From: a virus
Lineage: Duplodnaviria; Caudoviricetes
Virus record (IMG/VR): IMGVR_UViG_3300025909_000005
Direction: 5' to 3' (one strand)
Length of the DNA stretch: 64,000 nucleotides
In this document: positions 1 to 64,000 of the stretch, one piece after another
How the letters are laid out: every line of letters starts with the position of its first letter
Numbering within the stretch: the first letter of the stretch is position 1
The notes under the pieces: generated by a model
What the model was told of the DNA's origin: nothing
What the model saw: the letters and a program-made list of their open reading frames with translations, nothing else
The model's database searches: none
Made by a program: the position numbers and the translations under genes

Positions 1-145
1 ATGATGAAATCATTGAGCACGAAATCAACATCACGGTGCGGTTTCGTGGTACAATGTCAGAGTACGAGGCAGTTGCCGACTGCGTGTGCGACGCTGAGTC
101 CATGATCAGTGAATTCATCTCTCAACTCGGCTGCGAGGAACTCTG

Positions 146-457
146 ATGACTAAGCCTTTTACCCCACGTGATGCAGTCGCCGCTCATGCGGAAACCATTC
201 CAGACCTCGTGATCGATGTCGTCAACGGCCTTCTGGCGGAGGAAAGCCGTGGCACCAGCCGTCGCATCACCTTCACGTCGAAGGAAGTGTCGAAGCGTAT
301 CAAGGCCCTACTCCCAGACCATGTCAAGTTCGAGGACCGCTGGCTCGACTTCGAGGGCGTCTACCGACGTTACGGCTGGAAGGTGTCCTATGACGGACCC
401 GGTTACAACGAGTCGTACGATGGCTTCTACATCTTCGAGAAGAAAGACGAGGACTGA
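146..457 (+). CDS. hypothetical phage protein
   Basis: 103 aa ORF, phage-like codon usage, coupled to next ORF. Confidence 0.7.
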   Translation: MTKPFTPRDAVAAHAETIPDLVIDVVNGLLAEESRGTSRRITFTSKEVSKRIKALLPDHVKFEDRWLDFEGVYRRYGWKVSYDGPGYNESYDGFYIFEKKDED

Positions 458-699
458 TGGCCTACTCAACCCCTGGCGTCTCCATCTACTGCACCATCTA
501 CGCGACGATCAACGATCGCGTAGAGGAGTTCAAGAACAAGAAGGGCGAGATCGAGGCGCGCACCATCGAAGGTGAAAAGGTCTGCGAGATGCTGAACGTC
601 GGCCTGACGCCAGGCGCCTTCCACTCCCTCTACACCCAGTTCAAGCGGCAGCACCCGACAGCTGTCGTCCGCTTTGGCAAGGAATACAAGCCATCATGA
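457..699 (+). CDS. hypothetical protein
   Basis: 80 aa ORF, TGATG overlap with previous gene. Confidence 0.7.
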   Translation: MAYSTPGVSIYCTIYATINDRVEEFKNKKGEIEARTIEGEKVCEMLNVGLTPGAFHSLYTQFKRQHPTAVVRFGKEYKPS

Positions 700-1487
700 G
701 CACCACCCGACAGTACCGCTACGCCGATCGTCTGATGACGATCGAGGGACTCAACCTCTCGTACGGCAGCAAGACGATCCTTCGCGACATCAACCTCGTG
801 ATCGACGACATCATCCGCCCAGAGATCACGCAGGGCCAATGCGTCGCGCTGCTCGGCCCCTCGGGCATCGGCAAGACGCAACTCTTTCGCTGCATCGCAG
901 GCCTACAGCGCCCCACGTCTGGCATCGTCCGGATCAATGGTGACAAGGACCACGTGAAGGCTGGTGAGATCGGTGTGGTTCAACAGAGCTACCCATTGCT
1001 CGCTCACCGCACGATCCTCAGCAACCTTCTGCTCGTGAACAAGGACAAGTCGAAGGTGATAGAGCTCCTCACTCGCTTCGGCCTCGAGGAGCACGCGGAC
1101 AAGTACCCCATTCAGCTGTCAGGTGGTCAGCGTCAACGCGTCGCGATCATCCAGCAGATGGTCTGCTCACGCCACTTCCTGCTGATGGACGAGCCGTTCT
1201 CGGGCCTCGACATCATCGCGAAGGACAAGGTCTGCAGCCTCATCAACGAGGTCAACCACGTCGACGAGCTGAACACGACCATCTTCACGACCCACGACCT
1301 CGAGTCCAGTGTACAGATCGCTGACCACATCTGGGTCCTTGGTCGCGAGAAGGACAAGCCTGGTGCCACCGTCATCAAGACGATCGACCTCATCGAGCGA
1401 GACCTCGCCTGGTCACCGGACATCACGAAGCACCCCAACTTCCAACCAACGGTGAACGAGCTCAAGGAGCTCTTCAAGACGCTATGA
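696..1487 (+). CDS. ABC transporter ATP-binding protein (NitT/TauT-like)
   Basis: Walker A GPSGIGKT, signature LSGGQRQRV, Walker B LLMDEPF, H-loop THD. Confidence 0.92.
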   Translation: MSTTRQYRYADRLMTIEGLNLSYGSKTILRDINLVIDDIIRPEITQGQCVALLGPSGIGKTQLFRCIAGLQRPTSGIVRINGDKDHVKAGEIGVVQQSYPLLAHRTILSNLLLVNKDKSKVIELLTRFGLEEHADKYPIQLSGGQRQRVAIIQQMVCSRHFLLMDEPFSGLDIIAKDKVCSLINEVNHVDELNTTIFTTHDLESSVQIADHIWVLGREKDKPGATVIKTIDLIERDLAWSPDITKHPNFQPTVNELKELFKTL

Positions 1488-1825
1488 ACGGCGACACATA
1501 CCACTTCAAGGCGCTCAAGCGCCACCTTCGCGTCTCCTCTATCGACGGCATCACACCGCTCCGCTACAGTGAGGAAGGTGGGCCTATCGACGTCTTCGGC
1601 GATGGCGTAGTCGAGCACGTGCCTGAATCAGGGTTTGCAAGCTTCTCCTTCCTGAGCGGTGGGCGGTGGCAAGAAGTCTCGATCAGCTTCGACACAGAGA
1701 CCTATCACCGCCGCGGCATCAAGGCCGAGAGCGTGTGGCCCGCTCTCCGCGCCTTCAAGGCGGACTACGAAGAGCTGGTTCGGCAATTCCATGGGTGGTC
1801 GCGCCCTCGTCTGGCCATCGACTGA
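1484..1825 (+). CDS. hypothetical protein
   Basis: 113 aa ORF, ATGA overlap. Confidence 0.65.
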   Translation: MNGDTYHFKALKRHLRVSSIDGITPLRYSEEGGPIDVFGDGVVEHVPESGFASFSFLSGGRWQEVSISFDTETYHRRGIKAESVWPALRAFKADYEELVRQFHGWSRPRLAID

Positions 1826-1848
1826 TCAACCTGCGTTTGTGAGTGTCT

Positions 1849-1872
1849 AACCTGTCACAGGTTGCTTACAAT
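1849..1872 (+). promoter_or_regulatory. sigma70-like promoter with perfect palindrome AACCTGT-C-ACAGGTT upstream of -10 TACAAT
   Basis: palindrome 1849-1863, TACAAT 1867-1872, intergenic. Confidence 0.55.
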
Positions 1873-1898
1873 AGCTCATCAACAACCAAAAGGACATC

Positions 1899-3002
1899 AT
1901 GCCGAAGCTCAAGGTTCTCCCGAAGGCGCTCATCGTCGCTGCAGTCGTCGGTGGTGGCGCGTTCGCTGCCTACAAGTTCATGCCGAAGAAGACCGAAGTG
2001 GCACAAGCCACTGAGACGGTCACGACCCCCGCTCCAGCTCCCGTCACCGTCGCGCAAGCACCGGTTCCCGCTCCCATCGCCCAGCCGCCTGCCGTCCAGA
2101 ACGACGCACCTGCTGCAACCGAGGCAGCCACCATTCCCGGCCCGGGCGGCAAGCTCCCTGGTGCAGGCATCGCGTCCGGCCAGAAGACCGGCACGAACTG
2201 GCCGATGGCCGAGAACATCGTCAAGGTCTGCTCGACGAGCGCCTACCCGCTGCGCAACGTCATCAGCGACGGCTCGATCGACAATCTCAACAAGATCTAC
2301 ACGGACCCGAACACGCAGTTCGGCATCGCGCAAGAAGATGCGATGGCCTACCAGAAGCAGATCGACCCGAAGATGATGTCGCGCGTTGTCGCCGTCTTCC
2401 CGTTCTTCTCGGTCGAAGTGCACGCGATCGCCGCCAACGGCTCACCGATCCACAACCTGGCCGACCTCGAAGGCAAGCGCGTCATCGAGGGCCCTGAAGG
2501 TTCCGGTACCTGGGTGACCACGCAGATCATCAAGCAGGTCACGGGCATCCACTGGCAGACCGTCGAGGGCAACCTCTCCCAGAAGGACGGCCTCAAGGCC
2601 GTCGAGACCGGCGCCGCAGACGTTGAGTTCATCGTCGCTGGCCAGCCGATCCAAGTCCTCACCGGCGCGAGCGGCATCCAGCTCGTCAACATCAAGGATC
2701 CGCGTCTCGACAAGTACGGCTACTACACGAAGACGATGCTCCCGACGGGCACGTACCCATGGCAGAGCCAGCCCGTCTCGACCTACAAGGTCAACAACGT
2801 GCTCGCGACGTTCGCGTACAAGTCGCAGTACCAGAAGGAAATCGGCGACCTTGTCGGCTGCATCACGAAGAACATGGACCAGCTGCAGGCAACCGGTCAC
2901 CCGAAGTGGCGCGACGTCGACCCGCTGGACATCGATCGCGTGAAGTGGCCGGTTCACCCCGCCGCCGTGGCCGCCATCAAGCGTGAAGCGAAGCACAAGT
3001 GA
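1899..3002 (+). CDS. TAXI-family (type 2 periplasmic) solute-binding protein with N-terminal membrane anchor and Pro/Ala linker
   Basis: N-terminal hydrophobic helix, PAP-rich linker, motifs LADLEGKRV..GPEGSGT, ADVEFIVAGQP. Confidence 0.75.
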   Translation: MPKLKVLPKALIVAAVVGGGAFAAYKFMPKKTEVAQATETVTTPAPAPVTVAQAPVPAPIAQPPAVQNDAPAATEAATIPGPGGKLPGAGIASGQKTGTNWPMAENIVKVCSTSAYPLRNVISDGSIDNLNKIYTDPNTQFGIAQEDAMAYQKQIDPKMMSRVVAVFPFFSVEVHAIAANGSPIHNLADLEGKRVIEGPEGSGTWVTTQIIKQVTGIHWQTVEGNLSQKDGLKAVETGAADVEFIVAGQPIQVLTGASGIQLVNIKDPRLDKYGYYTKTMLPTGTYPWQSQPVSTYKVNNVLATFAYKSQYQKEIGDLVGCITKNMDQLQATGHPKWRDVDPLDIDRVKWPVHPAAVAAIKREAKHK

Positions 3003-3196
3003 GCGAGTTCCGCGCGATCTTCGAAGGTAGAGGGCAGGGCTTGCACAACACAAGCCTGACCCTCGAGCTGGATGGCGAGGACATCTACTACTTTCGGGCC
3101 GACGACATCGGCTACAACGGACTCGACTCGATCGCGATCATGTACCACAACATCGCCGTCAAGCTCGGCCACACCTACGTGGAGCAGGATCGATGA
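2999..3196 (+). CDS. hypothetical protein
   Basis: 65 aa, GTGA overlap. Confidence 0.6.
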   Translation: MSEFRAIFEGRGQGLHNTSLTLELDGEDIYYFRADDIGYNGLDSIAIMYHNIAVKLGHTYVEQDR

Positions 3197-3414
3197 GCGC
3201 CAAGTCTGAGGCTGCAGGAGTCGCCAGCAAGTTCATGGATCGCGCCATCAAGAAGCGTGAGAAGGAATGGAAAGAGGGTGATGCCTCCAACCCACCTCCA
3301 CTGGGCTTGCTCATGACTGACGTCGCTGAGCTGATGGCGAGGGAGATCGTTCGGCTGCAGCGGAAGATTCACAAGCTGGAGAATCCTCCAGTGCCTGAAA
3401 GACCGTGGAAATGA
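3193..3414 (+). CDS. hypothetical protein
   Basis: 73 aa, ATGA overlap. Confidence 0.6.
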   Translation: MSAKSEAAGVASKFMDRAIKKREKEWKEGDASNPPPLGLLMTDVAELMAREIVRLQRKIHKLENPPVPERPWK

Positions 3415-3923
3415 AGTGGCCCCTCTTCTTTGCCTACATGGTTGCGTCGTACGTGGTTGGAACGTGGATCGGTGACACCTCTGACTCCATCTGGCTCTAC
3501 GCGCTCATCACCGCACCAGGCACGTTCTTCCACGAGTCCATGCACTGGCTTACGGCAGCAGCGTTGCATGGCAATCCTGGAAGCATGCACCTGATTCCAT
3601 CGGGTGACGCACTCGGGTACGTGGCTGTGGAGCCCAACTGGTACAACGCAGCCACGATCGGTGCAGCTCCACTCGTGCTCGCTCCCTTCGCCGGGCTCTT
3701 CCTTGGCCTTGCAACGAGTGCTGGCTTCTCGTGGAAGGCGCCGCTCTACCTGTACCTCGCCTGCTGCTCATGGGCAGCCTGCATTCCATCAGGCGCCGAC
3801 TGGGAAATCGCCCGCTCTTCGGCAATTTCATGGCCAATTGCCCTCGTCATTCTTGGTTCACTCACCGCGCTTATCATCTGGCTGCTGATGCGCTGCGTGG
3901 GAACTCAGGATACAAAGCACTGA
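3411..3923 (+). CDS. membrane metalloprotease, peptidase M50-like
   Basis: multiple TM segments, HExxH (HESMH) in a TM helix, later AAPL and GAD motifs. Confidence 0.65.
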   Translation: MKWPLFFAYMVASYVVGTWIGDTSDSIWLYALITAPGTFFHESMHWLTAAALHGNPGSMHLIPSGDALGYVAVEPNWYNAATIGAAPLVLAPFAGLFLGLATSAGFSWKAPLYLYLACCSWAACIPSGADWEIARSSAISWPIALVILGSLTALIIWLLMRCVGTQDTKH

Positions 3924-3993
3924 ATCACCCTTTTGTGTTATAATGAACTAAGCGGTCGAACCGCGTCACCTACTTTCGTTTGGAGATTTTGAA

Positions 3994-4584
3994 ATGGCAA
4001 AACAACTTTACGTGTCGTCCGCGGTGCAGGTCGCACTACTCAAGGAAGTCCTCATTCCCGAGATGGCAACGGGCTTCTGGAAGGATCACCGCCCCGCCGA
4101 CCACGCAGCGCAGTGGGCTGACGTCGAGATCCTGGTCTCCGATACCGACACCCTCGGCCCAGTCGACTTCAAGATCCCCCGCCTCTACAACTTCGTCAAC
4201 CCCGACTTCATCAAGCCGAACGAGGCCAAGCTCGTGGCAGCAGCCCAGTCCGCCAAGGCGTCGAGCAACTTCCGCTCCGTCAAGAAGGAACTCATCGAGC
4301 TCTCGCGCATCGTCGGCGGCCGTCTCACCGACAAGAACGCCAACCCGACCAAGGCCAATCGCGGCAACAACAAGGTCGGCACCATCCAGGAGAAGTCGAA
4401 GGACATCGTCAAGGAAGCCGGCAAGACCGTGAAGAAGGTCAAGAAGGACACCGAAGGCGACGTCACCGTCACGAAGACGGCCAACGGCGGCACCGTGATC
4501 CGCCGCGCGGTCACCCGTGCTGTCGAGACCACGGCCTTCTCCAGCCCGTTCGCAATGGGCCAGGCAATCGCCGACGGCCAATAA
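3994..4584 (+). CDS. hypothetical protein with Lys-rich C-terminus
   Basis: RBS GGAG, upstream TGTTATAAT promoter at 3936-3944. Confidence 0.75.
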   Translation: MAKQLYVSSAVQVALLKEVLIPEMATGFWKDHRPADHAAQWADVEILVSDTDTLGPVDFKIPRLYNFVNPDFIKPNEAKLVAAAQSAKASSNFRSVKKELIELSRIVGGRLTDKNANPTKANRGNNKVGTIQEKSKDIVKEAGKTVKKVKKDTEGDVTVTKTANGGTVIRRAVTRAVETTAFSSPFAMGQAIADGQ

Positions 4585-4594
4585 GGAGACCAAC

Positions 4595-4873
4595 ATGGGA
4601 TGCTACATCAACCCGACCAACGGCCAAACCAAGGAGCAGTGGCTCGCTGAGCACAGCGACGGCCCCTCCACGACCGGCAAGGCTGGCATCATCGTCAACG
4701 ACTATTACCCCGTCTGCCTCGTCGACAACGGCGCGTTCACCGCTGCCGCTGTCTGCTACAACGGCAGCGAGCTCGAGACGTTCAAGCGCGACGACGGCCG
4801 CCGCAAGGCCTGGTTCCAGGTCCACAAGGACGACCTCTACACGGTCTCCGATCTGGCCAGGTACGAGCGCTGA
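4595..4873 (+). CDS. hypothetical phage protein
   Basis: RBS TAAGGAG, MGCYINP start. Confidence 0.75.
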   Translation: MGCYINPTNGQTKEQWLAEHSDGPSTTGKAGIIVNDYYPVCLVDNGAFTAAAVCYNGSELETFKRDDGRRKAWFQVHKDDLYTVSDLARYER

Positions 4874-4874
4874 C

Positions 4875-5078
4875 ATGATCACCATCACGTGGCATGACGT
4901 CGCCATCGCAATCTTCATCATCGGCCTCCTTGGCCTGATCGGTGGAACGTGGTGGATGGGTCGCCCCGATGACGACGTCGGTTCTGGCACGTCAGGTGCG
5001 CTGGGCGGCACCATCCTTCTCTGGATCATCTTCGTCCCTGTGACGATTGCTGGTCTCATTTCCATGTTCGTGTTCTGA
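4875..5078 (+). CDS. small membrane protein
   Basis: two hydrophobic helices. Confidence 0.65.
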   Translation: MITITWHDVAIAIFIIGLLGLIGGTWWMGRPDDDVGSGTSGALGGTILLWIIFVPVTIAGLISMFVF

Positions 5079-5085
5079 GGAAACA

Positions 5086-5358
5086 ATGAGCTCTGGTCAA
5101 AAACAATGCGCTGAAGACGAGGACGACTGGGACGCCCTCAAGAAGAGAGCGGGCGTCGAGGATACGAACTGGCAGGTCTACAGCAACGAGGCGACTGCCG
5201 CCCGCCGCATCTTTCAAGCAGAAGGCTCCACAGGGATCATGCTGAAGCTGAAGGTCAAGCACGAGATCGAACGTGCAAACCTTCACCGCAAGCAGATGGA
5301 TGAACTGCGCAAGCTCGCCGACGCCCAGGAAACCCTCCGCGAGATGAGCAAACTCTAA
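5086..5358 (+). CDS. hypothetical protein
   Basis: RBS GAGGA, ATG 5086. Confidence 0.65.
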   Translation: MSSGQKQCAEDEDDWDALKKRAGVEDTNWQVYSNEATAARRIFQAEGSTGIMLKLKVKHEIERANLHRKQMDELRKLADAQETLREMSKL

Positions 5359-5459
5359 CCTGCGTAAGTTCGGACTTTTTCGCAAGAGTTCGACTTACAA
5401 TGTAAATACAGTCAGAGAGAAAGACTCTCTACGTCAACCGCCTATCGAGGAGCTCGAAC

Positions 5460-6584
5460 ATGGCATCGAAAGTTCTGACCGTCTACATCGGTCGTTTCCA
5501 ACCACTTCACAACGGACATGTCCACGTTCTGACGAATGCGCTTCGCACGTCGGACCACACGCTGGTGCTCGTCGGCAGCTCGTTCCGTTCCCGCACGATC
5601 AAGAACCCCTTCACGTTCGACGAACGTAAGGAAGTGCTCATGGCCTGGCACGACGACTCGGAGCTCGACAAGAAGAGCCTGACCGTTCTGCCACTGCGTG
5701 ACCAGCCCTACTCAAACTCCAAGTGGATCGAGTCGGTGCAGAAGACGGTCCACAACTTCATGATCGAGAAGCATCTCGACCCCCGCACCACTGAAGTTCG
5801 CCTCACCGGTTCCGACCGTGACGAGTCGACCTGGTACCTGCAGGCCTTCCCGCAGTGGAAGCTGGCGCTCTGCGCTCCAGTTCCTGCCGGCCGCGACCTC
5901 TCAGCCACCAACCTCCGTCATGAGCTGTTCGGCGCCATGCTTGGCACGGCCATCAAGGACGACACCCCTCGCATCACGCAGTTCTTCATCGAGAAGTTCC
6001 GATTCGGCGAGGAGTTCGCGCTCCTCAAGGCCGAGTACGACTTCATCGAGAAGTACAAGAAGGCCTGGAAGGCAGCACCCTACGCACCCTACTTCCTGAC
6101 CGTCGACGGCGTCGTGATCCAATCCGGCCACGTGCTGGTCGTCCGCCGCGGCGCCCTCCCTGGCAAGGGCCTGCTCGCTCTGCCTGGTGGCTTCCTCGAT
6201 CAGAACGAGCGCCTCGCCGACGGCGTGGTTCGTGAACTCATCGAGGAAACGGGTCTGCGTCTGGCTGACGGCAAGAACGCCGAACGCATCACGAAGTCGA
6301 TGCTGCAGGGCGCCATCAAGGCGAAGGAAATCTTCGACGATCCGAATCGCTCGCTGCGTGGTCGCACCGTGACGACTGCCTACCTCATCCGCCTCGATGA
6401 CACCAAGCCGCTTCCGAAGGTGAAGGGCCAGTACGCACCGCTCCACGAGACCGGCGGCAAGCTCGTCGTCGAAACGGCTGACGCGTTCTGGATGCCGATC
6501 GCCGACGCGCTGCGCGACAGCTCGGTGTGGTTCGAGGACCACTACTACATTCTCGAGACGATGCTCGGCTTTGCGAAGGACTGA
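5460..6584 (+). CDS. nadM: bifunctional NMN adenylyltransferase / Nudix hydrolase (NadM-Nudix, NatV-like)
   Basis: GRFQPLHNGH (HxGH) motif; Nudix box PGGFLDQNERLADGVVRELIEETG. Confidence 0.93.
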   Translation: MASKVLTVYIGRFQPLHNGHVHVLTNALRTSDHTLVLVGSSFRSRTIKNPFTFDERKEVLMAWHDDSELDKKSLTVLPLRDQPYSNSKWIESVQKTVHNFMIEKHLDPRTTEVRLTGSDRDESTWYLQAFPQWKLALCAPVPAGRDLSATNLRHELFGAMLGTAIKDDTPRITQFFIEKFRFGEEFALLKAEYDFIEKYKKAWKAAPYAPYFLTVDGVVIQSGHVLVVRRGALPGKGLLALPGGFLDQNERLADGVVRELIEETGLRLADGKNAERITKSMLQGAIKAKEIFDDPNRSLRGRTVTTAYLIRLDDTKPLPKVKGQYAPLHETGGKLVVETADAFWMPIADALRDSSVWFEDHYYILETMLGFAKD

Positions 6585-6737
6585 ATGGCAAGATCAAAAT
6601 GCTGCGCCAAGTGCTTCGGCGTTCTCGAGTATGAAGGCACACCAGTTACAGGCGCTTTTGGCTGTAACTGTTCAAACACCCCATTGTCAGTTTGGCCTGA
6701 CGGCAATGGCACCCAAACACAAGGCCACAAGGAGAAA

Positions 6738-7508
6738 ATGATGACCGGATTCCAATTCCCAGGCAGCGACAAGCTGATGAACCGCCTCTTCCGCCGCGCC
6801 GATGGCGTCGTGTGGGACCTCATGACCGGCCGCGTCGGCGTCCAGTCGAAGGAAGGCATCTCGACCCTGACCGGCGAAGGTGATGACGCTGAAGTCAGCA
6901 TCAACATGTTCGACCAGTTCGGCATGGAAGTTCCCGCCTTCGCGCAGTCCACGCCCGTCGAGGCCGTCAACATCGGCGACCTGATCTTCTTCGGCTCGAC
7001 CGAGAAGCCGGGCTGGGTCGTCGACAAGAAGTACGGCGTCAAGCCGACGGGCTCCACGACTGCCACGAAGCGCAAGACGGCCGCATCTGCTGCCGTCGCA
7101 ACGACCGAGGAAGACAAGAAGAACGTGCAGTTCACCCTCATGAAGGTCGACGGCCAGCGCACCACGTGGAAGCCACCGAAGGTTCAACTGCTCGGCATGG
7201 GCGGTGATGGCGTCATGGTCATTCGCTCGCTGCTGACGATGCTGCCTGGCGGACAGAACGCCCTCGGCGGCATGCAGAACAACCTCGTCATGATGATGCA
7301 GATGTCTGCGATGTCCGGTGACGGTGGTGGCATCGACATGGAATCCCTGATGCCGATCATGCTCATGAGCGCGATGGGCAACGGCGATGGTGGTGCAGGC
7401 GGCAACAACATGATGCAGACCATGATGCTGATGTCCATGATGAAGGGCGGCAACGGCCTCTTCGGCAGCAAGAAGACGGGCTCAAGCAACAGCCCTTTCA
7501 ATCGCTGA
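6738..7508 (+). CDS. hypothetical protein with Met/Gly-rich low-complexity C-terminus
   Basis: RBS AAGGAG; tail MMMMQMSAMSGDGGG...MMLMSMMKGG. Confidence 0.8.
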   Translation: MMTGFQFPGSDKLMNRLFRRADGVVWDLMTGRVGVQSKEGISTLTGEGDDAEVSINMFDQFGMEVPAFAQSTPVEAVNIGDLIFFGSTEKPGWVVDKKYGVKPTGSTTATKRKTAASAAVATTEEDKKNVQFTLMKVDGQRTTWKPPKVQLLGMGGDGVMVIRSLLTMLPGGQNALGGMQNNLVMMMQMSAMSGDGGGIDMESLMPIMLMSAMGNGDGGAGGNNMMQTMMLMSMMKGGNGLFGSKKTGSSNSPFNR

Positions 7509-7603
7509 CCGACGACAGCGACGTAGAGGCGAAGTTCCACTCGGGGCTTCGTTCTCTGACGTACCCTGAGCTTCAGGTTCTCAGTGACGTCACAATCGTC
7601 GGA

Positions 7604-8008
7604 ATGCGGTTCTACAAGGGCGCGCACGACTACCTTCACACGGTAGGACGCGAGGTCCGCGATACCGAAGAGCAGTGCCTGTACCTGGTGCCGGAGGCCT
7701 CAAATGAGTTCGACAGCAACGCGGTGATGCTGCACAACGGAAAGATCAAGCTCGGGTCTGTCGCAGCAGAAAGTGCTGCCAAGGTTCGTCGGATCATGGC
7801 CGATTGGAAAGCAGAATCGGCGAAGAAGGCAGCTGCGGCGGGCGCAAAGCATCCCGAGTGGGCAGATGATGTCATAGTTGTACGGATGGCACCAATTTCA
7901 AGTACAAAGCAAGACTTTGCCCACGTGGCAAGCTTGAAGGTCTACGGGAAGTATCGTATCAACGAGCGTCTCGCTAGGAAGTTTTCAGACAAACATCGGA
8001 AGGAATGA
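7604..8008 (+). CDS. HIRAN-domain protein (true start uncertain; frame is open far upstream)
   Basis: (IVG)MRFY..LYLVPEASNEFDSNAVMLHNGKIKLGSV resembles the HIRAN core. Confidence 0.6.
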   Translation: MRFYKGAHDYLHTVGREVRDTEEQCLYLVPEASNEFDSNAVMLHNGKIKLGSVAAESAAKVRRIMADWKAESAKKAAAAGAKHPEWADDVIVVRMAPISSTKQDFAHVASLKVYGKYRINERLARKFSDKHRKE

Positions 8009-8916
8009 TCATGGGTGGTTCACGTTGGTCAAATGACGACTATGTGTCGTACGCACGCACTACAAACTACGTCAACAAGTCGCGCGACGAAGTCTTCTCT
8101 CACAAGGTTGGTGAGAAGCTGGATCCGCGCAACGTCAAGGTCGGCAAGGGCGACCGCAAGGGCCTGCAGCTTCGCGAGTCCATCATCTCCGAGCAGAACC
8201 CGGACCCGACGCCGATCATCTTCGGTCTCGACGTCACGGGCTCCATGGGTGCGGTCGCCGAGCAGATCGCGAAGACCGAGCTGCCGAAGCTGATGACGCA
8301 GGTGCACGAGACAGGTGTCGTCTCCGACCCGCACGTCATGTTCATGGGCATCGACGACGTCTTCGCTCAAGGCCACGGCGCCCTGCAGGTCTCGTACTTC
8401 GAGCCTGACCTGAAGATCGTCGAGCAGCTGCGCCAGATGTGGCTCGTCGGCAACGGCGGCGGCAACGGCTCAGAGTCGTACGACCTCGCCTGGTACTTCG
8501 CTGGCCACTACACGTACCTCGAGAACTTCGAGAAGACGGGCAAGCCTGGCTTCTTGTTCACGTTCGGCGACGAACCGGCTCCGTACCAGACGGTGTCCAA
8601 GTCCGACCTCCAGACCATCTTCGGTCCGGGCGAGTACGAGAACACCCCGCCGGAATCGAGCCTGCGCTCCGCTCAGGCGAAGTTCCAGGTCTTCCACATC
8701 ATCGTGGAACGCGGTCGCGCCGACCGTGCAACGCGTGACAGCTGGACGAAGATGCTCGGCAACAATGCCATTTTCCTGCGTGACCCGCAGTACCTGACGG
8801 AAGTCGTCATCGCGACCATGGCAATCGCCGGTGGCCGTGACATCAACGAGGTCATCTCCGAGTCGCGTGTTCCCGAGGAACTGCGCTACGCCTTCAGCAA
8901 TTCGCTGAAGGGCTGA
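8005..8916 (+). CDS. vWA-domain protein
   Basis: MIDAS-like FGLDVTGSMG, later FTFGDE. Confidence 0.8.
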   Translation: MIMGGSRWSNDDYVSYARTTNYVNKSRDEVFSHKVGEKLDPRNVKVGKGDRKGLQLRESIISEQNPDPTPIIFGLDVTGSMGAVAEQIAKTELPKLMTQVHETGVVSDPHVMFMGIDDVFAQGHGALQVSYFEPDLKIVEQLRQMWLVGNGGGNGSESYDLAWYFAGHYTYLENFEKTGKPGFLFTFGDEPAPYQTVSKSDLQTIFGPGEYENTPPESSLRSAQAKFQVFHIIVERGRADRATRDSWTKMLGNNAIFLRDPQYLTEVVIATMAIAGGRDINEVISESRVPEELRYAFSNSLKG

Positions 8917-8921
8917 TGTAC

Positions 8922-8959
8922 GTGGGTCCTACTCTGTGATACAATGGAGTAGGACCCAC
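8922..8959 (+). promoter_or_regulatory. extended -10 promoter (TGTGATACAAT) in the loop of a perfect 13-bp inverted repeat
   Basis: GTGGGTCCTACTC / GAGTAGGACCCAC. Confidence 0.65.
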
Positions 8960-8971
8960 AATGGAGCAAGC

Positions 8972-10279
8972 ATGGCAGGATCACGAATCGCACCAGTACT
9001 CGCAGTGATTGGAGCTGGTTACGGTGACGAAGGCAAGGGCCTCTTCACCGACTACCTTGCCCGCAAGCACTCGAGATTCCAAGGCACGAAGGTTCCTCTC
9101 GTCATGAGAGGAAACGGTGGTGCACAAGCTGGCCACACTGTCGTCGATGGCACGAGGCGTCACGTCTTTGGCCACATCGGCTCAGGCACGATGGCTGGTG
9201 CTCGTACCTACCTCGCTGAGAACTTCATCGTCAACCCCATGGCCTTCGCTCCTGAACTGGAGAAGGTGAAGGCCCTTGGCATGGACCCGACCGTCTATGC
9301 CCACTCCAACTGCCGTGTCACAACGATCTTCGACATGGCGCTGAATTCCCTGGCCGAGCTCTTCCGAGGTCGCGCCCTTCACGGCTCATGCGGCTACGGC
9401 ATCAACGAGACCGTGACTCGCAACGAGGCGGGCTACTACCTCACGATGGCTGACATCCGTGCAGGCACCGCAGTTCTCGCAACCAAGCTCGAGGACATCC
9501 TTCGCGAGTACGTACCGACCCGGCTCTATGCCATCGGCTACCAGGAATGGGACCGCGACTCGGCCACCCCGCAAGTCAGAGCGCAGGCGGACGTCTACCT
9601 CAAGACCGTCATGGTGCAACAGGACGATCGTGCGGCCCACTGCAGCGCCCTCGCATCGAGGATGCAGAAGGACGTTCACTCGATCCACCTCTACGACCCG
9701 AAGTCGTTCACGTGGTCAGGCGAGCCGATCATCTACGAAGGTGCACAAGGCCTGCTGCTCGACGAGTACCACGGTACGTTCCCGCACGTGACCCGCTCCG
9801 TGACAGGCGTCGCCTCCGCTGTTCGTGCTGCCGCTGAAGCTGGACGCACTCAAGTTCAGCCGTACTACATCACGCGCTGCTACACGACCCGCCACGGTGC
9901 GGGTCCCCTGTACAAGGAAGGCGAGATCATCACCGATGGCGTCCGCTCGCTTCCTGATGAAACGAACATGCCGAACCAGCACCAGGGCACGCTGCGCTTC
10001 GCACCGCTGAATCTCGGCCACCTTCGGAACGCAATCGAGCGAGACATGGAACGTGCACGTCACGTCGGCCAGGTCTTCAACATCGAGGTCCTTCAGCCGA
10101 AGCTTGTCGTCACCCACCTCGACCAGCTCGGCCGCAAGGTGCAGTTTGCTGGATGGAGCTACCTTGTCGAGAGTGAAGCTGCTGCGAAAGCAATCGGCAA
10201 CTTCCTCGAGGTGTCCGTCTCGCACGTTTCCTACGGACCTGAAGCAAAGGATGTACGAGAGTTCACCTCTGAGCTATAA
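8972..10279 (+). CDS. purA: adenylosuccinate synthetase-like protein (divergent PurA family)
   Basis: GAGYGDEGKG P-loop, GAQAGHT, EGAQGLLLD, FPHVTRS, TRHGAGP. Confidence 0.85.
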   Translation: MAGSRIAPVLAVIGAGYGDEGKGLFTDYLARKHSRFQGTKVPLVMRGNGGAQAGHTVVDGTRRHVFGHIGSGTMAGARTYLAENFIVNPMAFAPELEKVKALGMDPTVYAHSNCRVTTIFDMALNSLAELFRGRALHGSCGYGINETVTRNEAGYYLTMADIRAGTAVLATKLEDILREYVPTRLYAIGYQEWDRDSATPQVRAQADVYLKTVMVQQDDRAAHCSALASRMQKDVHSIHLYDPKSFTWSGEPIIYEGAQGLLLDEYHGTFPHVTRSVTGVASAVRAAAEAGRTQVQPYYITRCYTTRHGAGPLYKEGEIITDGVRSLPDETNMPNQHQGTLRFAPLNLGHLRNAIERDMERARHVGQVFNIEVLQPKLVVTHLDQLGRKVQFAGWSYLVESEAAAKAIGNFLEVSVSHVSYGPEAKDVREFTSEL

Positions 10280-10338
10280 TGTTTCCATACAGTCGTGATA
10301 GACACGACTGCCCATCAACTTGATTAGGAGCTAATCAA

Positions 10339-11811
10339 ATGTCTGAAAAACTCGTTCCCTACACCCCGAAGCGCCTCACGTACAACCCGCTGATGCGCAC
10401 GGACAGCTACAAGTTCTCGCACGCCTTCTCGTACCCGAGCAACGCCACTGGCATGTTCTCGTACATCGAGGCCCGCACCGGCGGCCAGGACATCATCGTC
10501 CCTTTCGGCCTGCAGATCTGGCTGAACGAACACCTCTCCATTCCCATCACCGCAGAGAACATCGACGAGGCCGAGCTCTTCGCAGCTGCCCACGGTGAAC
10601 CCTTCAGCCGCGCGGCCTGGGAGAAGGTCCTCAACAAGTATCACGGCTACATGCCCGTGACCATCCGCGCCGTTCCCGAAGGCACGCCGGTTCCGAGCGG
10701 CAACGCCCTCGTGACCATCCAGTGCGAGGACGAAGAGCTCGTCGGCGAAGTCAACAGGATTCTCGTCTTCTGGATCGCCTCGTACCTCGAGACGCAGATG
10801 CTGCGCGCCTACTGGTACCCGACCACTATCGCCACCCTCGACCGTGCGACGAAGCTGCAGATCAAGCGCTTCTACGAAATCGCCGGTGCCGACCTCAACT
10901 TCCTGCCCTTCTCGCTGCACGACTTCGGCGGCCGCGGCGTTTCGTCCGGCGAGACCGCTGCCATCGGCGGTGCCGCCCACCTGCCGTCCTTCATGGGCTC
11001 GGACACGGTCGAAGGCGTTCGCTACGCCAACTTCTACTACGACGAGGCCATGTCGGCCTTCTCCGTCCGTGCGACGGAGCACTCGGTCGCCTGCTCGTTC
11101 GGCCTGTCGGATGAAGACGAGATCGCGTACATCGCCCACCAGCTGAAGGTCTTCGAAGGCAATGGCAACATCATCTCGATGGTCGGCGACTCGAAGAGCA
11201 TCAAGCGCTTCGCAAAGCACCTGTGCACGACCTTCCGTGACCAGATCATGGACCTCCATGAGCGCCTCGGCATGAAGATCGTCTGCCGCCCGGACTCCGG
11301 CGATCCGCTCGAGATCATTCCGATGCTGCTGAAGATGTTCGCTGACGCGTTCCCGACCACGAAGACCAGCGCCGGCTACATCAAGCTCTACCCCGGCATC
11401 GGCATCCTGCAGGGCGACGGCGTCGATCGCATGACGATCCTCACCATCCTCGGCAACATCATGGCCATGAACTTCTCGCCGGACAACATCGTCTTCGGTT
11501 CCGGTGGCGGCCTGCTGCAGAAGGTCAACCGCGACACGTTCAAGTTCGCGATGAAGGCCTCTGCGATCAAGGTCGACGGCAAGTGGAAGGGCATCGTCAA
11601 GGACCCGGAAACCGACCCCGGCAAGAAGTCGAAGGAAGGCATCCTGACCCTCGCGACGAACGGCCTCGGTGACTACCTCACGGTGCGCCTCGACAACTCC
11701 GAGAACCCGTACCCGCGCGGCTATCACGATGCCATGGTCACGGTCTACGACAAGGGCCAGTTCTACAACCATACGACGCTGGCTGAAGTCCGCGCCCGCT
11801 GCGCGGTCTAA
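10339..11811 (+). CDS. nadV: nicotinamide phosphoribosyltransferase (NAMPT/NadV)
   Basis: TDSYKFSH, LHDFGGRG, ATEHS, RPDSGDP, ILQGDG, GSGGGLLQKVNRDT, KDPETDPGKKSK. Confidence 0.93.
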   Translation: MSEKLVPYTPKRLTYNPLMRTDSYKFSHAFSYPSNATGMFSYIEARTGGQDIIVPFGLQIWLNEHLSIPITAENIDEAELFAAAHGEPFSRAAWEKVLNKYHGYMPVTIRAVPEGTPVPSGNALVTIQCEDEELVGEVNRILVFWIASYLETQMLRAYWYPTTIATLDRATKLQIKRFYEIAGADLNFLPFSLHDFGGRGVSSGETAAIGGAAHLPSFMGSDTVEGVRYANFYYDEAMSAFSVRATEHSVACSFGLSDEDEIAYIAHQLKVFEGNGNIISMVGDSKSIKRFAKHLCTTFRDQIMDLHERLGMKIVCRPDSGDPLEIIPMLLKMFADAFPTTKTSAGYIKLYPGIGILQGDGVDRMTILTILGNIMAMNFSPDNIVFGSGGGLLQKVNRDTFKFAMKASAIKVDGKWKGIVKDPETDPGKKSKEGILTLATNGLGDYLTVRLDNSENPYPRGYHDAMVTVYDKGQFYNHTTLAEVRARCAV

Positions 11812-11813
11812 TC

Positions 11814-12158
11814 ATGATGCGGGTCGTGTACATCGCGGTCCCCAGTCGTGGGGTTGTCAATGGCAACCTCACCTCTGGCTTCATCGAGGAGATGGCAATC
11901 CTCACTGAAGAGAACCGCAACTGCTGCTTCATCTCGCCCATGCTGCAGAACTACCAGCTCCTTGGCTACATGCGAGTCCATGGCGCCGAGTGGGCGGACT
12001 GGGAGGAGCACTGCACCGCGCTCATCAAGAAGTGTGATGAGATGTGGGTGATCAAGTATCGCGGCTGGGAGGAGTCTACTGGCGTGAAGGTCGAGACCTC
12101 GATCGCCAAGGCTGCTGCCATTCCGGTAGTCTACAAGGAAAGCGTCTGGGCTGAGTGA
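11814..12158 (+). CDS. nucleoside deoxyribosyltransferase-like (DUF1937/DUF4406-type) protein
   Basis: VYIAVP...ISPM...W...KCDEMWV...GWEESTGV..E pattern. Confidence 0.6.
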   Translation: MMRVVYIAVPSRGVVNGNLTSGFIEEMAILTEENRNCCFISPMLQNYQLLGYMRVHGAEWADWEEHCTALIKKCDEMWVIKYRGWEESTGVKVETSIAKAAAIPVVYKESVWAE

Positions 12159-12646
12159 TGGACAACAGAGGCAAGCGTCACACTCGCATCGTGAGCTGGC
12201 AGCATTCTCCAATGTGGACGTATGCGGAGCAGGCGGAGTGGCTTGGATTGCAAGGCCTCAAACACCCGCGGCTTAATAAGGCGGCTGACGAGTGGATGGC
12301 GAACACGTGGACCTACGACACCCTCTCTGACGCCGCAAAGCAGTGGATGAAGGAGAATGTCAAGGACTGGGAGGATGAGGAGGCGCTGTACTCCGCCCAG
12401 TACAAGGGCAAGAAGCTTCGCTTCAGGTGCAAGCGCTGTACCGAGTGGTACTCGATCTCGTACTCGCACTGCAAGCGCGGCGGGTGGGGGTCTGAGTACG
12501 AACACACGGACGGTGGCAGCCACTTTCCATGTCGCACACCTGAGGAGCAGATGGCAGAGTGGGACAGGCAGTGGAGGGATTACCAGCGCATGCAGGAGCA
12601 GTGGGCCAAGGAGCCATACGACCCTCACGCACCGAGTGGCTTCTGA
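12155..12646 (+). CDS. hypothetical Trp-rich protein with CxxC
   Basis: 163 aa ORF. Confidence 0.65.
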   Translation: MMDNRGKRHTRIVSWQHSPMWTYAEQAEWLGLQGLKHPRLNKAADEWMANTWTYDTLSDAAKQWMKENVKDWEDEEALYSAQYKGKKLRFRCKRCTEWYSISYSHCKRGGWGSEYEHTDGGSHFPCRTPEEQMAEWDRQWRDYQRMQEQWAKEPYDPHAPSGF

Positions 12647-12690
12647 CCCCACTGTGATATAATGGGTCATCAGCCACTGAAGGACCCAAT

Positions 12691-13005
12691 ATGACTCCCG
12701 AATACAAGGCCTCGTCCGTGATGATCCTCGCGGTGGCCTACAAGACCGTCTCCGCAAAGAAGGGGAAGGGCGAGACCGTCACCCACGAGAACGCCATCGG
12801 CCTGATCCCTTGGAACGTGGAAAAGGACCCACTGCCCGTCGGCTGGAAGTCCGGCAAGAGCCGCGTCGATTTCCGCACCATCTCCATTGGCTGGACCCGC
12901 GATGCGGGCAAGAGCTTCATCAACCACATGGACCTGCTTGAGAAGTACGGTCACCTCGGCGGGATCGGTATGGTCGAAGCCGAGTACCCGAAGGACAAGG
13001 AATGA
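12691..13005 (+). CDS. hypothetical protein
   Basis: RBS AAGGA; hairpin-embedded TGTGATATAAT promoter upstream. Confidence 0.7.
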   Translation: MTPEYKASSVMILAVAYKTVSAKKGKGETVTHENAIGLIPWNVEKDPLPVGWKSGKSRVDFRTISIGWTRDAGKSFINHMDLLEKYGHLGGIGMVEAEYPKDKE

Positions 13006-13541
13006 GAAACACCCACCAGTACCCCGTCACCCTCGAAGAGGTGAACAGCATGATCAAGGGCGTCGATCTCGGTGGCCCTGACGCTCCAATCGGCAGCATC
13101 GATCCGCTGGCCCTACACCTGCTCAAGGGCTTCCTCGACACACCGAAGGTGCAGAAGGCGCTGGGTGCCTACCTCGAAGAGGTTCAGCCCAAGTCAACTG
13201 ACAAGGGACTCGATGCGCTGACGCTCAGCACCATTCGCAACCTCTTCTCGTACGCCTACGGCCGCCGCCCGTTCACGCACATCTACAGTGCCGACTACGC
13301 CGGCATCTCGACCCGCGGCTCGTACGTGTACGACCTCAACAAGGACAACCCGCACACGAAGGTTCGGCTCTACGTTCGCCTCGATCGCATGCGCCTGCGT
13401 GGTGAACTCGATGAAGACCTATTCCAGGACGTGCCACGAATCGAGACCCTGCCTGAGCTGAATGCGCTCAGTGATGAGCCCATCTCCGGCATCGGTGCGC
13501 TTCTCCGGGACCTCCGAAACCTTTTCCCAGGACGTAGCTGA
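13002..13541 (+). CDS. hypothetical protein
   Basis: 179 aa, ATGA overlap. Confidence 0.7.
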   Translation: MRNTHQYPVTLEEVNSMIKGVDLGGPDAPIGSIDPLALHLLKGFLDTPKVQKALGAYLEEVQPKSTDKGLDALTLSTIRNLFSYAYGRRPFTHIYSADYAGISTRGSYVYDLNKDNPHTKVRLYVRLDRMRLRGELDEDLFQDVPRIETLPELNALSDEPISGIGALLRDLRNLFPGRS

Positions 13542-13556
13542 TCCTACTTCATGCCA

Positions 13557-13562
13557 TAAATA
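13557..13562 (+). promoter_or_regulatory. T4-type late promoter TAAATA (also at 15607, 16040, 23954, 31930, 33668, 35617, 36660, 37920, 44582, 48683, 63169, 63726)
   Basis: recurrent TAAATA a short distance upstream of RBSs or RNA genes; matches the gp55-dependent consensus. Confidence 0.75.
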
Positions 13563-13594
13563 AGTGATCTGGAAAAGATCACTTAGAGGCATGA

Positions 13595-14959
13595 ATGAGA
13601 ATCGACCACCTGTACCGTCCGATCCTGCTCGAGTACAAGCGCGACATCACCGCAAAGAACTGGGGCGAGAAGCTCCTGAAGCGCTACAACGAAGACACGG
13701 GTCAAAAGCCTGAGATCAAGGTTGGTCGCAAGCCTGGTGACAACGAAGCCGCAATCAACACCCTCCTCGAGCACATCGAGGCGATGGACCCAACCAAGAA
13801 CAAGCAGTACACCGAGTGGCTCATTCGTCAGTACCTGAAGGGTCAGTTCCTGCTTGAAGACAGTGAGCGAGTCAAGGGAACCCTTGTCAACTTCGAGTCG
13901 CGCAAGCGCCGTATGGAGAACGCCGACATCGGCAAGTACACGTACCACTCGCTCGAGGACGCAGTCGACGCGCACGCCAAGAAGGAAGATGACGAGATCG
14001 ACCTTGACAAGGCTGACGCCACTGACGGTGATGACCCTGACGCCAAGATCAAGGACGTAAAGGTCCTGTACAAGGGACCGCTCGGCCTGCTCGCCATCCC
14101 TCTGACGAAGGAAGCTTCGTGTGAGATTGGTCGCGGCACCAAGTGGTGCACCGCAGCAACCGGTTCGGGCAACTACTTCCACCACTACTCCAAGCCAGAC
14201 AAGCCGCTCATCGTCTGGAAGGACAAGAACGGTGAGAAGTACCAGTTCCACTTCGACACTGACCAGTACATGGACGCGCAGGACCGTGCAATCCCTCAGT
14301 CGAAGCTTGAGGACATGCGCAAGAACAACCCAGTGCTCCGCAAGATGTTTGCGAAGTACGAGGGCGAATTCGGCACCGATCCTGCCAAGGCCATCCGTTA
14401 CGCCCGTCGTTTCGGCAAGCTTGGTCCAGATGTTGAGAAGGCCATCATCAAGTCTGGTCCAGAGAACGTTTACAACTACGCTGTTGCCATCAACCGCCGC
14501 TTCCCCGAGGGCGAGGACACCCTCATGAAGGGACCGATCCGCAACACACTGGACTACGTTGGCAAGTTCCTGAAGGGTGAGGGTCTCTCAAAGGAGAACC
14601 TCAAGATCATCGCGTCGAGCCCAGTCTCTGCAGTCGGCTACGCCGTGCAGATGAAGAAGCCATTCCCTGAGGGTGAGGATGCCATTGCATCTGACCCAAC
14701 AGCATCTGCTGAGTACGCAAAGTCGGTCATCAAGGGTCGTTGGCAACCAGGTGAGTCTGCGATCTCACGAGATGCAGAAGCCACGGTCTCTTACGCAAAG
14801 GACGTTCTCAAGGGTCGCTTTGAGCGCGGTGAGGACAGCCTTGAAAACAACAAGACAGAGGCGTATCGCTACGTCCACTACCTCCGCAGCCTGATCCCTG
14901 GATCCCAGTACAAGGACATCGAAGAGCTGCCAGACATGGCACCAGGCTGGAAGAAATAA
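13595..14959 (+). CDS. late protein with GTKWCTA domain and C-terminal YA..V.KGR..EGE repeats (possibly virion-associated)
   Basis: late promoter; GRGTKWCTAA...KYQFHF...QYMDAQDR; about 23-aa tandem repeats. Confidence 0.75.
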   Translation: MRIDHLYRPILLEYKRDITAKNWGEKLLKRYNEDTGQKPEIKVGRKPGDNEAAINTLLEHIEAMDPTKNKQYTEWLIRQYLKGQFLLEDSERVKGTLVNFESRKRRMENADIGKYTYHSLEDAVDAHAKKEDDEIDLDKADATDGDDPDAKIKDVKVLYKGPLGLLAIPLTKEASCEIGRGTKWCTAATGSGNYFHHYSKPDKPLIVWKDKNGEKYQFHFDTDQYMDAQDRAIPQSKLEDMRKNNPVLRKMFAKYEGEFGTDPAKAIRYARRFGKLGPDVEKAIIKSGPENVYNYAVAINRRFPEGEDTLMKGPIRNTLDYVGKFLKGEGLSKENLKIIASSPVSAVGYAVQMKKPFPEGEDAIASDPTASAEYAKSVIKGRWQPGESAISRDAEATVSYAKDVLKGRFERGEDSLENNKTEAYRYVHYLRSLIPGSQYKDIEELPDMAPGWKK

Positions 14960-14968
14960 GGAACGAAC

Positions 14969-15613
14969 ATGCCAAACGCAGTTGTAAAGAGCTACGCCAA
15001 GAAGACTGGAAAGTCGCCTGAGCACATCGAAGGATGGTGGAAGGAGGCCGAGAAGGAAGCCAAGAAGAAGTTCCCAAAGAAGGGCCCTCACTACTGGGCG
15101 TACGTGAACGGCATCGTGAAGCGCCGTGGTGGCATCAAGGAGGTCATCGGCTTCCGTGACTTCGTTGACCTGCTCTCAGAAGAGGATGGCGGTGAGAAGG
15201 AGTCAGCGCTCTCCAAGATGTCCAAGGAACACGGTCCTGTCCTGGACAGGATCGAGAAGATCAAGGACCTTGGGCGCACCTTCGACAAGGCTCTCAAGGC
15301 TGACGGAGATGAGAAGGCGAAGGGCAACTACGCGCACTGGCTGAAGACGACCGACAAGTACCGAGTCGCCTACTTCACCGACACCGATCTCGACATTGAA
15401 ACCGTCCTCGTCTTCCGCGGCCACAAGTGCTTCGGCCTGGCATCGAAGAACGACAGCGACGCAATCATCGACTTCAAGTTCGTGCCAATGGAACGCAGCG
15501 ACTGGCAGGCGATCGAGGACTTCAGCTTGGACAACCTTGACTCCTCGGCTACAATCACTGATGAGAACCTCGACCACTATGTTGAGATGATTCTCCAGGC
15601 CACTCATAAATAA
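14969..15613 (+). CDS. hypothetical late protein
   Basis: RBS TAAGGA; basic N-terminal domain. Confidence 0.75.
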   Translation: MPNAVVKSYAKKTGKSPEHIEGWWKEAEKEAKKKFPKKGPHYWAYVNGIVKRRGGIKEVIGFRDFVDLLSEEDGGEKESALSKMSKEHGPVLDRIEKIKDLGRTFDKALKADGDEKAKGNYAHWLKTTDKYRVAYFTDTDLDIETVLVFRGHKCFGLASKNDSDAIIDFKFVPMERSDWQAIEDFSLDNLDSSATITDENLDHYVEMILQATHK

Positions 15614-15650
15614 ACCAGAGCACAGGTTGAGGCCTGTGCTATAATAGAAA

Positions 15651-16000
15651 CATACTGCAGCAATGCAGTTGTATTGTCGTAATTCGGCATGACTTGAAGG
15701 ATTTGAGACGCGGGTTCGATTCCCGCCGGCTCCACCACAAATCATCTTAGCAAGAACCTTACGCCAACGTTGTGGCAAGGAAAGCAGCAAGGGTGATTTG
15801 TCATGGGGCCGACCAGGCTATCGATCAGGTTACGGAGATGATTGACGCGACACGTCGTAGTGACGTTAAAAACTCGTCTAGTAAACGCAAACGACTCCAA
15901 CTACGCGATCGCCGCTTAATAACCGGCCCGCGCGCGGCATAAGCCACCGTGTAAAAGAATGAGCTAGGACGGACCCGAGGAGCAATCTTTGGGTCCGTCT
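15651..16000 (+). ncRNA. ssrA: two-piece (circularly permuted) tmRNA: acceptor piece ~15651-15737, intervening hairpin 15738-15804, coding piece from 15805; tag (A)ANDSNYAIAA
   Basis: T-arm and CGGCTCC-A-CCA lie upstream of GGGGCCG (7-bp acceptor with G3.U70); tag ORF GCA AAC GAC...GCC GCT TAA at 15887-15919; promoter TATAAT 15640; 3' hairpin 15968-15999. Confidence 0.92.
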
Positions 16001-16068
16001 GCCTTTCCAGGTCGATGGACCTGACTTTCGCTTCCATCGTAAATACGTTCAACTTCAAAGGAGTTGAG

Positions 16069-16503
16069 ATGATGACCCACCTTCTGGCCGCTGTAGTTGC
16101 AGTTGGCCTGGCCGCAGCAACACCCACACCTCGTCAACCCGTGTGGGATGACATAGCGAGTTCGAAGGTGTTCAAGATCAGTCTGGACCTAAAGTCGGTA
16201 GACGTCAAGGCAGACAACACGGTTCATTCTCAGCTGAAGGTCACGTACAACGTGCCCATCCCTGTGAAGGGAAAGAAGAAGACAGGGCACTACTACATCG
16301 AGCAGGTAACTGCAGACTGCGGTGCCGACAAGCTCGTCGTGACTGGTGCCACACTGTTCTCAAAGGACGGTGAGCCTTTGGCGCAAGACGACCACCTCAA
16401 CATGGACCTGCCAAACAACCACATCGATGGCACGTTTGTCACGAGCTTCATGGACCTCATGTGTAACGGCGGCAAAAATACGATTCCTGCGATCAACGTT
16501 TGA
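16069..16503 (+). CDS. secreted/periplasmic protein (adhesin-E-like fold, tentative)
   Basis: signal peptide, two Cys, late promoter. Confidence 0.7.
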   Translation: MMTHLLAAVVAVGLAAATPTPRQPVWDDIASSKVFKISLDLKSVDVKADNTVHSQLKVTYNVPIPVKGKKKTGHYYIEQVTADCGADKLVVTGATLFSKDGEPLAQDDHLNMDLPNNHIDGTFVTSFMDLMCNGGKNTIPAINV

Positions 16504-16532
16504 GTTATAATGACTCATCGACGGTAAATACT

Positions 16533-16651
16533 GAAGGATGTTGTAGCTCACCGGGAGAGCGGCCCCGAGGACGGGGTGTCCAATCATGTTCAGTCGGGTT
16601 CGCCCGTCATGCGTGATAGCGTAGGTGGTTCGATTCCATCCACAACCTTCA
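16533..16651 (+). ncRNA. tRNA-like RNA with irregular acceptor stem and expanded anticodon/variable region
   Basis: TAGCTCA..GAGC D-arm, GGTGG-TTCGATT-CCATC T-arm, about 45 extra nt. Confidence 0.5.
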
Positions 16652-16666
16652 GTGTTATTGTTCGAC

Positions 16667-16738
16667 GCCTCGGTAGCTCAGTGGTAGAGCGGATGCCTCT
16701 AAAACGTCGGGTCGTGGGTTCGATTCCCACCCGGGGCA
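16667..16738 (+). tRNA. amber suppressor tRNA (anticodon CTA), no encoded CCA
   Basis: GCCTCGG/CCGGGGC acceptor, loop CTCTAAA, canonical D and T arms. Confidence 0.85.
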
Positions 16739-16753
16739 CAGATAAGGATGACC

Positions 16754-16960
16754 ATGGGACGTAGACTTTCCCTGCATGAAATGAATGCCATCAGGCATGA
16801 GGACGATGTTCGCAACTCGCAGATCAAGCGAGGCGAATGGAAGCCGAAGACAAACAACAACTATCACTGCGTGTGTGGTTGTGGTGCGTTCGCATGCGTG
16901 TTCGTGAGCTCAATTCCGCAGACGGTCCTGCCCATGGACGAACGATCAAATGTCTCTTAG
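16754..16960 (+). CDS. small Cys-containing protein between the two suppressor tRNAs; its TAG stop lies inside the second tRNA
   Basis: RBS TAAGG; HCVCGCG motif. Confidence 0.55.
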   Translation: MGRRLSLHEMNAIRHEDDVRNSQIKRGEWKPKTNNNYHCVCGCGAFACVFVSSIPQTVLPMDERSNVS

Positions 16961-17026
16961 CTCAATGGGTAGAGCGACGGTCTCTAAAACCGTATGTTCC
17001 GGGTTCGAGCCCCGGAGGGACGGCCA
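16951..17026 (+). tRNA. amber suppressor tRNA (anticodon CTA), G73, CCA encoded
   Basis: perfect ACGGT/ACCGT anticodon stem, loop CTCTAAA, TGTCTCT/AGGGACG acceptor. Confidence 0.9.
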
Positions 17027-17029
17027 AAC

Positions 17030-17275
17030 ATGTCTGCATTGAAGCGTATCGTTGCTGAGGCTGACGCCGACCCGAAAGGGTACGAGAAGGTGAATGACTT
17101 CTGGCAACAGTTCTTCGACTCGGTAAAGTTCGACAAGGTGAATGACACCGCCATGGTCGAATTTCGCGTCGAGCTGAACATGATCGACGAGGTGCGTGAG
17201 CTGCAGGAAGACCTGGAAAATTTCGAGCAGCTCGAGGCTCAGTTTCGACATCAAATCTCTGGAGACCAGAAGTGA
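17030..17275 (+). CDS. hypothetical protein, ADADPxGY N-terminal family
   Basis: MSALKRIVAEADADPKGYEK. Confidence 0.65.
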   Translation: MSALKRIVAEADADPKGYEKVNDFWQQFFDSVKFDKVNDTAMVEFRVELNMIDEVRELQEDLENFEQLEAQFRHQISGDQK

Positions 17276-17451
17276 AGCGCGTTACCATCACCGATGTCAA
17301 GCTACCTGACGCAGCGATCGAGGTGTACAAGATGTACGCCAAGCTGCTGAAGGACCAGGGGAAGTCTGTTCCCGAGCACGAAGAACTGCTGGAGTACGGC
17401 GAGTACTTCAACGTTCGTCTGAACGCAGACGGAACGTGGGAGCTGGTGTAA
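17272..17451 (+). CDS. small hypothetical protein (59 aa)
   Basis: GTGA overlap, RBS GGAG, ends TAA. Confidence 0.55.
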   Translation: MKRVTITDVKLPDAAIEVYKMYAKLLKDQGKSVPEHEELLEYGEYFNVRLNADGTWELV

Positions 17452-17492
17452 TCTAGTGTGTACTTCCCGGGGACGGGTAGTATAATGGCTTC

Positions 17493-17750
17493 ATGAACAA
17501 ACACATCCTCAAGCTGCTCGAAGAGATCAACAAGCGCAACACCACGCTGCGTGACATCTTCAAGATGAACGTCGAGGTCTACGACCTGACGAAGCCCCTG
17601 ACGAACGAGGAGATCGACAAGCTCCTCGTCCACTGCGAGGTCGAGCTCTCTCCCGAGGTCCTCACCTGCGACGGCGAACGCCGTGTTCCGAAGGGTCGTG
17701 TCGCCATGCTGACGAAGGCGCAGGAAGCCCTGCGTGCCGCGAAGCAATGA
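17493..17750 (+). CDS. hypothetical protein
   Basis: promoter TGTACT-N16-TATAAT directly upstream. Confidence 0.7.
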   Translation: MNKHILKLLEEINKRNTTLRDIFKMNVEVYDLTKPLTNEEIDKLLVHCEVELSPEVLTCDGERRVPKGRVAMLTKAQEALRAAKQ

Positions 17751-18070
17751 GCATCCTCGGCCGACTCGCTGCAGCCGCTGACGCGGACCCGGAAGGGTAC
17801 AAGAGGGCGACGCAGCCGAAGTTCGACTTCTGGAAGGCGGGCCGCGGGAAGACGAGCATTCGACTGCTTGAGGAGCTTGCTGGCGACTTCAACATTGACA
17901 CGCACATGTTTCAATTGGAACGATCACGCGTGATCACTGAGACGGCCCGAGGTATTCAACAGGACATGCTCCGCTACCTTGAGAATGATCTTGCGATCAC
18001 CAATGCTCTGATGCCGCGCCAGCGCGCGATCTTGAGCATTGACACCTCTGGTTCGATGGGGCAGCTGTGA
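17747..18070 (+). CDS. hypothetical protein, ADADPxGY family
   Basis: MSILGRLAAAADADPEGYKR. Confidence 0.65.
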   Translation: MSILGRLAAAADADPEGYKRATQPKFDFWKAGRGKTSIRLLEELAGDFNIDTHMFQLERSRVITETARGIQQDMLRYLENDLAITNALMPRQRAILSIDTSGSMGQL

Positions 18071-18381
18071 GCACACTCTCAAGGATCATCGCAGCTGCTG
18101 ATGCAGACCCTGAGGGGTACGAGTCCGCAACGACGCCGCTCTACAACCGGCTTCTTAAGGCGTTAGGCAAAGTGGAGATTCGTTCGATTTTAACGCCTCA
18201 GCTTTCAGATCAGCACATCGGTCGTGGCTGGCGTCAACTGGCAGATGTACTGCTGATTGCGCCACCGCGAACAGGCAAGTCTGCGATCCGCAACGAGCTG
18301 ATCGTGCTGCGCAGCAAAGAGCGACCTGCGTCTCCGAATGTTCATTTCGACCCACAGTGGTACAATAAATACATCGACTAA
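18067..18381 (+). CDS. hypothetical protein, ADADPxGY family
   Basis: MSTLSRIIAAADADPEGYES. Confidence 0.6.
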   Translation: MSTLSRIIAAADADPEGYESATTPLYNRLLKALGKVEIRSILTPQLSDQHIGRGWRQLADVLLIAPPRTGKSAIRNELIVLRSKERPASPNVHFDPQWYNKYID

Positions 18382-18533
18382 CAAGTTGTAGTTCCGATCA
18401 ACAACCGACGAGGCACCCGAAATGTAAGTCCGACCCTGAGTTTCATCACACAGGCTAACGATTTTGAGTTTCGAGTTTCATGGGAACCTTCTCCATGGTA
18501 AAAAGGTTCCCCAACTTCCCAAGGAAGACCATC

Positions 18534-18890
18534 ATGCAATCGTAGATCCGCGAAGACGCCAAGACCTATCTGTACACCATCTCTCGCCGCGACATCCCTC
18601 TCGCGCAACAAGCTGTGCAAGCCGGCCACGCCGCCCTTGAACACGCTTACCTCTACGGCCGTCCGGCCGACCATCACCCCTCCTACATTCACCTGACGAT
18701 TCGAGACAAGGAACGGCTCGAGAAGCAACGGCGTGCGCTCCAAGAAGCTGGCATTCCGACGGCCGAGTTCCACGAACCGTACAAGGACTGGGGTCTCACC
18801 GCCATTTCCTGCCTCCTCACCGAGGAACAACGTCACCACCTGAAGGGGCTCCAGCTGTGGCGCCTCCCCACCCAAGGAGAAGAAGCATGA
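18534..18890 (+). CDS. peptidyl-tRNA hydrolase type 2-like protein with in-frame TAG at codon 4 (readthrough required)
   Basis: RBS AAGGA 8 nt before ATG CAA TCG TAG; frame continues YLYTISRRDIPLAQQAVQAGHAALE...FHEP...LTAI. Confidence 0.75.
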
Positions 18891-19291
18891 ACTACACCAT
18901 CATTGTCCATGAAGAAGCCCGCCATGGTTACGACCGCTGCGGCGACGGCTGGAACGAACCTGGCACCTTCGAGGTGTTCTGCACCTCTGATCAAACCGAG
19001 TTCGTGAAGAAGTGGGCTGAGTTCGACCTGAAGCAGCCATCCGGTTGCTGGGACGACTTCCAGATCCTGTACGATGGCGTGCCGACGGAATTCGATGACG
19101 CGCACTACGAGCTGGAGCGACTCAAGGACATCGAGTACGCCGCGCTGAAGAAGCAGGCCGAGGCAGACAAGCTGGAGGCGAAGCGTCGCGCCGAGGAAGA
19201 AGCCAGGGTGAAGGCGGCTCGTGCCGTCGAAGCTCAACGACAAGCAGACCTCGCGCAGCTCGAGGCCCTCAAAAAGAAGCTGGGAGTCTAA
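18887..19291 (+). CDS. hypothetical protein with coiled-coil C-terminus
   Basis: RBS AAGGAG. Confidence 0.7.
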   Translation: MNYTIIVHEEARHGYDRCGDGWNEPGTFEVFCTSDQTEFVKKWAEFDLKQPSGCWDDFQILYDGVPTEFDDAHYELERLKDIEYAALKKQAEADKLEAKRRAEEEARVKAARAVEAQRQADLAQLEALKKKLGV

Positions 19292-19292
19292 C

Positions 19293-19817
19293 ATGAAGAT
19301 TACGTACAAGGAAAATCCGCTGGCAACCGTCATCGAGCTCGATGACCATGAGAAGGAGGTCATGCGCCTGAAGCTCAAGCTGGAGATCTACGAGGACCGT
19401 GCCTTCGCCGCCCACTGGGCCCTCGCAAACATTGGCAACGAGCTGCGTGGTCAGATTCGAACGAAGGACATGGCCATCGAGCAGGCCATGAAGGAACTTG
19501 ACCCTGACTACTTGCTTGCTGAGGATGGTGAGGGTATCGAGAAGCGGACTGACGATCTACTGACGTGGTACCTTCAGGAACTCCAGTCATGGCACGACGG
19601 TGACTGCACGGCCTTCCCCGCGTCTTGCTGCAAGTGCCATGCCGAGGACATGCTTGGTCTCAATACGATCAAGGGAATTGGCAAGCACCAAGGGTACGCA
19701 CTGAGCCAGTACTTCGCCCGTGGTCGCACGCTCAATGAGCTCATCGAGGACGTGTCCCTGAAGCAGGAGCTTCGTGACTGGCTCAGTGAACATCGCGAGC
19801 GGCTATCTAGCCACTAA
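19293..19817 (+). CDS. hypothetical protein with DCTAFPASCCKC motif
   Basis: RBS GGGAG. Confidence 0.7.
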   Translation: MKITYKENPLATVIELDDHEKEVMRLKLKLEIYEDRAFAAHWALANIGNELRGQIRTKDMAIEQAMKELDPDYLLAEDGEGIEKRTDDLLTWYLQELQSWHDGDCTAFPASCCKCHAEDMLGLNTIKGIGKHQGYALSQYFARGRTLNELIEDVSLKQELRDWLSEHRERLSSH

Positions 19818-19851
19818 TGCTATTACCCGCTCGCTCACTAAGGAAAGTAAC

Positions 19852-20421
19852 ATGACGTAGGTTTTCTCCCCCAAGCTGCAGGCTCTTCGTGAGAAGATGG
19901 CCGCCTGCAACCAGACCCAAGGCCAGACCATTCTCCAGCACGGCGAGTCCGTGGCCGAGTGGTACAAGGACCTGATTGGTGCACGCACACGTGAGTGGCG
20001 CCTGCCTGACTGGTTCGATCCCGCCCTCTTCGAGCTCTGCCCAGATGTGGGGACGATGGAGCGCTACCACATCTACCATGATTGTGGTAAGCCGTACTGC
20101 CGTACGGTTGACGAAGAAGGTCGTCAACACTTCCCTGACCATGCCCGTATCAGCGCCTCCATCTGGCGCGTGACCGGTGGCGACGCGGCTGTTGCTCGTC
20201 TCATCGAACACGACATGGACATGCACACCCTCAAGCCGGCAGATGCCGACACCTACCTGCACCTGGACATTGCTCCAGCTCTGCTTCTCACCGCCCTTGC
20301 TGAACTGCACTCCAACGCCGACATGTTCGGCGGGATCGAGAGCACGTCCTTCAAGATCAAGTTCAAGAACCTCAACAAGCTCGGCAACCGCCTCATCAAC
20401 CGCATCAAGGAGATCGCATAA
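19852..20421 (+). CDS. HD-domain phosphohydrolase with in-frame TAG at codon 3
   Basis: RBS TAAGGA 7 nt before ATG ACG TAG; in frame with ATG 19897; HG..V, YHDCGKP, HFPDHA, HDMDMH. Confidence 0.75.
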
Positions 20422-20663
20422 TGGACCGCACTGAATACCTGGCTGAAGTCGCCACCTGGATCAACAACTACAACGAACTCTCGGAGAAGATCCGCAAGGC
20501 TCGTACTGCCTACAAGCAGGCCCAACGAGAAGGCGAGTCGGTCTACAAGACCCTCGGTGAGTACGAACGCCTGAAGCACGAAGCCACGGCTGAGCTCAGC
20601 AACCGAGAGGAGCTCAAGGAGGAGGCGCGCCTGGCCTGGGAAGCTCGACGCCAACCTGCATAA
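20421..20663 (+). CDS. hypothetical coiled-coil protein
   Basis: 80 aa. Confidence 0.65.
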   Translation: MDRTEYLAEVATWINNYNELSEKIRKARTAYKQAQREGESVYKTLGEYERLKHEATAELSNREELKEEARLAWEARRQPA

Positions 20664-20729
20664 GCCAGCCACACCAGGTCGATCTGGAGTTACAATAGAT
20701 ATAAGAGCCCACACTCATAAAAGGCTCTC

Positions 20730-21038
20730 ATGAAGCGCGAAAAAGAAATCACAGATCGACTTTGGTACAAAGCACGTTTGACCCCCGTTGCAGCAGGCCT
20801 TTTCACCGAGGCCTTCTACCCGCCCGCAAAGCGGGGTAGCGGGGCACAGTACGTCTTCTTCACGCAAGTGGACACCACTCCTACCTCTCAGAAGGTGGTC
20901 GTGGCCTCGAAGATGTCTGAAGCTGGTCTGAGGATGATGACGCGAGACCTGGCCCAGATGTGCCTGATCCCTGGGGACAAGGCAACGAAGGCTGAAATGT
21001 CTCAGCTCAATGAGCTGAGCAAGAACCTCAAACTCTGA
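20730..21038 (+). CDS. hypothetical protein
   Basis: upstream TACAAT promoter. Confidence 0.65.
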   Translation: MKREKEITDRLWYKARLTPVAAGLFTEAFYPPAKRGSGAQYVFFTQVDTTPTSQKVVVASKMSEAGLRMMTRDLAQMCLIPGDKATKAEMSQLNELSKNLKL

Positions 21039-21040
21039 CA

Positions 21041-21268
21041 ATGAAGATCATCACTCGTTCGAAATCGGCTGGACTCGTTTCATTCAGCACTAACAGGGTT
21101 CACGCCCTCGGTACTGATTGGGCAACGGGTGATCCAATCCTTCCGGTCACCGTCGACATCCGCATTCCCGCTGACAACATCGACAGGCTTATCGACGATG
21201 CGCGGGCCAACGACCTGGACGTGATCGACTACATCGCCAGCCTGCTGCAGAAGAAGATCGAGACATGA
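21041..21268 (+). CDS. hypothetical protein
   Basis: 75 aa. Confidence 0.6.
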   Translation: MKIITRSKSAGLVSFSTNRVHALGTDWATGDPILPVTVDIRIPADNIDRLIDDARANDLDVIDYIASLLQKKIET

Positions 21269-21585
21269 GACCAAATCAGAAGCGTTACCTTGGCCACGTG
21301 AACCCAGCTCGCGAGCTGATCCGTCAGCTTGCCGACGAGGCACTGAACTTCCGCATGTGTATGAGCGTTCGGTTCCCAAGCAAGCCAGGTGACGTTATTC
21401 TGAACCTCCCGCCTGAACAGAGGGCAGCTCTCGCCAACCTAAAGCCCGAGGACCTCATGAACGACCGCTGGCCAAACGGCGTGTGGTCTGGCATGAACCT
21501 TGAAAAGCTGCCAACATGTGGCAGCAGATCACTGTACGACCTCGACTATGACAGAACGTCGCCGCCACTTGCACCTAGACCTTGA
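21265..21585 (+). CDS. hypothetical protein
   Basis: 106 aa, ATGA overlap. Confidence 0.55.
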   Translation: MRPNQKRYLGHVNPARELIRQLADEALNFRMCMSVRFPSKPGDVILNLPPEQRAALANLKPEDLMNDRWPNGVWSGMNLEKLPTCGSRSLYDLDYDRTSPPLAPRP

Positions 21586-22126
21586 GTCGACCCTCATCGC
21601 CCCCGTTCCAACAGGAACTGGAGGCTGGTATCACACCGACCTCTACCCTGCTGGCATCGTGCGAACGAAGGAGTACATCCGCCGGTGGCAGCCGCACTCG
21701 ATCAACATCTTCTCGTTCGCCATCTGGAACGACGAGGAGCGCCAGAACTTCAACCTCGGCTGCCGCCCCAGTCTGGAGAAGGCGCTTGGTGTCAAGTTCG
21801 ACGCCGTGCCAACCGTCGAGGAAATGTGCAAGGTCCTGATCCCCATCTTCCGTCGTGAGCTCTCACGAACTGAGCTGCTCCAATTTCTTGGTAAGCAGAT
21901 CGCGTTTCGAGAGTGCATGCACGCGCGTGGTCTGAAGGGCAACATCGATCCTGGAATTGATGTCACTCTTCTTGACGACGTGGTGTATAATGAAAGCTTC
22001 AACTGGCCCGAGATGAAGATCAGCGGCCACATCCTGAACATCGACCAGATGGAGCACGTGCATGACCCCGACTCAAGACCGATCACTAAGTCAAGTTCTC
22101 CTGGACCACTGGGCTGGGATCGGTGA
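21548..22126 (+). CDS. HAD-like protein
   Basis: HLDLESTL (motif I-like) and LLDD (motif IV-like). Confidence 0.55.
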   Translation: MTERRRHLHLDLESTLIAPVPTGTGGWYHTDLYPAGIVRTKEYIRRWQPHSINIFSFAIWNDEERQNFNLGCRPSLEKALGVKFDAVPTVEEMCKVLIPIFRRELSRTELLQFLGKQIAFRECMHARGLKGNIDPGIDVTLLDDVVYNESFNWPEMKISGHILNIDQMEHVHDPDSRPITKSSSPGPLGWDR

Positions 22127-22391
22127 GAACGTCGACGAGCAGTCCAAGAAGTACTACAAGGACAAGCTCGAGCACGGCACCTGGATTGTCGAGTTCACGA
22201 AGGCAGACGGGAGTGCAGCCGTCATGGAGTGCACCCTCGATCAGAAGCTGACACCGCCGTTGAAGACCGGTTCGACACCTCGACCGGAATCCCCGACCCT
22301 GATTCACGTTTACTCGCTGGACCGCAAGGGCTGGCGCAGCTTTCACGTGACCACTGTCAAGTCATTCTACCAGAAACCGGAGGAACTATGA
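22062..22391 (+). CDS. T4-like SH3/WYL_2-type protein
   Basis: VEFTKADG..MECTL...VYSLDRKGWRSF. Confidence 0.7.
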   Translation: MTPTQDRSLSQVLLDHWAGIGENVDEQSKKYYKDKLEHGTWIVEFTKADGSAAVMECTLDQKLTPPLKTGSTPRPESPTLIHVYSLDRKGWRSFHVTTVKSFYQKPEEL

Positions 22392-22789
22392 GCGAGAAAA
22401 GCGACGAAGAGCTCAGGGAATCTGTTCGCGCCCGGAGCCTTGGCAACTTCATGCAAAACCTCCAAGCAAGGTTCGACGCAAAGCGCGCGGAACTTCTTGC
22501 AAAGTACGGGCTTGACTTTGAGAAGAGGGTCACCACGTTCGGGATAAATAAGGCTGAGCAAGGAGTAATCGACGACTGGCTGGCTCAAGTCCAGGCAGAA
22601 GTCGTGGCCAAGCAGAGCAAAGAACAGCAGGACCTTGGCGCAGGCCAACCCTACTACGGAGCAGTTGGAGGCGGCGTGAGCTACACGTTTACACCGACTT
22701 CCCTCGGCATGATATTGACTGTCAAGGAAGCCATCACGGGCAAGGAGCTGAACGTCACCGATGCCCTCGACTGGTACTTCTACGACTAA
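22388..22789 (+). CDS. hypothetical protein
   Basis: RBS GGAGG. Confidence 0.65.
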   Translation: MSEKSDEELRESVRARSLGNFMQNLQARFDAKRAELLAKYGLDFEKRVTTFGINKAEQGVIDDWLAQVQAEVVAKQSKEQQDLGAGQPYYGAVGGGVSYTFTPTSLGMILTVKEAITGKELNVTDALDWYFYD

Positions 22790-22808
22790 CAGAAGAACCC
22801 TCACAACA

Positions 22809-23399
22809 ATGAAGAAGCTTTTCCTCTCCCTCGCTCTTGCGCTGACGACTGGTCTGGCCAGCGCCGCCGCAACTGTCGGCATCTCGACTGACCTCGATCG
22901 TGCAACAGGTACGAGCAGCCTCGGCATCAAGACGATGTCCGAGACCAAGGCATCTGTCACCGAGTCCACCCGAGTCGGTGCTGTCGATGCAGGCCTGCTC
23001 GCGCTGCGCTTCAATGACTCAGCTCGCGCTCCAAACGCCAATGGCTTTGAAGTCGGCTACGGCAATGGCATCAGCTTCCAAAGTGTTGGCGTGACAGCTC
23101 GCATCGCGGCTGGTCGTCTGAACTTCGTTGATTCGAACGGCGGTGGTTTCACCGGTCACACGAAGTACTACAGCGTCGAAGCACAAGCCTCTATCCGCCT
23201 GACCGACCACATCGACGCCTTCATTGGTGCTCGTCACCGCAATGGCCTCGGCGACTACTACCCGTCTGCCAACAAGATCCAAGTCGGCCTTGACTACGCA
23301 GTCAACAAGCACTTTGACGTGCGCGTCGGCTACGGTCGTTCCCACCAAGATGGCACCAGCTTCAACGGCGTTGGTGTCGCAATCGGGTACACCTTCTGA
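22809..23399 (+). CDS. outer-membrane beta-barrel protein
   Basis: signal peptide, alternating amphipathic strands, C-terminal VAIGYTF. Confidence 0.75.
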   Translation: MKKLFLSLALALTTGLASAAATVGISTDLDRATGTSSLGIKTMSETKASVTESTRVGAVDAGLLALRFNDSARAPNANGFEVGYGNGISFQSVGVTARIAAGRLNFVDSNGGGFTGHTKYYSVEAQASIRLTDHIDAFIGARHRNGLGDYYPSANKIQVGLDYAVNKHFDVRVGYGRSHQDGTSFNGVGVAIGYTF

Positions 23400-23704
23400 T
23401 GCTAGTCCAAGGAATCAAGCTGGTCACAGGCCAGGAGCTCGTCGCTGAAGTTGTTCACGGTGTGGTTGGTGGCGGTGGTGTGGAGCTGAAGAACCCGCTC
23501 CTCCTGATGGTGGCGCCAGGGAAGGACGGCCTCGCCGTCAACTTCTTCCCATGGACGATCATCGCCGAGGGCAACATCACCGTGAACTCGCACGCGATCG
23601 TGGCGCGCTACGACGTGCCAAGCGACGTCGAGGCAGCCTACATTCAGAACACGTCTGGCATTCAGATCGTGTCTGGTATGCCGTCGCAACTTCTGCAGGG
23701 CTGA
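23399..23704 (+). CDS. Sm-like protein typical of T4-like phages
   Basis: IKLVTGQELVAEV...KNPL...FFPW. Confidence 0.6.
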   Translation: MLVQGIKLVTGQELVAEVVHGVVGGGGVELKNPLLLMVAPGKDGLAVNFFPWTIIAEGNITVNSHAIVARYDVPSDVEAAYIQNTSGIQIVSGMPSQLLQG

Positions 23705-23705
23705 C

Positions 23706-23936
23706 GTGAACTTCGTCGAAATCTTCGGTGAGCTCCCGCCTGAGCTTGGAGACATGCTCGTAGAGGCGCTGGAGAAAGCGGAGATTCCAGCAGACGCCAC
23801 GAACATGGAGGTGTTCCTCGCTGCGCACGCGGTTGTCGACGACATCCTGGCGCACCTCGAGAACTACCCACCATCAACACATGTCTGCTGGTTGCTGAGA
23901 CAGGTTCCTCAAGCAATCGTCGACCAGGTATCCTAA
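23706..23936 (+). CDS. hypothetical protein
   Basis: 76 aa. Confidence 0.55.
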   Translation: MNFVEIFGELPPELGDMLVEALEKAEIPADATNMEVFLAAHAVVDDILAHLENYPPSTHVCWLLRQVPQAIVDQVS

Positions 23937-23939
23937 TCG

Positions 23940-23972
23940 AAGGCCGATCACTGTAAATAGGTGATCGGCCTT
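23940..23972 (+). terminator. 12-bp hairpin (terminator-like) with late promoter TAAATA in its loop
   Basis: AAGGCCGATCAC-TGTAAATAG-GTGATCGGCCTT followed by TCTTCT. Confidence 0.7.
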
Positions 23973-23993
23973 TCTTCTATCCAGGACCACCAC

Positions 23994-24671
23994 ATGAAAC
24001 TCGAAGACATCTGCATCAACGAAGAGGACGGCAAGCTGACTGCCCTCGCTGATGCCGCTGAGCAGCACCACCCTGACATCAAGGACGTGGTCAAGAACTT
24101 CCCCAACACCTACAAGAAGGCGATCCACGTTCTTCTTGCCAAGAGCCGCCTCATGTACAACGGCAAGGCGATCTATGATGGCTCCCACAACGGTGAAGCG
24201 ATCGAAGACGCCTACGCAGCCGCGAAGGAAGCAGTGAAGGGCCAAACAGTGGAAGTCGACGTTGACATGGACGGCTCACACGCCGACATGGACGACGCCA
24301 CCTCGTACACGATCGAAGCCGAGGTTGACGACGCAGAGCCGGTCTGGGCTGGTTACTCTGTCAAGAACGGTGATCTCTACGTTGGTCTTGACGCGTGGCT
24401 GAACGAGAATGAATTCAATGAGAAGTGGGACCATAACTTCGAACGCACGTTCGGTGAGGACCACGACCTCGACAACCCTGACCATGACAAGATCTTCCAA
24501 GCTGCTTGGAAGACATGGATCGAACACCAACACTTCCAGGGCGTGCTTGTTCGCGTCAGCGGCGACCATGCTGAAGTTGTAGAGACTCGCCCAGGCGGCT
24601 TCCACAAGGGCATCCTTCACGGCCACGGCAGCTACGAAATTTCTTCTCAGAAGATCATCCCTCTCGAATGA
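23994..24671 (+). CDS. acidic late protein
   Basis: late promoter, RBS AGGA. Confidence 0.75.
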   Translation: MKLEDICINEEDGKLTALADAAEQHHPDIKDVVKNFPNTYKKAIHVLLAKSRLMYNGKAIYDGSHNGEAIEDAYAAAKEAVKGQTVEVDVDMDGSHADMDDATSYTIEAEVDDAEPVWAGYSVKNGDLYVGLDAWLNENEFNEKWDHNFERTFGEDHDLDNPDHDKIFQAAWKTWIEHQHFQGVLVRVSGDHAEVVETRPGGFHKGILHGHGSYEISSQKIIPLE

Positions 24672-24874
24672 CAGCCACGCCTAATCCTATGGAACGAGTT
24701 GCGGCCCTTGAGAAGCAGGTCATTCTCCTGCTGAAGGTGACGAAGGAGCAGGAGACGCGGATCAAGAAGCAAGAGGCGGCAATTGCAGCCCTGAGGAAGG
24801 AGCATGCTGCCCACAAGGATCATGTCAACCTCATTCAACGTGGCGTACACGATCTTCAGAACAGGGTCAAGTGA
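24668..24874 (+). CDS. coiled-coil hypothetical protein
   Basis: 68 aa, ATGA overlap. Confidence 0.6.
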   Translation: MTATPNPMERVAALEKQVILLLKVTKEQETRIKKQEAAIAALRKEHAAHKDHVNLIQRGVHDLQNRVK

Positions 24875-24929
24875 CAAGTCAACCTGCACAAACGTCCACG
24901 CTTTTCGGGCGAAACGCATATATAATCTC

Positions 24930-25040
24930 ATGAACGCAAACCTTACATCACTCGCCGCTTTGGTCGCACTGCTTCCTGGATCAGGTTGCAGCTCGCTGTC
25001 CCCTGCTGCGGTCTATGTAACAAAGGGTTCCCGAATCTAA
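24930..25040 (+). CDS. 36-aa near-leaderless small ORF
   Basis: TATAAT at 24921, ATG 24930, followed by a terminator. Confidence 0.35.
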   Translation: MNANLTSLAALVALLPGSGCSSLSPAAVYVTKGSRI

Positions 25041-25058
25041 CGAGTGCTAAGCTCTAGA

Positions 25059-25097
25059 CGAAGGGACCCTCTGAAAAGACGGTCCCTTTGTTGTTTT
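25059..25097 (+). terminator. intrinsic terminator
   Basis: AAGGGACC...GGTCCCTTT followed by GTTGTTTT. Confidence 0.65.
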
Positions 25098-25104
25098 CAA
25101 GGTT

Positions 25105-25332
25105 ACAAAATTTGTGTGTACAAGCACGCAGCCGATGATAGAATAGCTTCATCGGTTGAAAAACTGATAACGAGTTAGGTCTTCCAAACAAAGACTGCGT
25201 CCGCAGATGGACTCTCTGAGACGGGAAAATTCTGCAGTTTGAACACTGATTGCAAAATTTGTGTACAAGCAAACGAAGTTGTTGTAAAATAGCTTCTTCA
25301 GTCAAACAACGGTTTGATTGGTTCTTTAACAA
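25105..25332 (+). promoter_or_regulatory. tandem promoters plus boxB-like hairpin and boxA (rrn-like leader) of the tRNA array
   Basis: P1 TGTACA-16-TAGAAT, P2 TGTACA-17-TAAAAT, shared CAAAATTTGTG upstream; hairpin 25299-25320; GGTTCTTTAACA 25320-25331. Confidence 0.7.
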
Positions 25333-25339
25333 TTTGAGA

Positions 25340-25456
25340 TGCCAACAGCTTACGCTATCTGGCGACAATCGAGATTGGTTCACTTCATCGCGGGCTCCGG
25401 GGTGTTGGACTAGTAGAAGGTCTCGTAGCTTGATAGACGTAAGAGGACTGTTGGCA
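25340..25456 (+). ncRNA. 117-nt rod-shaped structured RNA of unknown family
   Basis: TGCCAACAG/CTGTTGGCA, CTTACG/CGTAAG, CTATC/GATAG, CGAGAT/GTCTCG stacked stems. Confidence 0.5.
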
Positions 25457-25540
25457 GTGGAGCAAGGGTCTCGGTAGCCTTGCTTAAATTCCCATGTGCC
25501 CTCACAAGAACACGTGGAGTCCATCACAACAGTCCATTCT

Positions 25541-25615
25541 GGGTCCTTAGCTCAGCGGTAGAGCCCCTCCCTTACAAGGAGATTGTCGTAGGTTCGATCC
25601 CTACAGGACCCACCA
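25541..25615 (+). tRNA. tRNA-Val(TAC)
   Basis: cloverleaf, loop CTTACAA, CCA. Confidence 0.9.
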
Positions 25616-25683
25616 TATCAAAGCGCTCCATGGTAGCGTAAGTCTTTTCATGCGGCCGCCGGTCGAGCGTTTTGATATGGTAA

Positions 25684-25808
25684 GGTGTTTGTGGGCAAGA
25701 GACGAAGCCGCCTGCGATTAAGTGGGTTCCAAGTCAATGAGTAGCGTCACCCTTGGGGTCGCGAAAAGCGAGCAAACACGCTGGTTTGAATCCAGCCAAA
25801 CACCACCA
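25684..25808 (+). ncRNA. tRNA-like RNA with 8-bp acceptor, 5-bp T-stem and about 58-nt variable domain
   Basis: GGTGTTTG/CAAACACC-A-CCA; GCTGG-TTTGAAT-CCAGC. Confidence 0.6.
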
Positions 25809-25906
25809 TATCAAAGCACACTCGGTTGTGGCAAGATCAACCAACGTCTGCAGCGTATCCTGCCCAAGGGATCGTGGTTGCGCCTAGTGTGCTTTGATAT
25901 GGTAAT

Positions 25907-25995
25907 GTACGTGCTGTCCTAGGAGAGATAAGTGGATTGTAAATCCGCGGCATAAAAGTAAGTCTGAGTGGGTTCGAATCCCACCGCGTACACCA
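25907..25995 (+). tRNA. tRNA-Tyr(GTA), atypical D-arm
   Basis: loop TTGTAAA, long variable arm, CCA. Confidence 0.75.
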
Positions 25996-26004
25996 ACAGA
26001 ATTT

Positions 26005-26081
26005 GGGCTTGTAGTATTGGGGTTACGGCAGCGCCTTGCAAGTGCTGTGTCAGTGGGGTTCGATTCCCCCCAGGTCCACCA
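26005..26081 (+). tRNA. tRNA-Ala(TGC), atypical
   Basis: G3.U70, loop CTTGCAA, CCA. Confidence 0.75.
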
Positions 26082-26188
26082 AAATTCGCTGCGGCAACGG
26101 TCCTTCATGACGACTGCAGAGAAATGGAACATGAAGGCTGGTCGAACTACCTCCTTGCGAGACCTGCAAAATAAATCGTGGAGGTAAT

Positions 26189-26281
26189 GGAGATGTTAGC
26201 CGAGTTGGCCTAGCGGCAGCGGTCTTGAAAACCGAAGGTTCAGAAATGGACGTGTGAGTTCGAGTCTCACCATCTCCGCCA
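26189..26281 (+). tRNA. tRNA-Ser(TGA)
   Basis: loop CTTGAAA, long variable arm, G73, CCA. Confidence 0.9.
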
Positions 26282-26286
26282 TTGAG

Positions 26287-26492
26287 TTTGTTTTGATCTA
26301 AGTGTGGCTATTGGTTGCTGACAAAGTTCTGCGCTGTCTAGAGCAAGGGACCGAATCGGTGGCTGATATCGTGAAGTTCAAGTAGGGTTCGATTCCCAGC
26401 GGTTGAGGCCGTACAGGTGTCTTGCATGAATCGTTTGCCAGTCAGGAGCTAGACCTCCACCGATCCGTAACGGGCGCTTAGATCAAAACGAA
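26287..26492 (+). ncRNA. structured spacer RNA closed by an 18-bp stem
   Basis: TTTGTTTTGATCTAAGTG/CGCTTAGATCAAAACGAA; internal ATCGGTGG/CCACCGAT; T-loop-like GGGTTCGATTCCC. Confidence 0.55.
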
Positions 26493-26495
26493 TTT

Positions 26496-26571
26496 GGGGG
26501 ATTAGCTCAGCTGGGAGAGCGGCTGCTTTGCAAGCAGTAGGTCAACGGTTCGATCCCGTTATTCTCCACCA
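26496..26571 (+). tRNA. tRNA-Ala(TGC)
   Basis: canonical, G3.U70, CCA. Confidence 0.93.
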
Positions 26572-26655
26572 AAACAAGAAGGTTGTAGGTAGACGGTCTC
26601 TATGGCGCGTACCCGGAAGGGCAACGGCTACGAGTTGGAACCTTCACGAATAATT

Positions 26656-26732
26656 GTCGGGGTGGGAGAGTGGTCCATCCGAGGAGCTGCAACCTCCTAG
26701 ACGCATCGGTTCGATTCCGGCTCCCGACTCCA
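26656..26732 (+). tRNA. tRNA-Cys(GCA)
   Basis: loop CTGCAAC, U73, CCA. Confidence 0.85.
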
Positions 26733-26811
26733 AACATGCAACCGATCTGGCAGGCTTATCGGCAAAATATTCGCCTGTCAAACCTTTTTGTTGCACTTAC
26801 ACGAGACCTCG

Positions 26812-27207
26812 ATGATCTGCAAAGGCTGCGATAAGGAAACTTCGAATCTGAAATACTGTGACAATGCTTGTCAGCAAGTAGCTCAGACGAAGGCCAAAGT
26901 TGAAGCGTTCCTCGAAGGAAAATACGTCGGCAAATTCATGCAGTACGGGACCGGTTCCTGGCCGCGTAGAATGCTGATCGAACATTTTGGTTACAAGTGC
27001 AATGCGCCGGGTTGCACTGTCGCTGATACGTGGCTAGGAAAACCAGTCACGTTGGAAGTGAACCACATTGATGGCATTGCGACAAACAATGTCCTAACGA
27101 ATTTAGAATTCCTGTGCCCCACCTGTCACTCGCAGACGCCCAACTTTCGGGCTCTCAACAAGGTTTCAGTTAGAACGCACAGGAAGCCCCGAGCCCCTTT
27201 AGCATAG
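26812..27207 (+). CDS. HNH endonuclease inserted in the tRNA array
   Basis: LEVNHIDGIATNNVLTNLEFLCPTCHSQT; AT-richer than flanking genes; stop inside tRNA-Thr. Confidence 0.85.
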   Translation: MICKGCDKETSNLKYCDNACQQVAQTKAKVEAFLEGKYVGKFMQYGTGSWPRRMLIEHFGYKCNAPGCTVADTWLGKPVTLEVNHIDGIATNNVLTNLEFLCPTCHSQTPNFRALNKVSVRTHRKPRAPLA

Positions 27208-27267
27208 TGGCACTGCATCCGCCTTGTAAGCGGGAGATCGTCTGTTCGATTCAGACAAGGGGCACCA
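27193..27267 (+). tRNA. tRNA-Thr(TGT)
   Basis: loop CTTGTAA, CCA. Confidence 0.9.
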
Positions 27268-27275
27268 AGAATTTT

Positions 27276-27362
27276 GCGGTCGTGATGGAATTTGGTAGTC
27301 TTCACGCGTTGAGAACGCGTGGCTCTTAGAGCGTGCGGGTTCGACTCCCGCCTTCCGCACCA
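27276..27362 (+). tRNA. tRNA-Leu(GAG)
   Basis: loop TTGAGAA, long variable arm, CCA. Confidence 0.85.
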
Positions 27363-27368
27363 AGTTAT

Positions 27369-27447
27369 CTGTGTGTATTGTCAGTCTGGTTAGACGGCTG
27401 AGTTTGGAACTCGGAGGTCGCAGGTTCAAATCCTGCCACACAGACCA
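27369..27447 (+). tRNA. tRNA-Pro(TGG)
   Basis: loop TTTGGAA, C1-G72, A73. Confidence 0.85.
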
Positions 27448-27475
27448 AGTTATTGTGATACAATGAAAGTTCAAT

Positions 27476-27552
<77 letters not shown>

Positions 27553-27607
27553 TTCACCTACTCGCGTGAAGTAAACGCAGCTGACATCTTCAACAACGGA
27601 GTATGTC

Positions 27608-27889
27608 ATGCGAGTATCAGTGAAGCAAGTTGTTAACGTAGCATTCGCCCACCATGGCGCTCGTACGTTGTCTCCTGGCTGCCTTGGCGAAAATCCTTCG
27701 GGATGGACGATCACAGGTGAAGTGATGGAAGACTACGTTGAGTGGGTCAACTACTTCGAAGCAACGCATCCTACTCTCGGGTGGGTACGCGGCGACTACG
27801 AAGGAATTGTCGAAGCGAAGTCGAAGAAGGCGTACGCGCACTTCATTGAACACCACCCTCCACAAGAGTGGGACTACTGGGACATCTAA
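27608..27889 (+). CDS. hypothetical protein within the tRNA array
   Basis: RBS GGAG, 93 aa. Confidence 0.7.
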   Translation: MRVSVKQVVNVAFAHHGARTLSPGCLGENPSGWTITGEVMEDYVEWVNYFEATHPTLGWVRGDYEGIVEAKSKKAYAHFIEHHPPQEWDYWDI

Positions 27890-27958
27890 CGCCCTTCCTC
27901 TGCGTCATGAGGCTGCTTACCGCCAACGGGGAGAGCGTAAGTTAACAGTTGGATTTTA

Positions 27959-28034
27959 GCGGGCGTAATTCAGTTGGTAGAATGCTTCCTTGCCAAGGAA
28001 GTCGTCGTCGGTTCGAGTCCGATCACCCGCTCCA
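27959..28034 (+). tRNA. tRNA-Gly(GCC)
   Basis: loop TTGCCAA, U73, CCA. Confidence 0.92.
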
Positions 28035-28039
28035 AATTT

Positions 28040-28471
28040 ATGACACCAATCCAAGATTACATTCAGCTCCCACGAGAAACAAGACGTTCGCATCTTGATC
28101 TCACTGCTGAGTGCTCGAAGATCGGTGGAACGTCGAAGGAGTTCAAAGGGCTTCTTGCTTACCATCTTGGAACAACGATTCCATCTGGTCGTCAAGTTTT
28201 CCTCTGCCATGCATGCCATAATGGAGCTTGCTCCAATGTCAAGCACCTCTACTGGGGAACTCCAAAGGACAACTACATTGACTGTGTAGAAGATCGTGGA
28301 ACACTCCATGAAAGAAGTTTGAAAATTCACGGTCAAGAGTTTCTTGCAAAGCGCTACACGAGTGGAAGCTCAGCAGGCGGAAAGGGAAATTCTGGAAGAC
28401 CAAAATCCGAAGAGCACAAGCAAAAGATCGCTGAATCTCTGCGGAAGAAGAAAAATGCGGCTATGGTGTAG
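28040..28471 (+). CDS. HNH/His-Cys-type homing endonuclease with NUMOD3-like tail
   Basis: CHACHNGACSNVKHLYWGTPKDN; KSEEHKQKIAESL; stop inside the next tRNA. Confidence 0.8.
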   Translation: MTPIQDYIQLPRETRRSHLDLTAECSKIGGTSKEFKGLLAYHLGTTIPSGRQVFLCHACHNGACSNVKHLYWGTPKDNYIDCVEDRGTLHERSLKIHGQEFLAKRYTSGSSAGGKGNSGRPKSEEHKQKIAESLRKKKNAAMV

Positions 28472-28530
28472 TGGTAACCCATGACATTGCCAATGTTAAG
28501 ACGCGAGTTCGATTCTCGCTAGCCGCTCCA
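28457..28530 (+). tRNA. tRNA-Gly(GCC)
   Basis: loop TTGCCAA, U73, CCA. Confidence 0.88.
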
Positions 28531-28688
28531 AACACGTTCTGGTTTCGCTAATGAAGCGTAGTCAGATAGACAGACGATCCCGTGTAGTTCGTCTGCGACA
28601 TGCGCCAGCACGGTGGAAAAGTCCACAACTGTGGCCAGCGAGCATTGCTGATTACGAGTAGGGAGTGAAGCTCCGCGGCCCTACACAT

Positions 28689-28775
28689 GCGGGTGTGGTC
28701 CATAGGCGGGCACCAGCCTTCCAAGCTGGCAGTGCGCAAGCACGCAAGTGGGTTCGAGTCCCATCACCCGCTCCA
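28689..28775 (+). tRNA. tRNA-Gly(TCC) with long variable arm
   Basis: loop CTTCCAA, U73; V-arm GTGC-GCAA-GCAC. Confidence 0.8.
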
Positions 28776-28781
28776 AATTCT

Positions 28782-28867
28782 GGGTTCTGAGCAGCACTGG
28801 CGACTGCACCGGACTGTAAATCCGACGCCTTCGGGCATACTTGGTTCGACTCCAAGAGGACCCACCA
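28782..28867 (+). tRNA. tRNA-Tyr(GTA)
   Basis: loop CTGTAAA, long variable arm, CCA. Confidence 0.88.
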
Positions 28868-28872
28868 AATTT

Positions 28873-28947
28873 GCGGGAGTAGCTCAGTGAAAGAGCAGCC
28901 GGTGTATAACCGGACGGTCGTAGGTTCAAGTCCTACCTCCCGCACCA
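28873..28947 (+). tRNA. atypical tRNA, apparent anticodon TAT (Ile) with G33; D-loop lacks GG
   Basis: perfect acceptor and T arms; loop TGTATAA. Confidence 0.55.
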
Positions 28948-28949
28948 GG

Positions 28950-29230
28950 AATTTCAGAAGTACATGCCGCGGCGGAAGCACGACGGCTCCAAGAATTCCC
29001 ACGTGGCGGCGTGAATCCGCTAGTTTGTATAGTCTGTCACTTAACATGACTTTCGTCGCCATTACGTTACTGGTAGGCGTCAACTCAGGACCCCTGGCTT
29101 TCGACTCAAAATCGAAGGAGATACGAAGCTGCTGATGTCGGTGTTGTGAGAACCTTTTCGTTAGGGGAACTCTCTAGGTGCTTGAGCCAAATCTCTTGAA
29201 GTCGTGAGGGTGGAACCTGGCGCAGAAATT
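28950..29230 (+). ncRNA. about 280-nt structured spacer RNA, unknown
   Basis: non-coding; AATTTC/GAAATT ends, CATGACTT/AAGTCGTG, TGGCT/AGCCA stems. Confidence 0.4.
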
Positions 29231-29232
29231 TC

Positions 29233-29349
29233 GGGGACCTAGCTCAGTAGGTAGAGCACTGGATGAAAACGTTGCTGCATAGGTCGACCTTCAATGCACA
29301 ACGAAGTACGTACCGGCTGTCCGAGGTTCGAGCCCTCGGGTCCCCACCA
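29233..29349 (+). tRNA. tRNA-Phe-derived RNA with about 41-nt hairpin inserted in the anticodon loop
   Basis: perfect acceptor, D and T arms; GAGCA-CTGGA-TGAAAA, then insert CGTTG..CAACG, then ACCGG-CTGTC. Confidence 0.65.
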
Positions 29350-29354
29350 GAATT

Positions 29355-29493
29355 TGACAACCGATAGATTAGGATTATCATCCAAGCAGGTATACGTAGG
29401 TTCGAATCCTACACGGTGCGCAAGTGCCGTTCGACAAGTGGTAAAGTCACCCGCCTCGCCGCAAGGCATTTTCCTGTCGCTCCTTTGTTGTCA
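29355..29493 (+). ncRNA. circularly permuted tRNA-like module
   Basis: order: 3' anticodon strand, T-arm, 3' acceptor strand, GCAA loop, 5' acceptor strand, D-arm, 5' anticodon strand; outer TGACAAC/GTTGTCA stem. Confidence 0.65.
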
Positions 29494-29502
29494 CTTAGAT
29501 TT

Positions 29503-29588
29503 GCGGTTGTGATGGAATCTGGTAGTCTTCCTGTGCTCAGAACGCAGGGCCTTCGGGCGTGTGGGTTCGAATCCCACCTTCCGCACCA
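29503..29588 (+). tRNA. tRNA-Leu(CAG)
   Basis: loop CTCAGAA, long variable arm, CCA. Confidence 0.87.
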
Positions 29589-29593
29589 AACAA

Positions 29594-30001
29594 GTGTCCT
29601 ACTCTAGGATTAGTCATAGGAACGACCGGGAAATCATAACCGGATGTAAGCAAACCTATGGAGTGAGAGAGGAATGAGATTTTCCTCACGATTTAGCTCA
29701 CGTACCATGTGTACGAGGAGTATACGGCATCGTTCTGCGATGCTAGCCTATTTGATTGATGCCCTTAGCGGGGACAGTGTGGTGGCACGGATCGTTTTGC
29801 GGTAGTCACCTATGCATGAAGGTTCTTCCCAAGAGTAAGCAAACGTGAGGGGAGACGTCAATCACCAGTTGTCGTAACTGCAGCCTAAGGGTATGCAGTA
29901 CCGGCGCTTCGCCTGCCAATGGCTCCAGGTAGGGACGCACAGTGTGCCGAATCCGTTCAAGCCGGTTTGAGAATAAGGCTGCGTGCCGAATATAGGACCA
30001 C
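29594..30001 (+). ncRNA. about 410-nt structured RNA between tRNA-Leu and tRNA-Ser, unknown family
   Basis: closing GTGTCCTA/TAGGACCAC; several long-range pairings; no credible ORF. Confidence 0.5.
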
Positions 30002-30005
30002 AATT

Positions 30006-30097
30006 GGAGACATGGCAGAGAGGCCGATTGCGCCGGTTTGCTAAACCGGAGATCCACGAAAGTGGGTCCGTGGGTTCGAATCCCACTGTCTCCTCCA
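30006..30097 (+). tRNA. tRNA-Ser(GCT)
   Basis: loop TTGCTAA, long variable arm. Confidence 0.92.
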
Positions 30098-30104
30098 GAA
30101 TTTT

Positions 30105-30189
30105 GCACTCGTGGCGTAATTGGTAGCCGCGCTAGCTTGAGGTGCTAGAGGGGAAACCCGTGCTGGTTCGAGTCCAGTCGAGTGCACCA
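30105..30189 (+). tRNA. tRNA-Leu(GAG)
   Basis: loop TTGAGGT, long variable arm. Confidence 0.9.
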
Positions 30190-30317
30190 GAATGAACTCC
30201 CCTTCGAGGGAATCGCCGAACGTGGTAGGCGTAGAGCGCATGGCTAAGATCGATGATGCAGTGCGAGGCTAAGTAAAGACAACTCTTTCGGGTTATCAGA
30301 CCAAACCCGACCAACAT

Positions 30318-30409
30318 GGAGAAATGGCAGAGAGGCCGATTGCACAACCTTGGAAAGGTTGAGACCGGGTCAAACCGGTCCGTGGGTTCGAATCCCACTT
30401 TCTCCTCCA
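30318..30409 (+). tRNA. tRNA-Ser(GGA)
   Basis: loop TTGGAAA, long variable arm. Confidence 0.92.
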
Positions 30410-30525
30410 TGAAAGAAGACTGGCGTTCCATGCCCGGCCAAAAACCGTAATGCACATGAAAGTGTGGGGCTGTCAGGGAGAAATATGGTGGAAGTAAATC
30501 TCCTTCATCTTCATGAACAAGATTT

Positions 30526-30600
30526 CAGGGTGGGAGGCGTGTGGCAGCCGATGACGTCCGGAGCGTTGTAGTCAGGGTTCGACTCCCTGCACCCTGACCA
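30526..30600 (+). tRNA. tRNA-Pro(CGG), atypical loop (C33)
   Basis: C1-G72, A73, loop TCCGGAG. Confidence 0.65.
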
Positions 30601-30721
30601 GATTTACCTCGCGAGAGGGCTGCCCCTTGTCTACGGACCTGGGGACCAGCAAAGGAACAGCACATCGTGGTTTGCGGCTGTTCCCTTCACCAGCACAGGC
30701 TGGAGGAAGTCCACGAGATCA

Positions 30722-30797
30722 CGGTGCATGGAGTGAGAGGTTAACCGGCTGTGTAACATACAGTCTGATGTAGGTTCGAGTCCTACTGCACCGACCA
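30722..30797 (+). tRNA. atypical or pseudo tRNA (apparent loop GTAACAT)
   Basis: perfect acceptor and T-arm, weak D-arm. Confidence 0.5.
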
Positions 30798-30802
30798 ATT
30801 TC

Positions 30803-30885
30803 GTTTCGATAGCTCAAGGGACAGAGCACGTGGCCCAAGAGGTAGGTACGATGGAAAGCGGTTCGACTCCGCAACGAAACATCCA
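30803..30885 (+). pseudogene. degenerate tRNA-like gene
   Basis: D and T arms recognisable; anticodon arm irregular. Confidence 0.4.
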
Positions 30886-31051
30886 ATTTGAAGCGTTAGC
30901 ATGAGAGAATCCTGCATGCCTAATTGTCGTTTGTCCGAGGTCCGACTGGTTGTCGATGAACGATTACAGCGACGTGGATCGGCCGATCCTAGCTGTTTGT
31001 GACTACCTGGTTGTGGGGAGTAACGGTCCCACCGCTTCAATTCAATTTCAT

Positions 31052-31126
31052 GGGGGCAGCAATGGGTTGCGGTTCTCGCTGGCAGCGAGGATGTCTAGAC
31101 GAGTTCGATTCTCGCGGTCTCCACCA
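31052..31126 (+). tRNA. tRNA-Ala(GGC), atypical
   Basis: G3.U70, loop CTGGCAG, CCA. Confidence 0.7.
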
Positions 31127-31475
31127 GATTTGATCCAAGGCATTAGCCGCCCCTAGGCAAGTCCCAACGAAAGTTGAGGTGGAACGCAGTGTTGAAGCGT
31201 TGAGGATCGCCCGAACAAGTCACGGCTTGGAACTCCGCAGTGCGCCATGGAACTCTGCGTCGATAAGAGAAGGCAGTCGTGCACCAATTTGAGAGCTAGA
31301 TGCGGATACGGGACACCCACGTCGGAAAACCCTTCCACCGCCATGACAGAACGTAGACGAGCTAGTGGATGCAGCATGAAACCTCGTAGGCGTGGTTGCC
31401 GTAGAGGAAGTTCCCTGCTCTAGGCCAACCTACGCAGGCAATCACTGCTCTCAATGAACATGGTATAATGAACTC

Positions 31476-31691
31476 ATGATCCTCTGCAGCTGCGCGAACA
31501 TTCCTGAGAGCGTTGCTCGAGAGAAGCTTAAGACGCAAACGCTGTCTGAGTTCATGATCGAAACGAATTGCGCGATGCAGTGCGGCTCCTGCTGGCAGGA
31601 CCTCCTTGACATCGCAGATGAATACGACAACCGATCGACCAGGGTTATCTCCCATTCGACAACCCCTGGTCAACCTCCTTCGTTGTCATGA
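31476..31691 (+). CDS. bfd: bacterioferritin-associated ferredoxin-like [2Fe-2S] protein
   Basis: MILCSC...CAMQCGSC; own TGGTATAAT promoter. Confidence 0.7.
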   Translation: MILCSCANIPESVAREKLKTQTLSEFMIETNCAMQCGSCWQDLLDIADEYDNRSTRVISHSTTPGQPPSLS

Positions 31692-31695
31692 TTGC

Positions 31696-31772
31696 GCCCT
31701 TGTACGCTAATCGGCAGTGCGGCTCCCCTTAAAATGGAGTGGTTGTGGGCTCGAATCCCACCTTGGGCACCA
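31696..31772 (+). tRNA. tRNA-Leu(TAA), short variable loop
   Basis: loop CTTAAAA, A73, CCA. Confidence 0.78.
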
Positions 31773-31778
31773 ACCCTG

Positions 31779-31926
31779 TTGGCAAATGTTAGAGCAACCG
31801 CTTGATCTTGGATTATCTACTTTTATTGGTTAAAAACCCGGATACGTTCGACTCGTGTCATCCCTTTATGCCGGTGCACGGAAGGGAATTCTCCAAATCG
31901 CCTTTTGTTGCCCTAACATTTGCCAA
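31779..31926 (+). ncRNA. structured spacer RNA with perfect 14-bp closing stem and a T-arm module
   Basis: TTGGCAAATGTTAG/CTAACATTTGCCAA; GATACG-TTCGACT-CGTGTC. Confidence 0.5.
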
Positions 31927-31958
31927 TGATAAATAGTCCTCCAACAGGAGGACGATGA

Positions 31959-32303
31959 ATGTTGCTGAACGAACTGCTCGAGCTAAACGAAATGGCCGAG
32001 CTTGAAGAACTCTTCGAGAAGGAATGGTCTGACGCGGTGACGCACCGCAAGCCAGGCACCTTCGCCCCAAAGGGAACGCACTCCAAGTCCGCTGAAGAGA
32101 TCTTCAAGATCTACAAGCGACACAGGGTCTCTCCACATGGAGACGGCTCTGCAATTCAGATGCTGCAGTTCTTCATCAACCGTGCCGGAAAACGTCTGAA
32201 GCCGGAACGGAAACAGGAACTTGAGAAGGCCATTCGAATGCTTCAGGCGGACAACGCCAAGATGAAGGCAGAGAAGAAGGCCAAGGAAAAGAAGGACGAC
32301 TGA
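31959..32303 (+). CDS. DUF3175-like late protein
   Basis: KEWS...MLQFFINRAGKRL; late promoter. Confidence 0.65.
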   Translation: MLLNELLELNEMAELEELFEKEWSDAVTHRKPGTFAPKGTHSKSAEEIFKIYKRHRVSPHGDGSAIQMLQFFINRAGKRLKPERKQELEKAIRMLQADNAKMKAEKKAKEKKDD

Positions 32304-32307
32304 TTGT

Positions 32308-32381
32308 AGCGGGCGAGTGTGATGGTAGCACGTTGGGCTCATAACCCAGAGGGCCGGTTCGATTCCGAGGCGCCGCAACCA
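32308..32381 (+). tRNA. initiator-like tRNA-Met(CAT), irregular stems
   Basis: three G-C pairs closing loop CTCATAA, 1:72 mismatch. Confidence 0.65.
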
Positions 32382-32649
32382 AATCCGTAAGGATCGTGGA
32401 GATTCGCACATCTCCTAGTATAAAGTGGGCGGCTCGCGACCGCAATGACTCGGCTACCTGAGACTTCCTAACGGTGCTCATACGCGGCTAACAGAGTCCA
32501 CGACGGGTCCTAGCCCGTCACGAACAAATGGCATGCAGACGTGTATGCAAAGTCCCACGCCGGAACCAAGGACCTTCACAGGCACCAAAGACGGTGGGAA
32601 AAGGTGGGCGACGAACAGGGCAGAGCACCCTTCCTGTTTCACGAATTTA

Positions 32650-32728
32650 TGCGGAGGGCCGGCCAGCAGTCGGACGAGGTCTCATAAGCCACGGTAAAGA
32701 TGGGTGCGACTCCTAATCTCCGCTACCA
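32650..32728 (+). tRNA. tRNA with CAT anticodon (Met/fMet/Ile2), atypical
   Basis: loop CTCATAA, T-loop TGCGACT, U1.U72. Confidence 0.6.
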
Positions 32729-32745
32729 TAACTAGAAGGAAGCCC

Positions 32746-33075
32746 ATGAAGAAGATCCTCCTCGCGCTCAGTGCGCTCGTCTCCATTTCCGCCCTGGCTG
32801 CTCCTCAAGCTCCGGCCCCACAAGGAAGCTTTGAAACCCGCCCCGGCTGTATCTGGTCTCATGACGTTGCGCGATGCGCCGTGGACAATCACTCACGGGT
32901 AAACTTGAGCTGCACCGTGCATGTCTTCGGTCGCACCGAAAGGGGCTTCAAGATCGGCAACACACGCACCGTATCGGTTCCAGCCTTCAAGTACAACGAC
33001 GACGCTCGCCTCTATGCCGCTGAAGGCGACAAGCTCGTCAAGGTCGATGCAGAAGCAACCTGCTCGCCTGAATGA
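32746..33075 (+). CDS. small secreted protein
   Basis: signal peptide MKKILLALSALVSISALA, four Cys. Confidence 0.75.
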   Translation: MKKILLALSALVSISALAAPQAPAPQGSFETRPGCIWSHDVARCAVDNHSRVNLSCTVHVFGRTERGFKIGNTRTVSVPAFKYNDDARLYAAEGDKLVKVDAEATCSPE

Positions 33076-33084
33076 AAACGCGCG

Positions 33085-33157
33085 GTCTCGGTATCTTAAC
33101 TGGTAAAGACGCCTCCCTTATAAGGGGTAGATCTAGGTTCGAATCCTAGTCGAGACA
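33085..33157 (+). tRNA. tRNA-Ile(TAT), no encoded CCA
   Basis: loop CTTATAA, A73, canonical T-arm. Confidence 0.75.
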
Positions 33158-33168
33158 CACAGAACAAC

Positions 33169-33245
33169 GCGGGTGTGACGCAATTGGTAGACGTACTGGA
33201 TTTAGAATCCAGGTCCTGAGGGTTCGAGTCCCTCCACCCGTACCA
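33169..33245 (+). tRNA. tRNA-Leu(TAG), short variable loop
   Basis: loop TTTAGAA, CCA. Confidence 0.85.
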
Positions 33246-33250
33246 AACAT

Positions 33251-33340
33251 GGATTGTGCGGAGCATGGCGCTCAACTGCCCTCGAAAAGCAGCGTGTCGG
33301 TGATGAGCCGGCAGGGGTTCGATTCCTCCACTCTCCGCCA
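33251..33340 (+). tRNA. tRNA-Ser(CGA)
   Basis: loop CTCGAAA, long variable arm, G73. Confidence 0.8.
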
Positions 33341-33485
33341 AGATATGGAAGACGCGGCGTCGAAACCGCGTGGTAGTTCGGCCGAACGGTCCGGTAGCGG
33401 GTGGCCACCTGCGAAAGACTTAGAACCTGATTTGGCTCGCGGGGTTCGACTCCTCGCAGGTAAAACCAACTTCCATTTGAACTCT

Positions 33486-33563
33486 GCCCTTGTACGCTAA
33501 TTGGAAGACGCGCGCGAGCTCAAACCTCGTGGGTTGTCGGTTCGAATCCGACCTTGGGTACCA
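33486..33563 (+). tRNA. tRNA-Leu(CAA), short variable loop
   Basis: loop CTCAAAC, CCA. Confidence 0.8.
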
Positions 33564-33714
33564 CCATATGGCATCTCAGATTGAGACCCCACCCCACACT
33601 GATTTGCGATCTGTAGCTTTTACAGATCGCATGTTGTCGTTCCCGGCCCCGCCAGCCGGTGTCCGGATAAATACCCATACGTGCTACGATGTTGTAGCTC
33701 TTCCTCAAGGAATC

Positions 33715-34104
33715 ATGATGACCAAGCTTACCCTCTCCGCTCTTGCGGCAGGCCTCCTCGCCCTCTCGGCAGGTGCCTTCGCAGACGAACCCGTCCTCAA
33801 GGCAACGCCAAACAAGGACGCATACCTCTACTCCAACACATGGGATCGTGCTGACCTTGGCGTCCGTGGCTACGGCTGCGTTCTCCCATGGAAGTACGCA
33901 GGCAAGGTCGCTCTCGGCCACGACACCGTCGTGCGCGTTGAAGTTGGCGACATCACGACCTTCGTCGACTGCCACTACGCACCAGAAGTAGTGAAGCAAA
34001 CTGTCGTCGAACAGACGGTCCAAGTCACCGAAGAACCAGCACCGGCTCCAGCTCCTGAACCAGCTCCAGCACCGGTCGAAACCAAGAAGCGAGTCAAGGA
34101 ATGA
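33715..34104 (+). CDS. secreted late protein with Pro-rich tail
   Basis: late promoter 33668, signal peptide. Confidence 0.75.
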   Translation: MMTKLTLSALAAGLLALSAGAFADEPVLKATPNKDAYLYSNTWDRADLGVRGYGCVLPWKYAGKVALGHDTVVRVEVGDITTFVDCHYAPEVVKQTVVEQTVQVTEEPAPAPAPEPAPAPVETKKRVKE

Positions 34105-34337
34105 CACTTCAACGTCTCAAGGCCGCGATGAAGGACAAGACGCTCTTGCGTCGAGTTCTTCTTCGATATGACGGACGCTACTCAGTTGGCGTCGGCTCAG
34201 AGGGCGATGAGTACGTTCTGAATCTTCATGTTGAACCCACCACACCGCTGTACGACTTCCCATTCGTCATTGACGTCGAAAACGAGATCGTGCGCGTTGT
34301 GGTGAAGGATGACTTCACAGTCCCTGTACTTTCGTAA
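34101..34337 (+). CDS. hypothetical protein
   Basis: ATGA overlap. Confidence 0.6.
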   Translation: MTLQRLKAAMKDKTLLRRVLLRYDGRYSVGVGSEGDEYVLNLHVEPTTPLYDFPFVIDVENEIVRVVVKDDFTVPVLS

Positions 34338-34387
34338 GGGACTTCTCCTAGACACAGAGCCGCAAACGGCGGTCACAGTAAGGAGAG

Positions 34388-34702
34388 ATGATGGACAACA
34401 AGAATCCACCGGACGTACCTCAGCAGCCTGAAACTGAGGAAGAAAAGCTGAAGCGTCTCCAGCAAGAAGCTGAGATTCGCAAGGTTGGCCCGAACGCACC
34501 TGACGTTCACACGGGCGATGACACCGTTGGGGTTGGCATGCCAGCTGCACAGCCAGTTTCGCAAGGCAACTCCCTTCCACAGTCAGCCATTCCTGTGAAG
34601 AGCAAGTTCGAAGGAGCCGACTTCTACAACCCACAGGATGCAGAGAACTCTGCCATCCAGAAGGAGCGCGCTAATAGCGGCGCCCAGAAGACGGAGGAGT
34701 AA
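34388..34702 (+). CDS. hydrophilic hypothetical protein
   Basis: RBS TAAGGAG. Confidence 0.7.
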   Translation: MMDNKNPPDVPQQPETEEEKLKRLQQEAEIRKVGPNAPDVHTGDDTVGVGMPAAQPVSQGNSLPQSAIPVKSKFEGADFYNPQDAENSAIQKERANSGAQKTEE

Positions 34703-35148
34703 TGGACGCAATTCAACTCCTGATCGATGACCACAACGCGGTCAAAGAGAAGTTTGCGCAGTTCGAACACATCGACAACTTGAACAACGCCGACGAGAAG
34801 ATCACGCTGTCACACGAGATCTGTGCTGCTCTAGCCACTCACATGGCGATCGAGGAAGAGCTCTTCTACCCGGCTGCTCGTGCCCTCTTCGACGACAAGG
34901 ACGATGAACTCGTCGATGACGCCGTGAAGGAACACAAGCACGCTCGCTCGTTGATGAAGGACATTCAGACTCTTGAGGTCGGTGTTCGCCTCAATCTCGA
35001 GATGAAGGCGCTCAAGCTCATGATCGAAGACCACGTCAAGGACGAGGAAGGCACCATGTTCCCTAAGCTTCGTCAGCTTGGCATGGAGACGACCCAGCTC
35101 GGTGAAAAGATGGCTCAACGAAAGAAGGAACTTTCACCGAACGTGTGA
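34702..35148 (+). CDS. hemerythrin/HHE cation-binding domain protein
   Basis: LLIDDH, HMAIEEELFYP, EH, HVKDEEGTMFP. Confidence 0.88.
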   Translation: MDAIQLLIDDHNAVKEKFAQFEHIDNLNNADEKITLSHEICAALATHMAIEEELFYPAARALFDDKDDELVDDAVKEHKHARSLMKDIQTLEVGVRLNLEMKALKLMIEDHVKDEEGTMFPKLRQLGMETTQLGEKMAQRKKELSPNV

Positions 35149-35161
35149 TATAATCACCACA

Positions 35162-35564
35162 TGCTCAATCACCCGGCCTAACGCTGGCTTCACGGCTAGA
35201 ACAAGTTCGGGGCTGCACAGGACAGGGCTTGTCGCTCTGTGGAAGAAGCGGTCGTGCGTTGGAAACTGCCTTTAAACTCGAAAGGGTCGGAAGCTCCAGC
35301 AACGTTCAATCGTGGTCGATCTCTCGCGGTAACAGTGAGAGCTCTCTATTGCCACTTTAGCTTTGCTTGACCACAACGACTCCGCAGCAAGTCAAACAGA
35401 CCTCGTCGACGCTGTCCGCTGAGGGGTCGGGTTGATGCACCTATGATCCGGATTGGAACCCGGGGAGGACGTCGGTCACACGGCGTAGTCAAATGTTAGG
35501 AACCATCGGCGGTTGTGAATGCCTGATGGAGAAAGTAGAACCCCGGCTATGAGGTGATTGAGCA
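35162..35564 (+). ncRNA. rnpB: RNase P RNA, bacterial type A-like
   Basis: P1 TGCTCAATCACC/GGTGATTGAGCA; P2 CCTAAC/GTTAGG; P4 AG(T)TCGGGG/CCCCGGCT; P5 GCTGC/GCAGC followed by AAG; P6 GGACA/TGTCC; CR-IV AGTCAAATG; CR-V AGAACCCCGGCTA; own TATAAT promoter. Confidence 0.88.
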
Positions 35565-35706
35565 CCTTTTACAAACACATCTCCATAAAAGAAGCAGATG
35601 AAGCACTTGTCCCTGCTAAATACTAGCAAGGATGAAGTTGAGATTCTTCCCGAATGCCGGTTCCCTCACGGACCCGAGAAGCATTCCAACCTTTTAAGGA
35701 GATGAC

Positions 35707-36267
35707 ATGACTGACATGACCAACAAGGATGCAGCACAGAACTCGGCACCAGATGCCAAGGTTCTTCCTGCTTCCCAGCAGCCAGCAGCAACTGGCACGT
35801 CGACGAACTCGCTGCCTGTGACCCCACAGACCGCTGACGCCGCACACGTTGCCAACGCAAACCTGCCTCGCGCCGCAGTTCCAACCACAAACGCCGTTCC
35901 AACGGCCAAGATGACGGACTCGACGAAGGAAGAGCAGTCGAACCTGAAGTCCATCGTTGACAAGACGAAGGACATGTCGGAGTACGACAAGCAGGAAGCC
36001 TACGCCAAGATGGCTGAGGACAAGCTCGGTGAAGACAGCTACCGCAAGGCAGCTCGTCTCGAACGCGAGCGTGAAGCTGCTCTCGCCGAAGGCGACCCAA
36101 CCCGTGACCCTGTTGCAAAGCAGAAGGCCATGGACATGACGGTCGTCCAGCCAGGCGCAGTTGCTGACGCACAGAAGATCAAGCAAGTCGGCAAGGAAGC
36201 ACTCGCTGATCAAGCGAAGGCACGTGGCACTGACGGCGACGTCAACCCACAGTTCGTTCAGAAGTAA
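35707..36267 (+). CDS. hydrophilic late protein
   Basis: late promoter 35617, RBS TAAGGAG. Confidence 0.75.
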   Translation: MTDMTNKDAAQNSAPDAKVLPASQQPAATGTSTNSLPVTPQTADAAHVANANLPRAAVPTTNAVPTAKMTDSTKEEQSNLKSIVDKTKDMSEYDKQEAYAKMAEDKLGEDSYRKAARLEREREAALAEGDPTRDPVAKQKAMDMTVVQPGAVADAQKIKQVGKEALADQAKARGTDGDVNPQFVQK

Positions 36268-36377
36268 GAAAGATGGGAGGGCTTCGGCTCTCCCACTTCA
36301 GCCCAGGGAGGGCCAGCCACCAAGATGATGGTGGCCAGTGATGTGAAGACGGAGAGTGTTTCCGTCGGGAGACCATC

Positions 36378-36662
36378 ATGGACCTTTGGACCACATGGGC
36401 AGATCACTACGCCTCTGGTGAAGGCCGGACGCTGATGGCCCAGATCTCGTACTGTCAAGACGAGACAGATGCCAGACAGAAATTCAAACAGACTTTCGGG
36501 GACTTCTTCGCAGTTGGCTGTGGAGCGGGCCCCGGTGTCGTTACAAACGCAGTGACGAACTACCTGTTCTCCGAGCGTCACCTGCACCTGATCAAGTCAG
36601 AAGTAGGAAATGCAAAGAGCTTGGACACTCACGTGCAGTTTCATATCAGCTTCGTCCAGTAA
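36378..36662 (+). CDS. hypothetical protein
   Basis: RBS GGGAG. Confidence 0.7.
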   Translation: MDLWTTWADHYASGEGRTLMAQISYCQDETDARQKFKQTFGDFFAVGCGAGPGVVTNAVTNYLFSERHLHLIKSEVGNAKSLDTHVQFHISFVQ

Positions 36663-36690
36663 ATAGAAGTTCCAGATACAGGAGACTTAC

Positions 36691-36942
36691 ATGAAGGTAG
36701 ATGAACTGTTCGAGGCGAAGTGGTCAGCGGACGTCAAGGAGAAGAAGCACCCTCCAGAGGGACTCTTCAAGGATGGCTCAGCTGAAAAGATTGCAGCGTG
36801 GGCATTGAAGTCGCATGGTGGAGACAAGGCAAAGGCCATGGCTTCCCTGAACTTCTACAACAACCGCGCAGGCAAGAACGAAAGCGCAGAAATCAAGGCG
36901 AAGGTAAACGCCGCAAAGAAGATTGTTTCCGCCAAGGAATAA
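36691..36942 (+). CDS. DUF3175-like late protein (paralog of 31959)
   Basis: AKWS...SLNFYNNRAGKN; late promoter. Confidence 0.65.
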   Translation: MKVDELFEAKWSADVKEKKHPPEGLFKDGSAEKIAAWALKSHGGDKAKAMASLNFYNNRAGKNESAEIKAKVNAAKKIVSAKE

Positions 36943-37010
36943 CAAACTTTGAGATGATAGACATAGACTCCAATCCTTGGAGCCCATGTTCAATTGATGA
37001 AGGAATTACC

Positions 37011-37523
37011 ATGAAGAAGACTCTTGTAGCAGTCGCCGTAGCGGCATTGTCGCTCGGCGCGTTTGCGCAAACCGCACAGACGCAAACCATCCAAGTGCAG
37101 CACCACGAGGAACACCACGATCGCGATCGTCATGATGATCGTCGTGGTGACCGTGATGGCGATCATCGCGGTTGGCACCGTGACAACCACGGCAACTGGG
37201 TTCGTGACCTCGCAATCGGCGCCGGCATCGGCCTGTTGATCAACGGCATCGAACACAACAACGAAGCAGCTCAGCAAGATCAATGGCGTGACCGCGAAGA
37301 GTGGCGCCACCGCTACCATCGTTGGGATCGTGGCTACTACCTCGACGACAACGATCAGCCATACATCGAGCCAACTGTCACCGTGTCCTACGAGTGGGAC
37401 CGCTACGGTCGCAAAATCCGTGTAACGCGTACCCAAACTTGTGTAGAATCTACACTGGATGCGTATGACAACGCCGTGTGCACCCGCTGGGAAATCACGA
37501 CTGAACGTCGTTACGTTCGCTAA
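37011..37523 (+). CDS. secreted His/Arg/Asp-rich protein with glycine-zipper-like segment
   Basis: signal peptide, HHDRDRHDDRRGD, LAIGAGIGLLING. Confidence 0.75.
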   Translation: MKKTLVAVAVAALSLGAFAQTAQTQTIQVQHHEEHHDRDRHDDRRGDRDGDHRGWHRDNHGNWVRDLAIGAGIGLLINGIEHNNEAAQQDQWRDREEWRHRYHRWDRGYYLDDNDQPYIEPTVTVSYEWDRYGRKIRVTRTQTCVESTLDAYDNAVCTRWEITTERRYVR

Positions 37524-37582
37524 ATCTACGGAGGGGCTTTCGCCTCTCCTAGAAGTTCTCACTAACCATGGAGATGAATGAG

Positions 37583-37891
37583 ATGATCAAGACCCTTATT
37601 GTAGCTGCGCTTGCAGCAATGTCCCTCGGCGCAGTCGCTGCCGAAACCGTCGTCACAAAGACGGTGGACACCCACCATGAAATGCGTGATCAAGGTCGCC
37701 ATGAAGGCCACCCATACCGCCATGACATGGGCCACCACTACGGCTGGCGCCATCACCGTCACCACCGCCACGTAGTGGTCGTGCGTGACACGGAAGTGCG
37801 TCACATGCACCGTCACCACCGCCATCACATGATGCGCGACGGCAGCGTTGATCGCCATGTCGTTGTAACGAAGGACGTGCACTCGCACTAA
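37583..37891 (+). CDS. secreted His-rich protein
   Basis: signal peptide, about 25% His. Confidence 0.7.
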   Translation: MIKTLIVAALAAMSLGAVAAETVVTKTVDTHHEMRDQGRHEGHPYRHDMGHHYGWRHHRHHRHVVVVRDTEVRHMHRHHRHHMMRDGSVDRHVVVTKDVHSH

Positions 37892-37972
37892 GAAAACGCG
37901 GTGGTTGAAAGACCACCCGTAAATACTTCGTGAGCGGCAATTCCGCGGCTCAACGTTGATTAGGAGACTCAC

Positions 37973-38149
37973 ATGCTGTACTACGCACTTGTCTTCTTTG
38001 TCATCGCCGTTATCGCTGGTCTGCTTGGCTTTGGTGTCATCGCCACTGCTGCTGCCGGCGTAGCGAAGATCCTCTTCTGGATCTTCCTGGTTGTCTTCCT
38101 CGTCGCGCTCGTCGTGGGCATGATGGGTGGACGTGGGCCAAGGCTGTAA
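37973..38149 (+). CDS. DUF1328 (UPF0391) small membrane protein
   Basis: [40 protein letters not shown]; late promoter, RBS TAGGAG. Confidence 0.88.
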
Positions 38150-38167
38150 CGACGTCGCAAAGACACC

Positions 38168-38189
38168 AAAGGACCTTCGGGTCCTTTTT
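38168..38189 (+). terminator. intrinsic terminator with TTCG loop
   Basis: AAAGGACC-TTCG-GGTCCTTTTT. Confidence 0.85.
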
Positions 38190-38325
38190 CTTTGCCCGCC
38201 TCAATCAGGCTAACCTCATGTACTTCGAACACAGCAGGTTGTACAATGAACCTCTGAGCGTATAAATAGACCGTCGCGAACGAGCGACAGTGTTTCATTT
38301 TACAGTTTCGTTTGAAAGGTTTTCC

Positions 38326-39378
38326 ATGAAGAACTACGTAGGCATGTCCCGTGACCACTCCTCGTCAATGCAAGGGATCGCCAAGGCCGCAATGGCCGAC
38401 TACAACGGTACCGTCAACGCCATCAAGGCCGGCGCCGTGGCAAACAACCAAGACACCATTCTGTCAACGGTCCGTTTCGCCAACCGAGTTCAACGCGAAC
38501 TCGTCAACTCCAACGTTCAAGTCTTTCAGCCCATCACGAGCTACCCTGCGAACGGCATGACTGCGCTGTGGGACTCCATCTGGGAACTGATGGACATCAT
38601 GGAGTCGGTACCTGATGCCGACGACCCGAACGTTTCGTTTCTGATCCTCGCCACCACCGACGGCGAAGAGAACAACTCCGATCACACCATCGATCAACTG
38701 CTTGCGCGTATGTACGAGAAGACCCGTACGGACCGCTGGACGTTCGTGTTCCGTGTGCCACGTGGTGCTGCACGTCGTCTGATCCAGCTGGGCATCCCAG
38801 AGGGCAACGTCCTCGAGTGGGACACGACCTCGCGCGGCATGGCAGTCGCTCAACAGCAGAGCGAGCAGGCCTTCACGCAGTACTTCAACGACCGCTCGAC
38901 GGGCATGAAGTCGACGACGAAGTTCTACGCGAACCTCGCCGACGTCTCCATCAAGGACATCCAGCAGTACGCTGCCAACGGTGACCTCACCGACATCTCT
39001 AGCGAGGTCAAGTACTTCCCTGTCTCCAACATCGAGGCCGGCACGGCGATCCGTGACTTCGTCGAGCAGAAGACGGGTGCTCCTCTCCTGAAGGGCGCCG
39101 CGTTCTACCAGCTCGTGAAGACGGAACCGAAGGTGCAGGCCAACAAGCGCATCGCGATCCGCAACAAGACGACCGGCGCGGTCTACGCAGGCGACGCTGC
39201 ACGCCAGATGCTGGCTCTCCCGCTGATCGGCACGGTGCGTCTCGCGCCTGACGAGCTCGGCGACTTCGAGGTCTTCATTCAGTCCACCTCCGTGAACCGC
39301 AAGGTCGACGGTGGCACCAAGCTGATGTACTGGGACCAAGTCGGCAAGGCCTTCAAGGAAGGTCCGTCGGCACGCTGA
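38326..39378 (+). CDS. vWA-domain protein
   Basis: DHSSSMQG, GMTALWD, ATTDGEEN. Confidence 0.82.
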   Translation: MKNYVGMSRDHSSSMQGIAKAAMADYNGTVNAIKAGAVANNQDTILSTVRFANRVQRELVNSNVQVFQPITSYPANGMTALWDSIWELMDIMESVPDADDPNVSFLILATTDGEENNSDHTIDQLLARMYEKTRTDRWTFVFRVPRGAARRLIQLGIPEGNVLEWDTTSRGMAVAQQQSEQAFTQYFNDRSTGMKSTTKFYANLADVSIKDIQQYAANGDLTDISSEVKYFPVSNIEAGTAIRDFVEQKTGAPLLKGAAFYQLVKTEPKVQANKRIAIRNKTTGAVYAGDAARQMLALPLIGTVRLAPDELGDFEVFIQSTSVNRKVDGGTKLMYWDQVGKAFKEGPSAR

Positions 39379-39380
39379 TC

Positions 39381-39986
39381 ATGCGTACCTACGACTTCGA
39401 CGAAGTTGCTAACAGATTGCTGGCCTCCGGAGACGGGGTCAGCCTTCTCAAGCACCTCTACCGTGATGAACTGGAGAAACAACAAATGTTCGACAAGCAA
39501 GCTCAGCGCGCCCGCGCTCAATCCCTCACTGACTCCCTCGCAGCCCAAGGCCTCGTTCCGCCCAAGCTCCCTGTCCCAGCGCCAACTCCTCGTGTGGTGG
39601 TGGCTACGCCAGAACAGGCGCAACAAGACCGTGACGCGTTCAAGCGTCAGTACGGCAAGTCCTGGCCGTTCCCTACCGGTCTCGCAGCGCCAGTGACGCA
39701 GTCGCCTCCCTTCCCGAGCGGCCCGCTCGATGAGCCGTCGGTGCCTGGTACGAAGCGGAAGGCAGCTCGCTTCGTCAAGGACGCGGCTGACAAGACGCTG
39801 CACATCGGCGACAAGGTGGCCTGCTCGCAGTACATGGGCTCGGCCCTCTTGATCGGTGTCGTCACCGGCTTCACGCCGAAGATGGTCCGCCTGGAGGTCA
39901 ACAAGCCTTCGTACGATCGCCGCACACGTCAGCGCAGACCGACTCGCAGCGTCGTCAAGAACCGTCTCTACATCGTCAAGATCTGA
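39381..39986 (+). CDS. hypothetical protein with Pro-rich linker and C-terminal SH3/KOW-like region
   Basis: IGDKVA..GVVTGFTPKMVRL. Confidence 0.65.
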   Translation: MRTYDFDEVANRLLASGDGVSLLKHLYRDELEKQQMFDKQAQRARAQSLTDSLAAQGLVPPKLPVPAPTPRVVVATPEQAQQDRDAFKRQYGKSWPFPTGLAAPVTQSPPFPSGPLDEPSVPGTKRKAARFVKDAADKTLHIGDKVACSQYMGSALLIGVVTGFTPKMVRLEVNKPSYDRRTRQRRPTRSVVKNRLYIVKI

Positions 39987-40792
39987 TGAGCTGGCTGATC
40001 ATCGGTTCAGTGGCGGCGTACCACTGGTTTCCCGACTACCGCGAGCCGCACGACCTTGACCTGCTGACACCGGCAGGCATCACGTCAAGCGACCTCAGCG
40101 AGTGCTTCGTGGACGCGCAGTGGCACGACGCGGCCAAGCTGGTGATGACCTACTCAGTTGACAAGGTCTTCGCGGACCCAAACGTCCTCTTCACTCTCAA
40201 GGTGTCTCACGCAAATTGGGACATCAAGTGGAAGAAGACGATGTGGGACATTGGCTTCCTCAAGAAGAAGGGGTGCACGCTCATCCTTCCTCTTCACGAG
40301 GAACTGACGAAGGTCTGGAAGGTGGTGCACGGGAAGAAGCGCGTCAACATGCGCCAATCTCGTGAGACCTTCTGGAAGGACGCTGTTGTTCGCATCTACG
40401 ACCACGAGGACCTACACACCCTCGTGGCGTTCTATGATCGCCCACTTCACGAGACGATTCGCCCAGATCCAGAGACGGTGTGGTGTTCGGTTGAGACCTT
40501 CAACAGCCTCGACCCTGAGGTGCAGTACGAGCTGTGCCTCGAAGAGATGATGGCCACTGCGATCGAACGGTCGCGGCTGACCCCCGAAAGTTCGCGCATT
40601 GACAAGCTTCAGGCAATGTCAAACGCGTACTTCAAGTTGTGCACGTCAATGACCACGGGCTGGTTTGCACGGCACTTGATTTTGAACCAAAGAGAACTTT
40701 TGTCCGAAAGGAAAGAGAAATGGATGAACAAGCTGAACTCAGCCCTGAGCAATCTATCCTCCTTGCCGGTACTGACCCCGGCAAATGGATGA
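39986..40792 (+). CDS. phage nucleotidyltransferase-like protein
   Basis: N-terminal IIGS..(HDLDLL) GS/DxD pattern; HEDLH. Confidence 0.6.
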   Translation: MSWLIIGSVAAYHWFPDYREPHDLDLLTPAGITSSDLSECFVDAQWHDAAKLVMTYSVDKVFADPNVLFTLKVSHANWDIKWKKTMWDIGFLKKKGCTLILPLHEELTKVWKVVHGKKRVNMRQSRETFWKDAVVRIYDHEDLHTLVAFYDRPLHETIRPDPETVWCSVETFNSLDPEVQYELCLEEMMATAIERSRLTPESSRIDKLQAMSNAYFKLCTSMTTGWFARHLILNQRELLSERKEKWMNKLNSALSNLSSLPVLTPANG

Positions 40793-41133
40793 ACGCGTAC
40801 ATCGACCAGTTCGAGCTGCGCCAAGAAGGGCGCTGGCGCGCCGGTCAGCCCGACATGTACGAACTGGAAGACGCTGACGACTTGCTCGGCGGGCTGCGCC
40901 CGTACCTCGTGCACTCAGAGGGAGGTGGTGAGGGTGAAGGCGAGTCGGTTGACCGCGTCTTCGCAATTGCGGCACCTGGTCTTTCACTATCGGACGGTAA
41001 GGTCGATGGTGCCCTCGCCTACGTGCGTATCACCGGCTACTACACCTCCGAAGAAGGTACGGAATGGGACAGCAGTTGGGAACCCGTCGAGCCGCGCGCG
41101 GTCGTGGTGACTCAGTACTTCAACAAGGGCTGA
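40789..41133 (+). CDS. acidic hypothetical protein
   Basis: ATGA overlap; GGGEGEGE motif. Confidence 0.65.
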   Translation: MNAYIDQFELRQEGRWRAGQPDMYELEDADDLLGGLRPYLVHSEGGGEGEGESVDRVFAIAAPGLSLSDGKVDGALAYVRITGYYTSEEGTEWDSSWEPVEPRAVVVTQYFNKG

Positions 41134-41134
41134 C

Positions 41135-41527
41135 ATGACACAAGACAACAGCAACGCAGCAATCGCTGACCGGCAGCTGAAGTGGCTCGAGGCTTTCCTC
41201 GAGAAGCACGAGATCGAACAGTACGATGTTGACGAACTTCGCTCGCAGCTCGAAGACGAGGATGCAGAAGTTCTCGAGCACGAGGGCCTGACTCTCGTCG
41301 AAGTCGACTCGAACGGCGGCTACGAAGGTGGCGGCGAGGACCAAGACGTCACGTTCGCCGTGGTGTCTGTAGAGGATGCCAAGGACTTCAACTTGATGCG
41401 TGACGTCAACAAGGCGCTCACGTTCGTGCAGGCCTCAGGCCCATTCGACTCGTGGGGCGGTGAGGAGTGGAATGACTGGGAAGTCATGAAGCCCGTTCCC
41501 TCGTACGTTTTCCATCCTTTCGTGTAA
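41135..41527 (+). CDS. acidic hypothetical protein (probable paralog of previous)
   Basis: GGYEGGGE..F...G..SW.G.EW. Confidence 0.7.
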   Translation: MTQDNSNAAIADRQLKWLEAFLEKHEIEQYDVDELRSQLEDEDAEVLEHEGLTLVEVDSNGGYEGGGEDQDVTFAVVSVEDAKDFNLMRDVNKALTFVQASGPFDSWGGEEWNDWEVMKPVPSYVFHPFV

Positions 41528-41561
41528 AAGGTGGTATAATGGTCAGATAGAAAGGAACGAC

Positions 41562-41765
41562 ATGAAAACTTCCCCTATCTGGCACCAAGCCTGGATTCGT
41601 CCAGGTGTCTACGAAAACTTCCACGGCGGTGCACCGATCCAACTCAAGGGCCACATGCACGGCCAGTGGAATCCCTCCAGCGGGGTGTTCACGTTTGCTG
41701 GCCGAGATGGTCAGAACGTGGTCCTCGCCAACTCGGAGCAGTTGGAGATTGAAGATGACGAGTGA
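41562..41765 (+). CDS. hypothetical protein
   Basis: TGGTATAAT promoter, RBS AAGGA. Confidence 0.65.
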   Translation: MKTSPIWHQAWIRPGVYENFHGGAPIQLKGHMHGQWNPSSGVFTFAGRDGQNVVLANSEQLEIEDDE

Positions 41766-41979
41766 AGCTGAGCGTCTGTGGGCAGGTTTCATTCAGCTCT
41801 TGAATGAGCGGCGGCCCCTCGGCAAGCACGATGACTTCATCCCGCACAAGTCGTTCATCGGCCCGATCGACGGCTACAAGAAGATCTTCCTCGAAGCTGC
41901 TCGTAACATGGACAAGGAAGAAAGTGGGATACAGCACAACATTTCTGGGGCTGGCGAAGTTCCGCAAACCCCTGACTGA
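41755..41979 (+). CDS. hypothetical protein
   Basis: RBS GGAG. Confidence 0.5.
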   Translation: MTSEAERLWAGFIQLLNERRPLGKHDDFIPHKSFIGPIDGYKKIFLEAARNMDKEESGIQHNISGAGEVPQTPD

Positions 41980-42286
41980 CGAGCAGCTCGGTATCATCCA
42001 GAGCTACATCGACGACGAGAGCGCAGACCTCGAGCTGGCTGGTCGAGATGAGGACGGCAACTGGATCGACTACGATGCACTGAAGTGGAACGGAGCCGAG
42101 AAGACCTACGACATGGTCAGGTGGCTCTTCGAAATTGGCGAGCTCCTGCAGGAGAACGATCCTGAGCAGGGCTTTGCTGATGGCTACCTCGAGGCGTACG
42201 GCGAAAGCGCGGGCGACCTGTGGTGTGTCAAGTTCAAGGATGGCCTCGCCTACGAGGTCGGCGCAAAGTTGGTACCAGACGAATAG
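41924..42286 (+). CDS. hypothetical phage protein (MGYST.F family); ends in TAG
   Basis: GTG start after AAGGA; LKWNGAEKTY..GESAGDLW. Confidence 0.65.
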   Translation: MGYSTTFLGLAKFRKPLTDEQLGIIQSYIDDESADLELAGRDEDGNWIDYDALKWNGAEKTYDMVRWLFEIGELLQENDPEQGFADGYLEAYGESAGDLWCVKFKDGLAYEVGAKLVPDE

Positions 42287-42295
42287 GAGAGAAGC

Positions 42296-42403
42296 ATGAA
42301 GCAAGAAATGGCAGCAATGAATGTCGCGAGCATCGTCGCGATGGTCCTGTCGGCAGGCCTGATCGTTGGCCTGATCTGGGCCGCGGTCCACTTCTATGGT
42401 TGA
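42296..42403 (+). CDS. 35-aa membrane peptide
   Basis: RBS TAGGAG, one TM helix. Confidence 0.55.
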   Translation: MKQEMAAMNVASIVAMVLSAGLIVGLIWAAVHFYG

Positions 42404-42477
42404 GGTGAGCTGCGCGTAACGTTGTACTTTTGCGGTCGGTGTGGATATAATCTATTCATACCAACGGAGTTAGTCAA

Positions 42478-44010
42478 ATGACCGACCGCAAGTACAAGTT
42501 CATGCAGAAGCCGTCTGTTCAGCAGTTCGGCTTCTTCGAGTGGATCATCCACGGAACCGGCTCGTGCATTCTCGAGGCGGTCGCCGGTGCTGGCAAGACC
42601 ACGACCCTGCTCGAAGCGCTCTCGATGATGAAGGGCCGGAAGTTCTTCGGTGCCTACAACAAGAAGATCGCCGAGGAGATCGCGCAACGTGCCGGTATGC
42701 TGCCTGGTCTGACCGTCCAAACGATCCACGCTGCCGGTATGAAGGCCTGGCGCGGAGTCGCAGACAAGTACATGAAGGTGGAAGGCGGCAAGTGCCGCGA
42801 CATCTTCCGCCAGATGACGTTCCGCCAGATCGAGTACGCCATCCTCGAAAGTCCGGTGCTCCAGCTCGTCTCGCTGGCCAAGCAGGCCGGCTTCGGCATC
42901 GAGACCATCCCCAACACGGACCCTGATGTTCGTGACAACTGGATGGCTCTGATCACCCACTTCAGTGTCGAGGTCTTCGATGAGAAGCGTGGTCGTGACA
43001 ACACCGACGCCATCATTGCACTCTCGAAGGAACTCTTCCAACGGTCTTCCGAGTGCTGCCGCAAGATCATCGACTTCGACGACATGATCTGGGCTCCGCT
43101 CTACTTCAACTGCTCGATCGAGAAGTTCGACTGGGTGCTGATCGACGAAGCGCAGGACACCAACGCCACCCGACGCGAGCTCGCTCTGCGGATGCTGCAC
43201 GACAAGTCACGCCTCGTCGCAGTCGGCGACCGCCACCAAGCTATCTACGGCTTCACCGGTGCGGATGCCAAGGCCCTCGACATGATCGGCGATGCAGTGA
43301 ACGCAGCTCGCATGCCGCTCACCACGACCTTCCGCTGCCCGAAGGCGGTCGTCCAGTACGCAAAGACATGGGTCAACCACATCGAAGCTCACGAGACGGC
43401 TCCTGAAGGTCTCGTTCGCCACGCACCGATCGAGGACCTCTACAAGGAAGTCAAGGTCGGCGATGCCATCCTCTGCCGCTTCAACGCGCCGCTGATCAAG
43501 TACGTCTACCAGCTGATCGCCAAGGGCATTCCTGCTCGAGTCGAAGGTCGTGAAATCGGCGACGGTCTCAAGCAGCTCGCGAACCGCTGGAAGGTCAAGA
43601 CGATCGACGCGCTGCTCGAGAAGCTGGAGGAGTTCAAGGAGCGCGAGGTCGAGAAGCTGCTGGCCAAGGACCAAGGCAAGAAGGCCCAGGACGTGGCCGA
43701 CAAGGTTGAGTGCCTGCGGATCATCATCAACCGCGTGTTGGCCAAGGGTGCTGTCACCAAACCGCCGCAACTCGCAGTCATCGAAGAGATCGACGCGATC
43801 TTCGGTGGTGATCCTGACCAGCCGGTCGTGCTGCTCTCTTCGATCCACAAGTCGAAGGGTCGTGAATGGCACAAGGTGATCTGGTTGGTCACCGGCCCGT
43901 CTGGCTTCGCTCGCCTGCCCTGGGAGCTGGAGCAGGAAGACAACCTCTGCTACGTTGCATCGACCCGTGCCAAGCACGAGCTGGTGCTGATCGAAGTCCC
44001 GAAGAACTGA
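42478..44010 (+). CDS. superfamily I (UvrD/Rep-like) DNA helicase
   Basis: AVAGAGKTT, IDEAQD, VGDRHQAIYGFTGA, TFRCP, SIHKSKGREW, YVASTRAK. Confidence 0.93.
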   Translation: MTDRKYKFMQKPSVQQFGFFEWIIHGTGSCILEAVAGAGKTTTLLEALSMMKGRKFFGAYNKKIAEEIAQRAGMLPGLTVQTIHAAGMKAWRGVADKYMKVEGGKCRDIFRQMTFRQIEYAILESPVLQLVSLAKQAGFGIETIPNTDPDVRDNWMALITHFSVEVFDEKRGRDNTDAIIALSKELFQRSSECCRKIIDFDDMIWAPLYFNCSIEKFDWVLIDEAQDTNATRRELALRMLHDKSRLVAVGDRHQAIYGFTGADAKALDMIGDAVNAARMPLTTTFRCPKAVVQYAKTWVNHIEAHETAPEGLVRHAPIEDLYKEVKVGDAILCRFNAPLIKYVYQLIAKGIPARVEGREIGDGLKQLANRWKVKTIDALLEKLEEFKEREVEKLLAKDQGKKAQDVADKVECLRIIINRVLAKGAVTKPPQLAVIEEIDAIFGGDPDQPVVLLSSIHKSKGREWHKVIWLVTGPSGFARLPWELEQEDNLCYVASTRAKHELVLIEVPKN

Positions 44011-44020
44011 AGGAACGAAC

Positions 44021-44257
44021 ATGAGTAAGAAAGTACGGGCAGATGGCCCGCCCGAACCGGTGCCAACGCACTTCGAAATCTTCCACTGGGCCGGCGGCAT
44101 CAAGGACCTGGAGCCGACGCACCCGCACCGCTCGCTTCGCCCCGTCGAGGAGTACTACGCCGTGGCTGAGCAGCTCCACAAGATGGGCTACCACGTCATG
44201 CTGATCCCGAACCGCATGTACCTGGCCGTCGACACCCGCACCTTTGGACAACGCTGA
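44021..44257 (+). CDS. hypothetical protein
   Basis: RBS AAGGA. Confidence 0.65.
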   Translation: MSKKVRADGPPEPVPTHFEIFHWAGGIKDLEPTHPHRSLRPVEEYYAVAEQLHKMGYHVMLIPNRMYLAVDTRTFGQR

Positions 44258-44258
44258 C

Positions 44259-44531
44259 ATGTCACGCATTCAAGACCTCACCATCTCCCTGCAGGGCCGC
44301 ATCTACGCGGAGGACTACTATCCCACTCTATGGGACCGCGCCCTCATGAAGCACAACTGCTCAGTCGCGACCATCGATCAACACGAGGAGTCCGACCGCA
44401 CGTGCGTCGCCCTCGCGAACACGTTCTGGGCCCTGCTGCCCGACTCTCCGGTGATCCACACGGGTCCGTTCAACGCGCTGTGCGACCTCTGCGTCGAGGA
44501 CTACCGCGAGCCTGACGACAAAGCAGTGTAA
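44259..44531 (+). CDS. hypothetical protein
   Basis: 90 aa. Confidence 0.6.
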   Translation: MSRIQDLTISLQGRIYAEDYYPTLWDRALMKHNCSVATIDQHEESDRTCVALANTFWALLPDSPVIHTGPFNALCDLCVEDYREPDDKAV

Positions 44532-44592
44532 GTTCTTCAAGTCGCTGAGGGTCAAAGCTCGGTGACACCCGCGCTGACGCCTAAATATCTTC

Positions 44593-45699
44593 ATGATGAA
44601 GATGACAAGGCGTCAGATGTGGGTCGCCTTCTGGGTGCTGTTGGTGTTGAACACCTACCTTGCCTGCAAGGTCTACGAGGGGATGTTCTACATGGAACCA
44701 ACCCCACGCTGGGTCGTACCCATCGCCTCTGAGCAGGCCCCTGAGCCAGTCATCGTTTCTCCTGCTGAGCAGATCGCAAATGAAACTGCCGAGATTCAGC
44801 GTGAGGCAAAGCGAGCCGCCGTTCTAGCTGAGGGGACTCGCTACCTGAACGGCAAGGTGCTCGCTGCGGTCATCGACTTGCACCAGCACAACAACCTGAA
44901 CCCGACCCTGCTGTCTCGATTTGAGCCGCAGATCACCGCACCTGACACGTTCGCTGCTGAGAGCGCGCTGACAGAGGCGCACACTTTTGAGAACGACCCT
45001 GAGCAGTTGAAGGTTCTTCAAGACCTGCGCAACGACCTTGACCTCATCACGAAGTATCGTGCTGACATGCAGAAGAAGCTGAATGCTGCCGACGAGAAGG
45101 CGGCACTGCAGCCTACACAGCTCGAAGAAGACACTCCTGCCTCAACGCCTGAGCCTCAGCAAGAGGAGCCTGCACCTGAGCCGGACCCAGCTCCTGTGGA
45201 TCCAACAATCCCACCTGACCTGACGCAGTCGATTCCTGACCAGCCTGCAGCTCCCGAGTACAAGGCGCCTGTCAGTCCATGGGAACGCCCACTGAACATC
45301 AGCTCTAAGGACGGTGCCTTGATTGGTGCTGTCAACCAGCGGCTGCAGGAGTACAACGACGCAGTGAAGCAAGTGAGTGACCTCATCACTTCCATTGTCG
45401 AACGTCAGAAGAGAATCGCCGATCTCAAGACCCAGCCCGCCACACCTCAGAAGAAGTACACGGGCCTGGTGTTCGTCGCCAACACGTCGAAGCTTGCAGT
45501 GAATGACCAGCTCTTCGAGTGCAAGTTTGGTCTCCTGTTCTGCGACTACGTCGGCACAGTAACCGGTCTTCGAACCCAACCAATTGAGTCACAGTCGCCG
45601 TGGAGTGGTGGTAAAATGAATGGATACGCTGCTGAGGTGGAGTTCACCAAGCCGCAGGCCCAACATCAACCTATCCTCTTCATCTACGAGCCTCTATGA
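44593..45699 (+). CDS. membrane-anchored late protein (coiled coils, Pro-rich linker, C-terminal domain)
   Basis: late promoter 44582, N-terminal TM helix. Confidence 0.75.
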
Positions 45700-46295
45700 T
45701 CCATTCTCCCTTCTTTCGTGAGGAGGGTGCCCGCGTTTCCGATCAGGTCGAAGTCTGCCCTGGTGTTCGGATGGGTGCCCACTCCTACATGAACGGTGGC
45801 CGCATCAACAGCGGCTCGTACATCGGTCGGTACTGTTCGATCGGCTACAGCGTCACGATCGGCGTGGGTCACCACGACAAGGACCTCATGTCCACGTCTC
45901 CTTGGTTCAACTCGGAGAAAGGTCCGACCGTTAGGCACGTAGGTGATGACCAGTCCGTTCGAGTCGTGATCAAGAACGACGTGTGGATTGGCGATGGCGT
46001 CATCATCCTGAATGGAGTCACCATCGGAAATGGTGCCGTGATCGGCGCAGGCGCGGTCGTCACACACGACATTCCTGACTACGCGATTGCCATCGGCGTG
46101 CCCGCGAAGATCTACGAGATGCGGTTCGACCCACCAACCATCGAGCGGCTGCTCAAGCTGAAGTGGTGGGACATCGACCCGTCTGCCCTGAAGAGCCGCC
46201 CTCTTCACTTCACCGATGAAGACATCGCGTACTGGGAACTCCAGTCGATGGACAACCCAGCTCTTCGACCAAAGTTCGCTCTCGAAAAGAGCTGA
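45696..46295 (+). CDS. hexapeptide-repeat O-acetyltransferase (CatB/Vat-related)
   Basis: [46 protein letters not shown]. Confidence 0.85.
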
Positions 46296-46329
46296 GAACA
46301 AGTTACAATTGCTCTTTACGGAGAGCACT

Positions 46330-47001
46330 GTGGCACGCGATCACCTTTTCACTGGCGAAACCTGGCTCAAGGAGCAGAAGCTCATTCAGCCAGAAGAGCT
46401 GCGTTCGACCCCGATCAAGTACGTCTTCTTGGACATTGATGGCGTGCTGAACTCTTCGGGCTCATGCCTCGTGAAGACTGGTCCGATTCGTGACTCGATT
46501 CAAATGGAGAGCTTTCAGCACCTCCACATGGTCTGGGCTGATGAGGACTTCCAGCTCGACTACCGGAAGCAGGACACGATCGACACCGCGGATCCGACTG
46601 CCGTTGCGTTGATGACGCGGCTGCTCGTCAAGGGCCACTGCAAGCTGGTCATGAGCTCCTCGCACCGCTACTCCTTCCGAGATCACCCACGTCTACCGTG
46701 CGGTTATAACTCAAAGGAGCACCGCGTCTGGCTGGCCCTGTACCTCCAGGCCATGGGCCTGGGCTTCTTTGGTGAGCTCGACATCACACCTGACCTTCAC
46801 TGCGAGCGCGGCCATGAGGTCGACATGTACATTGAAAATGTGCTCCAAGACGGTGATAAATACGTGATCATCGATGATGGTGCAGATTTCTTCTCGCACC
46901 AGAACCTGGTGAAGACAGATCCCACGGTCGGTTTCACGCACACGAACTACCTCGAGTGCTGCAAGATCCTGGGTATCGACGAGTCCTCACTCATCTACTA
47001 G
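46330..47001 (+). CDS. HAD-superfamily (Swiss-Army-knife RNA-repair-like) phosphatase; ends in TAG
   Basis: FLDIDGVLNS, SSSHR, YVIIDD. Confidence 0.75.
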   Translation: MARDHLFTGETWLKEQKLIQPEELRSTPIKYVFLDIDGVLNSSGSCLVKTGPIRDSIQMESFQHLHMVWADEDFQLDYRKQDTIDTADPTAVALMTRLLVKGHCKLVMSSSHRYSFRDHPRLPCGYNSKEHRVWLALYLQAMGLGFFGELDITPDLHCERGHEVDMYIENVLQDGDKYVIIDDGADFFSHQNLVKTDPTVGFTHTNYLECCKILGIDESSLIY

Positions 47002-47008
47002 GAATCAC

Positions 47009-47248
47009 ATGGACATCATTCAACCCGGCGACGTCGTTCAGCTCCGCTCTGGCAGCCCAAACATGACAGTCGTGAATGCGAACGATGGCTTCGCAACCCT
47101 CGTCTACTACAACACGCTCAATGGAATCATCTGCTCTGTGAGCACGCGTGTGGAGACCCTGCGCCACGCCACCGAACGTCCCATCAACCCTGCCGATCAA
47201 GCCCAACTGCGGAACACCGGCGTCCTTGCGAAGTCGAGCCTGTCATGA
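47009..47248 (+). CDS. YodC/DUF2158-like protein
   Basis: PGDVVQLRSGSPNMTV. Confidence 0.7.
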   Translation: MDIIQPGDVVQLRSGSPNMTVVNANDGFATLVYYNTLNGIICSVSTRVETLRHATERPINPADQAQLRNTGVLAKSSLS

Positions 47249-47475
47249 AGAAGCTTTCCGACAAGAAGAAGGTAGAGCTGTTCGAAGGGGTCTGTGGCCG
47301 CCTGAACTACCACTACACCATCACTGGCAGCGAGAAGGCCCGTCAGCGCATCTCTGACGAACTGTCGAACTACGCAGCTCTCACGAAGATGGTGAAGGCC
47401 GCTCAAGGCACGCCGAAGGCAGAACAGTACGAAGCTGACCTGACGAAGTGCATCGAAACCTTGAAGGCACTCTGA
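47245..47475 (+). CDS. hypothetical protein
   Basis: ATGA overlap. Confidence 0.65.
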   Translation: MKKLSDKKKVELFEGVCGRLNYHYTITGSEKARQRISDELSNYAALTKMVKAAQGTPKAEQYEADLTKCIETLKAL

Positions 47476-47666
47476 TGGGCAAGCTCATCTGGACCTACCA
47501 GCCACCAGCTCACTACGGTGAAGATGCATGGCCACGTACGGTCTCGCTGCCCTACACCATCGATCCCAACAACTTCACTGCCAACTTCACCGTCAGCATG
47601 GAAGCCCTGCAGGACATCGTCTCCCTGATCCAAAGCTACGGCGTCAACATCAAGATTCAAGAATGA
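47475..47666 (+). CDS. hypothetical protein
   Basis: TGATG overlap. Confidence 0.55.
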   Translation: MGKLIWTYQPPAHYGEDAWPRTVSLPYTIDPNNFTANFTVSMEALQDIVSLIQSYGVNIKIQE

Positions 47667-47941
47667 ACTTCCGTCCACTACAGAACTACGTCCTCGTTGA
47701 GCGCGATGAGGACAAGCAGGTCTCCTCGATCATCTCCATGATCAAGCAAGAGAAGGCCGATCGAGGTACCGTCATCGCTGTCGGTCCAGGAAAGAGGAAC
47801 CCGAAGGGTGAGCTCGTCCCGACCGTCGTGCAGGCGGGTGACCGCGTTGTCTTCCAGAAGTACGGTGGCCAGATCGTGAAGGTCGAAGGCCAGGAGTTCT
47901 TCCTTGTTCGCGAAGAAGAGATCTTCGCCGTTCTACGATGA
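47663..47941 (+). CDS. groES: co-chaperonin GroES
   Basis: FRPLQNYVLV, GTVIAVGPG, GDRVVFQKYGG, VREEEIFAV. Confidence 0.92.
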   Translation: MNFRPLQNYVLVERDEDKQVSSIISMIKQEKADRGTVIAVGPGKRNPKGELVPTVVQAGDRVVFQKYGGQIVKVEGQEFFLVREEEIFAVLR

Positions 47942-48171
47942 GCTCGTTCAACGACATCACTGGCCAGCAGATGAAGACGAAGGCCAGCACAGATGCCTAC
48001 CGCGATGGGTGGGACACGATCTTCGGCAAGAAGAAGGAGCCTGTGAAGATCTCACTTGACGGCATCGAGACGGTCACGCCTGAGATGCGGAAGCAGATGG
48101 AAGAAGCTGCTCGTCAACCTGACCATCGCCAACAGGAAGCACTGCCTGTTCCAAAGGACGAGCAAGAGTGA
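47938..48171 (+). CDS. hypothetical phage protein
   Basis: NDITG...YRDGWDTIFGKK. Confidence 0.65.
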   Translation: MSSFNDITGQQMKTKASTDAYRDGWDTIFGKKKEPVKISLDGIETVTPEMRKQMEEAARQPDHRQQEALPVPKDEQE

Positions 48172-48183
48172 TATAATGGTCGT

Positions 48184-48432
48184 ATGACTAAGCTCTACGA
48201 CCCCAACGTCTTCCACGTTCATGTGTTTGTCGACTACGGCATGCACATCGAGGTGACGCACCTTCCAACCGGCAAGGAGAAGAAGTTCTTCATCGCTGTG
48301 GCGGGTGAAGAGGAGTTCGTTCCGATCTACGAGCGCCACATGGACTCCCTGACCGACGACTTGCTCCTGCAGTGGTTCGAGCCGAAGGGCGGCAAGCCCA
48401 AGAAGGAAAAGAAGAATGTCAGCCAAGCGTAA
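48184..48432 (+). CDS. hypothetical protein
   Basis: near-leaderless after TATAAT 48172. Confidence 0.65.
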   Translation: MTKLYDPNVFHVHVFVDYGMHIEVTHLPTGKEKKFFIAVAGEEEFVPIYERHMDSLTDDLLLQWFEPKGGKPKKEKKNVSQA

Positions 48433-48685
48433 GCTTGTCTACGTCATCGTCGACCGTGACAACGAAGGTCGCGCTCCGATTCGGGGCATCTACCTGAGTT
48501 GGAAGAAGGCGCTGCAGGCACTCGACAAGATGGGCAGGTCTGACAACTACTACTACGGCAACCACATTGACGTGCACGAAGTTGGTGGTCAGATCGTCGT
48601 GTGTTGCGCGGATGAAGCGCCGTACAACCATGAGACCAAGAGGCGAGATGGGCCGATGTGGCAACCATCAAAGGCCCTGCGATAA
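48416..48685 (+). CDS. hypothetical protein
   Basis: 89 aa. Confidence 0.6.
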   Translation: MSAKRKLVYVIVDRDNEGRAPIRGIYLSWKKALQALDKMGRSDNYYYGNHIDVHEVGGQIVVCCADEAPYNHETKRRDGPMWQPSKALR

Positions 48686-48770
48686 ATACCAAGTGCATCT
48701 TACAGGTTCATCAGGCCCATCGCGTATGGGATTTGGAGGAAACCTGCGGGGAGGTGAGAAGCCTTCCTAT

Positions 48771-48847
48771 GCGACTGTAGTTCAACTGGATAGAATGCGG
48801 GCCTCCTAAGCCTGAGGTTGTGGGTTCGAACCCCGCCAGTCGCACCA
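48771..48847 (+). tRNA. tRNA-Arg(CCT), isolated
   Basis: canonical cloverleaf, loop CTCCTAA, CCA. Confidence 0.92.
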
Positions 48848-48883
48848 GTTTACTTTTGTCCCGGCCTATGGTATAATGGGCCT

Positions 48884-49072
48884 ATGGACAAAGAGCTCCC
48901 TCCGAAAAAGATGCCCGAGTGCTGCGACTTTGCAGCAGCGAAGGCCAAGCATCCCGAATGGGACTCTCTCACGACGCGCAAGAAGAACGCGCTGGCTCGT
49001 GATGAGATGTTTCACCGCGAATACCACGCACTAGCATGCGCGATCATGCAAACTGGGAGCAACCGTGGCTGA
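48884..49072 (+). CDS. hypothetical protein
   Basis: near-leaderless after TTTACT-17-TATAAT. Confidence 0.55.
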   Translation: MDKELPPKKMPECCDFAAAKAKHPEWDSLTTRKKNALARDEMFHREYHALACAIMQTGSNRG

Positions 49073-49397
49073 CGCCATCGCCCTTTGGGAAATCCTCGTC
49101 CCCACTGAAATCCGCCAGCAGCCTGGCAAGGTGTACCGCACCCGCTACCACCGCGTGTGGGATGCCAAGGTTCGCGCCATCACCGGCGGCCTGACGATTC
49201 TACCGCCTGCCAAGGGCCAGTGGATCTCGCCAGACGACGAACTCTTCATCGAACGTATGATCCCGGTTCGCATCGCCTGCACGCGCGAGCAGATCGACAA
49301 GATCATCGACATGACGCTGGTCTACTACGACCAGCTCGCTGTCCTCTGCTACAAGATCAGCGAGGAAGTCATCATCAAGCACCGTGAGGTCAAGTAA
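49065..49397 (+). CDS. conserved-looking phage protein
   Basis: WEILVP...WDAKVRAITGGLTI...GQW...ERMIPVRIAC. Confidence 0.7.
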   Translation: MADAIALWEILVPTEIRQQPGKVYRTRYHRVWDAKVRAITGGLTILPPAKGQWISPDDELFIERMIPVRIACTREQIDKIIDMTLVYYDQLAVLCYKISEEVIIKHREVK

Positions 49398-49618
49398 TGG
49401 ATTGGATGAAGTTTCTCCACATCGCCGTCTGGACGTTCGCCATTGGCGTTACGATCATCACCGTGCTCTCGCTGGCCTTCTTCGCGTGGCGCGAGTTCAC
49501 CACCGAGGGTCGGCTGGACAAGGCCCTCGATGCACTCAAGGGCCGGGTCTACAGCTTCCGGATGTCACTTCTCGTCTACACCGTCTTTGCGTGGATCGCA
49601 GTGGCTTGCCTGCGCTGA
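49397..49618 (+). CDS. small membrane protein
   Basis: two TM helices. Confidence 0.6.
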   Translation: MDWMKFLHIAVWTFAIGVTIITVLSLAFFAWREFTTEGRLDKALDALKGRVYSFRMSLLVYTVFAWIAVACLR

Positions 49619-50179
49619 GCGCACCAGGTGACCGTGAATCAGCTGCATTGAGATGTCATCACCGACGATGCAGACCGTCAGGTCTGAGTCAGGCGTGACC
49701 TGACGTGAGTCGCGCTGGCCAAGCACCCGCTCTGCGATCTTCTTGAGGAAGTCTAGAGCACCGTGACGTTCATGCTCGGGGACCAGACGAAGGTTCCTCG
49801 ATTCGATGAACAGGACTGGCTTGCCAAGTACAGGATTCCAGTCTCGGTTGCACTCGCGCTCAACAGTGTCAATCACGAACTGAGCGATCGCCTCGCTGCG
49901 GTTCTGGTGACGGTGCTCAGGGAAAACCTCAATGTGCTCGAGTGAGATCGTGCGGCGTTCCACACCGTCGGCGAAGAACTGGTAGGCTGAGAACTTGCTC
50001 TTACCGATCAGCACACCACGGTGAACCATGTGCAGGTCCCAGTGACGGTTGCGCCAATCGAGCTTGTGGAGGTGAAGTGCTGGAAAGTTGAAGTCGAGGT
50101 TCGTTACGACACCATCATCCTCGCCTGCCGGAGCAATGACGATGTCCACTCCATCCTTGTCGTAGATCAGGTCCATCAT
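49565..50179 (-). CDS. hypothetical late protein
   Basis: coupled downstream of the glycosyltransferase. Confidence 0.6.
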   Translation of the reverse strand: MMDLIYDKDGVDIVIAPAGEDDGVVTNLDFNFPALHLHKLDWRNRHWDLHMVHRGVLIGKSKFSAYQFFADGVERRTISLEHIEVFPEHRHQNRSEAIAQFVIDTVERECNRDWNPVLGKPVLFIESRNLRLVPEHERHGALDFLKKIAERVLGQRDSRQVTPDSDLTVCIVGDDISMQLIHGHLVRSAQASHCDPRKDGVDEK

Positions 50180-51222
50180 GCCTCCAAGTAGTTGAGCCAG
50201 CGGCGACGAGAAGCAGATGCGTAGATCGACAGACCGGCGCGGTTGTTGTGGATGAAGAACTTCTTGTTGCTCATGATGAGCTCAAGCTTGCGCAGGCAGT
50301 CACCGACAGATTGAGGGTCGCCGTACGTTGGGTAGGCCCAAGAAATCTCCTTCGAGACGATGATTGGGCGGCCAACGAGGGTGGCATCGGCGGCGACGAT
50401 GTTGAACGTCTCGGAGATGGAGAGCTGCATGAGCAGGTCAACCTGTGACAGAGAGTTCAGGAAGGTCTCGCGATCTTCCCAGTCATGTACGATAAGCTCA
50501 GCACCGGCGTTGGACAGCAGCGAGGTAACGTTCCGAGATACTGGAGCGCCACCTGAGTCCATGCGGCCATTGGTGTGGAAGCGGAGCTGCTTGCCCTGCT
50601 TCTCTGCAAACTCGAGAGCAATGAAGGCCTGCTGAAGCTGGTTCTTCAGAGGACGGAAGGCGCCGAAGCAGGCGATGTCCAGGTGATCCTTTGCCGATGT
50701 GTCGAGGTTTTGGATGGGAAACGGAGAGTAGTCAACCGGGTAGCAGTTCGGCAGGTACACGACGTTGTTGGTGTTGCCGAGCATCTTCTTCGACAGCCAT
50801 GAGATCTGCTCATGGGCGCGAGGAGCGTTCGGTGAAACGATAACGCCCTGCTGCAGGTACTGGGCAATCCAATCCATCGCAATTCCTTCTGTCGCGATGA
50901 ACGGAATTTCGGAGTGAATGCGAACGTGCCAGTTGACAGCTTGGTGGCGCTGAATACGCAGCAGCTCGGTGAACTTGGCAGGGGTAACCCACAGACCTTC
51001 GATGAAGACGTCTGTTGGTTGGTAGGCGGTTACAACACGGTCGATGTCGTTGGCGTCGATGACCAGTTCAATCTCGGCTTCTCGGCCGGCAGCATTGAGC
51101 TCATCGACAACGAACTTAGCCGAGTTCCACATGCCTGTAGCGATCTGATAGGAGCCCGAGTAGCTCGGGTCCTGCGAGTAATCCTCGCGACGCTTCAAGA
51201 TGAAGAGGGAACGGGTGGTCAT
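50176..51222 (-). CDS. GT-B (family 1/4-like) glycosyltransferase
   Basis: IACFGAFRPLKNQ, SISETFNIVAADA..VGRPIIVS; minus-strand late promoter TAAATA at 51250-51255. Confidence 0.78.
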   Translation of the reverse strand: MTTRSLFILKRREDYSQDPSYSGSYQIATGMWNSAKFVVDELNAAGREAEIELVIDANDIDRVVTAYQPTDVFIEGLWVTPAKFTELLRIQRHQAVNWHVRIHSEIPFIATEGIAMDWIAQYLQQGVIVSPNAPRAHEQISWLSKKMLGNTNNVVYLPNCYPVDYSPFPIQNLDTSAKDHLDIACFGAFRPLKNQLQQAFIALEFAEKQGKQLRFHTNGRMDSGGAPVSRNVTSLLSNAGAELIVHDWEDRETFLNSLSQVDLLMQLSISETFNIVAADATLVGRPIIVSKEISWAYPTYGDPQSVGDCLRKLELIMSNKKFFIHNNRAGLSIYASASRRRWLNYLEA

Positions 51223-51332
51223 TTGTAGGGGTCTCCAGGTGGTCTGGCCTATTTATGGGCTGACCTAAAGCCAGGATGAGTTATGAGTCTGGGCATTGTA
51301 GAATGAGCTTACACGTAACAATGGAGTGTATC

Positions 51333-51947
51333 TTGGAACTTTTTGGATTTGTAGTTGGCACCTGGACACTTGCGGTCTTCGCACTGTTCTTCGTTGCCAT
51401 GGTCATCGGAACGATGTTCGACCGCACCCACGCGGAAGCACCAAAGTGGTGGATCTTCTCAGCAGGGTTGGTCGCTTTCCTGATCTGGCAGTACAACAAC
51501 GGTGCAACCTGGCGTGACCTGCTCGTCATTCCCTGGGGCCACATCGTCTGCTACGCCCTGATCGGCGTCGCCTACTCCGTTGTCGAGTTCCTGATCGAGC
51601 TGCGCCGTTCGAAGCGCTACTGGTCAAAGGAGTGGTCTGACTACCTGAAGAACGCCAAGGAAGATCAAGCAACGATCGTTCGTGACTTCGTGAGCCGCTT
51701 CGGTGGCAACCAGTACCGCATCATCGGTGTGGTCTCGTCAGCAGACAAGAAGGCAATCGAACCTCGCGTGAACCGCAAGCAGCTCGCAGAGAACGTGGGC
51801 TGCTGGACGATCTTCTGGCCGTTCTACCTCGTCAGCCTCGTCCTTGGTGACCTGCTCCGTGAGTTCTTCCGTGCTGTCGCCGACTTCATCGCCTCGATCT
51901 CTGGTCGTCTCGTTCGCGTGACGTTCAAGGACGTCTTCAAGTTCTGA
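51333..51947 (+). CDS. membrane protein
   Basis: TTG start after GGAG; four TM segments. Confidence 0.7.
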   Translation: MELFGFVVGTWTLAVFALFFVAMVIGTMFDRTHAEAPKWWIFSAGLVAFLIWQYNNGATWRDLLVIPWGHIVCYALIGVAYSVVEFLIELRRSKRYWSKEWSDYLKNAKEDQATIVRDFVSRFGGNQYRIIGVVSSADKKAIEPRVNRKQLAENVGCWTIFWPFYLVSLVLGDLLREFFRAVADFIASISGRLVRVTFKDVFKF

Positions 51948-51949
51948 TC

Positions 51950-52144
51950 ATGTTTCCTACAGACTACCGCCTCGTCGAGCGTGCACTTCAAGCAAGCTAC
52001 AAGCTGCGGGGCCTGCAGGAAATCCTCAAGCTCTTGAAGGATTTCCTCAGCCGTGGAACCATCGAGGACTTTGCAGCAGATCCATTAGGGATCGCTGTGA
52101 AGTTTCCCGATGAGGACGACTTCAACTACATCTCACTGACATGA
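51950..52144 (+). CDS. hypothetical protein
   Basis: 64 aa. Confidence 0.55.
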   Translation: MFPTDYRLVERALQASYKLRGLQEILKLLKDFLSRGTIEDFAADPLGIAVKFPDEDDFNYISLT

Positions 52145-52662
52145 AAATCACAGACACCCAGGTCCTCTTCTGGCGGACCGCTGACATCTACTCCAACTGG
52201 CACCCAAGCGAGTTCACTCTCCCGTACTCGTTCGATGTCGATGTCAAGGGGTTTGTCTTTGACAACGCAGAGCAGGCGCTGATGTTCTACAAGGCCCAGA
52301 TGATGGGCGATGAAGAGACGTCACTGAAGATCTTGGCGGCCAAGGGGCAACACCCGAACGTGGTGAAGCAGCTTGGCCGCCAGGTGAAGAACTGGAATGA
52401 GAAGATGTGGGTGGCGGGCCGCGAGCAGGTCATGGTGGAGATTCTCGTTGAGAAGTTTCACCAGAACCCGAATCTTGAGGACCAACTCCTTGCGACCGGC
52501 ACCCGTCGCATTGTTGAGGCCTCGCCCGTTGACAAGATCTGGGGCATTGGATTGGAAGAGAACGACCCACGCTGCGCTGACGAAAGCCAGTGGCAGGGGT
52601 TGAACCTACTAGGAGATACGCTCGAAAAGACGCGCAGCATTCTCCTTCAGTGGCCCGCATGA
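52141..52662 (+). CDS. NADAR (YbiA-like) protein
   Basis: YSNWHPS, AEQALMFYKA, LGRQV, KFHQN, EASPVDKIWGIG, GLNLLG. Confidence 0.9.
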   Translation: MKITDTQVLFWRTADIYSNWHPSEFTLPYSFDVDVKGFVFDNAEQALMFYKAQMMGDEETSLKILAAKGQHPNVVKQLGRQVKNWNEKMWVAGREQVMVEILVEKFHQNPNLEDQLLATGTRRIVEASPVDKIWGIGLEENDPRCADESQWQGLNLLGDTLEKTRSILLQWPA

Positions 52663-52677
52663 TACAATAGAACAGTA

Positions 52678-53676
52678 ATGAAGAACATCCTGAAGACCTT
52701 TGGCCCAAACGAGAGTGGCCGTGACTTTGTCATCGGCGACCTCCATGGCGCGTACGACTGCTTTGAGAACCTCCTGCGTGGCATCAACTTCGATGAGAAG
52801 CGCGATCGCATGTTTTCCGTCGGCGACCTCGTCGACCGTGGTCCGAAGCCGCTCGAGTGCCTCGGTCTTCTGCGCAAGAACTGGTTCCATGCTGTGCTCG
52901 CCAATCACGAGCAGATGATGTACGAGGGCTTCAACGGCGGTTACATGGGCGCCTACTGGTTCATGAACGGCGGTGGGTGGGGCATGTCTGCTTGGAACGT
53001 GGCTGAGGCCATCAAGAAGCGCGACTCAGGCCTGCTCGACCCGCAGAACATGCCCATCATCACGGACGATGACTTCGAACTGCTCGACCTACTGCCGCTC
53101 GTTGAAGAGCTGCCGTACCTGATCACGATCAACCACAAGAGTGGGAAGAAGTTCCACATCATCCATGCTGAGCTGCCACCCGGTCATCAGATCACCGATG
53201 ACACTCTGTCCAGCCCTGGCAAGGTCGAAGAGTTGGCCACGATTCAAACGCAGAACGGCGGCGACACGATGTGCTGGGGTCGCTACCTCTTCATGCCGTT
53301 CTACGACCGTGACCTGAACAACCGCAACAAGGTGCTGCGCATCATCAAGCGCGGCCACGCCTTGGGCATGTTCAATGACAAGCTGTCGCACATCATCTCT
53401 GGTCACACGATTCTGAAGCGCCCGCTGACGATTCTCGGTCAAACGAACATCGACACTGAAGCATACGGCTCGTACCCGGAGAAGCGCGGGTCGCAGTACG
53501 GCGTTGCTGGCTACGAGCGGCCTGCTCCTCAGTGGAAGGGTTTGACGTGCGTCAACTTGGATGACTGGACGTTTGTCAACGCGACACCCACCCAGTTTCG
53601 CGAAGTCGAGCCGATGGTTGTAAATAGACAGGATCTTCTGGATTTATCGGAAGATGAGGAGCCCAAAGATGAGTGA
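52678..53676 (+). CDS. metallophosphoesterase (PphA/NinI-like Ser/Thr phosphatase)
   Basis: GDLHG, GDLVDRG, ANHE, HAE, SGHT. Confidence 0.87.
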   Translation: MKNILKTFGPNESGRDFVIGDLHGAYDCFENLLRGINFDEKRDRMFSVGDLVDRGPKPLECLGLLRKNWFHAVLANHEQMMYEGFNGGYMGAYWFMNGGGWGMSAWNVAEAIKKRDSGLLDPQNMPIITDDDFELLDLLPLVEELPYLITINHKSGKKFHIIHAELPPGHQITDDTLSSPGKVEELATIQTQNGGDTMCWGRYLFMPFYDRDLNNRNKVLRIIKRGHALGMFNDKLSHIISGHTILKRPLTILGQTNIDTEAYGSYPEKRGSQYGVAGYERPAPQWKGLTCVNLDDWTFVNATPTQFREVEPMVVNRQDLLDLSEDEEPKDE

Positions 53677-53878
53677 GATTACCATTCGAATTCCTGTTTC
53701 ACCAGAGCAGGAAGAAGTCATCGCCCTTCACCTGCTGAAGGGAACTGTCTTGGGCATGGTCGAAGACGAGAGAGCGTGGATGCTCGCTCACGCCCGCAAC
53801 CTCCATCCCGGCTGCACGATCAAGGCAGCCGACCTGGACGTTGGTGAGGGTGAATGGGTCCTCGACCTTGAAGTGTAA
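53669..53878 (+). CDS. hypothetical protein
   Basis: RBS GAGGAG. Confidence 0.55.
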   Translation: MSEITIRIPVSPEQEEVIALHLLKGTVLGMVEDERAWMLAHARNLHPGCTIKAADLDVGEGEWVLDLEV

Positions 53879-53929
53879 CAGTTGAACACGTCAACCCTGT
53901 TCGATGTATAATGGGACATCGACAAACGA

Positions 53930-54136
53930 TTGACACCCAGGATCATGTACCGCACCACCCGTCGTGAAGACAACGAAGACAACGTCATTCGCATTGAGCG
54001 TCAGAAGCCCCGTGCTCGCGAGCTCAATGAGACCCTGATGCGTCGCAAGGGCGGTCCGATGAAGAATCCGAAGGACGTCTCTCGCTCCAAGGAAAAGCAA
54101 GCGCTCCGTCGAGGCGACTACAACCTCGAGGAATGA
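53930..54136 (+). CDS. basic hypothetical protein
   Basis: after hairpin-embedded promoter. Confidence 0.55.
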   Translation: MTPRIMYRTTRREDNEDNVIRIERQKPRARELNETLMRRKGGPMKNPKDVSRSKEKQALRRGDYNLEE

Positions 54137-54345
54137 CCATGCACAAGATGAAGGCAGGAGATCTGGTTCGCTTGAACCCGGTCAACATGCAGCCCGCAGA
54201 CCCTCTGCTGGTGCACTCGAACCGCGCCTTCAAAGTGCTGAGCTTCACCGAAGACGGAGTCAACATCGAATCCGTCAAACGCTCGCAGATGATGCACATC
54301 GTCATCTCGGGCATCCGCCGCAACGAGCTACAGTACATCGTATAA
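54133..54345 (+). CDS. hypothetical protein
   Basis: ATGA overlap. Confidence 0.55.
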   Translation: MTMHKMKAGDLVRLNPVNMQPADPLLVHSNRAFKVLSFTEDGVNIESVKRSQMMHIVISGIRRNELQYIV

Positions 54346-54762
54346 ATGGATGAAGACCTGAAGTATGTCGAGAATGAACTCTCGATGAAGTTGAGGGGTG
54401 CGCTCCTCGGCAAGACACTCAATGCGTTTGGCGACGATGGCTTCGGTCAACGTGGCCAACACCCATTTGCGAAGTTCTACAAGATTCTCGACGTCGATGT
54501 TGGCACGTACTTGAAGACATGGAAAGACAAGGGCGACACGATCGAAGCGCAGCTCGTCATTCGCCTCGAAGACTACCACTGGCCAACTCTCGATGCAATC
54601 ACCGATCAGAACCTCGAACTGTCGCTCACGAAGCTCCTCACGGATGCTGGCATGAAGCGCAGCGACCTCGAATTCGTCAACATAAAGACCCAGGTGGTCT
54701 ACGTCGGCTACTCAAGCATGGCCTTCAACCTCGATGTCCCATCTTTGATGGACTGGGCTTAA
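54346..54762 (+). CDS. hypothetical protein
   Basis: 138 aa. Confidence 0.6.
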   Translation: MDEDLKYVENELSMKLRGALLGKTLNAFGDDGFGQRGQHPFAKFYKILDVDVGTYLKTWKDKGDTIEAQLVIRLEDYHWPTLDAITDQNLELSLTKLLTDAGMKRSDLEFVNIKTQVVYVGYSSMAFNLDVPSLMDWA

Positions 54763-54794
54763 CACGTCTTCCTTACTTTGGTGTATAATCGACC

Positions 54795-54992
54795 ATGAAT
54801 CACGCAGAGCTGCAAGCCATCGTCAACGAGAACATGGACAACGCGTTGGACAACGCGCCCGAGTTCATTAAGACGGCGTCAAACCTCGCCATCGCCGAGG
54901 ACATGCTGGAGTACTGTGCAGACTTCGAGTTCCTCGACCTATCGCCTGACGACCTGGTCCCCTTCATCGAAACATGGTGGAACAAGGTATGA
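54795..54992 (+). CDS. acidic hypothetical protein
   Basis: near-leaderless after TATAAT. Confidence 0.6.
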   Translation: MNHAELQAIVNENMDNALDNAPEFIKTASNLAIAEDMLEYCADFEFLDLSPDDLVPFIETWWNKV

Positions 54993-56095
54993 AGATCTAC
55001 ATCGTCGGTGGCGCAGTTCGCGACGCCGCAATGGGCCTGAAAGCTAAGGACGAGGACTACGTCGTCGTTGGCGCGACGCCTGAAGAGATGCTGGCCAAGG
55101 GCTTCAAGCAGGTCGGCGCAGACTTCCCAGTTTTCCTGCACCCGCAGAGCGGTGATGAATGGGCTCTGGCACGGACGGAACGCAAGTCAGGTTCCGGCTA
55201 CCTGGGCTTCGACGTCGAAACTGACGGCGTGACGCTGGAAGAAGACCTGTCGCGTCGCGACCTGACGATGAACGCAATGGCCATCGCCATTGGCTCCACA
55301 GAGATCATCGACCCATTCGGCGGTCTGAACGACATCAAGAACAGGGTGCTGCGCCACATCGGCCCGGCCTTTGCTGAGGACCCGCTGCGCGTCATCCGCC
55401 TGGCTCGCTTCTTTGCTCGCTACGAAGACTTCGTCGTCGCTGAGGAAACTGCCGAGCTGTGCAAGCAGGTGGTCAACAGCGGTGAGCTGGATGCCCTGCC
55501 GTTCGAGCGCTTCTGGGCCGAACTGGAGAAGGTCTTCACTGAGAAGCGGCCTGATCGCTTCTTCCAGGCGCTGCACGAAATGGGTGCGCTGAAGAAGGTG
55601 CGGTTCTTCCAACGCGTCTTTGGCGACACGCCGATCCAAACGCTGATGGGCGTTGCTGAAAAGCTGAAGCTGTCTCAAGAACAGCGCGTTCGTCAGTTCG
55701 TCGCCCTCGTCGGCACGCAGAAGGAACTGAAGAACGTTGCGGCGTCGACCGAGATCATGGACGTGCACCGCAACCTGCGCTTCGCGCGTTCGATCAAGAA
55801 GGTCGTCAACCGAGAAAGCGTGCATGCCTTCATCAAGCAGGCAGGCGGCTTTCAACGCGGTGAACACCACCTGACTCAGCAGTCGCTGGATGCACTGGAC
55901 GCGATCTCGTTGTCTCATCAACTGGGTCTGGATGACTTCTCTTCGCTGGCAGAGGGCTGGTTCATGATGGCCTGGATGAACGCCACGCGTGTAGGACAAG
56001 CCGACTTCCCTGAGCTCTCGGGCAAGGAGCTGGGCGAGGCCATCAAGAACAAGCGCATGGACCTGATCATGAGCTCGATCAACATGTCAACCTGA
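54989..56095 (+). CDS. cca: tRNA nucleotidyltransferase (class II CCA-adding enzyme, short form without HD domain)
   Basis: IVGGAVRD, DEDYVV, ALARTERK, EEDLSRRDLTMNAMA, DPFGG, EDPLRVIRLARF. Confidence 0.93.
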   Translation: MKIYIVGGAVRDAAMGLKAKDEDYVVVGATPEEMLAKGFKQVGADFPVFLHPQSGDEWALARTERKSGSGYLGFDVETDGVTLEEDLSRRDLTMNAMAIAIGSTEIIDPFGGLNDIKNRVLRHIGPAFAEDPLRVIRLARFFARYEDFVVAEETAELCKQVVNSGELDALPFERFWAELEKVFTEKRPDRFFQALHEMGALKKVRFFQRVFGDTPIQTLMGVAEKLKLSQEQRVRQFVALVGTQKELKNVAASTEIMDVHRNLRFARSIKKVVNRESVHAFIKQAGGFQRGEHHLTQQSLDALDAISLSHQLGLDDFSSLAEGWFMMAWMNATRVGQADFPELSGKELGEAIKNKRMDLIMSSINMST

Positions 56096-56155
56096 ACAAT
56101 GGTGTGTATTTCTGGTCACACCGGTCTATAATTCATCATCAACACAAGGAAGCAA

Positions 56156-56440
56156 ATGTCCCGTCAAAGCAAGAATGCTCGCAAGCTGGCCAAGGCCAAG
56201 GAAATCACTGCCCTCCACCTGAAGGGTGAGAAGGCCGCAGCGAAGACCACGCCGCTGCACGGCAAGCGCTGGACGTACCGCCAGAACCCCGAAGTCGCGA
56301 AGCGCATCGCTGAGCAGATCAAGGCCACCTCGGCACCGACCGAGAAGACCTCCGGCAAGAAGATCCTCGAAGGCGCTGGTGGCGCATCGAAGCCTGCCAA
56401 GGGAACTGGCAAGGCCGCTTCGCAAGGCAAGGCCCTCTGA
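56156..56440 (+). CDS. small basic protein
   Basis: Lys/Ala-rich, RBS AAGGA. Confidence 0.7.
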   Translation: MSRQSKNARKLAKAKEITALHLKGEKAAAKTTPLHGKRWTYRQNPEVAKRIAEQIKATSAPTEKTSGKKILEGAGGASKPAKGTGKAASQGKAL

Positions 56441-56580
56441 CCTGAATGAATCCGATTGTAAGACGCGTGAGCGGCTTATAATCAACCACTCATCAAGCAA
56501 CGGCAACGTTAGCAGATGAACTCCCTGTGGGGTAACATTAGTTACCTCGATGATCGTTACTCCTAAAAGGAAGTTACCAA

Positions 56581-57396
56581 ATGAAGAAGTCTTTCCTGGC
56601 TCTCGCAGCCCTCGCTCTGGTCGGCTCGTCCGCATTCGCATGTGAAGGCGGCAACTGCACCATCAGCGGCGTCTCCGGCTCCTACGCCACCGTCAAGGGC
56701 AGCAACACCGTCGTGAGCGGCTCCACCGCCCAGTCGTCTTCGTCCGGCGCCGGCTCTTCGAGCACGTCGTACGCAACGAACACCACGACCGCAACGACCA
56801 CGGTCGGCGCGTCGGCAGCTGCCAACTACGTCGGTGCCAACTGCGACACCACGCTGAGCGGTTCCGCATCGGTGAACGGCTCGGTCGCCCTGACCTCGAC
56901 GTCGGCCGCTGGCAACGTCTCCACCGGCAACGGCTCCGGCTTCGCAGCCGCTGGTGGCCTGGCACAAGGTTCGGTCTCCGGTTCCGGTTCGACTGGTGGC
57001 GTCAGCGCCAACGGTTCGGCTGAACTCGGCGGCGTGACCGGTTCCGCATCCGCTTCCCTCGCTTCCGGCGTTCTCGCTGGCAAGAACCAGGGTGCTTCAG
57101 AAGGTGCCGTCGCTGGCGCCTCCTTCACCTCGAGCATCGCCCTCGGCGTGACGACCACCGGCACCTGCGACCACGGCTGCACGACCACTTCGGACACGAA
57201 GACGGCTTCGACGACCGCCATCGCCACGTCGTACACCGACCAGGCCAAGGGTTCCTTCACGCTCAACGGCGTGACCCTGTCGAACGCGGCAGCTGGCAGC
57301 CTGACCAACGCAACGTCGAGCGCCACGGCTCTCGGCGGTGCACAGGCCGTCGTCGGCAAGACGGTCTCCGTCATCGACGTCAACGCGCAGCACTAA
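56581..57396 (+). CDS. secreted Ser/Gly/Ala/Thr-rich protein
   Basis: signal peptide; low-complexity beta-rich composition. Confidence 0.8.
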   Translation: MKKSFLALAALALVGSSAFACEGGNCTISGVSGSYATVKGSNTVVSGSTAQSSSSGAGSSSTSYATNTTTATTTVGASAAANYVGANCDTTLSGSASVNGSVALTSTSAAGNVSTGNGSGFAAAGGLAQGSVSGSGSTGGVSANGSAELGGVTGSASASLASGVLAGKNQGASEGAVAGASFTSSIALGVTTTGTCDHGCTTTSDTKTASTTAIATSYTDQAKGSFTLNGVTLSNAAAGSLTNATSSATALGGAQAVVGKTVSVIDVNAQH

Positions 57397-57415
57397 GCTC
57401 TCGAGCTGAATGCAA

Positions 57416-57441
57416 GGAGGGACTTCGGTCCCTCCCTTTCC
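57416..57441 (+). terminator. TTCG-loop hairpin (terminator or processing site)
   Basis: GGAGGGAC-TTCG-GTCCCTCC-CTTTC. Confidence 0.7.
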
Positions 57442-57463
57442 TCCTCTCCCCTCTGGAGTACAT

Positions 57464-58192
57464 ATGAAGAAGATTCTCACGGTTTCCGTGTTGATGCTGG
57501 CGTGTTTCGCAGCTTCAGCAGGTACCACCAGCTCGGGCTCCGGTTCGGGTGCAGGTGGTTCGCAGAAGACGGACGTGACCTCGACCGCTGGAGCGACCTC
57601 CAACAACGGTGGTCAGCAGAACGCGCAGAACATCACGTTCACATCACCTGGTGAAACGACCTCGACAATCACGTCGACGGCCACTGTGAACCAGAACGTC
57701 AGCGGCACGCAGACGATCAACAACAACCAGAACGTCAGCGGCGGTACCGATTCGCACGAGCGCATCGACTACGGCACGCAGATCATCCGCAACACGCCAT
57801 CCGTCTCGGGTCCGCCGCTGGTTTCCAGCAACGACACCTGCATGGGCTCGGCTTCCGGTTCGGCCAACATCCCCGGTTTCGGCCTCTCCGTCGGCAAGAC
57901 CTACACGGACGCCAACTGCGTGATGCTGAAGAACGCGCGTGAACTGTGGAACATGGGCATGAAGGGCGCTGCAATGGCTCGCATGTGCATGGACGCGGAA
58001 AACCGCGAAGCACTCGAGATGACCGGCTTCACCTGCCCGCAGACCCTGCGCGCTCGTGGCCAGGCCTACAACGCCGGTGCCACCACGACGACCGTCGTGA
58101 CCACGCCAGCCGCTCCCGCAGCTGACTCATCGGTCTACACGGGCAACGACCCGATCGTTCGTCGCCGCCTCGGCCTTCCGGTCAAGGAATAA
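57464..58192 (+). CDS. secreted protein with Thr/Asn-rich N-terminus and Cys-containing domain
   Basis: signal peptide; TCMGSASG...ANCVMLKNARELWNMG..AAMARMC. Confidence 0.8.
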   Translation: MKKILTVSVLMLACFAASAGTTSSGSGSGAGGSQKTDVTSTAGATSNNGGQQNAQNITFTSPGETTSTITSTATVNQNVSGTQTINNNQNVSGGTDSHERIDYGTQIIRNTPSVSGPPLVSSNDTCMGSASGSANIPGFGLSVGKTYTDANCVMLKNARELWNMGMKGAAMARMCMDAENREALEMTGFTCPQTLRARGQAYNAGATTTTVVTTPAAPAADSSVYTGNDPIVRRRLGLPVKE

Positions 58193-58204
58193 GGAGCTGA
58201 CGCC

Positions 58205-58615
58205 ATGATGAAGCATCTTCTGTTTGCCGTCATGGCAGTCGCCGTTACGGCGGCTTCTGCCCAGACCGTCACCGCCCCTGTCGTCGGTATCGAACGCGAG
58301 ACCCTCGGGTCCGGCACCCCAGGCCAATACGGCTGGGAACAAGCCCAACCCGTTCTCGAGAACGACATCTTCCACGCACCGCAGTACCTGCCGTACTACC
58401 CGACCGCAGCGACCATCTGGCCGCGGATCATTGAAGTTCCATGCGTCCACGTCGGCAATGCGCTGAAGTGCGAAGGCTACCACTTCGACGGCATCTACCG
58501 CGCCGAGTACCTGTTCTTCACGCCGAAGATCGTTGAACCTGCCAAGTCGACCGTCGTGGTCGTCCCAGGTCCCGTGATCCTCAAGGAAGTTCCCGTCAAG
58601 AAGATGAAGGAATAA
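58205..58615 (+). CDS. secreted protein
   Basis: signal peptide; FHAPQY..YPTAATIWPR..EVPC..CEGY..RAEYLFF. Confidence 0.8.
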   Translation: MMKHLLFAVMAVAVTAASAQTVTAPVVGIERETLGSGTPGQYGWEQAQPVLENDIFHAPQYLPYYPTAATIWPRIIEVPCVHVGNALKCEGYHFDGIYRAEYLFFTPKIVEPAKSTVVVVPGPVILKEVPVKKMKE

Positions 58616-58616
58616 T

Positions 58617-58814
58617 GTGGTCTACGCCGTTATCGCACTGATCATTGGCATCGTCTGGCCCCTTATCGGGATACTCGTTGCAGGTCGTGATGACGGCAAT
58701 CGGACCTCAGGGCCACTGGGACTGTGGCTCCTTTTCTTTGTCTTCCCAGGTGCAGCAGTGGCGATCATGTCACTGCTCTTCATCTGCTACCTTCTGATCG
58801 TGCATCACACATGA
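58617..58814 (+). CDS. small membrane protein
   Basis: two TM helices. Confidence 0.55.
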   Translation: MVYAVIALIIGIVWPLIGILVAGRDDGNRTSGPLGLWLLFFVFPGAAVAIMSLLFICYLLIVHHT

Positions 58815-59179
58815 CCGTCGTCGTCTCAATCCTGCTTGCCACCATCTGCTTCACGAAGGCACCAGACGCTCCGCAAGAGTGCCACAATGCCCTCATTGGT
58901 GCAGCAACACCACGTGGTGAGTACACGCTTCAGCAGCGGCTCGTTGAGAGTCCCGGCTACGGCGGCGACGTTCTTCAGTTCAAGGAAGACTCAAAGGATG
59001 GTGAAATCTTCGCCATTCACCGGGTTTGGCTGCTACGACCGTGGGAGCACCGCGAGCAGCGAATCAAGTCGAAGGACCCGAAGGTGAGGCACATCACCAA
59101 GGGTTGCATCAACGTGGAGCCGGCCGTCTACGCAGAACTGGTCGACTGCTGCTCCAACCAAAAGCTGATCATTCAGTAA
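58811..59179 (+). CDS. L,D-transpeptidase (YkuD)-like protein
   Basis: TPRGEY, FAIHRVW...ITKGCINV. Confidence 0.7.
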   Translation: MTVVVSILLATICFTKAPDAPQECHNALIGAATPRGEYTLQQRLVESPGYGGDVLQFKEDSKDGEIFAIHRVWLLRPWEHREQRIKSKDPKVRHITKGCINVEPAVYAELVDCCSNQKLIIQ

Positions 59180-59206
59180 CCACTTTCTCAACTTTGGAAC
59201 TTTACC

Positions 59207-59512
59207 ATGGGACAACCTCCGATCAAGGCCATCACCGAAGCAGCTGACGCGGTCACTACCGCCACGAAGGCGCTGTGGGATCACATCAACTCCCTCGCCG
59301 GCGAGCAGCGTGACAAGGCCATCGCCTACCAGCAGCGCCTCGAGAAGGAAGCAGCCGAGCACCCGAACGGCATGAACGGCGTCATCCTCGACCACCTGAA
59401 GCACAACAACATGCTCATGATGGAACACCTGCACGAGACAGCTGAGCACTTCGCCGGCATCATCGGCAGCTTCCACGTCGGCAAGGCGAAGGAAGACTCG
59501 AAGGCCGAGTGA
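59207..59512 (+). CDS. helical hypothetical protein
   Basis: 101 aa. Confidence 0.65.
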   Translation: MGQPPIKAITEAADAVTTATKALWDHINSLAGEQRDKAIAYQQRLEKEAAEHPNGMNGVILDHLKHNNMLMMEHLHETAEHFAGIIGSFHVGKAKEDSKAE

Positions 59513-59546
59513 TCCTCTAGGTCGTTAGCGACCACTCATCTCTTTC

Positions 59547-59599
59547 AACGGCTCCTTAGCGTGTGATAAAATGAATCATACGTAAGGAGCCGTTTTCGT
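59547..59599 (+). promoter_or_regulatory. long hairpin enclosing the -10 (TGATAAAAT) and sequestering RBS TAAGGAG
   Basis: AACGGCTCCTTA(G)CGTGTGAT / ATCATACGTAAGGAGCCGTT followed by TTCG. Confidence 0.7.
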
Positions 59600-60022
59600 A
59601 TGGGTAAGATGATTTACACGGGTGGTGGTGCGAAGAAGCACGACAAGAAGAAGCCGGGCTGGCAAGCAGCTCAGCAGCAGGAAGCCGAGTGGCTTGCTGG
59701 GATCAACTCAATGAAGGCCTTCAGCACGAGCAAGTGGAAGGGAGCCAAGAAAGCGGCTCCGAGTCCGGTCGTTGGTGTTGTCAAGAGGCAGGTGATCGAC
59801 GGTGTCGTCGTTCAATCCGTGCCGATGGGCGTGGGTGGTGGCACCAAGAAGGTGATTCGCCCTGAGATCGAATACAAGGGCAATGACGAGATGGTCGAAC
59901 GTGAGCGCATTGCCAGGGAGCGAAGGTTCAACATCGCTCCAGCATACAACAAGGGTGGCGACGTGTTCGTCACTGAAGAGGAGCTGGCAAACCAGCTTCG
60001 TGGCAACAAACGGAGAGGCTGA
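59600..60022 (+). CDS. basic hypothetical protein
   Basis: C-terminal IAPAYNKGG motif. Confidence 0.75.
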   Translation: MGKMIYTGGGAKKHDKKKPGWQAAQQQEAEWLAGINSMKAFSTSKWKGAKKAAPSPVVGVVKRQVIDGVVVQSVPMGVGGGTKKVIRPEIEYKGNDEMVERERIARERRFNIAPAYNKGGDVFVTEEELANQLRGNKRRG

Positions 60023-60213
60023 TGACACTGGACGAATACATCAACATGCTCGTGGAATTTGCCGCGTCGAACCCTGGCTCGATCAACATGGACGTGTTCA
60101 CCAGCGGCTACTACGAGCCGAGCATGCCAATCATTGTCGAAACCGAGCCTGGTGACTTTCCAGCAGACTGGAACATGCCGGACCAGTTCATTCACCTCGA
60201 CCAGAACGACTGA
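60022..60213 (+). CDS. hypothetical protein
   Basis: TGATG overlap. Confidence 0.6.
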   Translation: MTLDEYINMLVEFAASNPGSINMDVFTSGYYEPSMPIIVETEPGDFPADWNMPDQFIHLDQND

Positions 60214-60356
60214 CATGGAAATCGTCCACGCGTTAATGTTGTTGCTGTACGCGGTGACGGTTCTCCCACTGATCTACCTGATCGCATACGTGTGCCTAAC
60301 CGTCGGCGTCATCGCTACGGTGGTGGTACTTTTTCTTTTGATCCAGAGGAAACGAA

Positions 60357-60614
60357 ATGAAGCTGCACGAACTCATTCACGAACCGACTCTGGCGGTGAG
60401 GACACAGAGGGCCCTTGAGGGCATGGACTGGAACTTCGACCTTGACGCGACAGATGAGCTGCGCATGGACCGGGGCCAGAAGAAGCTCAAGGAAATCGAG
60501 CGGCTGATCGGCGCGCTGCACTCAGCAAAGCCGGACGTGGCGCAGAACATGTGGGAGACCCACTGCCCGTGGGCGCGTCCAGGATCCCTTCCACTGGGAG
60601 TGCTGCGTCGGTGA
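60357..60614 (+). CDS. hypothetical protein
   Basis: RBS GAGGA. Confidence 0.6.
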   Translation: MKLHELIHEPTLAVRTQRALEGMDWNFDLDATDELRMDRGQKKLKEIERLIGALHSAKPDVAQNMWETHCPWARPGSLPLGVLRR

Positions 60615-60778
60615 CTCCATACTTCGTTGCCATCGTCATCGAGCTTGCGCTCATCTACGGCGTGACACCGTTTCTTTCAAGGTACGGTGACTACGTCGCA
60701 CTCATTTTCGGTGGTGTCATGGTCATGCTGTTGATCATGACGCTCTTTGTTGCCGTCCTACTGAAGGCCATTCCATGA
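60611..60778 (+). CDS. small membrane protein
   Basis: GTGA overlap, two TM helices. Confidence 0.5.
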   Translation: MTPYFVAIVIELALIYGVTPFLSRYGDYVALIFGGVMVMLLIMTLFVAVLLKAIP

Positions 60779-60981
60779 GCTACGGCCTTCGTGAGATCGC
60801 AAGGGACTTGATCGCTGGTCGTCTTCAGCTCTCCTCTGAGGAGCTGGCACGCGAGCGCATCAAGGTGTGTGAGGTATGCCCGTCGTTCAGGGCTGGAACA
60901 AGAACGTGCGCGCTGTGCAACTGCCAGCTCGACATGAAAACAAAAGTGCTGCGTGCCGAGTGCCCAGCAGAAAAGTGGTAA
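60775..60981 (+). CDS. small Cys-rich (zinc-binding) protein
   Basis: RIKVCEVCP..CALCNC..KTK..AECPAEKW. Confidence 0.75.
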   Translation: MSYGLREIARDLIAGRLQLSSEELARERIKVCEVCPSFRAGTRTCALCNCQLDMKTKVLRAECPAEKW

Positions 60982-61532
60982 TGCTAAGAGTCGACGCCCC
61001 CATTACGCAAGAACATTGGAAACCCATCTTTGACGTCATCGTCAGGAACTTTCAAAAGGGAAACTACGAGAAGCTTCTCGGCAAGCCAGTCTACAAGATG
61101 TTTGTACGTGGTCCATGGGGACACACGAACTGGATCTACGTCCTTGCCCGCAAGCCGCATGGTACGTTTGAGATTCAAGGCTGGCTGTTCCTAGCGCAGA
61201 AGACGAATTGGAACTGCTGGGAGGTGGCGCAGTCGTACATCTTCACAGCGTGGCGAGGTCGAGGGCTGGGCACAAAGCTCTACTCGGCTGTGATCCACGA
61301 CGGCGTGCTGCTCGCTTCTGGCAGCCAACAGTCAAAGACTGGACGAGCGATGTGGAAGTCGCTTATCAAGAGCGACAAGTTCAACATCTGGGCCCATGAC
61401 TTCTCGAACCTCGAGATCTTTGGACCAGTTACATACGACCCGGAAACAGATGAACTGTGGAGCGAGCTCGAGATCTATGAGCGAACTTTCTGGGAAGCCA
61501 ATGACATTCGCCTACTGGCGCTAAGGAAGTAA
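60981..61532 (+). CDS. GNAT-fold acetyltransferase-like protein
   Basis: AWRGRGLGTKLY..SQQSKTGRAMWKSL. Confidence 0.65.
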   Translation: MLRVDAPITQEHWKPIFDVIVRNFQKGNYEKLLGKPVYKMFVRGPWGHTNWIYVLARKPHGTFEIQGWLFLAQKTNWNCWEVAQSYIFTAWRGRGLGTKLYSAVIHDGVLLASGSQQSKTGRAMWKSLIKSDKFNIWAHDFSNLEIFGPVTYDPETDELWSELEIYERTFWEANDIRLLALRK

Positions 61533-62345
61533 ATGACATCAGGACTCGTTACAGCAACCATGACTGAGACGGTCGGTGGTGAGTTCATCGACCTCACGGA
61601 CCCGGAGCTGGAGAAGATCCACCTTCACGACATTGCCTGGGCAATCAGCCGACAGTCGCGCTACGCTGGACACACGATGAGCAAGATCCCCTACACCGTT
61701 GCCCAGCACACGGTGATGGTCTCACGCTACGTGGAGGAGGCGCTCACGCCCGACACTGAGCTGTATGGACAGTTTCGTCGCTACCTGGAGGAGCAGTTCA
61801 AGCTGGCTCTGAATGGGCGCAAGGCTTCAGAGAAGACCAACGAAAGCTGCGACAAGTGGAGCCGCGCGCTCGACAAGCACATTCAGTTCTCAAGTGAAGG
61901 CATGGACACGCATCGTCGCATGTACACCCGCCACGGTCTCATGCACGACTACGCCGAGTACATCCTCGTTGACCTTCCAACTCCAGTGAAGCGCCTGCCT
62001 GGCGTCTACGAGGCGTACAAGAAGTACGAGCTCATCTGGGATGCAGCGATGTACAAGAAGTTCCAGCTCGGCTACGGCCCTGAGGGCCTCATGAGCGGAC
62101 CGATCAAGCACCCTGAAATGTGGGAGTTTGGTCTGATCGTCGTGGCTTGGGCTGACATGTACGCGCTGCTGCTTGAAGCGTACCACTTCATGCCATCCCG
62201 TGCAAAGAACTGGAACATCAACATCGAGGGCCCGTCTCTCTCGAAGATCTACAACTTCCGCTGGCCAGTTTCGAACGAGCAGGCCTACCTTGAACTTGTC
62301 GCGCGCCATGAGGAGCTCGACAACCCGGAGCTGATCTATGAATAA
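61533..62345 (+). CDS. HD-domain 5'-deoxynucleotidase (YfbR/YfdR-like)
   Basis: DIAWAISRQSRYAGH, YTVAQH, LMHDYAEY..DLPTPVK. Confidence 0.82.
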   Translation: MTSGLVTATMTETVGGEFIDLTDPELEKIHLHDIAWAISRQSRYAGHTMSKIPYTVAQHTVMVSRYVEEALTPDTELYGQFRRYLEEQFKLALNGRKASEKTNESCDKWSRALDKHIQFSSEGMDTHRRMYTRHGLMHDYAEYILVDLPTPVKRLPGVYEAYKKYELIWDAAMYKKFQLGYGPEGLMSGPIKHPEMWEFGLIVVAWADMYALLLEAYHFMPSRAKNWNINIEGPSLSKIYNFRWPVSNEQAYLELVARHEELDNPELIYE

Positions 62346-63171
62346 GCTGCTTGCCCTACTCGCACTCGTGGCCGGTGCCAACGCGAGCGCCGCTCGTCTG
62401 CCACAAGTTGCGCCACTTCCACTGGACCAGTGCAAGTCTCAGGCCCTCTACGGGTTCCCGACGACTACGAAGCCAAACGTTACGATCGTGTGTCGCGCTG
62501 GCTACGTGACAGCTTACGACACCGTCAACAAGACGCCCGTGTGGGAAGCCTACGTCCTGACTCCCGAGCACGCCACTGGCTGCTCGAAGCGGTCGAACGC
62601 GTTCGCACATGACGACTCCGTTCCACAGTCTGGAAACCCGAAGGACTTCGCAGGGGTTCTCATCAAGCGGCCGGATGGCACGGTGTACGGCATCGACCTT
62701 GGTCACGGCGTGAACGACTTCGACCAACGCTGGTCAGACCTCAGCGAGCAGCAGTCGTTCCTCATGACGAACATGTGGGTGCAGTTCGCTCAGTTCAATC
62801 GTGGCGTCTGGAAGAAGCTCGAGGACTCGACTCGTGGCTGGGCTGTCACACGTGGCCATCCGATCCAGATCTACATCTCGGCCCAGTATGGCCCTACGAG
62901 CCAGCACATCCCAGCTGGTGAGGTCGTGCCCGAGAAGTTCACCAAGATCCTGATCGACACGGTCACCGGTGAAACGGCCATCTTTGACTTCGAGCACAAG
63001 GCTTGGCCAAAGGCTGACCTCAACCAGTTCCTGGCACCGATCGCTCAGGTGCAGGCCGAAGACCAAGTCACGTTCCCACTTCCTGCAAACCACTCCTACG
63101 TCTCACAGATCTGGGAGCGCACGATGAAGAACGTGAACAAACTTCATGCAGAGGTCTGCCCACTCCAATAA
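62338..63171 (+). CDS. secreted DNA/RNA non-specific endonuclease (NucA/EndA family)
   Basis: signal peptide; TPVWEAYVL, DLGH, SFLMTNM..Q..FNRGVWKKLE. Confidence 0.82.
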   Translation: MNKLLALLALVAGANASAARLPQVAPLPLDQCKSQALYGFPTTTKPNVTIVCRAGYVTAYDTVNKTPVWEAYVLTPEHATGCSKRSNAFAHDDSVPQSGNPKDFAGVLIKRPDGTVYGIDLGHGVNDFDQRWSDLSEQQSFLMTNMWVQFAQFNRGVWKKLEDSTRGWAVTRGHPIQIYISAQYGPTSQHIPAGEVVPEKFTKILIDTVTGETAIFDFEHKAWPKADLNQFLAPIAQVQAEDQVTFPLPANHSYVSQIWERTMKNVNKLHAEVCPLQ

Positions 63172-63200
63172 ATAGGTCTCCAATCCTAAGGAGACACTAG

Positions 63201-63614
63201 ATGGAATTCGAACTCAAGAAGCTGCAAGCCCTCGCAGAAGCCAAGCGCCACAAGAAGAAGCCAGTCGACATGGACGACGATGGCGACAAGGACGATGACG
63301 CGAAGCGCTTTGGTGCACCTCGTGCAAAGAAGGTTGCGGACGCAGAGCGCCCATCCACGAAGGGTGCCAAGGCTGACCTCGACGAAGCACGTCGCCACAA
63401 GGCCAAGGCTCTCACCGACAACGAAGACCCACGCGTAGCCGCTGGCGAGAAGAAGAACGGCAAGGCAGCCGCTCTCGGTGCGCCAGATGCCAAGCGAGTC
63501 AAGGTCAAGGCTGAGCCACCTGTTGCCGTCGGCAAGGGCAAGGCACCGATGAAGGGCAAGGGTTCTCTTGCCAAGGTCGAAGCCGCAGCAGCTGCTTACA
63601 AGGGCAAGAAGTGA
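63201..63614 (+). CDS. Lys/Ala/Asp-rich late protein
   Basis: late promoter 63169, RBS TAAGGAG. Confidence 0.7.
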   Translation: MEFELKKLQALAEAKRHKKKPVDMDDDGDKDDDAKRFGAPRAKKVADAERPSTKGAKADLDEARRHKAKALTDNEDPRVAAGEKKNGKAAALGAPDAKRVKVKAEPPVAVGKGKAPMKGKGSLAKVEAAAAAYKGKK

Positions 63615-63754
63615 GCTGGCCAAATGGAGGCTCTCGCTGAGCGCGCGCACGGATAATAGCATTAGTGGCTAGATAGCACCAAGTAAAGGGCTCCCTCGTA
63701 GAGCCCTTTCTCTTGCCCGGGCCAATAAATACCCCACATAACGGAGAACACCCA

Positions 63755-64000
63755 ATGGCTTTTACCCACCTCAAAGAACTCGTCAGCCTGAACGAGAGCC
63801 GTCCAGGCAATGGCTTCTTCCAAGAAGCCCGTCAGTACGGCGACCAGAGCGAGTTTTCGGATGAGTTCTACGACCTTCTCACACAGATCACCAAGATGAA
63901 GAAGGTCATGAAGAACCCGAAGTGGATCGACTACATGCAGACCTTCGATCGTCAGAACGACTCTTCGACTGAAGGCCCAGCCAAGGACGCAAAGTCGTTC
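63755..64000 (+). CDS. late protein, truncated by the window end
   Basis: late promoter 63726, RBS GGAG, open to window end. Confidence 0.65.
   Translation, partial: MAFTHLKELVSLNESRPGNGFFQEARQYGDQSEFSDEFYDLLTQITKMKKVMKNPKWIDYMQTFDRQNDSSTEGPAKDAKSF

Follow-up and report, generated by a model that had tools for sequence, protein, structure and literature searches.

What is encoded between the tRNA-Phe and tRNA-Leu genes of this phage, where the parts of a tRNA cloverleaf appear in permuted order? The window, by which we mean the whole 64-kb stretch of DNA that was analysed, is phage-like, with ~57% G+C and with 28 tRNA genes on the + strand at 25.5–33.6 kb. In public sequencing data, this DNA is found in metagenomes from rhizosphere and soil. 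An earlier note on the locus viewed the element as a permuted tRNA gene of a kind without precedent in phages. Instead, its architecture is that of the published YrlA-type Y RNAs, including those of 22 phages. We think it is probable (roughly 0.7) that the element is a divergent YrlA-type Y RNA gene inside a phage tRNA operon, that its ends come from tRNA processing, and that its handle docks the Ro60 protein.

The whole Y-RNA-like gene is ~144 nt (29353–29496, + strand, like all of the parts described here), as delimited by a full-length match to our covariance model R1 (see below). Its terminal stem lies 5 nt from tRNA-Phe, which ends at 29349, and 9 nt from tRNA-Leu, which starts at 29503. 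The 5' strand of the handle (29355–29367) consists of TGACAAC (P1, 29355–29361), then C29362, G29363, A29364, and UAG. This is followed by a V hairpin in the minimum free energy (MFE) fold, GGAT-TATC-ATCC (29372–29383), with a YUAY-type motif (UUAU). The segment at 29386–29395 comprises GCAGG (29386–29390), which is the upstream strand of an anticodon-like stem, and a variable loop, TATAC (29391–29395), which ends with C48. The T arm, GTAGG/TTCGAAT/CCTAC (29396–29412), is evident from the sequence, from the MFE fold, and from the scanner described below, and it gives a local match to the Rfam tRNA model. The T arm leads into an acceptor-like helix of 7 bp (29413–29430), with strands ACGGTGC (29413–29419) and GTGCCGT (29424–29430) joined by GCAA (29420–29423). 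G29420 is at the discriminator position, and G29424 is the counterpart of G1.

The other half of the cloverleaf begins with U8-C9 (TC, 29431–29432), continues with a 3-bp D arm (GAC/AAGTGGTAAA/GTC, 29433–29448), and closes with A26 (A29449), so that this segment spans 29431–29449. The downstream strand of the anticodon-like stem, CCCGC (29450–29454), pairs with GCAGG at 29386–29390 with one A.C mismatch; if T29391-A29449 is counted, the stem has 5 pairs and 1 mismatch. An extra hairpin, GCC-GCAA-GGC (29458–29467), is seen in the MFE fold, and GCCT/AGGC with a 7-nt loop is an alternative fold for it. Finally, the 3' strand of the handle (29474–29493) includes CTGTCG (P2), the pyrimidine-rich CTCCTTT, and GTTGTCA (P1, 29487–29493).

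We folded 29350–29498 with RNAfold. The MFE structure (-40.8 kcal/mol; z = -2.0 to -2.1 relative to shuffled sequences) has every helix that the earlier note named, and also P2 (CGATAG/CTGTCG), the V hairpin, and GCC-GCAA-GGC. The segments of the proposed permuted module were all found at their positions, and both the sequence and the MFE fold bear out the proposed topology, which is a cloverleaf sealed at the acceptor end and open at the anticodon end. The nucleotides of tRNA tertiary structure are present as well: the element has U8, A14, G15, G18G19, the TTCGAAT loop, and C48.

This combination of features is rare by chance. We used a lenient scanner that requires a T arm, then a perfect closed hairpin of 5–8 bp, and then a D arm with GG in the loop. 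Across both strands of the 64-kb window, the scanner had one match, which was the element, versus a mean of 0.07 matches in 100 simulated windows. Neither ARAGORN nor the Rfam tRNA model called a tRNA at the element. Also, the element has no anticodon loop: GCAGG and CCCGC lead outward into further helices, and processing could not yield an ordinary tRNA from it.

Chen et al. (2014, PMC4201824) described YrlA-type RNAs near the Ro60 genes of 254 bacteria and 22 phages. In these RNAs, an end-to-end stem with the presumed Ro60 site is followed by a V region, a T arm, a stem-loop called AS, which is closed, and a D arm. The V loop starts with a YUAY that is conserved (PMC4201824). We also considered the Rfam consensus for YrlA, which we saw aligned to another phage locus. 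It runs through P1, P2, CUA(Y), a 4-bp anticodon-like stem, the T arm, the closed AS stem-loop, UA, and the D arm, and the topology of the element is the same. This consensus even includes the short stem that closes the four-way junction.

A search with the Rfam model for YrlA (RF02553, gathering threshold 69 bits) did not match the element, even with a cutoff of E ≤ 10 on 156 nt. Modules that lie beside phage Ro60 genes reach just 37–39 bits with RF02553, so the model is narrow. The other Rfam families did not match the element either, whether at gathering or at permissive thresholds.

For relatives beyond Rfam, we searched viral contigs from IMG/VR for a pattern of T loop, gap, and D loop, and we obtained several closed-acceptor modules. 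(Many T-to-D matches on other contigs were merely adjacent or tandem tRNA genes, and we discarded these.) Among the five contigs that were first found by the RNA pattern alone, four encode TROVE (Ro60). We used the Ro60 proteins from those contigs to gather 38 phage Ro60 loci. In nearly all of these 38 loci, there are one or two closed-acceptor modules 100–800 nt downstream of Ro60. One type of Ro60-adjacent module (L069–L103) has the D arm GAC AAGTGG(A/T)TAA GTC, which is near-identical to the D arm of the element; modules with such a D arm are found in ~30 phage loci.

From 18 Ro60-adjacent phage RNAs, with the window left out, we built the covariance model R1. The alignment of these 18 RNAs has compensatory changes in 26 of the 32 predicted pairs. 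In the window, R1 matched 29353–29496 across model positions 1–148 with 42.4 bits (E = 3.1e-7), far below the 80–155 bits of true members of the family; the next-best match in the window had 15 bits. With R1, pairs of neighbouring tRNA genes that have a GAC...GTC D arm reach ~43 bits locally, so the score of the element rests largely on its T and D arms. Therefore, the case for relatedness also depends on features that such tRNA pairs lack: the sealed acceptor helix, the terminal stem, and the handle. The alignment to R1 is weak at the hairpin 29458–29467, which stands where the Ro60-adjacent family carries an anticodon-like arm.

The RNAs of the R1 family, such as L071:6090–6237, have a complete predicted cloverleaf, with a sealed acceptor, a D arm, an anticodon-like arm, and a T arm. 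We compared L071:6090–6237 to cultured phages and found no match. Another member (L069:6025–6172) was not matched by the Rfam model for YrlA.

The earlier note had suggested a check for covariation in relatives, and compensatory changes were indeed found, in the 18-RNA family, in a distant homolog, and in four other lineages. In the distant homolog (L179, from a metagenome contig), the parts follow one another as in the element, UC-GAC...GTC-A is shared with it, and the anticodon-like stem, GCCGC/GCGGC, is perfectly paired. Three of its stems (anticodon-like, T, and acceptor) show compensatory changes relative to the element, and the four-way junction is kept. In the four other lineages (L119, L154, L087, and L027), the anticodon-like stems have 5 bp, are fully paired, and differ in sequence, and the topology is the same. 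We also examined the Levitt pair, 15:48, in 45 unique modules that have a closed acceptor and a D stem of 3 bp. It is G:C in 38 modules and A:U in the other 7, with no mismatches, and it is G15:C48 in the element. Covariation of the Levitt pair in YrlA was noted by Chen et al. (PMC4201824).

Sister strains carry copies of the element with very few changes, on DNA contigs from two other rhizosphere samples (X2 and X4) and on four metagenome contigs. The earlier note had pointed out a G3.U70 pair (G29426.T29417). This pair is present in our copy, but it is not conserved: in X2, X4, and three metagenome contigs, T29417C converts it to G3-C70, and the helix is kept. The only other changes in the sister strains are 1-nt deletions in loops: the D loop may lack one A, and TATAC may be shortened to TATC, which still ends with C.

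The handle of the element is not unique within the window. The 10-mer GACAACCGAT occurs exactly twice, at 29356 and 31626, and CTCCTTYGTTGTCA also occurs exactly twice, at 29480 and 31675. The two GACAACCGAT/CTCCTTYGTTGTCA pairs frame the element and a hairpin of 63 nt (31626–31688, + strand). This second RNA is a compact, Y-RNA-like paralog with the exact handle strands (z = -3.1). In its MFE structure, GACAAC[C]GA is paired with UCGUUGUC and the C is bulged. From the end inward, there is a GACAAC/GUUGUC helix, the bulged C, the GA/UC pairs, a pyrimidine-rich internal loop, and an upper stem-loop with GGGUUAUC. This predicted fold has the classic shape of the Ro60 site of Y RNAs.

The element has GA/UU where the 63-nt hairpin has GA/UC, so the pairing after the bulge is kept. 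The motif in the handle of the element is ACCGAUAG, in which CGA is present and CGAA is absent. If the bulged-C helix (CAAC[C]GA/UUGUUG) is enforced in the element, the structure has an energy of -38.3 kcal/mol, which is 2.5 above the MFE structure, which uses P2.

A longer Y-like RNA of 148 nt (31779–31926, + strand; -51.5 kcal/mol, z = -5.4) has a related handle, GCAAC[C]G/UUGUUGC. Its outer stem is 13 bp long, one of its hairpins (GATACG TTCGACT CGTGTC) resembles a T arm, and it shares GGATTATC (at 31810–31817) with the V hairpin of the element. We regard it as a probable third Y-like RNA of the array. A shared protein-docking site would be expected to look like this, with one predicted handle on three different bodies. 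In the published picture, an organism may have several Y RNAs, of which a single one is tRNA-like (PMC4201824). Separately, a model based on the handle gave up to eight tandem matches per locus around Ro60 genes (in L122, L123, L140, L144, and L171). The sequences of these loci suggest arrays of Y-like RNAs that share one handle and vary in their bodies.

Published YrlA genes are at most ~4 kb from Ro60 (PMC4201824). In the 64-kb window, we did not find Ro60/TROVE with Pfam or PHROGs, which we ran on the larger ORFs, or with an HMM for phage Ro60, which we ran on six-frame ORFs. By these searches of the window, the 29 kb on each side of the element contain no Ro60 gene, as might be expected if the three handle RNAs bind another protein or none. 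The tRNA-shaped one would then be a mimic or decoy that works independently of Ro60, by sequestering defence nucleases or host enzymes that act on tRNA, or by titrating tRNA-processing factors. The distant homolog L179 fits with this alternative, as it lies among tRNA genes and has no Ro60 gene in 13.6 kb of context, and so do the departure of the handle from the published CGAA motif and the lack of a match to Rfam's YrlA. On the other hand, the nearest relatives of the element, as judged by the covariance model and by the sequence of the D arm, are directly beside Ro60 genes, and its handle can form the bulged-C helix that is characteristic of Ro60 sites. We consider independence from Ro60 to be unlikely, and we infer that the element binds Ro60.

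A blastn search of cultured phages with the region around the element matched only the neighbouring tRNA-Leu, and megablast of 12 kb of the window against cultured phages found no match. We also searched with the 204-amino-acid ORF at 33490–34104 and found no relatives. The window encodes NAD-salvage enzymes, adenylosuccinate synthetase, a UvrD-type helicase, and, at 54974–56095, a CCA-adding-type nucleotidyltransferase. An exact-protein look-up of the CCA-adding enzyme did not yield any contig.

We examined contigs from two metatranscriptome runs. Contigs with perfect identity cover 29001–29252 and 29486–29636, and none covers the core of the element. The second of these spans the last bases of the terminal stem as well as tRNA-Leu. 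Assembled contigs cannot show the ends of an RNA, and expression of the element is neither shown nor excluded by them.

Other features of the window were noted as well. The adjacent tRNA-Phe(GAA) gene (29233–29349, + strand) has a 43-nt interruption after the anticodon loop position, and ARAGORN calls tRNA-Phe once 29269–29311 is removed. In one sister strain, the CCA that is encoded by this gene is CAA (29348 C>A). The window also contains a permuted, two-piece-type tmRNA (15573–16003, + strand) with the tag ANDSNYAIAA, which matches the Rfam models for beta-proteobacterial and permuted tmRNA. A spacer between tRNA genes (26284–26495, + strand) has a long and near-perfect outer stem that encloses ~170 nt, including a T-loop-like GGTTCGATTCC. 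Its predicted energy is -83 kcal/mol for 226 nt, and it has no obvious handle of the element's type. We looked for a phage RNase P RNA at 35100–35620 (candidate 35144–35570), and there was no Rfam match at E ≤ 0.1.

How might a Y RNA work from within a tRNA operon? We propose that the element would be co-transcribed with the flanking tRNA-Phe and tRNA-Leu. Its ends would be set by tRNA processing: the 5' end by trimming of the 3' end of tRNA-Phe at ~29350, and the 3' end by the RNase P cut 5' of tRNA-Leu at 29503. The Y RNAs of D. radiodurans are made in one precursor with tRNA (PMC4201824). The handle, with the bulged C29362, then G.U and A-U pairs, and then the pyrimidine-rich internal loop, would dock the Ro60 protein.

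The tRNA-shaped module would adopt a stable, L-shaped fold that is bound by tRNA-recognising enzymes or by an effector such as host PNPase. Such a body could give nuclease resistance, or it could serve to recruit these tRNA-binding enzymes or an effector such as PNPase. Of the two fates that the earlier note imagined for this RNA, it is the mimic of the tRNA elbow that the evidence favours. A phage Ro60 that has Yrl RNAs binds host PNPase and slows it (PMC12135203). During infection, the likely role of the element would be in the control of RNA decay or repair, or in counter-defence.

The acceptor-like helix might also be cut. Given its 7 bp, it may be nicked by RNase P on the 5' side of G29424, and host RNase P would serve. 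The upstream piece, which would end with ...GC, could then be repaired to ...GCCA, leaving a two-piece RNA that is held together by base pairing, as with YrlA of M. smegmatis. In vivo, RNase P cleaves that YrlA, whose acceptor stem likewise has 7 bp, and the RNA is extended to CCA (PMC4201824), so the proposal in the earlier note of a cut at G1 and CCA addition is not far-fetched. By analogy, we view the nick at G29424 and the CCA repair as plausible. Three members of the R1 family (L079:6271–6329, L085:5939–5998, and L086:5778–5837) have an acceptor-closing loop of G-CCA and a few more bases. A cut at position 1 of these RNAs would leave a ready discriminator and CCA end, and their sequences hint that two-piece processing may be common in the family.

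These steps could be combined into a more elaborate proposal. The three handle RNAs would form a dispersed, tRNA-operon set of Y RNAs that is far from or independent of Ro60, and the tRNA-shaped one would be nicked by RNase P at G29424, CCA-repaired, and used as a two-piece decoy or sensor for host tRNA-targeting defences. If true, the phage would have a Y RNA that is activated by processing, but we view the full combination as distinctly unlikely.

Another explanation is that the element is a relic with no function of its own, left by the tandem duplication of a tRNA, in which the 3' half of one copy is fused to the 5' half of the next copy. Tandem copies of one tRNA do give the order of T arm, acceptor, and D arm, and these can pass our scanner (e.g., L139). 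Also, the 5' half of the element resembles phage genes of the tRNA-Glu type (UC and a 3-bp D stem). A relic is nevertheless very improbable: the junction is a clean GNRA tetraloop, without CCA or a spacer; the terminal stem and the handle are common to two RNAs that are not tRNA-like; the anticodon-like stem closes the four-way junction and covaries in other lineages; and related modules are conserved beside Ro60 genes.

Finally, we give hardly any credence to the idea in the earlier note that a cut at G1 and CCA addition would make a permuted, two-piece tRNA that lacks an anticodon and accepts alanine, for some translation-related chemistry: the 7-bp acceptor helix, the G3.U70 pair of this copy, the processing of M. 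smegmatis YrlA, the G-CCA loops of the relatives, and the phage-encoded CCA-adding-type enzyme would all suit it, but cleavage and CCA addition are also compatible with a Y RNA, and the alanine acceptor is unsupported because G3.U70 is G3-C70 in sister strains, and is weakened as well by the G at the discriminator position, where alanine tRNAs usually have A.

As a YrlA-type Y RNA, the element adds a divergent member to this class, one that standard annotation (ARAGORN and Rfam) missed. It suggests that the Y-type RNAs of a soil phage can sit inside a tRNA operon, with no Ro60 within 29 kb, as a small set with one handle. A preprint on Bas63 reports that a Ro60-like protein counters the Ppl defence, and its authors suspect that there are Y RNAs among the neighbouring tRNA genes. 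Our results support their suspicion that some of the "tRNA genes" or spacers in phage arrays are really Y RNAs. Also, these three RNAs, which combine one handle with different bodies, are concrete constructs for tests of recognition by phage Ro60. Because the class of RNA and its cleavage and CCA addition are already published, the conceptual gain is modest. The results fit with a real but fairly ordinary, divergent addition to a class that has been known since 2014.

It remains to place the element among known systems. Circularly permuted tRNA genes are found in Cyanidioschyzon merolae, in other algae, and in some archaea, and two-piece (permuted) tmRNA is comparable. Processing of these transcripts yields a normal tRNA or a working tmRNA, and the anticodon loop or the tag-coding region is kept. 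As in permuted tRNA genes, the 3' half of the cloverleaf is encoded ahead of the 5' half in the element. In contrast to those genes, the element has, in place of the anticodon arm, a stem leading to a putative protein-docking handle.

The handle can be compared to those of other Y RNAs. A stem-bulge-stem handle with CGA(A) at the Ro60 site is found in Yrl1 and Yrl2 of the Thermus phage phiLo, which occur with a phage Ro60 (PMC12135203), in Yrn1 of D. radiodurans, and in vertebrate Y RNAs, and the element could form a handle of this kind, with CGA. Yrl1 and Yrl2 have no described tRNA-like module (PMC12135203), and unlike the element, they are immediately upstream of Ro60. The binding of Ro60 by the Yrl RNAs of phiLo has been demonstrated (PMC12135203), whereas for the element it is a prediction.

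The R1 family (L069–L103), whose model matches the element full-length, shares many features with it. Both have P1 followed by UAG, a pyrimidine-rich internal loop on the 3' side, a UUAC or UUAU motif, a T arm, a closed acceptor of 7–8 bp, and a near-identical D arm. In contrast to the element, the R1 family has a closed anticodon-like arm (with the loop CUCAUAA), and its handle leaves from the position of the variable arm. Also, the R1 RNAs have UA before the D arm, instead of UC, are rich in A and T, and are encoded directly downstream of Ro60.

The last comparison is to YrlA itself (RF02553), which is known from Salmonella Typhimurium, Mycobacterium smegmatis, and mycobacteriophages (PMC4201824; structure preprint 10.1101/312249). 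The element differs from the published YrlA genes in its location, which is inside a phage tRNA array with no Ro60 gene within 4 kb. It also differs in its handle, which is CCGAUAG instead of the published GNCGAAN0-1G/CGAA; in its D stem, which has 3 bp and follows U8-C9; and in the two extra small hairpins beside the anticodon-like stem. Otherwise, the element and YrlA have the same parts: a terminal stem with a CGA-containing site, a YUAY/V region, and then, inside a short anticodon-like stem, the T arm, the closed acceptor-like stem-loop, and the D arm. They also share the signatures of tRNA tertiary structure, namely U8, A14, G15:C48, G18G19, and the T loop, and the YrlA of M. smegmatis has the same 7-bp acceptor helix as the element.

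What the first reader, a model, noticed from the sequence alone, without database searches (positions are those of the whole stretch)
29594..30001. About 410-nt multi-domain orphan RNA between tRNA-Leu and tRNA-Ser
There is no credible ORF. The closing stem is GTGTCCTA/TAGGACCAC. The long-range pairs TGATTGATG/CGTCAATCA and TGCCCTTAG/CTAAGGGTA cross each other, suggesting a pseudoknot or alternative folds. Hairpin GCATCG/CGATGC and a direct repeat GTGCCGAAT (29944, 29983) are also present. Large ncRNAs such as GOLLD and ROOL are known beside phage tRNAs, but I cannot match this one by eye.
Basis: partly seen in the sequence, partly recalled or inferred. Interest (0 to 1): 0.62.

Follow-up and report, generated by a model that had tools for sequence, protein, structure and literature searches.

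The report
New folded RNA among phage tRNAs
The gene-free gap between two tRNA genes of this giant soil phage contains a compactly folded RNA of about 120 bases from an uncatalogued family, seen here only inside phage tRNA clusters, and a second smaller conserved motif; their function is unknown.

Summary
However, the evidence does not support one 410-nt RNA. It supports two small conserved modules inside lineage-specific sequence.

**Module M1 (29748-29868).** It belongs to a ~120-nt RNA family that I found in 25 IMG/VR phage contigs, almost always on the tRNA strand inside tRNA arrays and often within 10 nt of a tRNA.
- The fold has four helices plus a 7-bp loop-loop pseudoknot.
- Covariation is very strong: 96% of cells are paired against 61% in shuffles, and 30 of 33 pairs show double changes.
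- Rfam 15 has no model for it.
- None of the 10 pattern hits in 185,000 prokaryote genomes is real.
- It is absent from five cultured large phages.

**Module M2 (29695-29746).** This is a second conserved motif of two hairpins around an invariant AGGAGTAT. It recurs in nine phage contigs.

**Function and context.** Function is unknown. The RNAs are most likely cut out of the tRNA precursor and act as stable RNAs. Expression could not be tested. This scan has reported other, different uncatalogued RNAs in phage tRNA arrays.

The parts
29503..29588 (+). tRNA-Leu(CAG), the upstream boundary of the gap
   Evidence: ARAGORN; Rfam tRNA, 32.6 bits
29589..30005 (+). The whole 417-nt ORF-free gap. It lies inside the tRNA transcription unit and has no promoter-like or terminator-like site of its own on the + strand.
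29594..29601 (+). Predicted only.
   Evidence: With M1 constrained, pair probabilities are 0.43-0.96. The stem is invariant in the strain variants, and no homologue of the flank was found.
29646..29655 (+). GTAAGCAAAC, a 10-nt copy of the loop-5 pseudoknot strand of M1 (29835-29844). It may be a competitor or a duplication remnant. Unexplained.
   Evidence: read from the sequence
29695..29746 (+). Motif M2: AGCTCA, hairpin 1 (29701-29705 with 29711-29715, loop CATGT), the invariant AGGAGTAT (29716-29723), then hairpin 2 (29727-29732 with 29738-29743).
   Evidence: The pattern scan found 9 IMG/VR contigs. The sequences are shown. In alignment A3, hairpin 1 is 100% paired and 3 of 5 pairs show changes on both sides. 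Hairpin 2 carries the swap 29727 G>A with 29743 C>T in strains L131 and L110.
29748..29868 (+). Module M1, a member of an uncatalogued phage RNA family of about 120 nt.
   Evidence: Covariance models (CMs): R1 scores 142 bits, E = 3e-29; R2 scores 106 bits, E = 8e-26. Covariation is shown.
29753..29761 (+). M1 helix P1, 5' strand.
   Evidence: All 7 modelled pairs covary across 18 sequences, with 95.9% of cells paired. The strain change 29864 A>G keeps the pair as U-G.
29762..29773 (+). M1 hairpin P2 (29762-29765 with 29770-29773). Its loop, TTAGCG/TAGC, is conserved in most members.
   Evidence: All 4 pairs covary, with 98.6% of cells paired. The loop sequences are listed.
29781..29810 (+). 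M1 hairpin P3 (29781-29788 with 29802-29810). Its loop holds the conserved GGAT and CGG, and the pseudoknot strand 29793-29800.
   Evidence: All 8 pairs covary. The strain change 29785 G>A turns a G-U pair into A-U.
29824..29855 (+). M1 hairpin P5 (29824-29830 with 29849-29855). Its loop is AAGAGTAAG, six variable bases, then TGA. The stretch 29839-29845 pairs with 29793-29800 as a loop-loop pseudoknot.
   Evidence: In the pseudoknot helix, 6 of 7 pairs covary and 97.6% of cells are paired, although the helix was not part of the CM that made the alignment. The strain change 29852 G>A turns a U-G pair into U-A.
29878..29898 (+). Lineage-specific and unverified.
   Evidence: Read from the sequence. 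It is absent from homologues, which end at P1. No homologue of the 3' flank was found.
29993..30001 (+). 3' strand of the predicted closing stem (TAGGACCAC).
30006..30097 (+). tRNA-Ser(GCU), the downstream boundary. RNase P cleavage at its 5' end would define the 3' end of the released gap RNA (inference).

Best explanation
The gap is a mosaic of small non-coding RNA modules embedded in the phage's tRNA operon. It is not one large RNA of a single family.

**Core module M1 (29748-29868).** M1 is a compact RNA of about 120 nt from a family seen here only in phages and not catalogued in Rfam.
- A 7-9-bp closing helix (P1) encloses three hairpins (P2, P3, P5).
- The large loops of P3 and P5 pair with each other over 7 bp.
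- Conserved unpaired bases are clustered at the ends of that contact (GGAT...CGG; CCAAGAGTAAG...TGAGG) and in the P2 loop (TTAGCG).

**Motif M2 (29695-29746).** A second conserved motif lies just upstream: hairpin, AGGAGTAT, hairpin.

**Remainder.** The other 106 nt on the 5' side and 137 nt on the 3' side are specific to this phage lineage. They may or may not close the whole stretch with an 8-bp stem.

**Inferred mechanism.**
- The gap is transcribed with the flanking tRNAs.
- It is freed by the enzymes that trim them: RNase P at the 5' end of tRNA-Ser, and 3'-end trimming after tRNA-Leu.
- M1 then persists as a stable folded RNA whose conserved loops bind a constant partner, either a protein or an RNA of the translation or tRNA-handling machinery.

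**Shown versus inferred.** Shown: the fold, the family, its tRNA-array context, and its absence from what I searched of prokaryote genomes. Inferred: transcription, processing, action in trans, and the nature of the partner.
For: **Non-coding and unmatched.** No ORF is credible under any code. No Rfam family matches, even at E<=10.

**M1 homologues.**
- nhmmer matched gap positions 156-276 to a 132-nt tRNA-Tyr/tRNA-Thr spacer of the distant jumbo phage G014, E = 1.1e-6.
- A 17-base pattern found 25 IMG/VR loci. All match the covariance models (CMs) over their full length: 23 with R1 at E 1e-20 to 1e-4, and the last two with R2.

**M1 covariation (18 sequences).**
- 96.4% of cells are paired, against 61.4% in shuffles and 38-48% in slid controls.
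- 30 of 33 pairs show changes on both sides. None of 500 shuffles reached the observed value on any of the five measures.
- The loop-loop helix covaries in 6 of 7 pairs although it was not in the CM that made the alignment.
- The three strain substitutions inside M1 all keep their pairs.

**M1 context.** Where tRNAs were called in the locus, M1 is on the same strand as its nearest tRNAs. In 15 of 25 loci it is followed by a tRNA within 5-10 nt, and in 8 loci a tRNA ends 0-4 nt upstream or overlaps by 2 nt.

**Seen only in phages so far.** The 10 pattern hits in 596 Gb of prokaryote genomes all fail the CM and lie near no tRNA.

**M2.** It occurs in 9 contigs. Hairpin 1 is 100% paired with four distinct stems. 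Hairpin 2 carries a G-C to A-U swap between strains.

**No signals of its own.** The gap has no promoter-like or terminator-like site on the + strand. A strong promoter-like site lies upstream at 29354-29381, and a terminator-like hairpin at 33605-33631 follows the last called tRNA of the cluster, tRNA-Leu(CAA) at 33486-33563.
Against: - Expression and processing are untested.
- The family alignment was seeded with a pattern taken from loop 5, so the invariance of CCAAGAGTAAG...TGAGGG is partly by selection.
- In this phage, unlike most members, M1 is not next to tRNAs. It sits 159 and 137 nt away from them, so the released fragment may differ from that of other phages.
- The flanks are as conserved between strains (2.2% divergence) as the next spacer, 30190-30317 (2.3%). 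This neither supports nor excludes function.
- The closing stem has high predicted probability, which fits a single 417-nt RNA equally well.
- No partner is known, and no protein gene is conserved beside M1 across phages.
- G002, a 98%-complete relative, lacks M1, so M1 is dispensable for this kind of phage.
Confidence: 0.6

Rival explanations
1. This is the first reader's reading: the whole gap is one ~410-nt multi-domain RNA closed by GTGTCCTA/TAGGACCAC, and M1 and M2 are domains of it. It would be a lineage-specific enlargement in the manner of GOLLD and ROOL, which are modular and lie near phage tRNAs.
For: - With M1 constrained, the closing stem has predicted pair probabilities of 0.43-0.96.
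- The gap has no internal promoter or terminator, so processing of the two flanking tRNAs should release one fragment.
- In L142 and L158, M1 lies 100-125 nt 3' of a GOLLD match, so M1 can sit beside a large RNA.
- The 3' flank has a hairpin loop complementary to P2 and its loop, and the 5' flank carries a copy of the loop-5 pseudoknot strand.
Against: - No homologue of either flank was found anywhere.
- The closing stem and the crossing helix have no covariation data.
- G014 and most other members carry M1 alone between tRNAs.
- The crossing helix would unfold the covarying hairpin P2.
- Complementary 9-mers of this quality are expected by chance in 417 nt (my estimate).
Confidence: 0.2
2. 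M1 and M2 act in cis on the tRNA precursor rather than as free RNAs. M2 could be a transcription-elongation (antitermination) signal for the long untranslated operon. M1 could be a tRNA-shaped spacer that organises folding or RNase P and 3'-end cleavage of neighbouring tRNAs.
For: - M1 abuts tRNAs in most phages, and its helix order (closing stem, short hairpin, long hairpin, variable stretch, hairpin next to the 3' strand) follows that of a cloverleaf.
- M2 occurs both in tRNA arrays and between a transcription regulator and the terminase gene in a small phage. There it is followed by terminator-like hairpins.
- Long untranslated transcripts need protection from Rho-dependent termination (general knowledge).
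Against: - The tRNAs flanking M1 differ from phage to phage.
- Many arrays, and the relative G002, work without M1.
- The invariant loop bases and the pseudoknot are more elaborate than a spacer would need.
- In this phage M1 is not adjacent to a tRNA.
Confidence: 0.15
3. The gap is decayed sequence without function: remnants of tRNA genes or of a homing-endonuclease gene, or plain spacer.
For: - The fold energy of the whole gap is not unusual.
- Another gap of similar size in the array (26733-27192) holds a weak HNH-like ORF.
- The flanks have no homologues.
Against: - This is excluded for M1 and M2 by their conservation in unrelated phages and by covariation.
- No tRNA-model match appears in the gap even at E<=10.
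- No frame resembles a protein.
- It remains possible only for 29589-29694 and 29869-30005.
Confidence: 0.04

Closest known systems
Phage T4 stable RNAs rnaC and rnaD ('species 1 and 2' RNAs) of the T4 tRNA cluster
   Same: They are small (139 and 119 nt) non-coding RNAs encoded directly beside tRNA genes on the same strand (annotation of NC_000866). That their function is still unknown after decades is from my own knowledge. The size of rnaD matches M1.
   Different: No sequence or structure match: CM R1 with filters off finds nothing on the T4 locus, and R2 finds nothing in the whole T4 genome. rnaC ends in a tRNA-like T arm, which M1 lacks.
GOLLD RNA (Rfam RF02032) and ROOL RNA (Rfam RF03087)
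   Same: They are structured RNAs of unknown function in phages and prophages, often near tRNA islands and rich in kissing loops (bioRxiv 10.1101/2024.12.08.627333). M1 lies 100-125 nt 3' of a GOLLD match in two phages.
   Different: GOLLD often exceeds 800 nt and has a conserved 3' domain. The gap gives no match to either model even at E<=10. M1 is 120 nt and usually occurs without GOLLD: 11 of the 13 family loci scanned have none.
tRNA (Rfam RF00005) and tRNA-like modules such as YrlA-type Y RNAs (RF02553)
   Same: M1 sits in a tRNA array in the place of a tRNA gene. It has a 7-bp terminal helix, a 2-nt linker, a 4-bp first hairpin, and a last hairpin next to the 3' strand of the terminal helix. 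This is a cloverleaf-like order with a loop-loop tertiary contact.
   Different: M1 has no D-loop or T-loop consensus and no anticodon loop. It is 120 nt long, and the tertiary contact joins the second and last hairpin loops. ARAGORN and the Rfam tRNA and YrlA models do not match it. The likeness is topological only.
STnc100 (Rfam RF02076), a prophage sRNA. An earlier agent of this scan described it as having a tRNA-shaped junction (its note, not checked here).
   Same: It is phage-borne. The earlier notes (not checked here) describe a unit of similar size that can form arrays.
   Different: Tested here on phage 933W: RF02076 matches 22777-22982 at 207.7 bits, whereas M1's model R2 scores only noise there. 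The sequences share nothing visible. RF02076 does not match the gap.

Membership tests
GOLLD RNA (RF02032) | Match to the Rfam covariance model at or above 150 bits | tested here: not met
   No GOLLD match in the gap at the gathering score or at E<=10. The same library finds GOLLD at 191 bits in L142 and L158.
GOLLD RNA (RF02032) | Large size (often over 800 nt) with a universally conserved 3' domain | tested here: not met
   The gap is 417 nt, and its only conserved units are 121 and about 52 nt.
GOLLD RNA (RF02032) | Location in a phage or prophage near tRNA genes | tested here: met
   The gap lies between two tRNAs of a phage array.
ROOL RNA (RF03087) | Match to the Rfam covariance model | tested here: not met
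   No match at E<=10.
tRNA (RF00005) | Cloverleaf with D-loop and T-loop consensus and a 7-nt anticodon loop, detected by ARAGORN or the Rfam model | tested here: not met
   No call in the gap by ARAGORN or by RF00005 at E<=10. Only the order of helices resembles a cloverleaf.
T4 rnaC/rnaD stable RNAs | Sequence or structure similarity to the T4 RNAs | tested here: not met
   R1 (filters off) on the T4 tRNA locus gives a best E of 0.77, and that hit is not at rnaC or rnaD. R2 finds nothing in the whole T4 genome.
T4 rnaC/rnaD stable RNAs | Non-coding gene inside the tRNA cluster on the tRNA strand | tested here: met
STnc100 (RF02076) | Match to the Rfam model, or cross-match of M1's model to a true STnc100 | tested here: not met
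M1 family (defined here; no name in Rfam 15) | Helices P1, P2, P3 and P5 in this order, with full-length CM matches | tested here: met
   In the window, R1 scores 142 bits and R2 scores 106 bits. All 26 modelled pairs are standard pairs in the window sequence.
M1 family (defined here; no name in Rfam 15) | 7-bp loop-loop pseudoknot between the P3 and P5 loops | tested here: met
   Window 29793-29797 with 29841-29845, and 29799-29800 with 29839-29840, are all Watson-Crick pairs. In the family, 6 of 7 pairs covary.
M1 family (defined here; no name in Rfam 15) | Placement directly between tRNA genes | tested here: not met
   In the window M1 is 159 nt from tRNA-Leu and 137 nt from tRNA-Ser. Most members lie within 10 nt of a tRNA. 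This is a context feature, not a structural one.
M1 family (defined here; no name in Rfam 15) | Transcribed and accumulating as a discrete RNA | not testable with these tools

The most novel reading that the evidence does not exclude
M1 could be a trans-acting tRNA-binding RNA that works like a free-standing T-box Stem I.
- The conserved P2 loop presents UUAGC(G), which contains the serine codon AGC.
- That loop could pair with up to six bases of the anticodon loop of tRNA-Ser(GCU), the gene that follows the gap in this phage.
- The P3-P5 loop-loop platform, with its invariant purine-rich bases, would dock on the tRNA elbow.
- The phage could use this to sequester, protect or sense a particular tRNA.

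A second, equally unexcluded reading is that M1 is a small ribozyme. Nothing here tests either. The complementarity was read from the sequence, and tRNA-Ser(GCU) lies in the fetched locus for only 4 of the 16 other members checked.
Probability: 0.06. Interest if true: 0.85.

Novelty: new variant of a known kind. Interest (0 to 1): 0.56.

Why it matters
Large phages carry tRNA arrays whose purpose is still debated. A few unexplained RNAs live among those tRNAs: T4 rnaC and rnaD, GOLLD and ROOL.

M1 adds a small, very well-defined member to that set.
- It is a 120-nt RNA with four covarying helices, a covarying loop-loop contact and invariant unpaired bases.
- It is found in phages of widely different size and base composition. 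Module GC ranges from 35 to 53%, and contigs range from about 5 kb to 374 kb.
- It was not found in prokaryote genomes or in the five cultured large phages tested.

Such conservation of unpaired bases usually marks a binding pocket or an active site. The RNA is therefore a good target for structure determination, for partner pull-downs, and for a new Rfam entry that would improve annotation of the 'empty' gaps in phage tRNA arrays.

The result also shows that these gaps can be mosaics of independent RNA cassettes. That changes how they should be searched: module by module, not as one unit.

Tried and rejected
**Protein coding.** Six frames under four stop-codon regimes give nothing contained in the gap that looks like a protein.

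**Known RNA families.**
- Rfam at the gathering score and at E<=5 or E<=10 on the window, on G014's copy and on other members gives no family at M1 or M2.
- STnc100 was a lead from earlier notes. It was tested on phage 933W and is unrelated.
- T4 rnaC and rnaD are unrelated.

**Paralogues and close relatives.**
- No paralogue exists in the window.
- blastn against 50,697 cultured-phage records finds only the flanking tRNAs with the window as query. Two family members as queries find nothing, even at E<=10.
- R2 on XacN1, Atu_ph07, Synechococcus phage B23, RSL1 and T4 finds nothing.
- The relatives G001, G002, G003, G004 and G015 have no M1.

**Flanks.** nhmmer with the two flanks against all loci held at that point (about 1 Mb) finds nothing significant. 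The E = 14 hit in G002 is what led to M2.

**Linked protein.** An all-against-all comparison of ORFs from 19 family loci finds no cluster shared by more than 3 loci.

**Neighbouring proteins as anchors.**
- The 236-aa protein upstream of the array has no relatives beyond this phage species.
- The hemerythrin gene led to G014.

**Fold-energy z-score.** It is uninformative: the stretch an earlier agent read as RNase P RNA scores the same as the gap.

**Link between the P2 loop and tRNA-Ser(GCU).** It was looked for in the flanks of other members. The data are too sparse to judge.

Full report
**Setting.** The window comes from a large uncultured phage. Its genes include a phage-type helicase, NAD-salvage enzymes, a tRNA nucleotidyltransferase and a PurZ-like enzyme. 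Between about 25.5 and 33.6 kb, and at 48.8 kb, it carries about 27 tRNA genes, all on the + strand. It also carries a tmRNA and two CUA-anticodon tRNAs. The finding is the 417-nt gap 29589-30005, between tRNA-Leu(CAG) and tRNA-Ser(GCU).

**Checking the observation.**
- The gap holds no credible ORF under the standard code or with TAG, TGA or TAA read through.
- It has no promoter-like or terminator-like site on the + strand.
- A near-consensus promoter-like site lies upstream at 29354-29381. A terminator-like hairpin at 33605-33631 follows the last called tRNA of the cluster, tRNA-Leu(CAA) at 33486-33563.
- Rfam gives nothing in the gap at the gathering score, at E<=5 over the array, or at E<=10 on the gap alone. 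The exception is a meaningless 17.5-bit Xist match.
- The fold energy is not unusual (z = -0.77). This is uninformative, because the stretch that an earlier agent read as this phage's RNase P RNA gives the same z.
- The + strand folds better than the - strand: -134 against -113 kcal/mol.

**Strain variants.** Contigs of the same phage species were recovered: L096, L128 and L131 at 98.5-99.6% identity, and L110 at about 94%.
- In L110 the gap differs at 9 positions (2.2%).
- The spacer 30410-30525 is replaced outright in L110, and 31051-32260 differs by 5.7%.
- The neighbouring spacer 30190-30317 is as conserved as the gap (2.3%), so conservation alone says little.
- The substitutions are suggestive. 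29727 G>A with 29743 C>T converts a G-C pair of the GCATCG/CGATGC hairpin into A-U, and 29744 T>C turns G-U into G-C.
- Three further changes, at 29785, 29852 and 29864, each keep a pair.

**The core is a member of a family.** Close relatives are scarce.
- The protein upstream of the array has no homologue outside this species.
- The nearest phages by helicase (56-60% identity) show no DNA match to the gap.
- A hemerythrin gene downstream led to a syntenic 350-kb phage contig, G014.
- There, nhmmer matched gap positions 156-276 to the 132-nt spacer between tRNA-Tyr and tRNA-Thr, E = 1.1e-6.
- Three sequences already gave five pairs with compensatory changes.
- A covariance model (R1) and a 17-base pattern from one loop then retrieved 25 IMG/VR loci.
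- 23 of them match R1 end to end. The remaining two match the improved model R2.

**The fold.** On 18 distinct sequences, RNAalifold predicts 30 pairs, of which 24 show compensatory changes.
- Reading the alignment, I saw that six variable bases in the P3 loop are always complementary to six variable bases in the P5 loop.
- Counting my full structure gave the following:
  - 96.4% of cells form standard pairs, against 61.4% in shuffles and 38-48% when partners are slid.
  - 30 of 33 pairs have changes on both sides.
  - The covariation score is 0.92 against 0.24 in shuffles, and no shuffle reached the observed value on any of the five measures.
- The loop-loop helix was not in the model that built the alignment. 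It is still 97.6% paired, and 6 of its 7 pairs covary.
- In the window the parts are:
  - P1: 29753-29761 with 29856-29864
  - P2: 29762-29765 with 29770-29773
  - P3: 29781-29788 with 29802-29810
  - P5: 29824-29830 with 29849-29855
  - pseudoknot: 29793-29800 with 29839-29845
- Conserved unpaired bases are TTAGCG in the P2 loop, GGAT and CGG around the pseudoknot strand in loop 3, and AAGAGTAAG and TGA around it in loop 5. The loop-5 bases were part of my search pattern, so their invariance is partly by selection. The others were not.

**Context and distribution.**
- Where tRNAs were called in the locus, M1 is on the same strand as its nearest tRNAs. In 15 of 25 loci it is followed by a tRNA within 5-10 nt, and in 8 loci a tRNA ends 0-4 nt upstream or overlaps by 2 nt. 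The identity of the flanking tRNAs varies.
- The contigs range from about 5 to 374 kb, and module GC from 35 to 53%.
- The same pattern hit 10 places in one genome each of 185,579 prokaryote species. None matches the model and none is near a tRNA.
- No cultured phage gave a blastn hit.
- R2 finds nothing in T4, XacN1, Atu_ph07, Synechococcus phage B23 or RSL1.
- The relative G002, 98% complete, lacks M1.
- In two phages M1 lies 100-125 nt 3' of a full GOLLD match. Eleven of the 13 family loci scanned have no GOLLD, and M1's model does not match GOLLD itself.
- Rfam 15 has no model for M1.
- M1 is not STnc100, a lead from earlier notes of this scan, and not T4 rnaC or rnaD.
- No protein gene is conserved next to it.
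- A 2023 survey predicted about 10,000 structured RNAs in IMG/VR (PMC10690425). M1 may be among them, but its supplementary files are not held, so I could not check.

**A second motif.** A weak nhmmer hit in G002 (E = 0.18) had a hairpin whose five pairs were all changed, while the loop and flanks were identical.
- The derived pattern, AGCTCA-N5-CATGT-N5-AGGAGTAT, found 9 IMG/VR contigs. By my estimate about 0.4 are expected by chance.
- In all of them the two N5 stretches are complementary, with four distinct stems. Pairing is 100%, and 3 of 5 pairs have changes on both sides.
- A second hairpin follows the invariant AGGAGTAT. In the window this is the GCATCG/CGATGC hairpin that carries the strain-level swap.
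- This motif, M2, is window 29695-29746. It lies in tRNA arrays in G002, L181 and L182.
- In small phages it lies next to integrase genes, or between a transcription regulator and the terminase gene, and is followed by terminator-like hairpins.
- Rfam has no match for it.

**What remains.** Stretches 29589-29694 and 29869-30005 have no homologue in anything I held.
It cannot be tested by covariation.
Its partner lies in a hairpin loop (29883-29893) that other members do not have. It is therefore at best a lineage-specific or alternative contact.
- The 5' flank also carries a 10-nt copy (29646-29655) of the loop-5 pseudoknot strand. I cannot explain this.

**Mechanism.**
- Shown: two conserved structured RNA modules, their folds and their genomic habit.
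- Inferred: the gap is transcribed within the tRNA operon and released when RNase P cuts at tRNA-Ser and the 3' end of tRNA-Leu is trimmed. M1 then persists as a stable, compact RNA whose invariant loops bind a constant partner.
- The cloverleaf-like order of helices (7-bp closing stem, 2-nt linker, 4-bp first hairpin, last hairpin abutting the 3' strand) and its place in the array suggest descent from, or mimicry of, a tRNA. That is a topological likeness only.
- Rivals are a single 410-nt RNA, cis-acting roles in processing or elongation, and, for the flanks only, functionless spacer.

**Verdict.** The interesting object is smaller and better defined than proposed: an uncatalogued RNA family of phage tRNA arrays, found here only in phages, with a covariation-proven pseudoknotted fold. 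Function and expression remain open. This scan has reported other, different uncatalogued RNAs in phage tRNA arrays on other DNA, so the kind is no longer surprising, although this family appears to be new.

Noticed in passing
window 29354-29381: A near-consensus sigma-70-type promoter-like site (TTGACA, 16 nt, TATCAT; 11 of 12) lies inside the tRNA array, just before the Y-RNA-like element and tRNA-Leu(CAG). It may start a sub-operon that includes the gap.
   Followed up: no
window 30410-30525 versus L110:1183-1377: The spacer between tRNA-Ser(GGA) and tRNA-Pro(CGG) is replaced by unrelated sequence in the ~94% strain, while the tRNAs and the studied gap stay nearly identical. Spacers in this array evolve at very different rates.
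   Followed up: partly
window 26788-27207: The 460-nt gap between tRNA-Cys and tRNA-Thr holds a 139-aa ORF with weak HNH-endonuclease matches (below the Pfam cut-offs). It may be a homing endonuclease inside the array.
   Followed up: no
window 31959-32303: A 114-aa DUF3175 protein gene sits inside the tRNA array. The same protein is found on about 10 metagenome contigs of this phage.
   Followed up: partly
L142:6103-6564(-) and L158:4579-5040(-): Two phages carry a full GOLLD RNA with a tRNA nested in its linker. An M1 copy follows 100-125 nt downstream, and tRNA-Cys follows 7-8 nt after that.
   Followed up: partly
L093:1085-1380(-) (G002) and L181: A sequence closely resembling the stretch of this phage that an earlier agent read as RNase P RNA lies inside the tRNA array of relative G002 and on contig L181. 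Motif M2 follows 8 nt after it in L181 and about 155 nt after it in G002.
   Followed up: no
window 32309-32381 versus L132:3827-3899: The weak tRNA call at 32312-32375 (30 bits, not called by ARAGORN) is 93% identical to a stretch in the distant phage G014. That is far more conserved than the ordinary tRNAs (72-86%).
   Followed up: no
window 29312-29490 versus L132:1242-1415 and 4515-4641: The Y-RNA-like element just upstream of the gap has two diverged copies (73-75% identity) in G014's array.
   Followed up: no
window 8936-10279: A 447-aa protein matches the PHROG annotated as the phage adenylosuccinate-synthetase-like enzyme (PurZ type, E = 3.6e-57). This hints that the phage may replace adenine with 2-aminoadenine in its DNA.
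   Followed up: no
L174:10402-10430, L180:11552-11580, L177:5601-5629: Outside tRNA arrays, motif M2 lies next to integrase genes (L174, L180), or between a transcription-regulator gene and the terminase gene (L177). It is followed by terminator-like hairpins in L174, L175 and L177-L179.
   Followed up: partly

What the first reader, a model, noticed from the sequence alone, without database searches (positions are those of the whole stretch)
35144..35570. Phage-encoded RNase P RNA (rnpB-like)
A 403-nt RNA with its own TGTGATATAAT promoter maps helix by helix onto the type-A bacterial RNase P fold. P1 is 12 bp. P2 is CCTAAC/GTTAGG. The P4 pseudoknot has the bulged U. P5 is followed by AAG. P6 is GGACA/TGTCC. 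A GGTAACA loop, P18, CR-IV AGTCAAATG, P19 and CR-V AGAACCCCGGCTA are also present. Notable deviations: J3/4 reads AGAACAAG rather than GAGGAAAG, and the L15 motif that pairs with the tRNA RCCA end reads GGGGAG where E. coli has GGGUAG. No rnpA gene is seen in this window, so the host protein may be borrowed. RNase P RNAs are not a standard phage feature as far as I know, and gene callers would leave this region blank.
Basis: partly seen in the sequence, partly recalled or inferred. Interest (0 to 1): 0.93.

Follow-up and report, generated by a model that had tools for sequence, protein, structure and literature searches.

The report
Phage-encoded RNase P ribozyme gene
A giant soil phage carries and transcribes its own divergent copy of the RNase P ribozyme (the RNA enzyme that trims new tRNAs): the catalytic half is intact, the substrate-reading half is replaced by a phage-specific module, and I found no paper describing such viral RNase P RNAs.

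Summary
The gap at 35149-35706 holds a real RNA gene of about 400 nt (35161-35566, + strand) behind an extended -10 promoter. Rfam finds no RNase P on the window's own copy. A natural variant that differs mainly by lacking 110 nt (L007) matches RF00010 end to end at 34.3 bits, E 2e-9, below the 100-bit gathering score. All catalytic-domain helices (P1-P5, P15-P19, P4 with its bulged U, P6) are fully paired. They show compensatory changes among strain variants and across 17 phage relatives; in P4, 99% of cells pair and 7 of 8 pairs covary. A covariance model of the type-A specificity domain finds nothing here, so that half is replaced by a small phage-type module plus a 110-nt structured insert that is present in some strains only. 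RNA-library contigs from four studies hold exactly this stretch, joined head to tail. No RnpA gene was found in the window or in 20 related phage records. Earlier follow-ups in this scan reported the same kind of phage RNA on other DNA. I confirmed one, an unannotated copy in Stenotrophomonas phage DLP6. I found no paper describing it.

The parts
35146..35154 (+). Extended -10 promoter TGATATAAT (TGnTATAAT); overlaps the hemerythrin stop codon
   Evidence: 8 matches in the window, all + strand, 0.18 expected; one lies directly before the tmRNA. Predicted start 35161 equals the 5' side of the joints in runs X10 and X12.
35161..35566 (+). RNase P RNA-like gene (about 400 nt in the long form)
   Evidence: RNA-library contigs span 35161-35556, 35161-35558, 35165-35557 and 35155-35566. 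RF00010 hit on variant L007. Alignments A2 and A5.
35162..35173 (+). P1 5' strand; pairs with 35553-35564
   Evidence: 11 of 11 Watson-Crick pairs plus U35162-A35564. All 11 pairs covary in the family.
35176..35182 (+). P2 5' strand; pairs with 35495-35501
   Evidence: 6 of 7 paired. In the family 96% of cells pair and 6 of 6 pairs covary.
35184..35199 (+). P3 hairpin (6 bp, loop UCAC)
   Evidence: In the family 91% of cells pair and 5 of 6 pairs covary.
35200..35212 (+). J3/4 and P4 5' strand (CR-I): AACAAGUUCGGGG, with U35207 bulged
   Evidence: P4 is A-U, G-C, U.G, [U], C-G, then 4 G-C with 35541-35548. The 3 bp / bulged U / 5 bp geometry is kept in all 17 relatives.
35213..35216 (+). P5 5' strand CUGC; pairs with GCAG at 35384-35387
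   Evidence: In the family 96% of cells pair and 4 of 4 pairs covary.
35220..35224 (+). P6 pseudoknot 5' strand GGACA; pairs with UGUCC at 35413-35417 in the P17 loop
   Evidence: 5 of 5 pairs in all variants of this lineage. A-U replaces the bacterial G-C. Poorly supported in the family alignment.
35225..35383 (+). Region in place of the specificity domain: P7 (35225-27 / 35381-83), stem GUCG/CGAC (35231-34 / 35377-80), stem GAAGC/GCUUU (35245-49 / 35360-64)
   Evidence: All pairs standard. No match to the type-A S-domain model R1. The same small module is seen in relative G006/L157.
35250..35359 (+). 110-nt insert found in some strains only; replaced by UUCAU in L007, L008, L013 and one X13 RNA contig
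   Evidence: joint 35249 to 35360 with TTCAT between. No other copy in the window or in any fetched locus.
35260..35298 (+). Hairpin A of the insert, with GAAA tetraloop at 35280-83
   Evidence: The X18 variant has U-A to C-G, U-A to A-U and A.G to G-C changes; L001 has U.G to C-G.
35321..35341 (+). Hairpin B of the insert (7 bp, loop GGUAACA)
   Evidence: There is no variation, so it is untested.
35388..35436 (+). J5/15 CAAG; P15 (35391-94 / 35433-36); P16 (35399-404 / 35423-28); P17 with the P6 loop; L15 GGGU (35429-32)
   Evidence: RF00010 alignment. P15 U-A to A-U between variants. Top hit of my 3'-half model in the whole window (14 bits, E 0.11). In the family, 98% of P15 cells pair.
35447..35464 (+). 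Extra hairpin between P15 and P18 (not in E. coli M1 RNA)
   Evidence: 5 of 5 paired. Shared with relative G006/L157.
35469..35486 (+). P18 hairpin (6 bp, loop GUCACA, not GNRA)
   Evidence: It sits directly 5' of CR-IV, as P18 does in bacteria.
35487..35501 (+). CR-IV AGUCAAAU and P2 3' strand
   Evidence: AG and AUG are conserved; the A at E. coli position 330 is U here.
35503..35529 (+). P19 hairpin with a bulged U
   Evidence: Compensatory exchanges at four pairs of the stem between the window and L007, with the bulged U kept (read by hand).
35537..35548 (+). CR-V AGAA and P4 3' strand CCCCGGCU
35567..35570 (+). U run after P1; possible 3' end or termination signal
   Evidence: Sequence. 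The X18 RNA contig ends at 35566. This is inference.

Best explanation
This is the gene for a phage-encoded RNase P RNA. It is transcribed from its own extended -10 promoter as an RNA of about 400 nt. The RNA folds into the complete catalytic domain of bacterial type-A RNase P: P1-P5, the P4 pseudoknot with its bulged U, P15 with the GGU that pairs with the tRNA 3' CCA, P16-P19 and P6.

The specificity domain (P7-P14) is replaced by a small two-stem module typical of a family of phage RNase P RNAs. In this strain the module carries an extra 110-nt structured insert.

Inferred function: in infected cells it assembles with the host's RnpA protein and cuts the 5' leaders off the phage's many pre-tRNAs, and probably off its two-piece tmRNA. 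This would add processing capacity or make the phage independent of host rnpB.

What is shown: the sequence, the fold supported by covariation, family membership, and RNA molecules that hold exactly this stretch. What is inferred: catalysis, the protein partner and the substrates.
For: 1. RF00010 aligns variant L007 over model positions 1-367 at 34.3 bits, E 2.2e-9. L007 is nearly identical to the window outside the 110-nt indel and the P19 hairpin, with about ten further point differences.
2. Every proposed helix is fully or nearly fully paired in all five variants. Changes are compensatory: P15 U-A to A-U; exchanges at four pairs of P19; hairpin A U-A to C-G and U-A to A-U.
3. The P15-L15 motif of this RNA retrieves 19 IMG/VR contigs, many of 300-476 kb. 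Six of them, and phage DLP6, are independent RF00010 full-model hits of 43-83 bits.
4. On the 17-member alignment, 99% of P4 cells pair and 7 of 8 pairs change on both sides. P2, P3, P5 and P15 pair in 91-98% of cells. The covariation score is 0.372, against 0.115 in shuffles (0 of 500 reach it) and 0.06-0.10 for slid partners.
5. P6 A-U and P15 A-U replace the bacterial G-C pairs in a compensated way.
6. RNA-library contigs of four studies hold 35161-35558 (plus or minus a few bases), joined head to tail. That form is absent from the DNA contigs L001, L011 and L013, so it comes from RNA.
7. 21 of 26 tRNA genes in the window encode CCA, which fits the retained L15 GGU.
8. Relatives sit on the same strand inside tRNA arrays.
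9. No RnpA was found in the window or in 20 related phage records, while 10 of 10 bacterial controls were positive.
Against: 1. Rfam gives no RNase P match on the window's own copy or on variant L013, even at E<=10 or E<=1. The one hit is far below the 100-bit gathering score.
2. Sequence-only and partial-model tests on the window are weak: nhmmer E 0.8 and 2.1, model R2 E 0.11.
3. Positions conserved in 95% or more of bacteria differ here. J3/4 is GAACAAG where bacteria have GAGGAAAG; the G that is invariant in all 17 aligned family sequences, the short variants of this lineage among them, is C in this strain. CR-IV A330 is U. CR-V ACA is GUA. The P18 loop is not GNRA.
4. There is no recognisable specificity domain, so tRNA elbow recognition as in bacteria is unlikely.
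5. No activity, protein-binding or substrate data exist.
Confidence: 0.7

Rival explanations
1. It is an RNase P RNA look-alike that does not cut tRNA. Instead it acts as a decoy or regulator, for example by soaking up host RnpA or pre-tRNAs to shut down host tRNA maturation, or to blunt a tRNA-directed defence.
For: The protein-binding catalytic-domain scaffold is kept while the specificity domain is lost. Near-universal J3/4, CR-IV and CR-V bases differ in this strain. No phage RnpA was found.
Against: The exact P4 geometry with the bulged U, the L15 GGU and J5/15 CAAG are conserved and covary across the family. A mere protein sponge would not need all of these. Relatives are embedded between tRNA genes on the same strand.
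Confidence: 0.12
2. It is an active RNase P-type ribozyme whose replaced specificity module retargets it to substrates other than ordinary pre-tRNAs, such as the phage's two-piece tmRNA precursor, insert-bearing tRNAs or particular mRNAs.
For: The specificity domain is replaced by a phage-specific module that varies between strains by 110 nt and between relatives. The window has a permuted tmRNA.
Against: No candidate substrate pairing was found. The retained CCA-binding GGU and the encoded CCA ends fit ordinary pre-tRNAs.
Confidence: 0.1
3. It is a decaying, captured copy of a host rnpB gene with no present function.
For: It scores far below the Rfam gathering score and lacks the specificity domain.
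Against: Compensatory changes keep helices intact within the lineage and across 17 relatives. It has its own promoter of the phage's recurrent type. RNA-derived contigs of the full RNA occur in four studies.
Confidence: 0.03
4. It is a structured RNA unrelated to RNase P, and the resemblance is chance.
For: There is no Rfam hit on the window copy. The minimum-free-energy z-score is only -0.25.
Against: RF00010 E-values run from 2e-9 to 1e-27 on the variant and on relatives. The two best bacterial-profile hits in 128 kb searched fall here, in order and on the right strand. The P4 and P6 pseudoknots, which the model does not score, are complementary.
Confidence: 0.03

Closest known systems
Bacterial RNase P RNA, class A (E. 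coli M1 RNA / rnpB; Rfam RF00010)
   Same: P1-P5, the P4 pseudoknot with 3 bp, a bulged U and 5 bp, J5/15 CAAG, P15-P17 with L15 GGU, P6, P18, CR-IV, P19 and CR-V, all in the same order. It is recognised by RF00010 on a natural variant and on relatives.
   Different: It is encoded by a phage. It has no recognisable P7-P14 specificity domain. It has an extra hairpin between P15 and P18 and no GNRA loop on P18. Several near-universal bases are changed. Its score is 34 bits against a 100-bit gathering threshold. No rnpA gene accompanies it.
Type T RNase P RNA of Thermoproteaceae (Pyrobaculum), which lacks most of the specificity domain (PMC3579882)
   Same: A natural RNase P RNA that keeps the catalytic domain while the specificity domain is almost wholly lost.
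   Different: Type T is archaeal and cellular, works with archaeal proteins and has a different core lineage. Here a small replacement module, and in this strain a 110-nt insert, occupy the site.
Engineered C-domain-only type-A RNase P RNAs (PMC5839562)
   Same: They show that a type-A catalytic domain without the specificity domain still cleaves substrates, with reduced efficiency. This makes activity plausible here.
   Different: They are laboratory constructs, not natural genes.
Unannotated RNase P-like RNAs of large phages (for example Stenotrophomonas phage DLP6, KU682439.2:105774-106022, and IMG/VR huge-phage contigs); noted earlier in this scan, and I found them in no paper
   Same: They share the CAAACAGACC...GGUCGGGUUG P15-L15 module, mostly the AAGUUC form of P4, and the small module in place of the specificity domain. 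They have no RnpA and are linked to phage tRNA genes.
   Different: This copy is about 400 nt against 207-280 nt for most, because of the 110-nt insert, the extra hairpin and P19. It has its own promoter 1.6 kb beyond the tRNA array instead of sitting between tRNAs. Its J3/4 carries a C where all others have G.
[quoted passage not shown]
   Same: Head-to-tail joined RNase P RNA molecules occur in cellular RNA.
   Different: Here they are seen only as circular contigs in metatranscriptomes. The joints vary by a few bases between runs and have not been validated by RNase R treatment or divergent PCR.

Membership tests
Bacterial RNase P RNA class A (RF00010) | Covariance-model score at or above the curated gathering score (100 bits) | tested here: not met
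   No hit on the window copy or on L013. L007 scores 34.3 bits, E 2.2e-9, over model positions 1-367.
Bacterial RNase P RNA class A (RF00010) | P4 pseudoknot between CR-I and CR-V with a bulged U | tested here: met
   8 of 8 pairs plus bulged U35207. In the family 99% of cells pair and 7 of 8 pairs covary.
Bacterial RNase P RNA class A (RF00010) | P1-P2-P3 closing stack and P5 | tested here: met
   P1 11 of 11, P2 6 of 7, P3 6 of 6, P5 4 of 4. All covary in the family.
Bacterial RNase P RNA class A (RF00010) | P15-P16-P17 arm whose internal loop carries the GGU that pairs with the tRNA 3' CCA | tested here: met
   GGGU at 35429-32 aligns to the consensus GGGU. P15 shows a compensatory change. 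This arm is the top R2 hit in the window.
Bacterial RNase P RNA class A (RF00010) | P6 pseudoknot (J5/7 with the P17 loop) | tested here: inconclusive
   5 of 5 pairs in this lineage, with a compensated G-C to A-U change relative to bacteria. Only 35-53% of cells pair in the MAFFT family alignment.
Bacterial RNase P RNA class A (RF00010) | Specificity domain P7-P14 with CR-II and CR-III | tested here: not met
   Model R1 scores 121-144 bits on 15 bacterial copies. In 35100-35650 with filters off the best score is 5.2 bits, on the wrong strand.
Bacterial RNase P RNA class A (RF00010) | P18 capped by a GNRA loop | tested here: not met
   The hairpin at 35469-86 is in the right place, but its loop is GUCACA.
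Bacterial RNase P RNA class A (RF00010) | Cleaves pre-tRNA 5' leaders; works with the RnpA protein | not testable with these tools
   No RnpA in the window (a weak test) or in 20 related phage records. Activity was not assayed.
Phage RNase P-like RNAs without a specificity domain (undescribed; DLP6 type) | Shared P15-L15 sequence module, P4 with bulged U, small module in place of P7-P14 | tested here: met
   The motif retrieves 19 IMG/VR contigs. Alignment A5 and its pair counts. Same module architecture as G006/L157.
Phage RNase P-like RNAs without a specificity domain (undescribed; DLP6 type) | Lies in or beside a phage tRNA gene array, on the same strand | tested here: met
   The window's array at 25541-33563 ends 1.6 kb upstream on the same strand. 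16 of 19 relatives have tRNA genes in their flanks on the same strand.

The most novel reading that the evidence does not exclude
Large phages carry their own active RNase P ribozymes that run on the host's RnpA protein. The substrate-reading domain has been swapped for a small exchangeable module; in this strain it carries a 110-nt insert that coexisting strains lack. The module may tune which precursors are cut. The RNA is circularised in vivo, perhaps by a phage RNA ligase, which would protect it from exonucleases.
Probability: 0.25. Interest if true: 0.9.

Novelty: new variant of a known kind. Interest (0 to 1): 0.8.

Why it matters
RNase P RNA is regarded as a universal cellular ribozyme, and I found no report of a virus encoding one. 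A phage copy that keeps only the catalytic half would be a natural minimal bacterial-type RNase P. Three things make it experimentally tractable:
- A cultured relative exists (phage DLP6).
- Natural long and short versions exist that differ by one 110-nt module.
- Transcripts are detectable in soil metatranscriptomes.

It would show that phages can take over tRNA 5' maturation as well as tRNA supply, CCA addition and ribosome rescue. It would also allow tests of how much of the ribozyme is needed when the host protein is borrowed. For annotation, Rfam's gathering score misses the whole family.

Tried and rejected
**Searches that gave nothing or only weak signal**
- Rfam on the window copy: gathering threshold; E<=10 on 34900-35800 and on 35158-35568; the 3' half alone. 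No RNase P hit. The same for variant L013. I read this as loss at the filter stage, since L007 scores 34 bits. I could not run a no-filter RF00010 search.
- MFE folding: z-score -0.25, uninformative.
- Bacterial nhmmer profile: the two best hits fall in the RNA, but at E 0.8 and 2.1.
- My 3'-half model R2: the best hit in the window falls here, but at E 0.11.
- blastn against cultured phages, and exact or degenerate motifs in IMG/VR, for close relatives: none.

**Results set aside as not independent or not informative**
- The phage-family HMM hit on the window (E 9e-15) is not counted. The members were selected with a 20-nt motif taken from this RNA.
- Hemerythrin synteny: relatives at about 50% identity have no gap after the gene, and the 349,660-bp relative gave no DNA.
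- The 13 IMG/VR hits to the canonical CR-I pattern are ordinary bacterial-type rnpB with full S-domains, most within a few hundred bases of an end of the fetched stretch (likely host flank), not phage genes.
- The lack of RNA-contig cover over the flanking genes is not counted as evidence.
- The RnpA search in the window by phmmer and by Pfam on 10 small ORFs is a weak test. The first attempt used a wrongly extracted query.

**Readings rejected**
- P4 with the first U bulged (2+6 bp): family comparison favours 3 bp, bulge, 5 bp.

Full report
**Setting**

The window is part of a very large phage genome. It holds 28 tRNA genes, a two-piece (permuted) tmRNA, a CCA-adding enzyme, NAD-salvage enzymes and a UvrD-type helicase whose best matches are phage helicases at 44% identity or less. 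The finding lies in a 558-nt stretch with no convincing ORF, between a hemerythrin-domain gene (34702-35148) and an unknown 186-aa gene (35707-36267).

**The observation**

- TGTGATATAAT lies at 35144-54.
- P1 is 11 Watson-Crick pairs, plus U35162-A35564.
- P2 (6 of 7 pairs), P3 (6 of 6), P5 (4 of 4) and P6 GGACA/UGUCC (5 of 5) are present, as are the P18 and P19 hairpins.
- P4 forms between AGU[U]CGGGG and CCCCGGCU.
- AGUCAAAUG and AGAACCCCGGCUA are present.

The promoter is credible. TGNTATAAT occurs eight times in the window, always on the + strand, against 0.18 expected, and one copy sits directly before the tmRNA.

**The Rfam test**

- On the window copy RF00010 does not appear at all. 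This held at the gathering threshold, at E<=10 on 901 nt and on 411 nt, and on the 3' half alone.
- Public assemblies hold close relatives of this locus. L001 and L011 are nearly identical to the window.
- L007, L008 and L013 carry the same RNA, but with window 35250-35359 replaced by UUCAU.
- On L007, RF00010 aligns the full model (1-367) at 34.3 bits, E 2.2e-9, skipping the specificity domain by a local end.
- L013, which differs from L007 mainly in P19, is again missed.

Detection therefore sits at the edge of the filters, and the score is far below the 100-bit gathering threshold. Outside the indel and P19 the window and L007 differ at only about ten positions, so the call carries over to the window copy.

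**Corrections from the RF00010 alignment**

P15 is GUCA/UGAU (35391-94 / 35433-36) and L15 is GGGU (35429-32), the canonical CCA-binding GGU. The variants decide between the two readings.

**Variation within the lineage**

| Element | Change | Source |
|---|---|---|
| P19 | compensatory exchanges at four pairs between window and L007, bulged U kept | |
| Stem GAAGC/GCUUY | G.U to G-C | |
| P17 | gains an A-U pair | |
| Hairpin A of the insert (X18 metatranscriptome variant) | U-A to C-G, U-A to A-U, A.G to G-C | |
| Hairpin A (L001) | U.G to C-G | |
| P2 | one change breaks a pair | |
| P1 | one deletion bulges a base | |

**A wider family**

I checked it myself. RF00010 hits KU682439.2:105774-106022 at 54.7 bits, E 3e-17. 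The stretch is unannotated and lies directly before a tRNA-Arg gene.

DLP6 and this RNA share CAAACAGACC...GGUCGGGUUG and the AAGUUC form of P4. That motif retrieves 19 IMG/VR contigs, many of 300-476 kb. Six of them are RF00010 full-model hits of 43-83 bits and 207-417 nt. Sixteen of the 19 have tRNA genes on the same strand in the flanks, and several of the RNAs sit between two tRNAs.

I aligned 17 members and counted pairs on my structure.
- P4: 99% of cells pair, and 7 of 8 pairs change on both sides.
- P2: 96% of cells pair. P3: 91%. P5: 96%. P15: 98%.
- The covariation score is 0.372, against 0.115 for shuffles (0 of 500 reach it) and 0.06-0.10 for slid partners.
- Every member keeps P4 as 3 bp, a bulged U and 5 bp. 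This fixes the register here as A-U, G-C, U.G, [U35207], C-G and four G-C pairs.
- P6 is not supported in this alignment.

**The specificity domain**

I built a covariance model from 45 type-A S-domains. It scores 121-144 bits on 15 bacterial-type copies. Thirteen of these are rnpB copies in IMG/VR records, most near an end of the fetched stretch and so probably host flank. With filters off it finds nothing in 35100-35650; the best score is 5.2 bits, on the wrong strand.

The site holds P7, a GUCG/CGAC stem and a GAAGC/GCUUY hairpin. The nearest relative, G006/L157, has the same small architecture. In this strain the hairpin loop is expanded by 110 nt into two further hairpins, one with a GAAA tetraloop and one with the GGUAACA loop. 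The insert has no other copy in the window or in any fetched locus. It stays in the RNA.

**Evidence of RNA**

Eight metatranscriptome runs hold about the RNA's share of the query words. I laid contigs of four runs from four studies. They span 35161-35556, 35161-35558, 35165-35557 and 35155-35566.

In all four, the 3' end is joined back to the 5' end; three of them form closed circular contigs with a 30-nt overlap. The DNA contigs L001, L011 and L013 run on into both neighbouring genes, so the joined form comes from RNA. The 5' side of the joint in two runs, 35161, is exactly seven bases after the -10 hexamer. One run holds both the long and the short form.

Whether the joint reflects circular RNA in cells is open. 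Circular RNase P RNA has been reported in E. coli, yeast and human cells (bioRxiv 10.1101/2025.06.30.662392). Against this, the joint moves by a few bases between runs, which would also fit template switching at the P1 helix during cDNA synthesis.

**Mechanism**

The parts of type-A RNase P RNA that form the active site and bind the acceptor end are present: P4, J5/15 and L15. So is the region that RnpA binds: P2, P3, CR-IV and CR-V. (Established knowledge of the family.)
- 21 of 26 tRNA genes in the window encode CCA.
- No RnpA was found in the window (a weak test).
- No RnpA was found in any of 20 family phage records, seven of them at least 90% complete, while 10 of 10 bacterial controls were positive.
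- C-domain-only constructs retain activity (PMC5839562), and archaeal type T RNAs naturally lack the S-domain (PMC3579882).

I infer a phage ribozyme that borrows the host protein to process phage pre-tRNAs and probably the tmRNA.

**Caveats**

This strain differs from near-universal bases.
- J3/4 is GAACAAG. The C stands where all 17 aligned family sequences, the short variants of this lineage among them, have G.
- CR-IV A330 is U, and CR-V ACA is GUA.
- The P18 loop is not GNRA.

Direct sequence-only and partial-model tests on the window are weak. Activity is untested.

**Novelty**

Seven full-text searches found no description of a phage-encoded RNase P RNA. Earlier follow-ups in this scan reported the same kind of RNA on other phage DNA.

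This copy adds several things:
- a long form with a strain-variable insert;
- its own promoter;
- metatranscriptome evidence;
- the head-to-tail joints.

I class it as a new variant of a known kind.

Noticed in passing
window 35155-35566 (joints 35556>35161, 35558>35161, 35557>35165, 35566>35155): RNA-library contigs of four studies join the RNA's 3' end back to its 5' end, three of them as closed circles of 396-412 nt. This could be a circular RNA, as reported for M1 RNA, or a cDNA template-switch artefact at P1. The joint position differs by a few bases between runs.
   Followed up: partly
window 35250-35359: A 110-nt structured insert is present in the window, L001, L011 and X18, and is replaced by UUCAU in L007, L008, L013 and one X13 contig. 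Long and short RNAs coexist in one metatranscriptome.
   Followed up: yes
L150:1501-1749 (KU682439.2:105774-106022): The cultured Stenotrophomonas phage DLP6 has an unannotated 249-nt RF00010 match (54.7 bits) directly before its tRNA-Arg(CCG) gene.
   Followed up: yes
L173:1501-1917: A 417-nt phage RNase P-like RNA (RF00010, 53 bits) carries a large insert in the specificity region. The insert contains a tRNA T-arm-like AAGGUUCGAAUCCUU.
   Followed up: no
window 15573-16003: A permuted (two-piece) tmRNA of the betaproteobacterial type, tag ANDSNYAIAA, lies directly behind TGCTATAAT (15637-45). This hints at a betaproteobacterial host.
   Followed up: no
window 16667-16739 and 16951-17026: Two tRNA genes with CUA (amber-reading) anticodons; ARAGORN calls them tRNA-Pyl.
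   Followed up: no
window 3936, 12655, 15637, 31461, 35146, 41532, 48169, 48869: The extended -10 motif TGNTATAAT occurs eight times, all on the + strand (0.18 expected). It is a likely phage promoter class read by host sigma-70.
   Followed up: partly
window 5460-6584, 8936-10279, 10339-11811, 54974-56095: An NMNAT-Nudix fusion, an adenylosuccinate synthetase-like gene, a NAMPT-type phosphoribosyltransferase and a CCA-adding enzyme: a metabolic and tRNA-maturation toolkit.
   Followed up: no
L136-L148 (IMG/VR): All 13 IMG/VR matches to the canonical CR-I pattern are full bacterial-type rnpB genes (S-domain 123-144 bits), most within a few hundred bases of an end of the fetched stretch. They are probably host flanks of predicted proviruses rather than viral genes.
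   Followed up: partly
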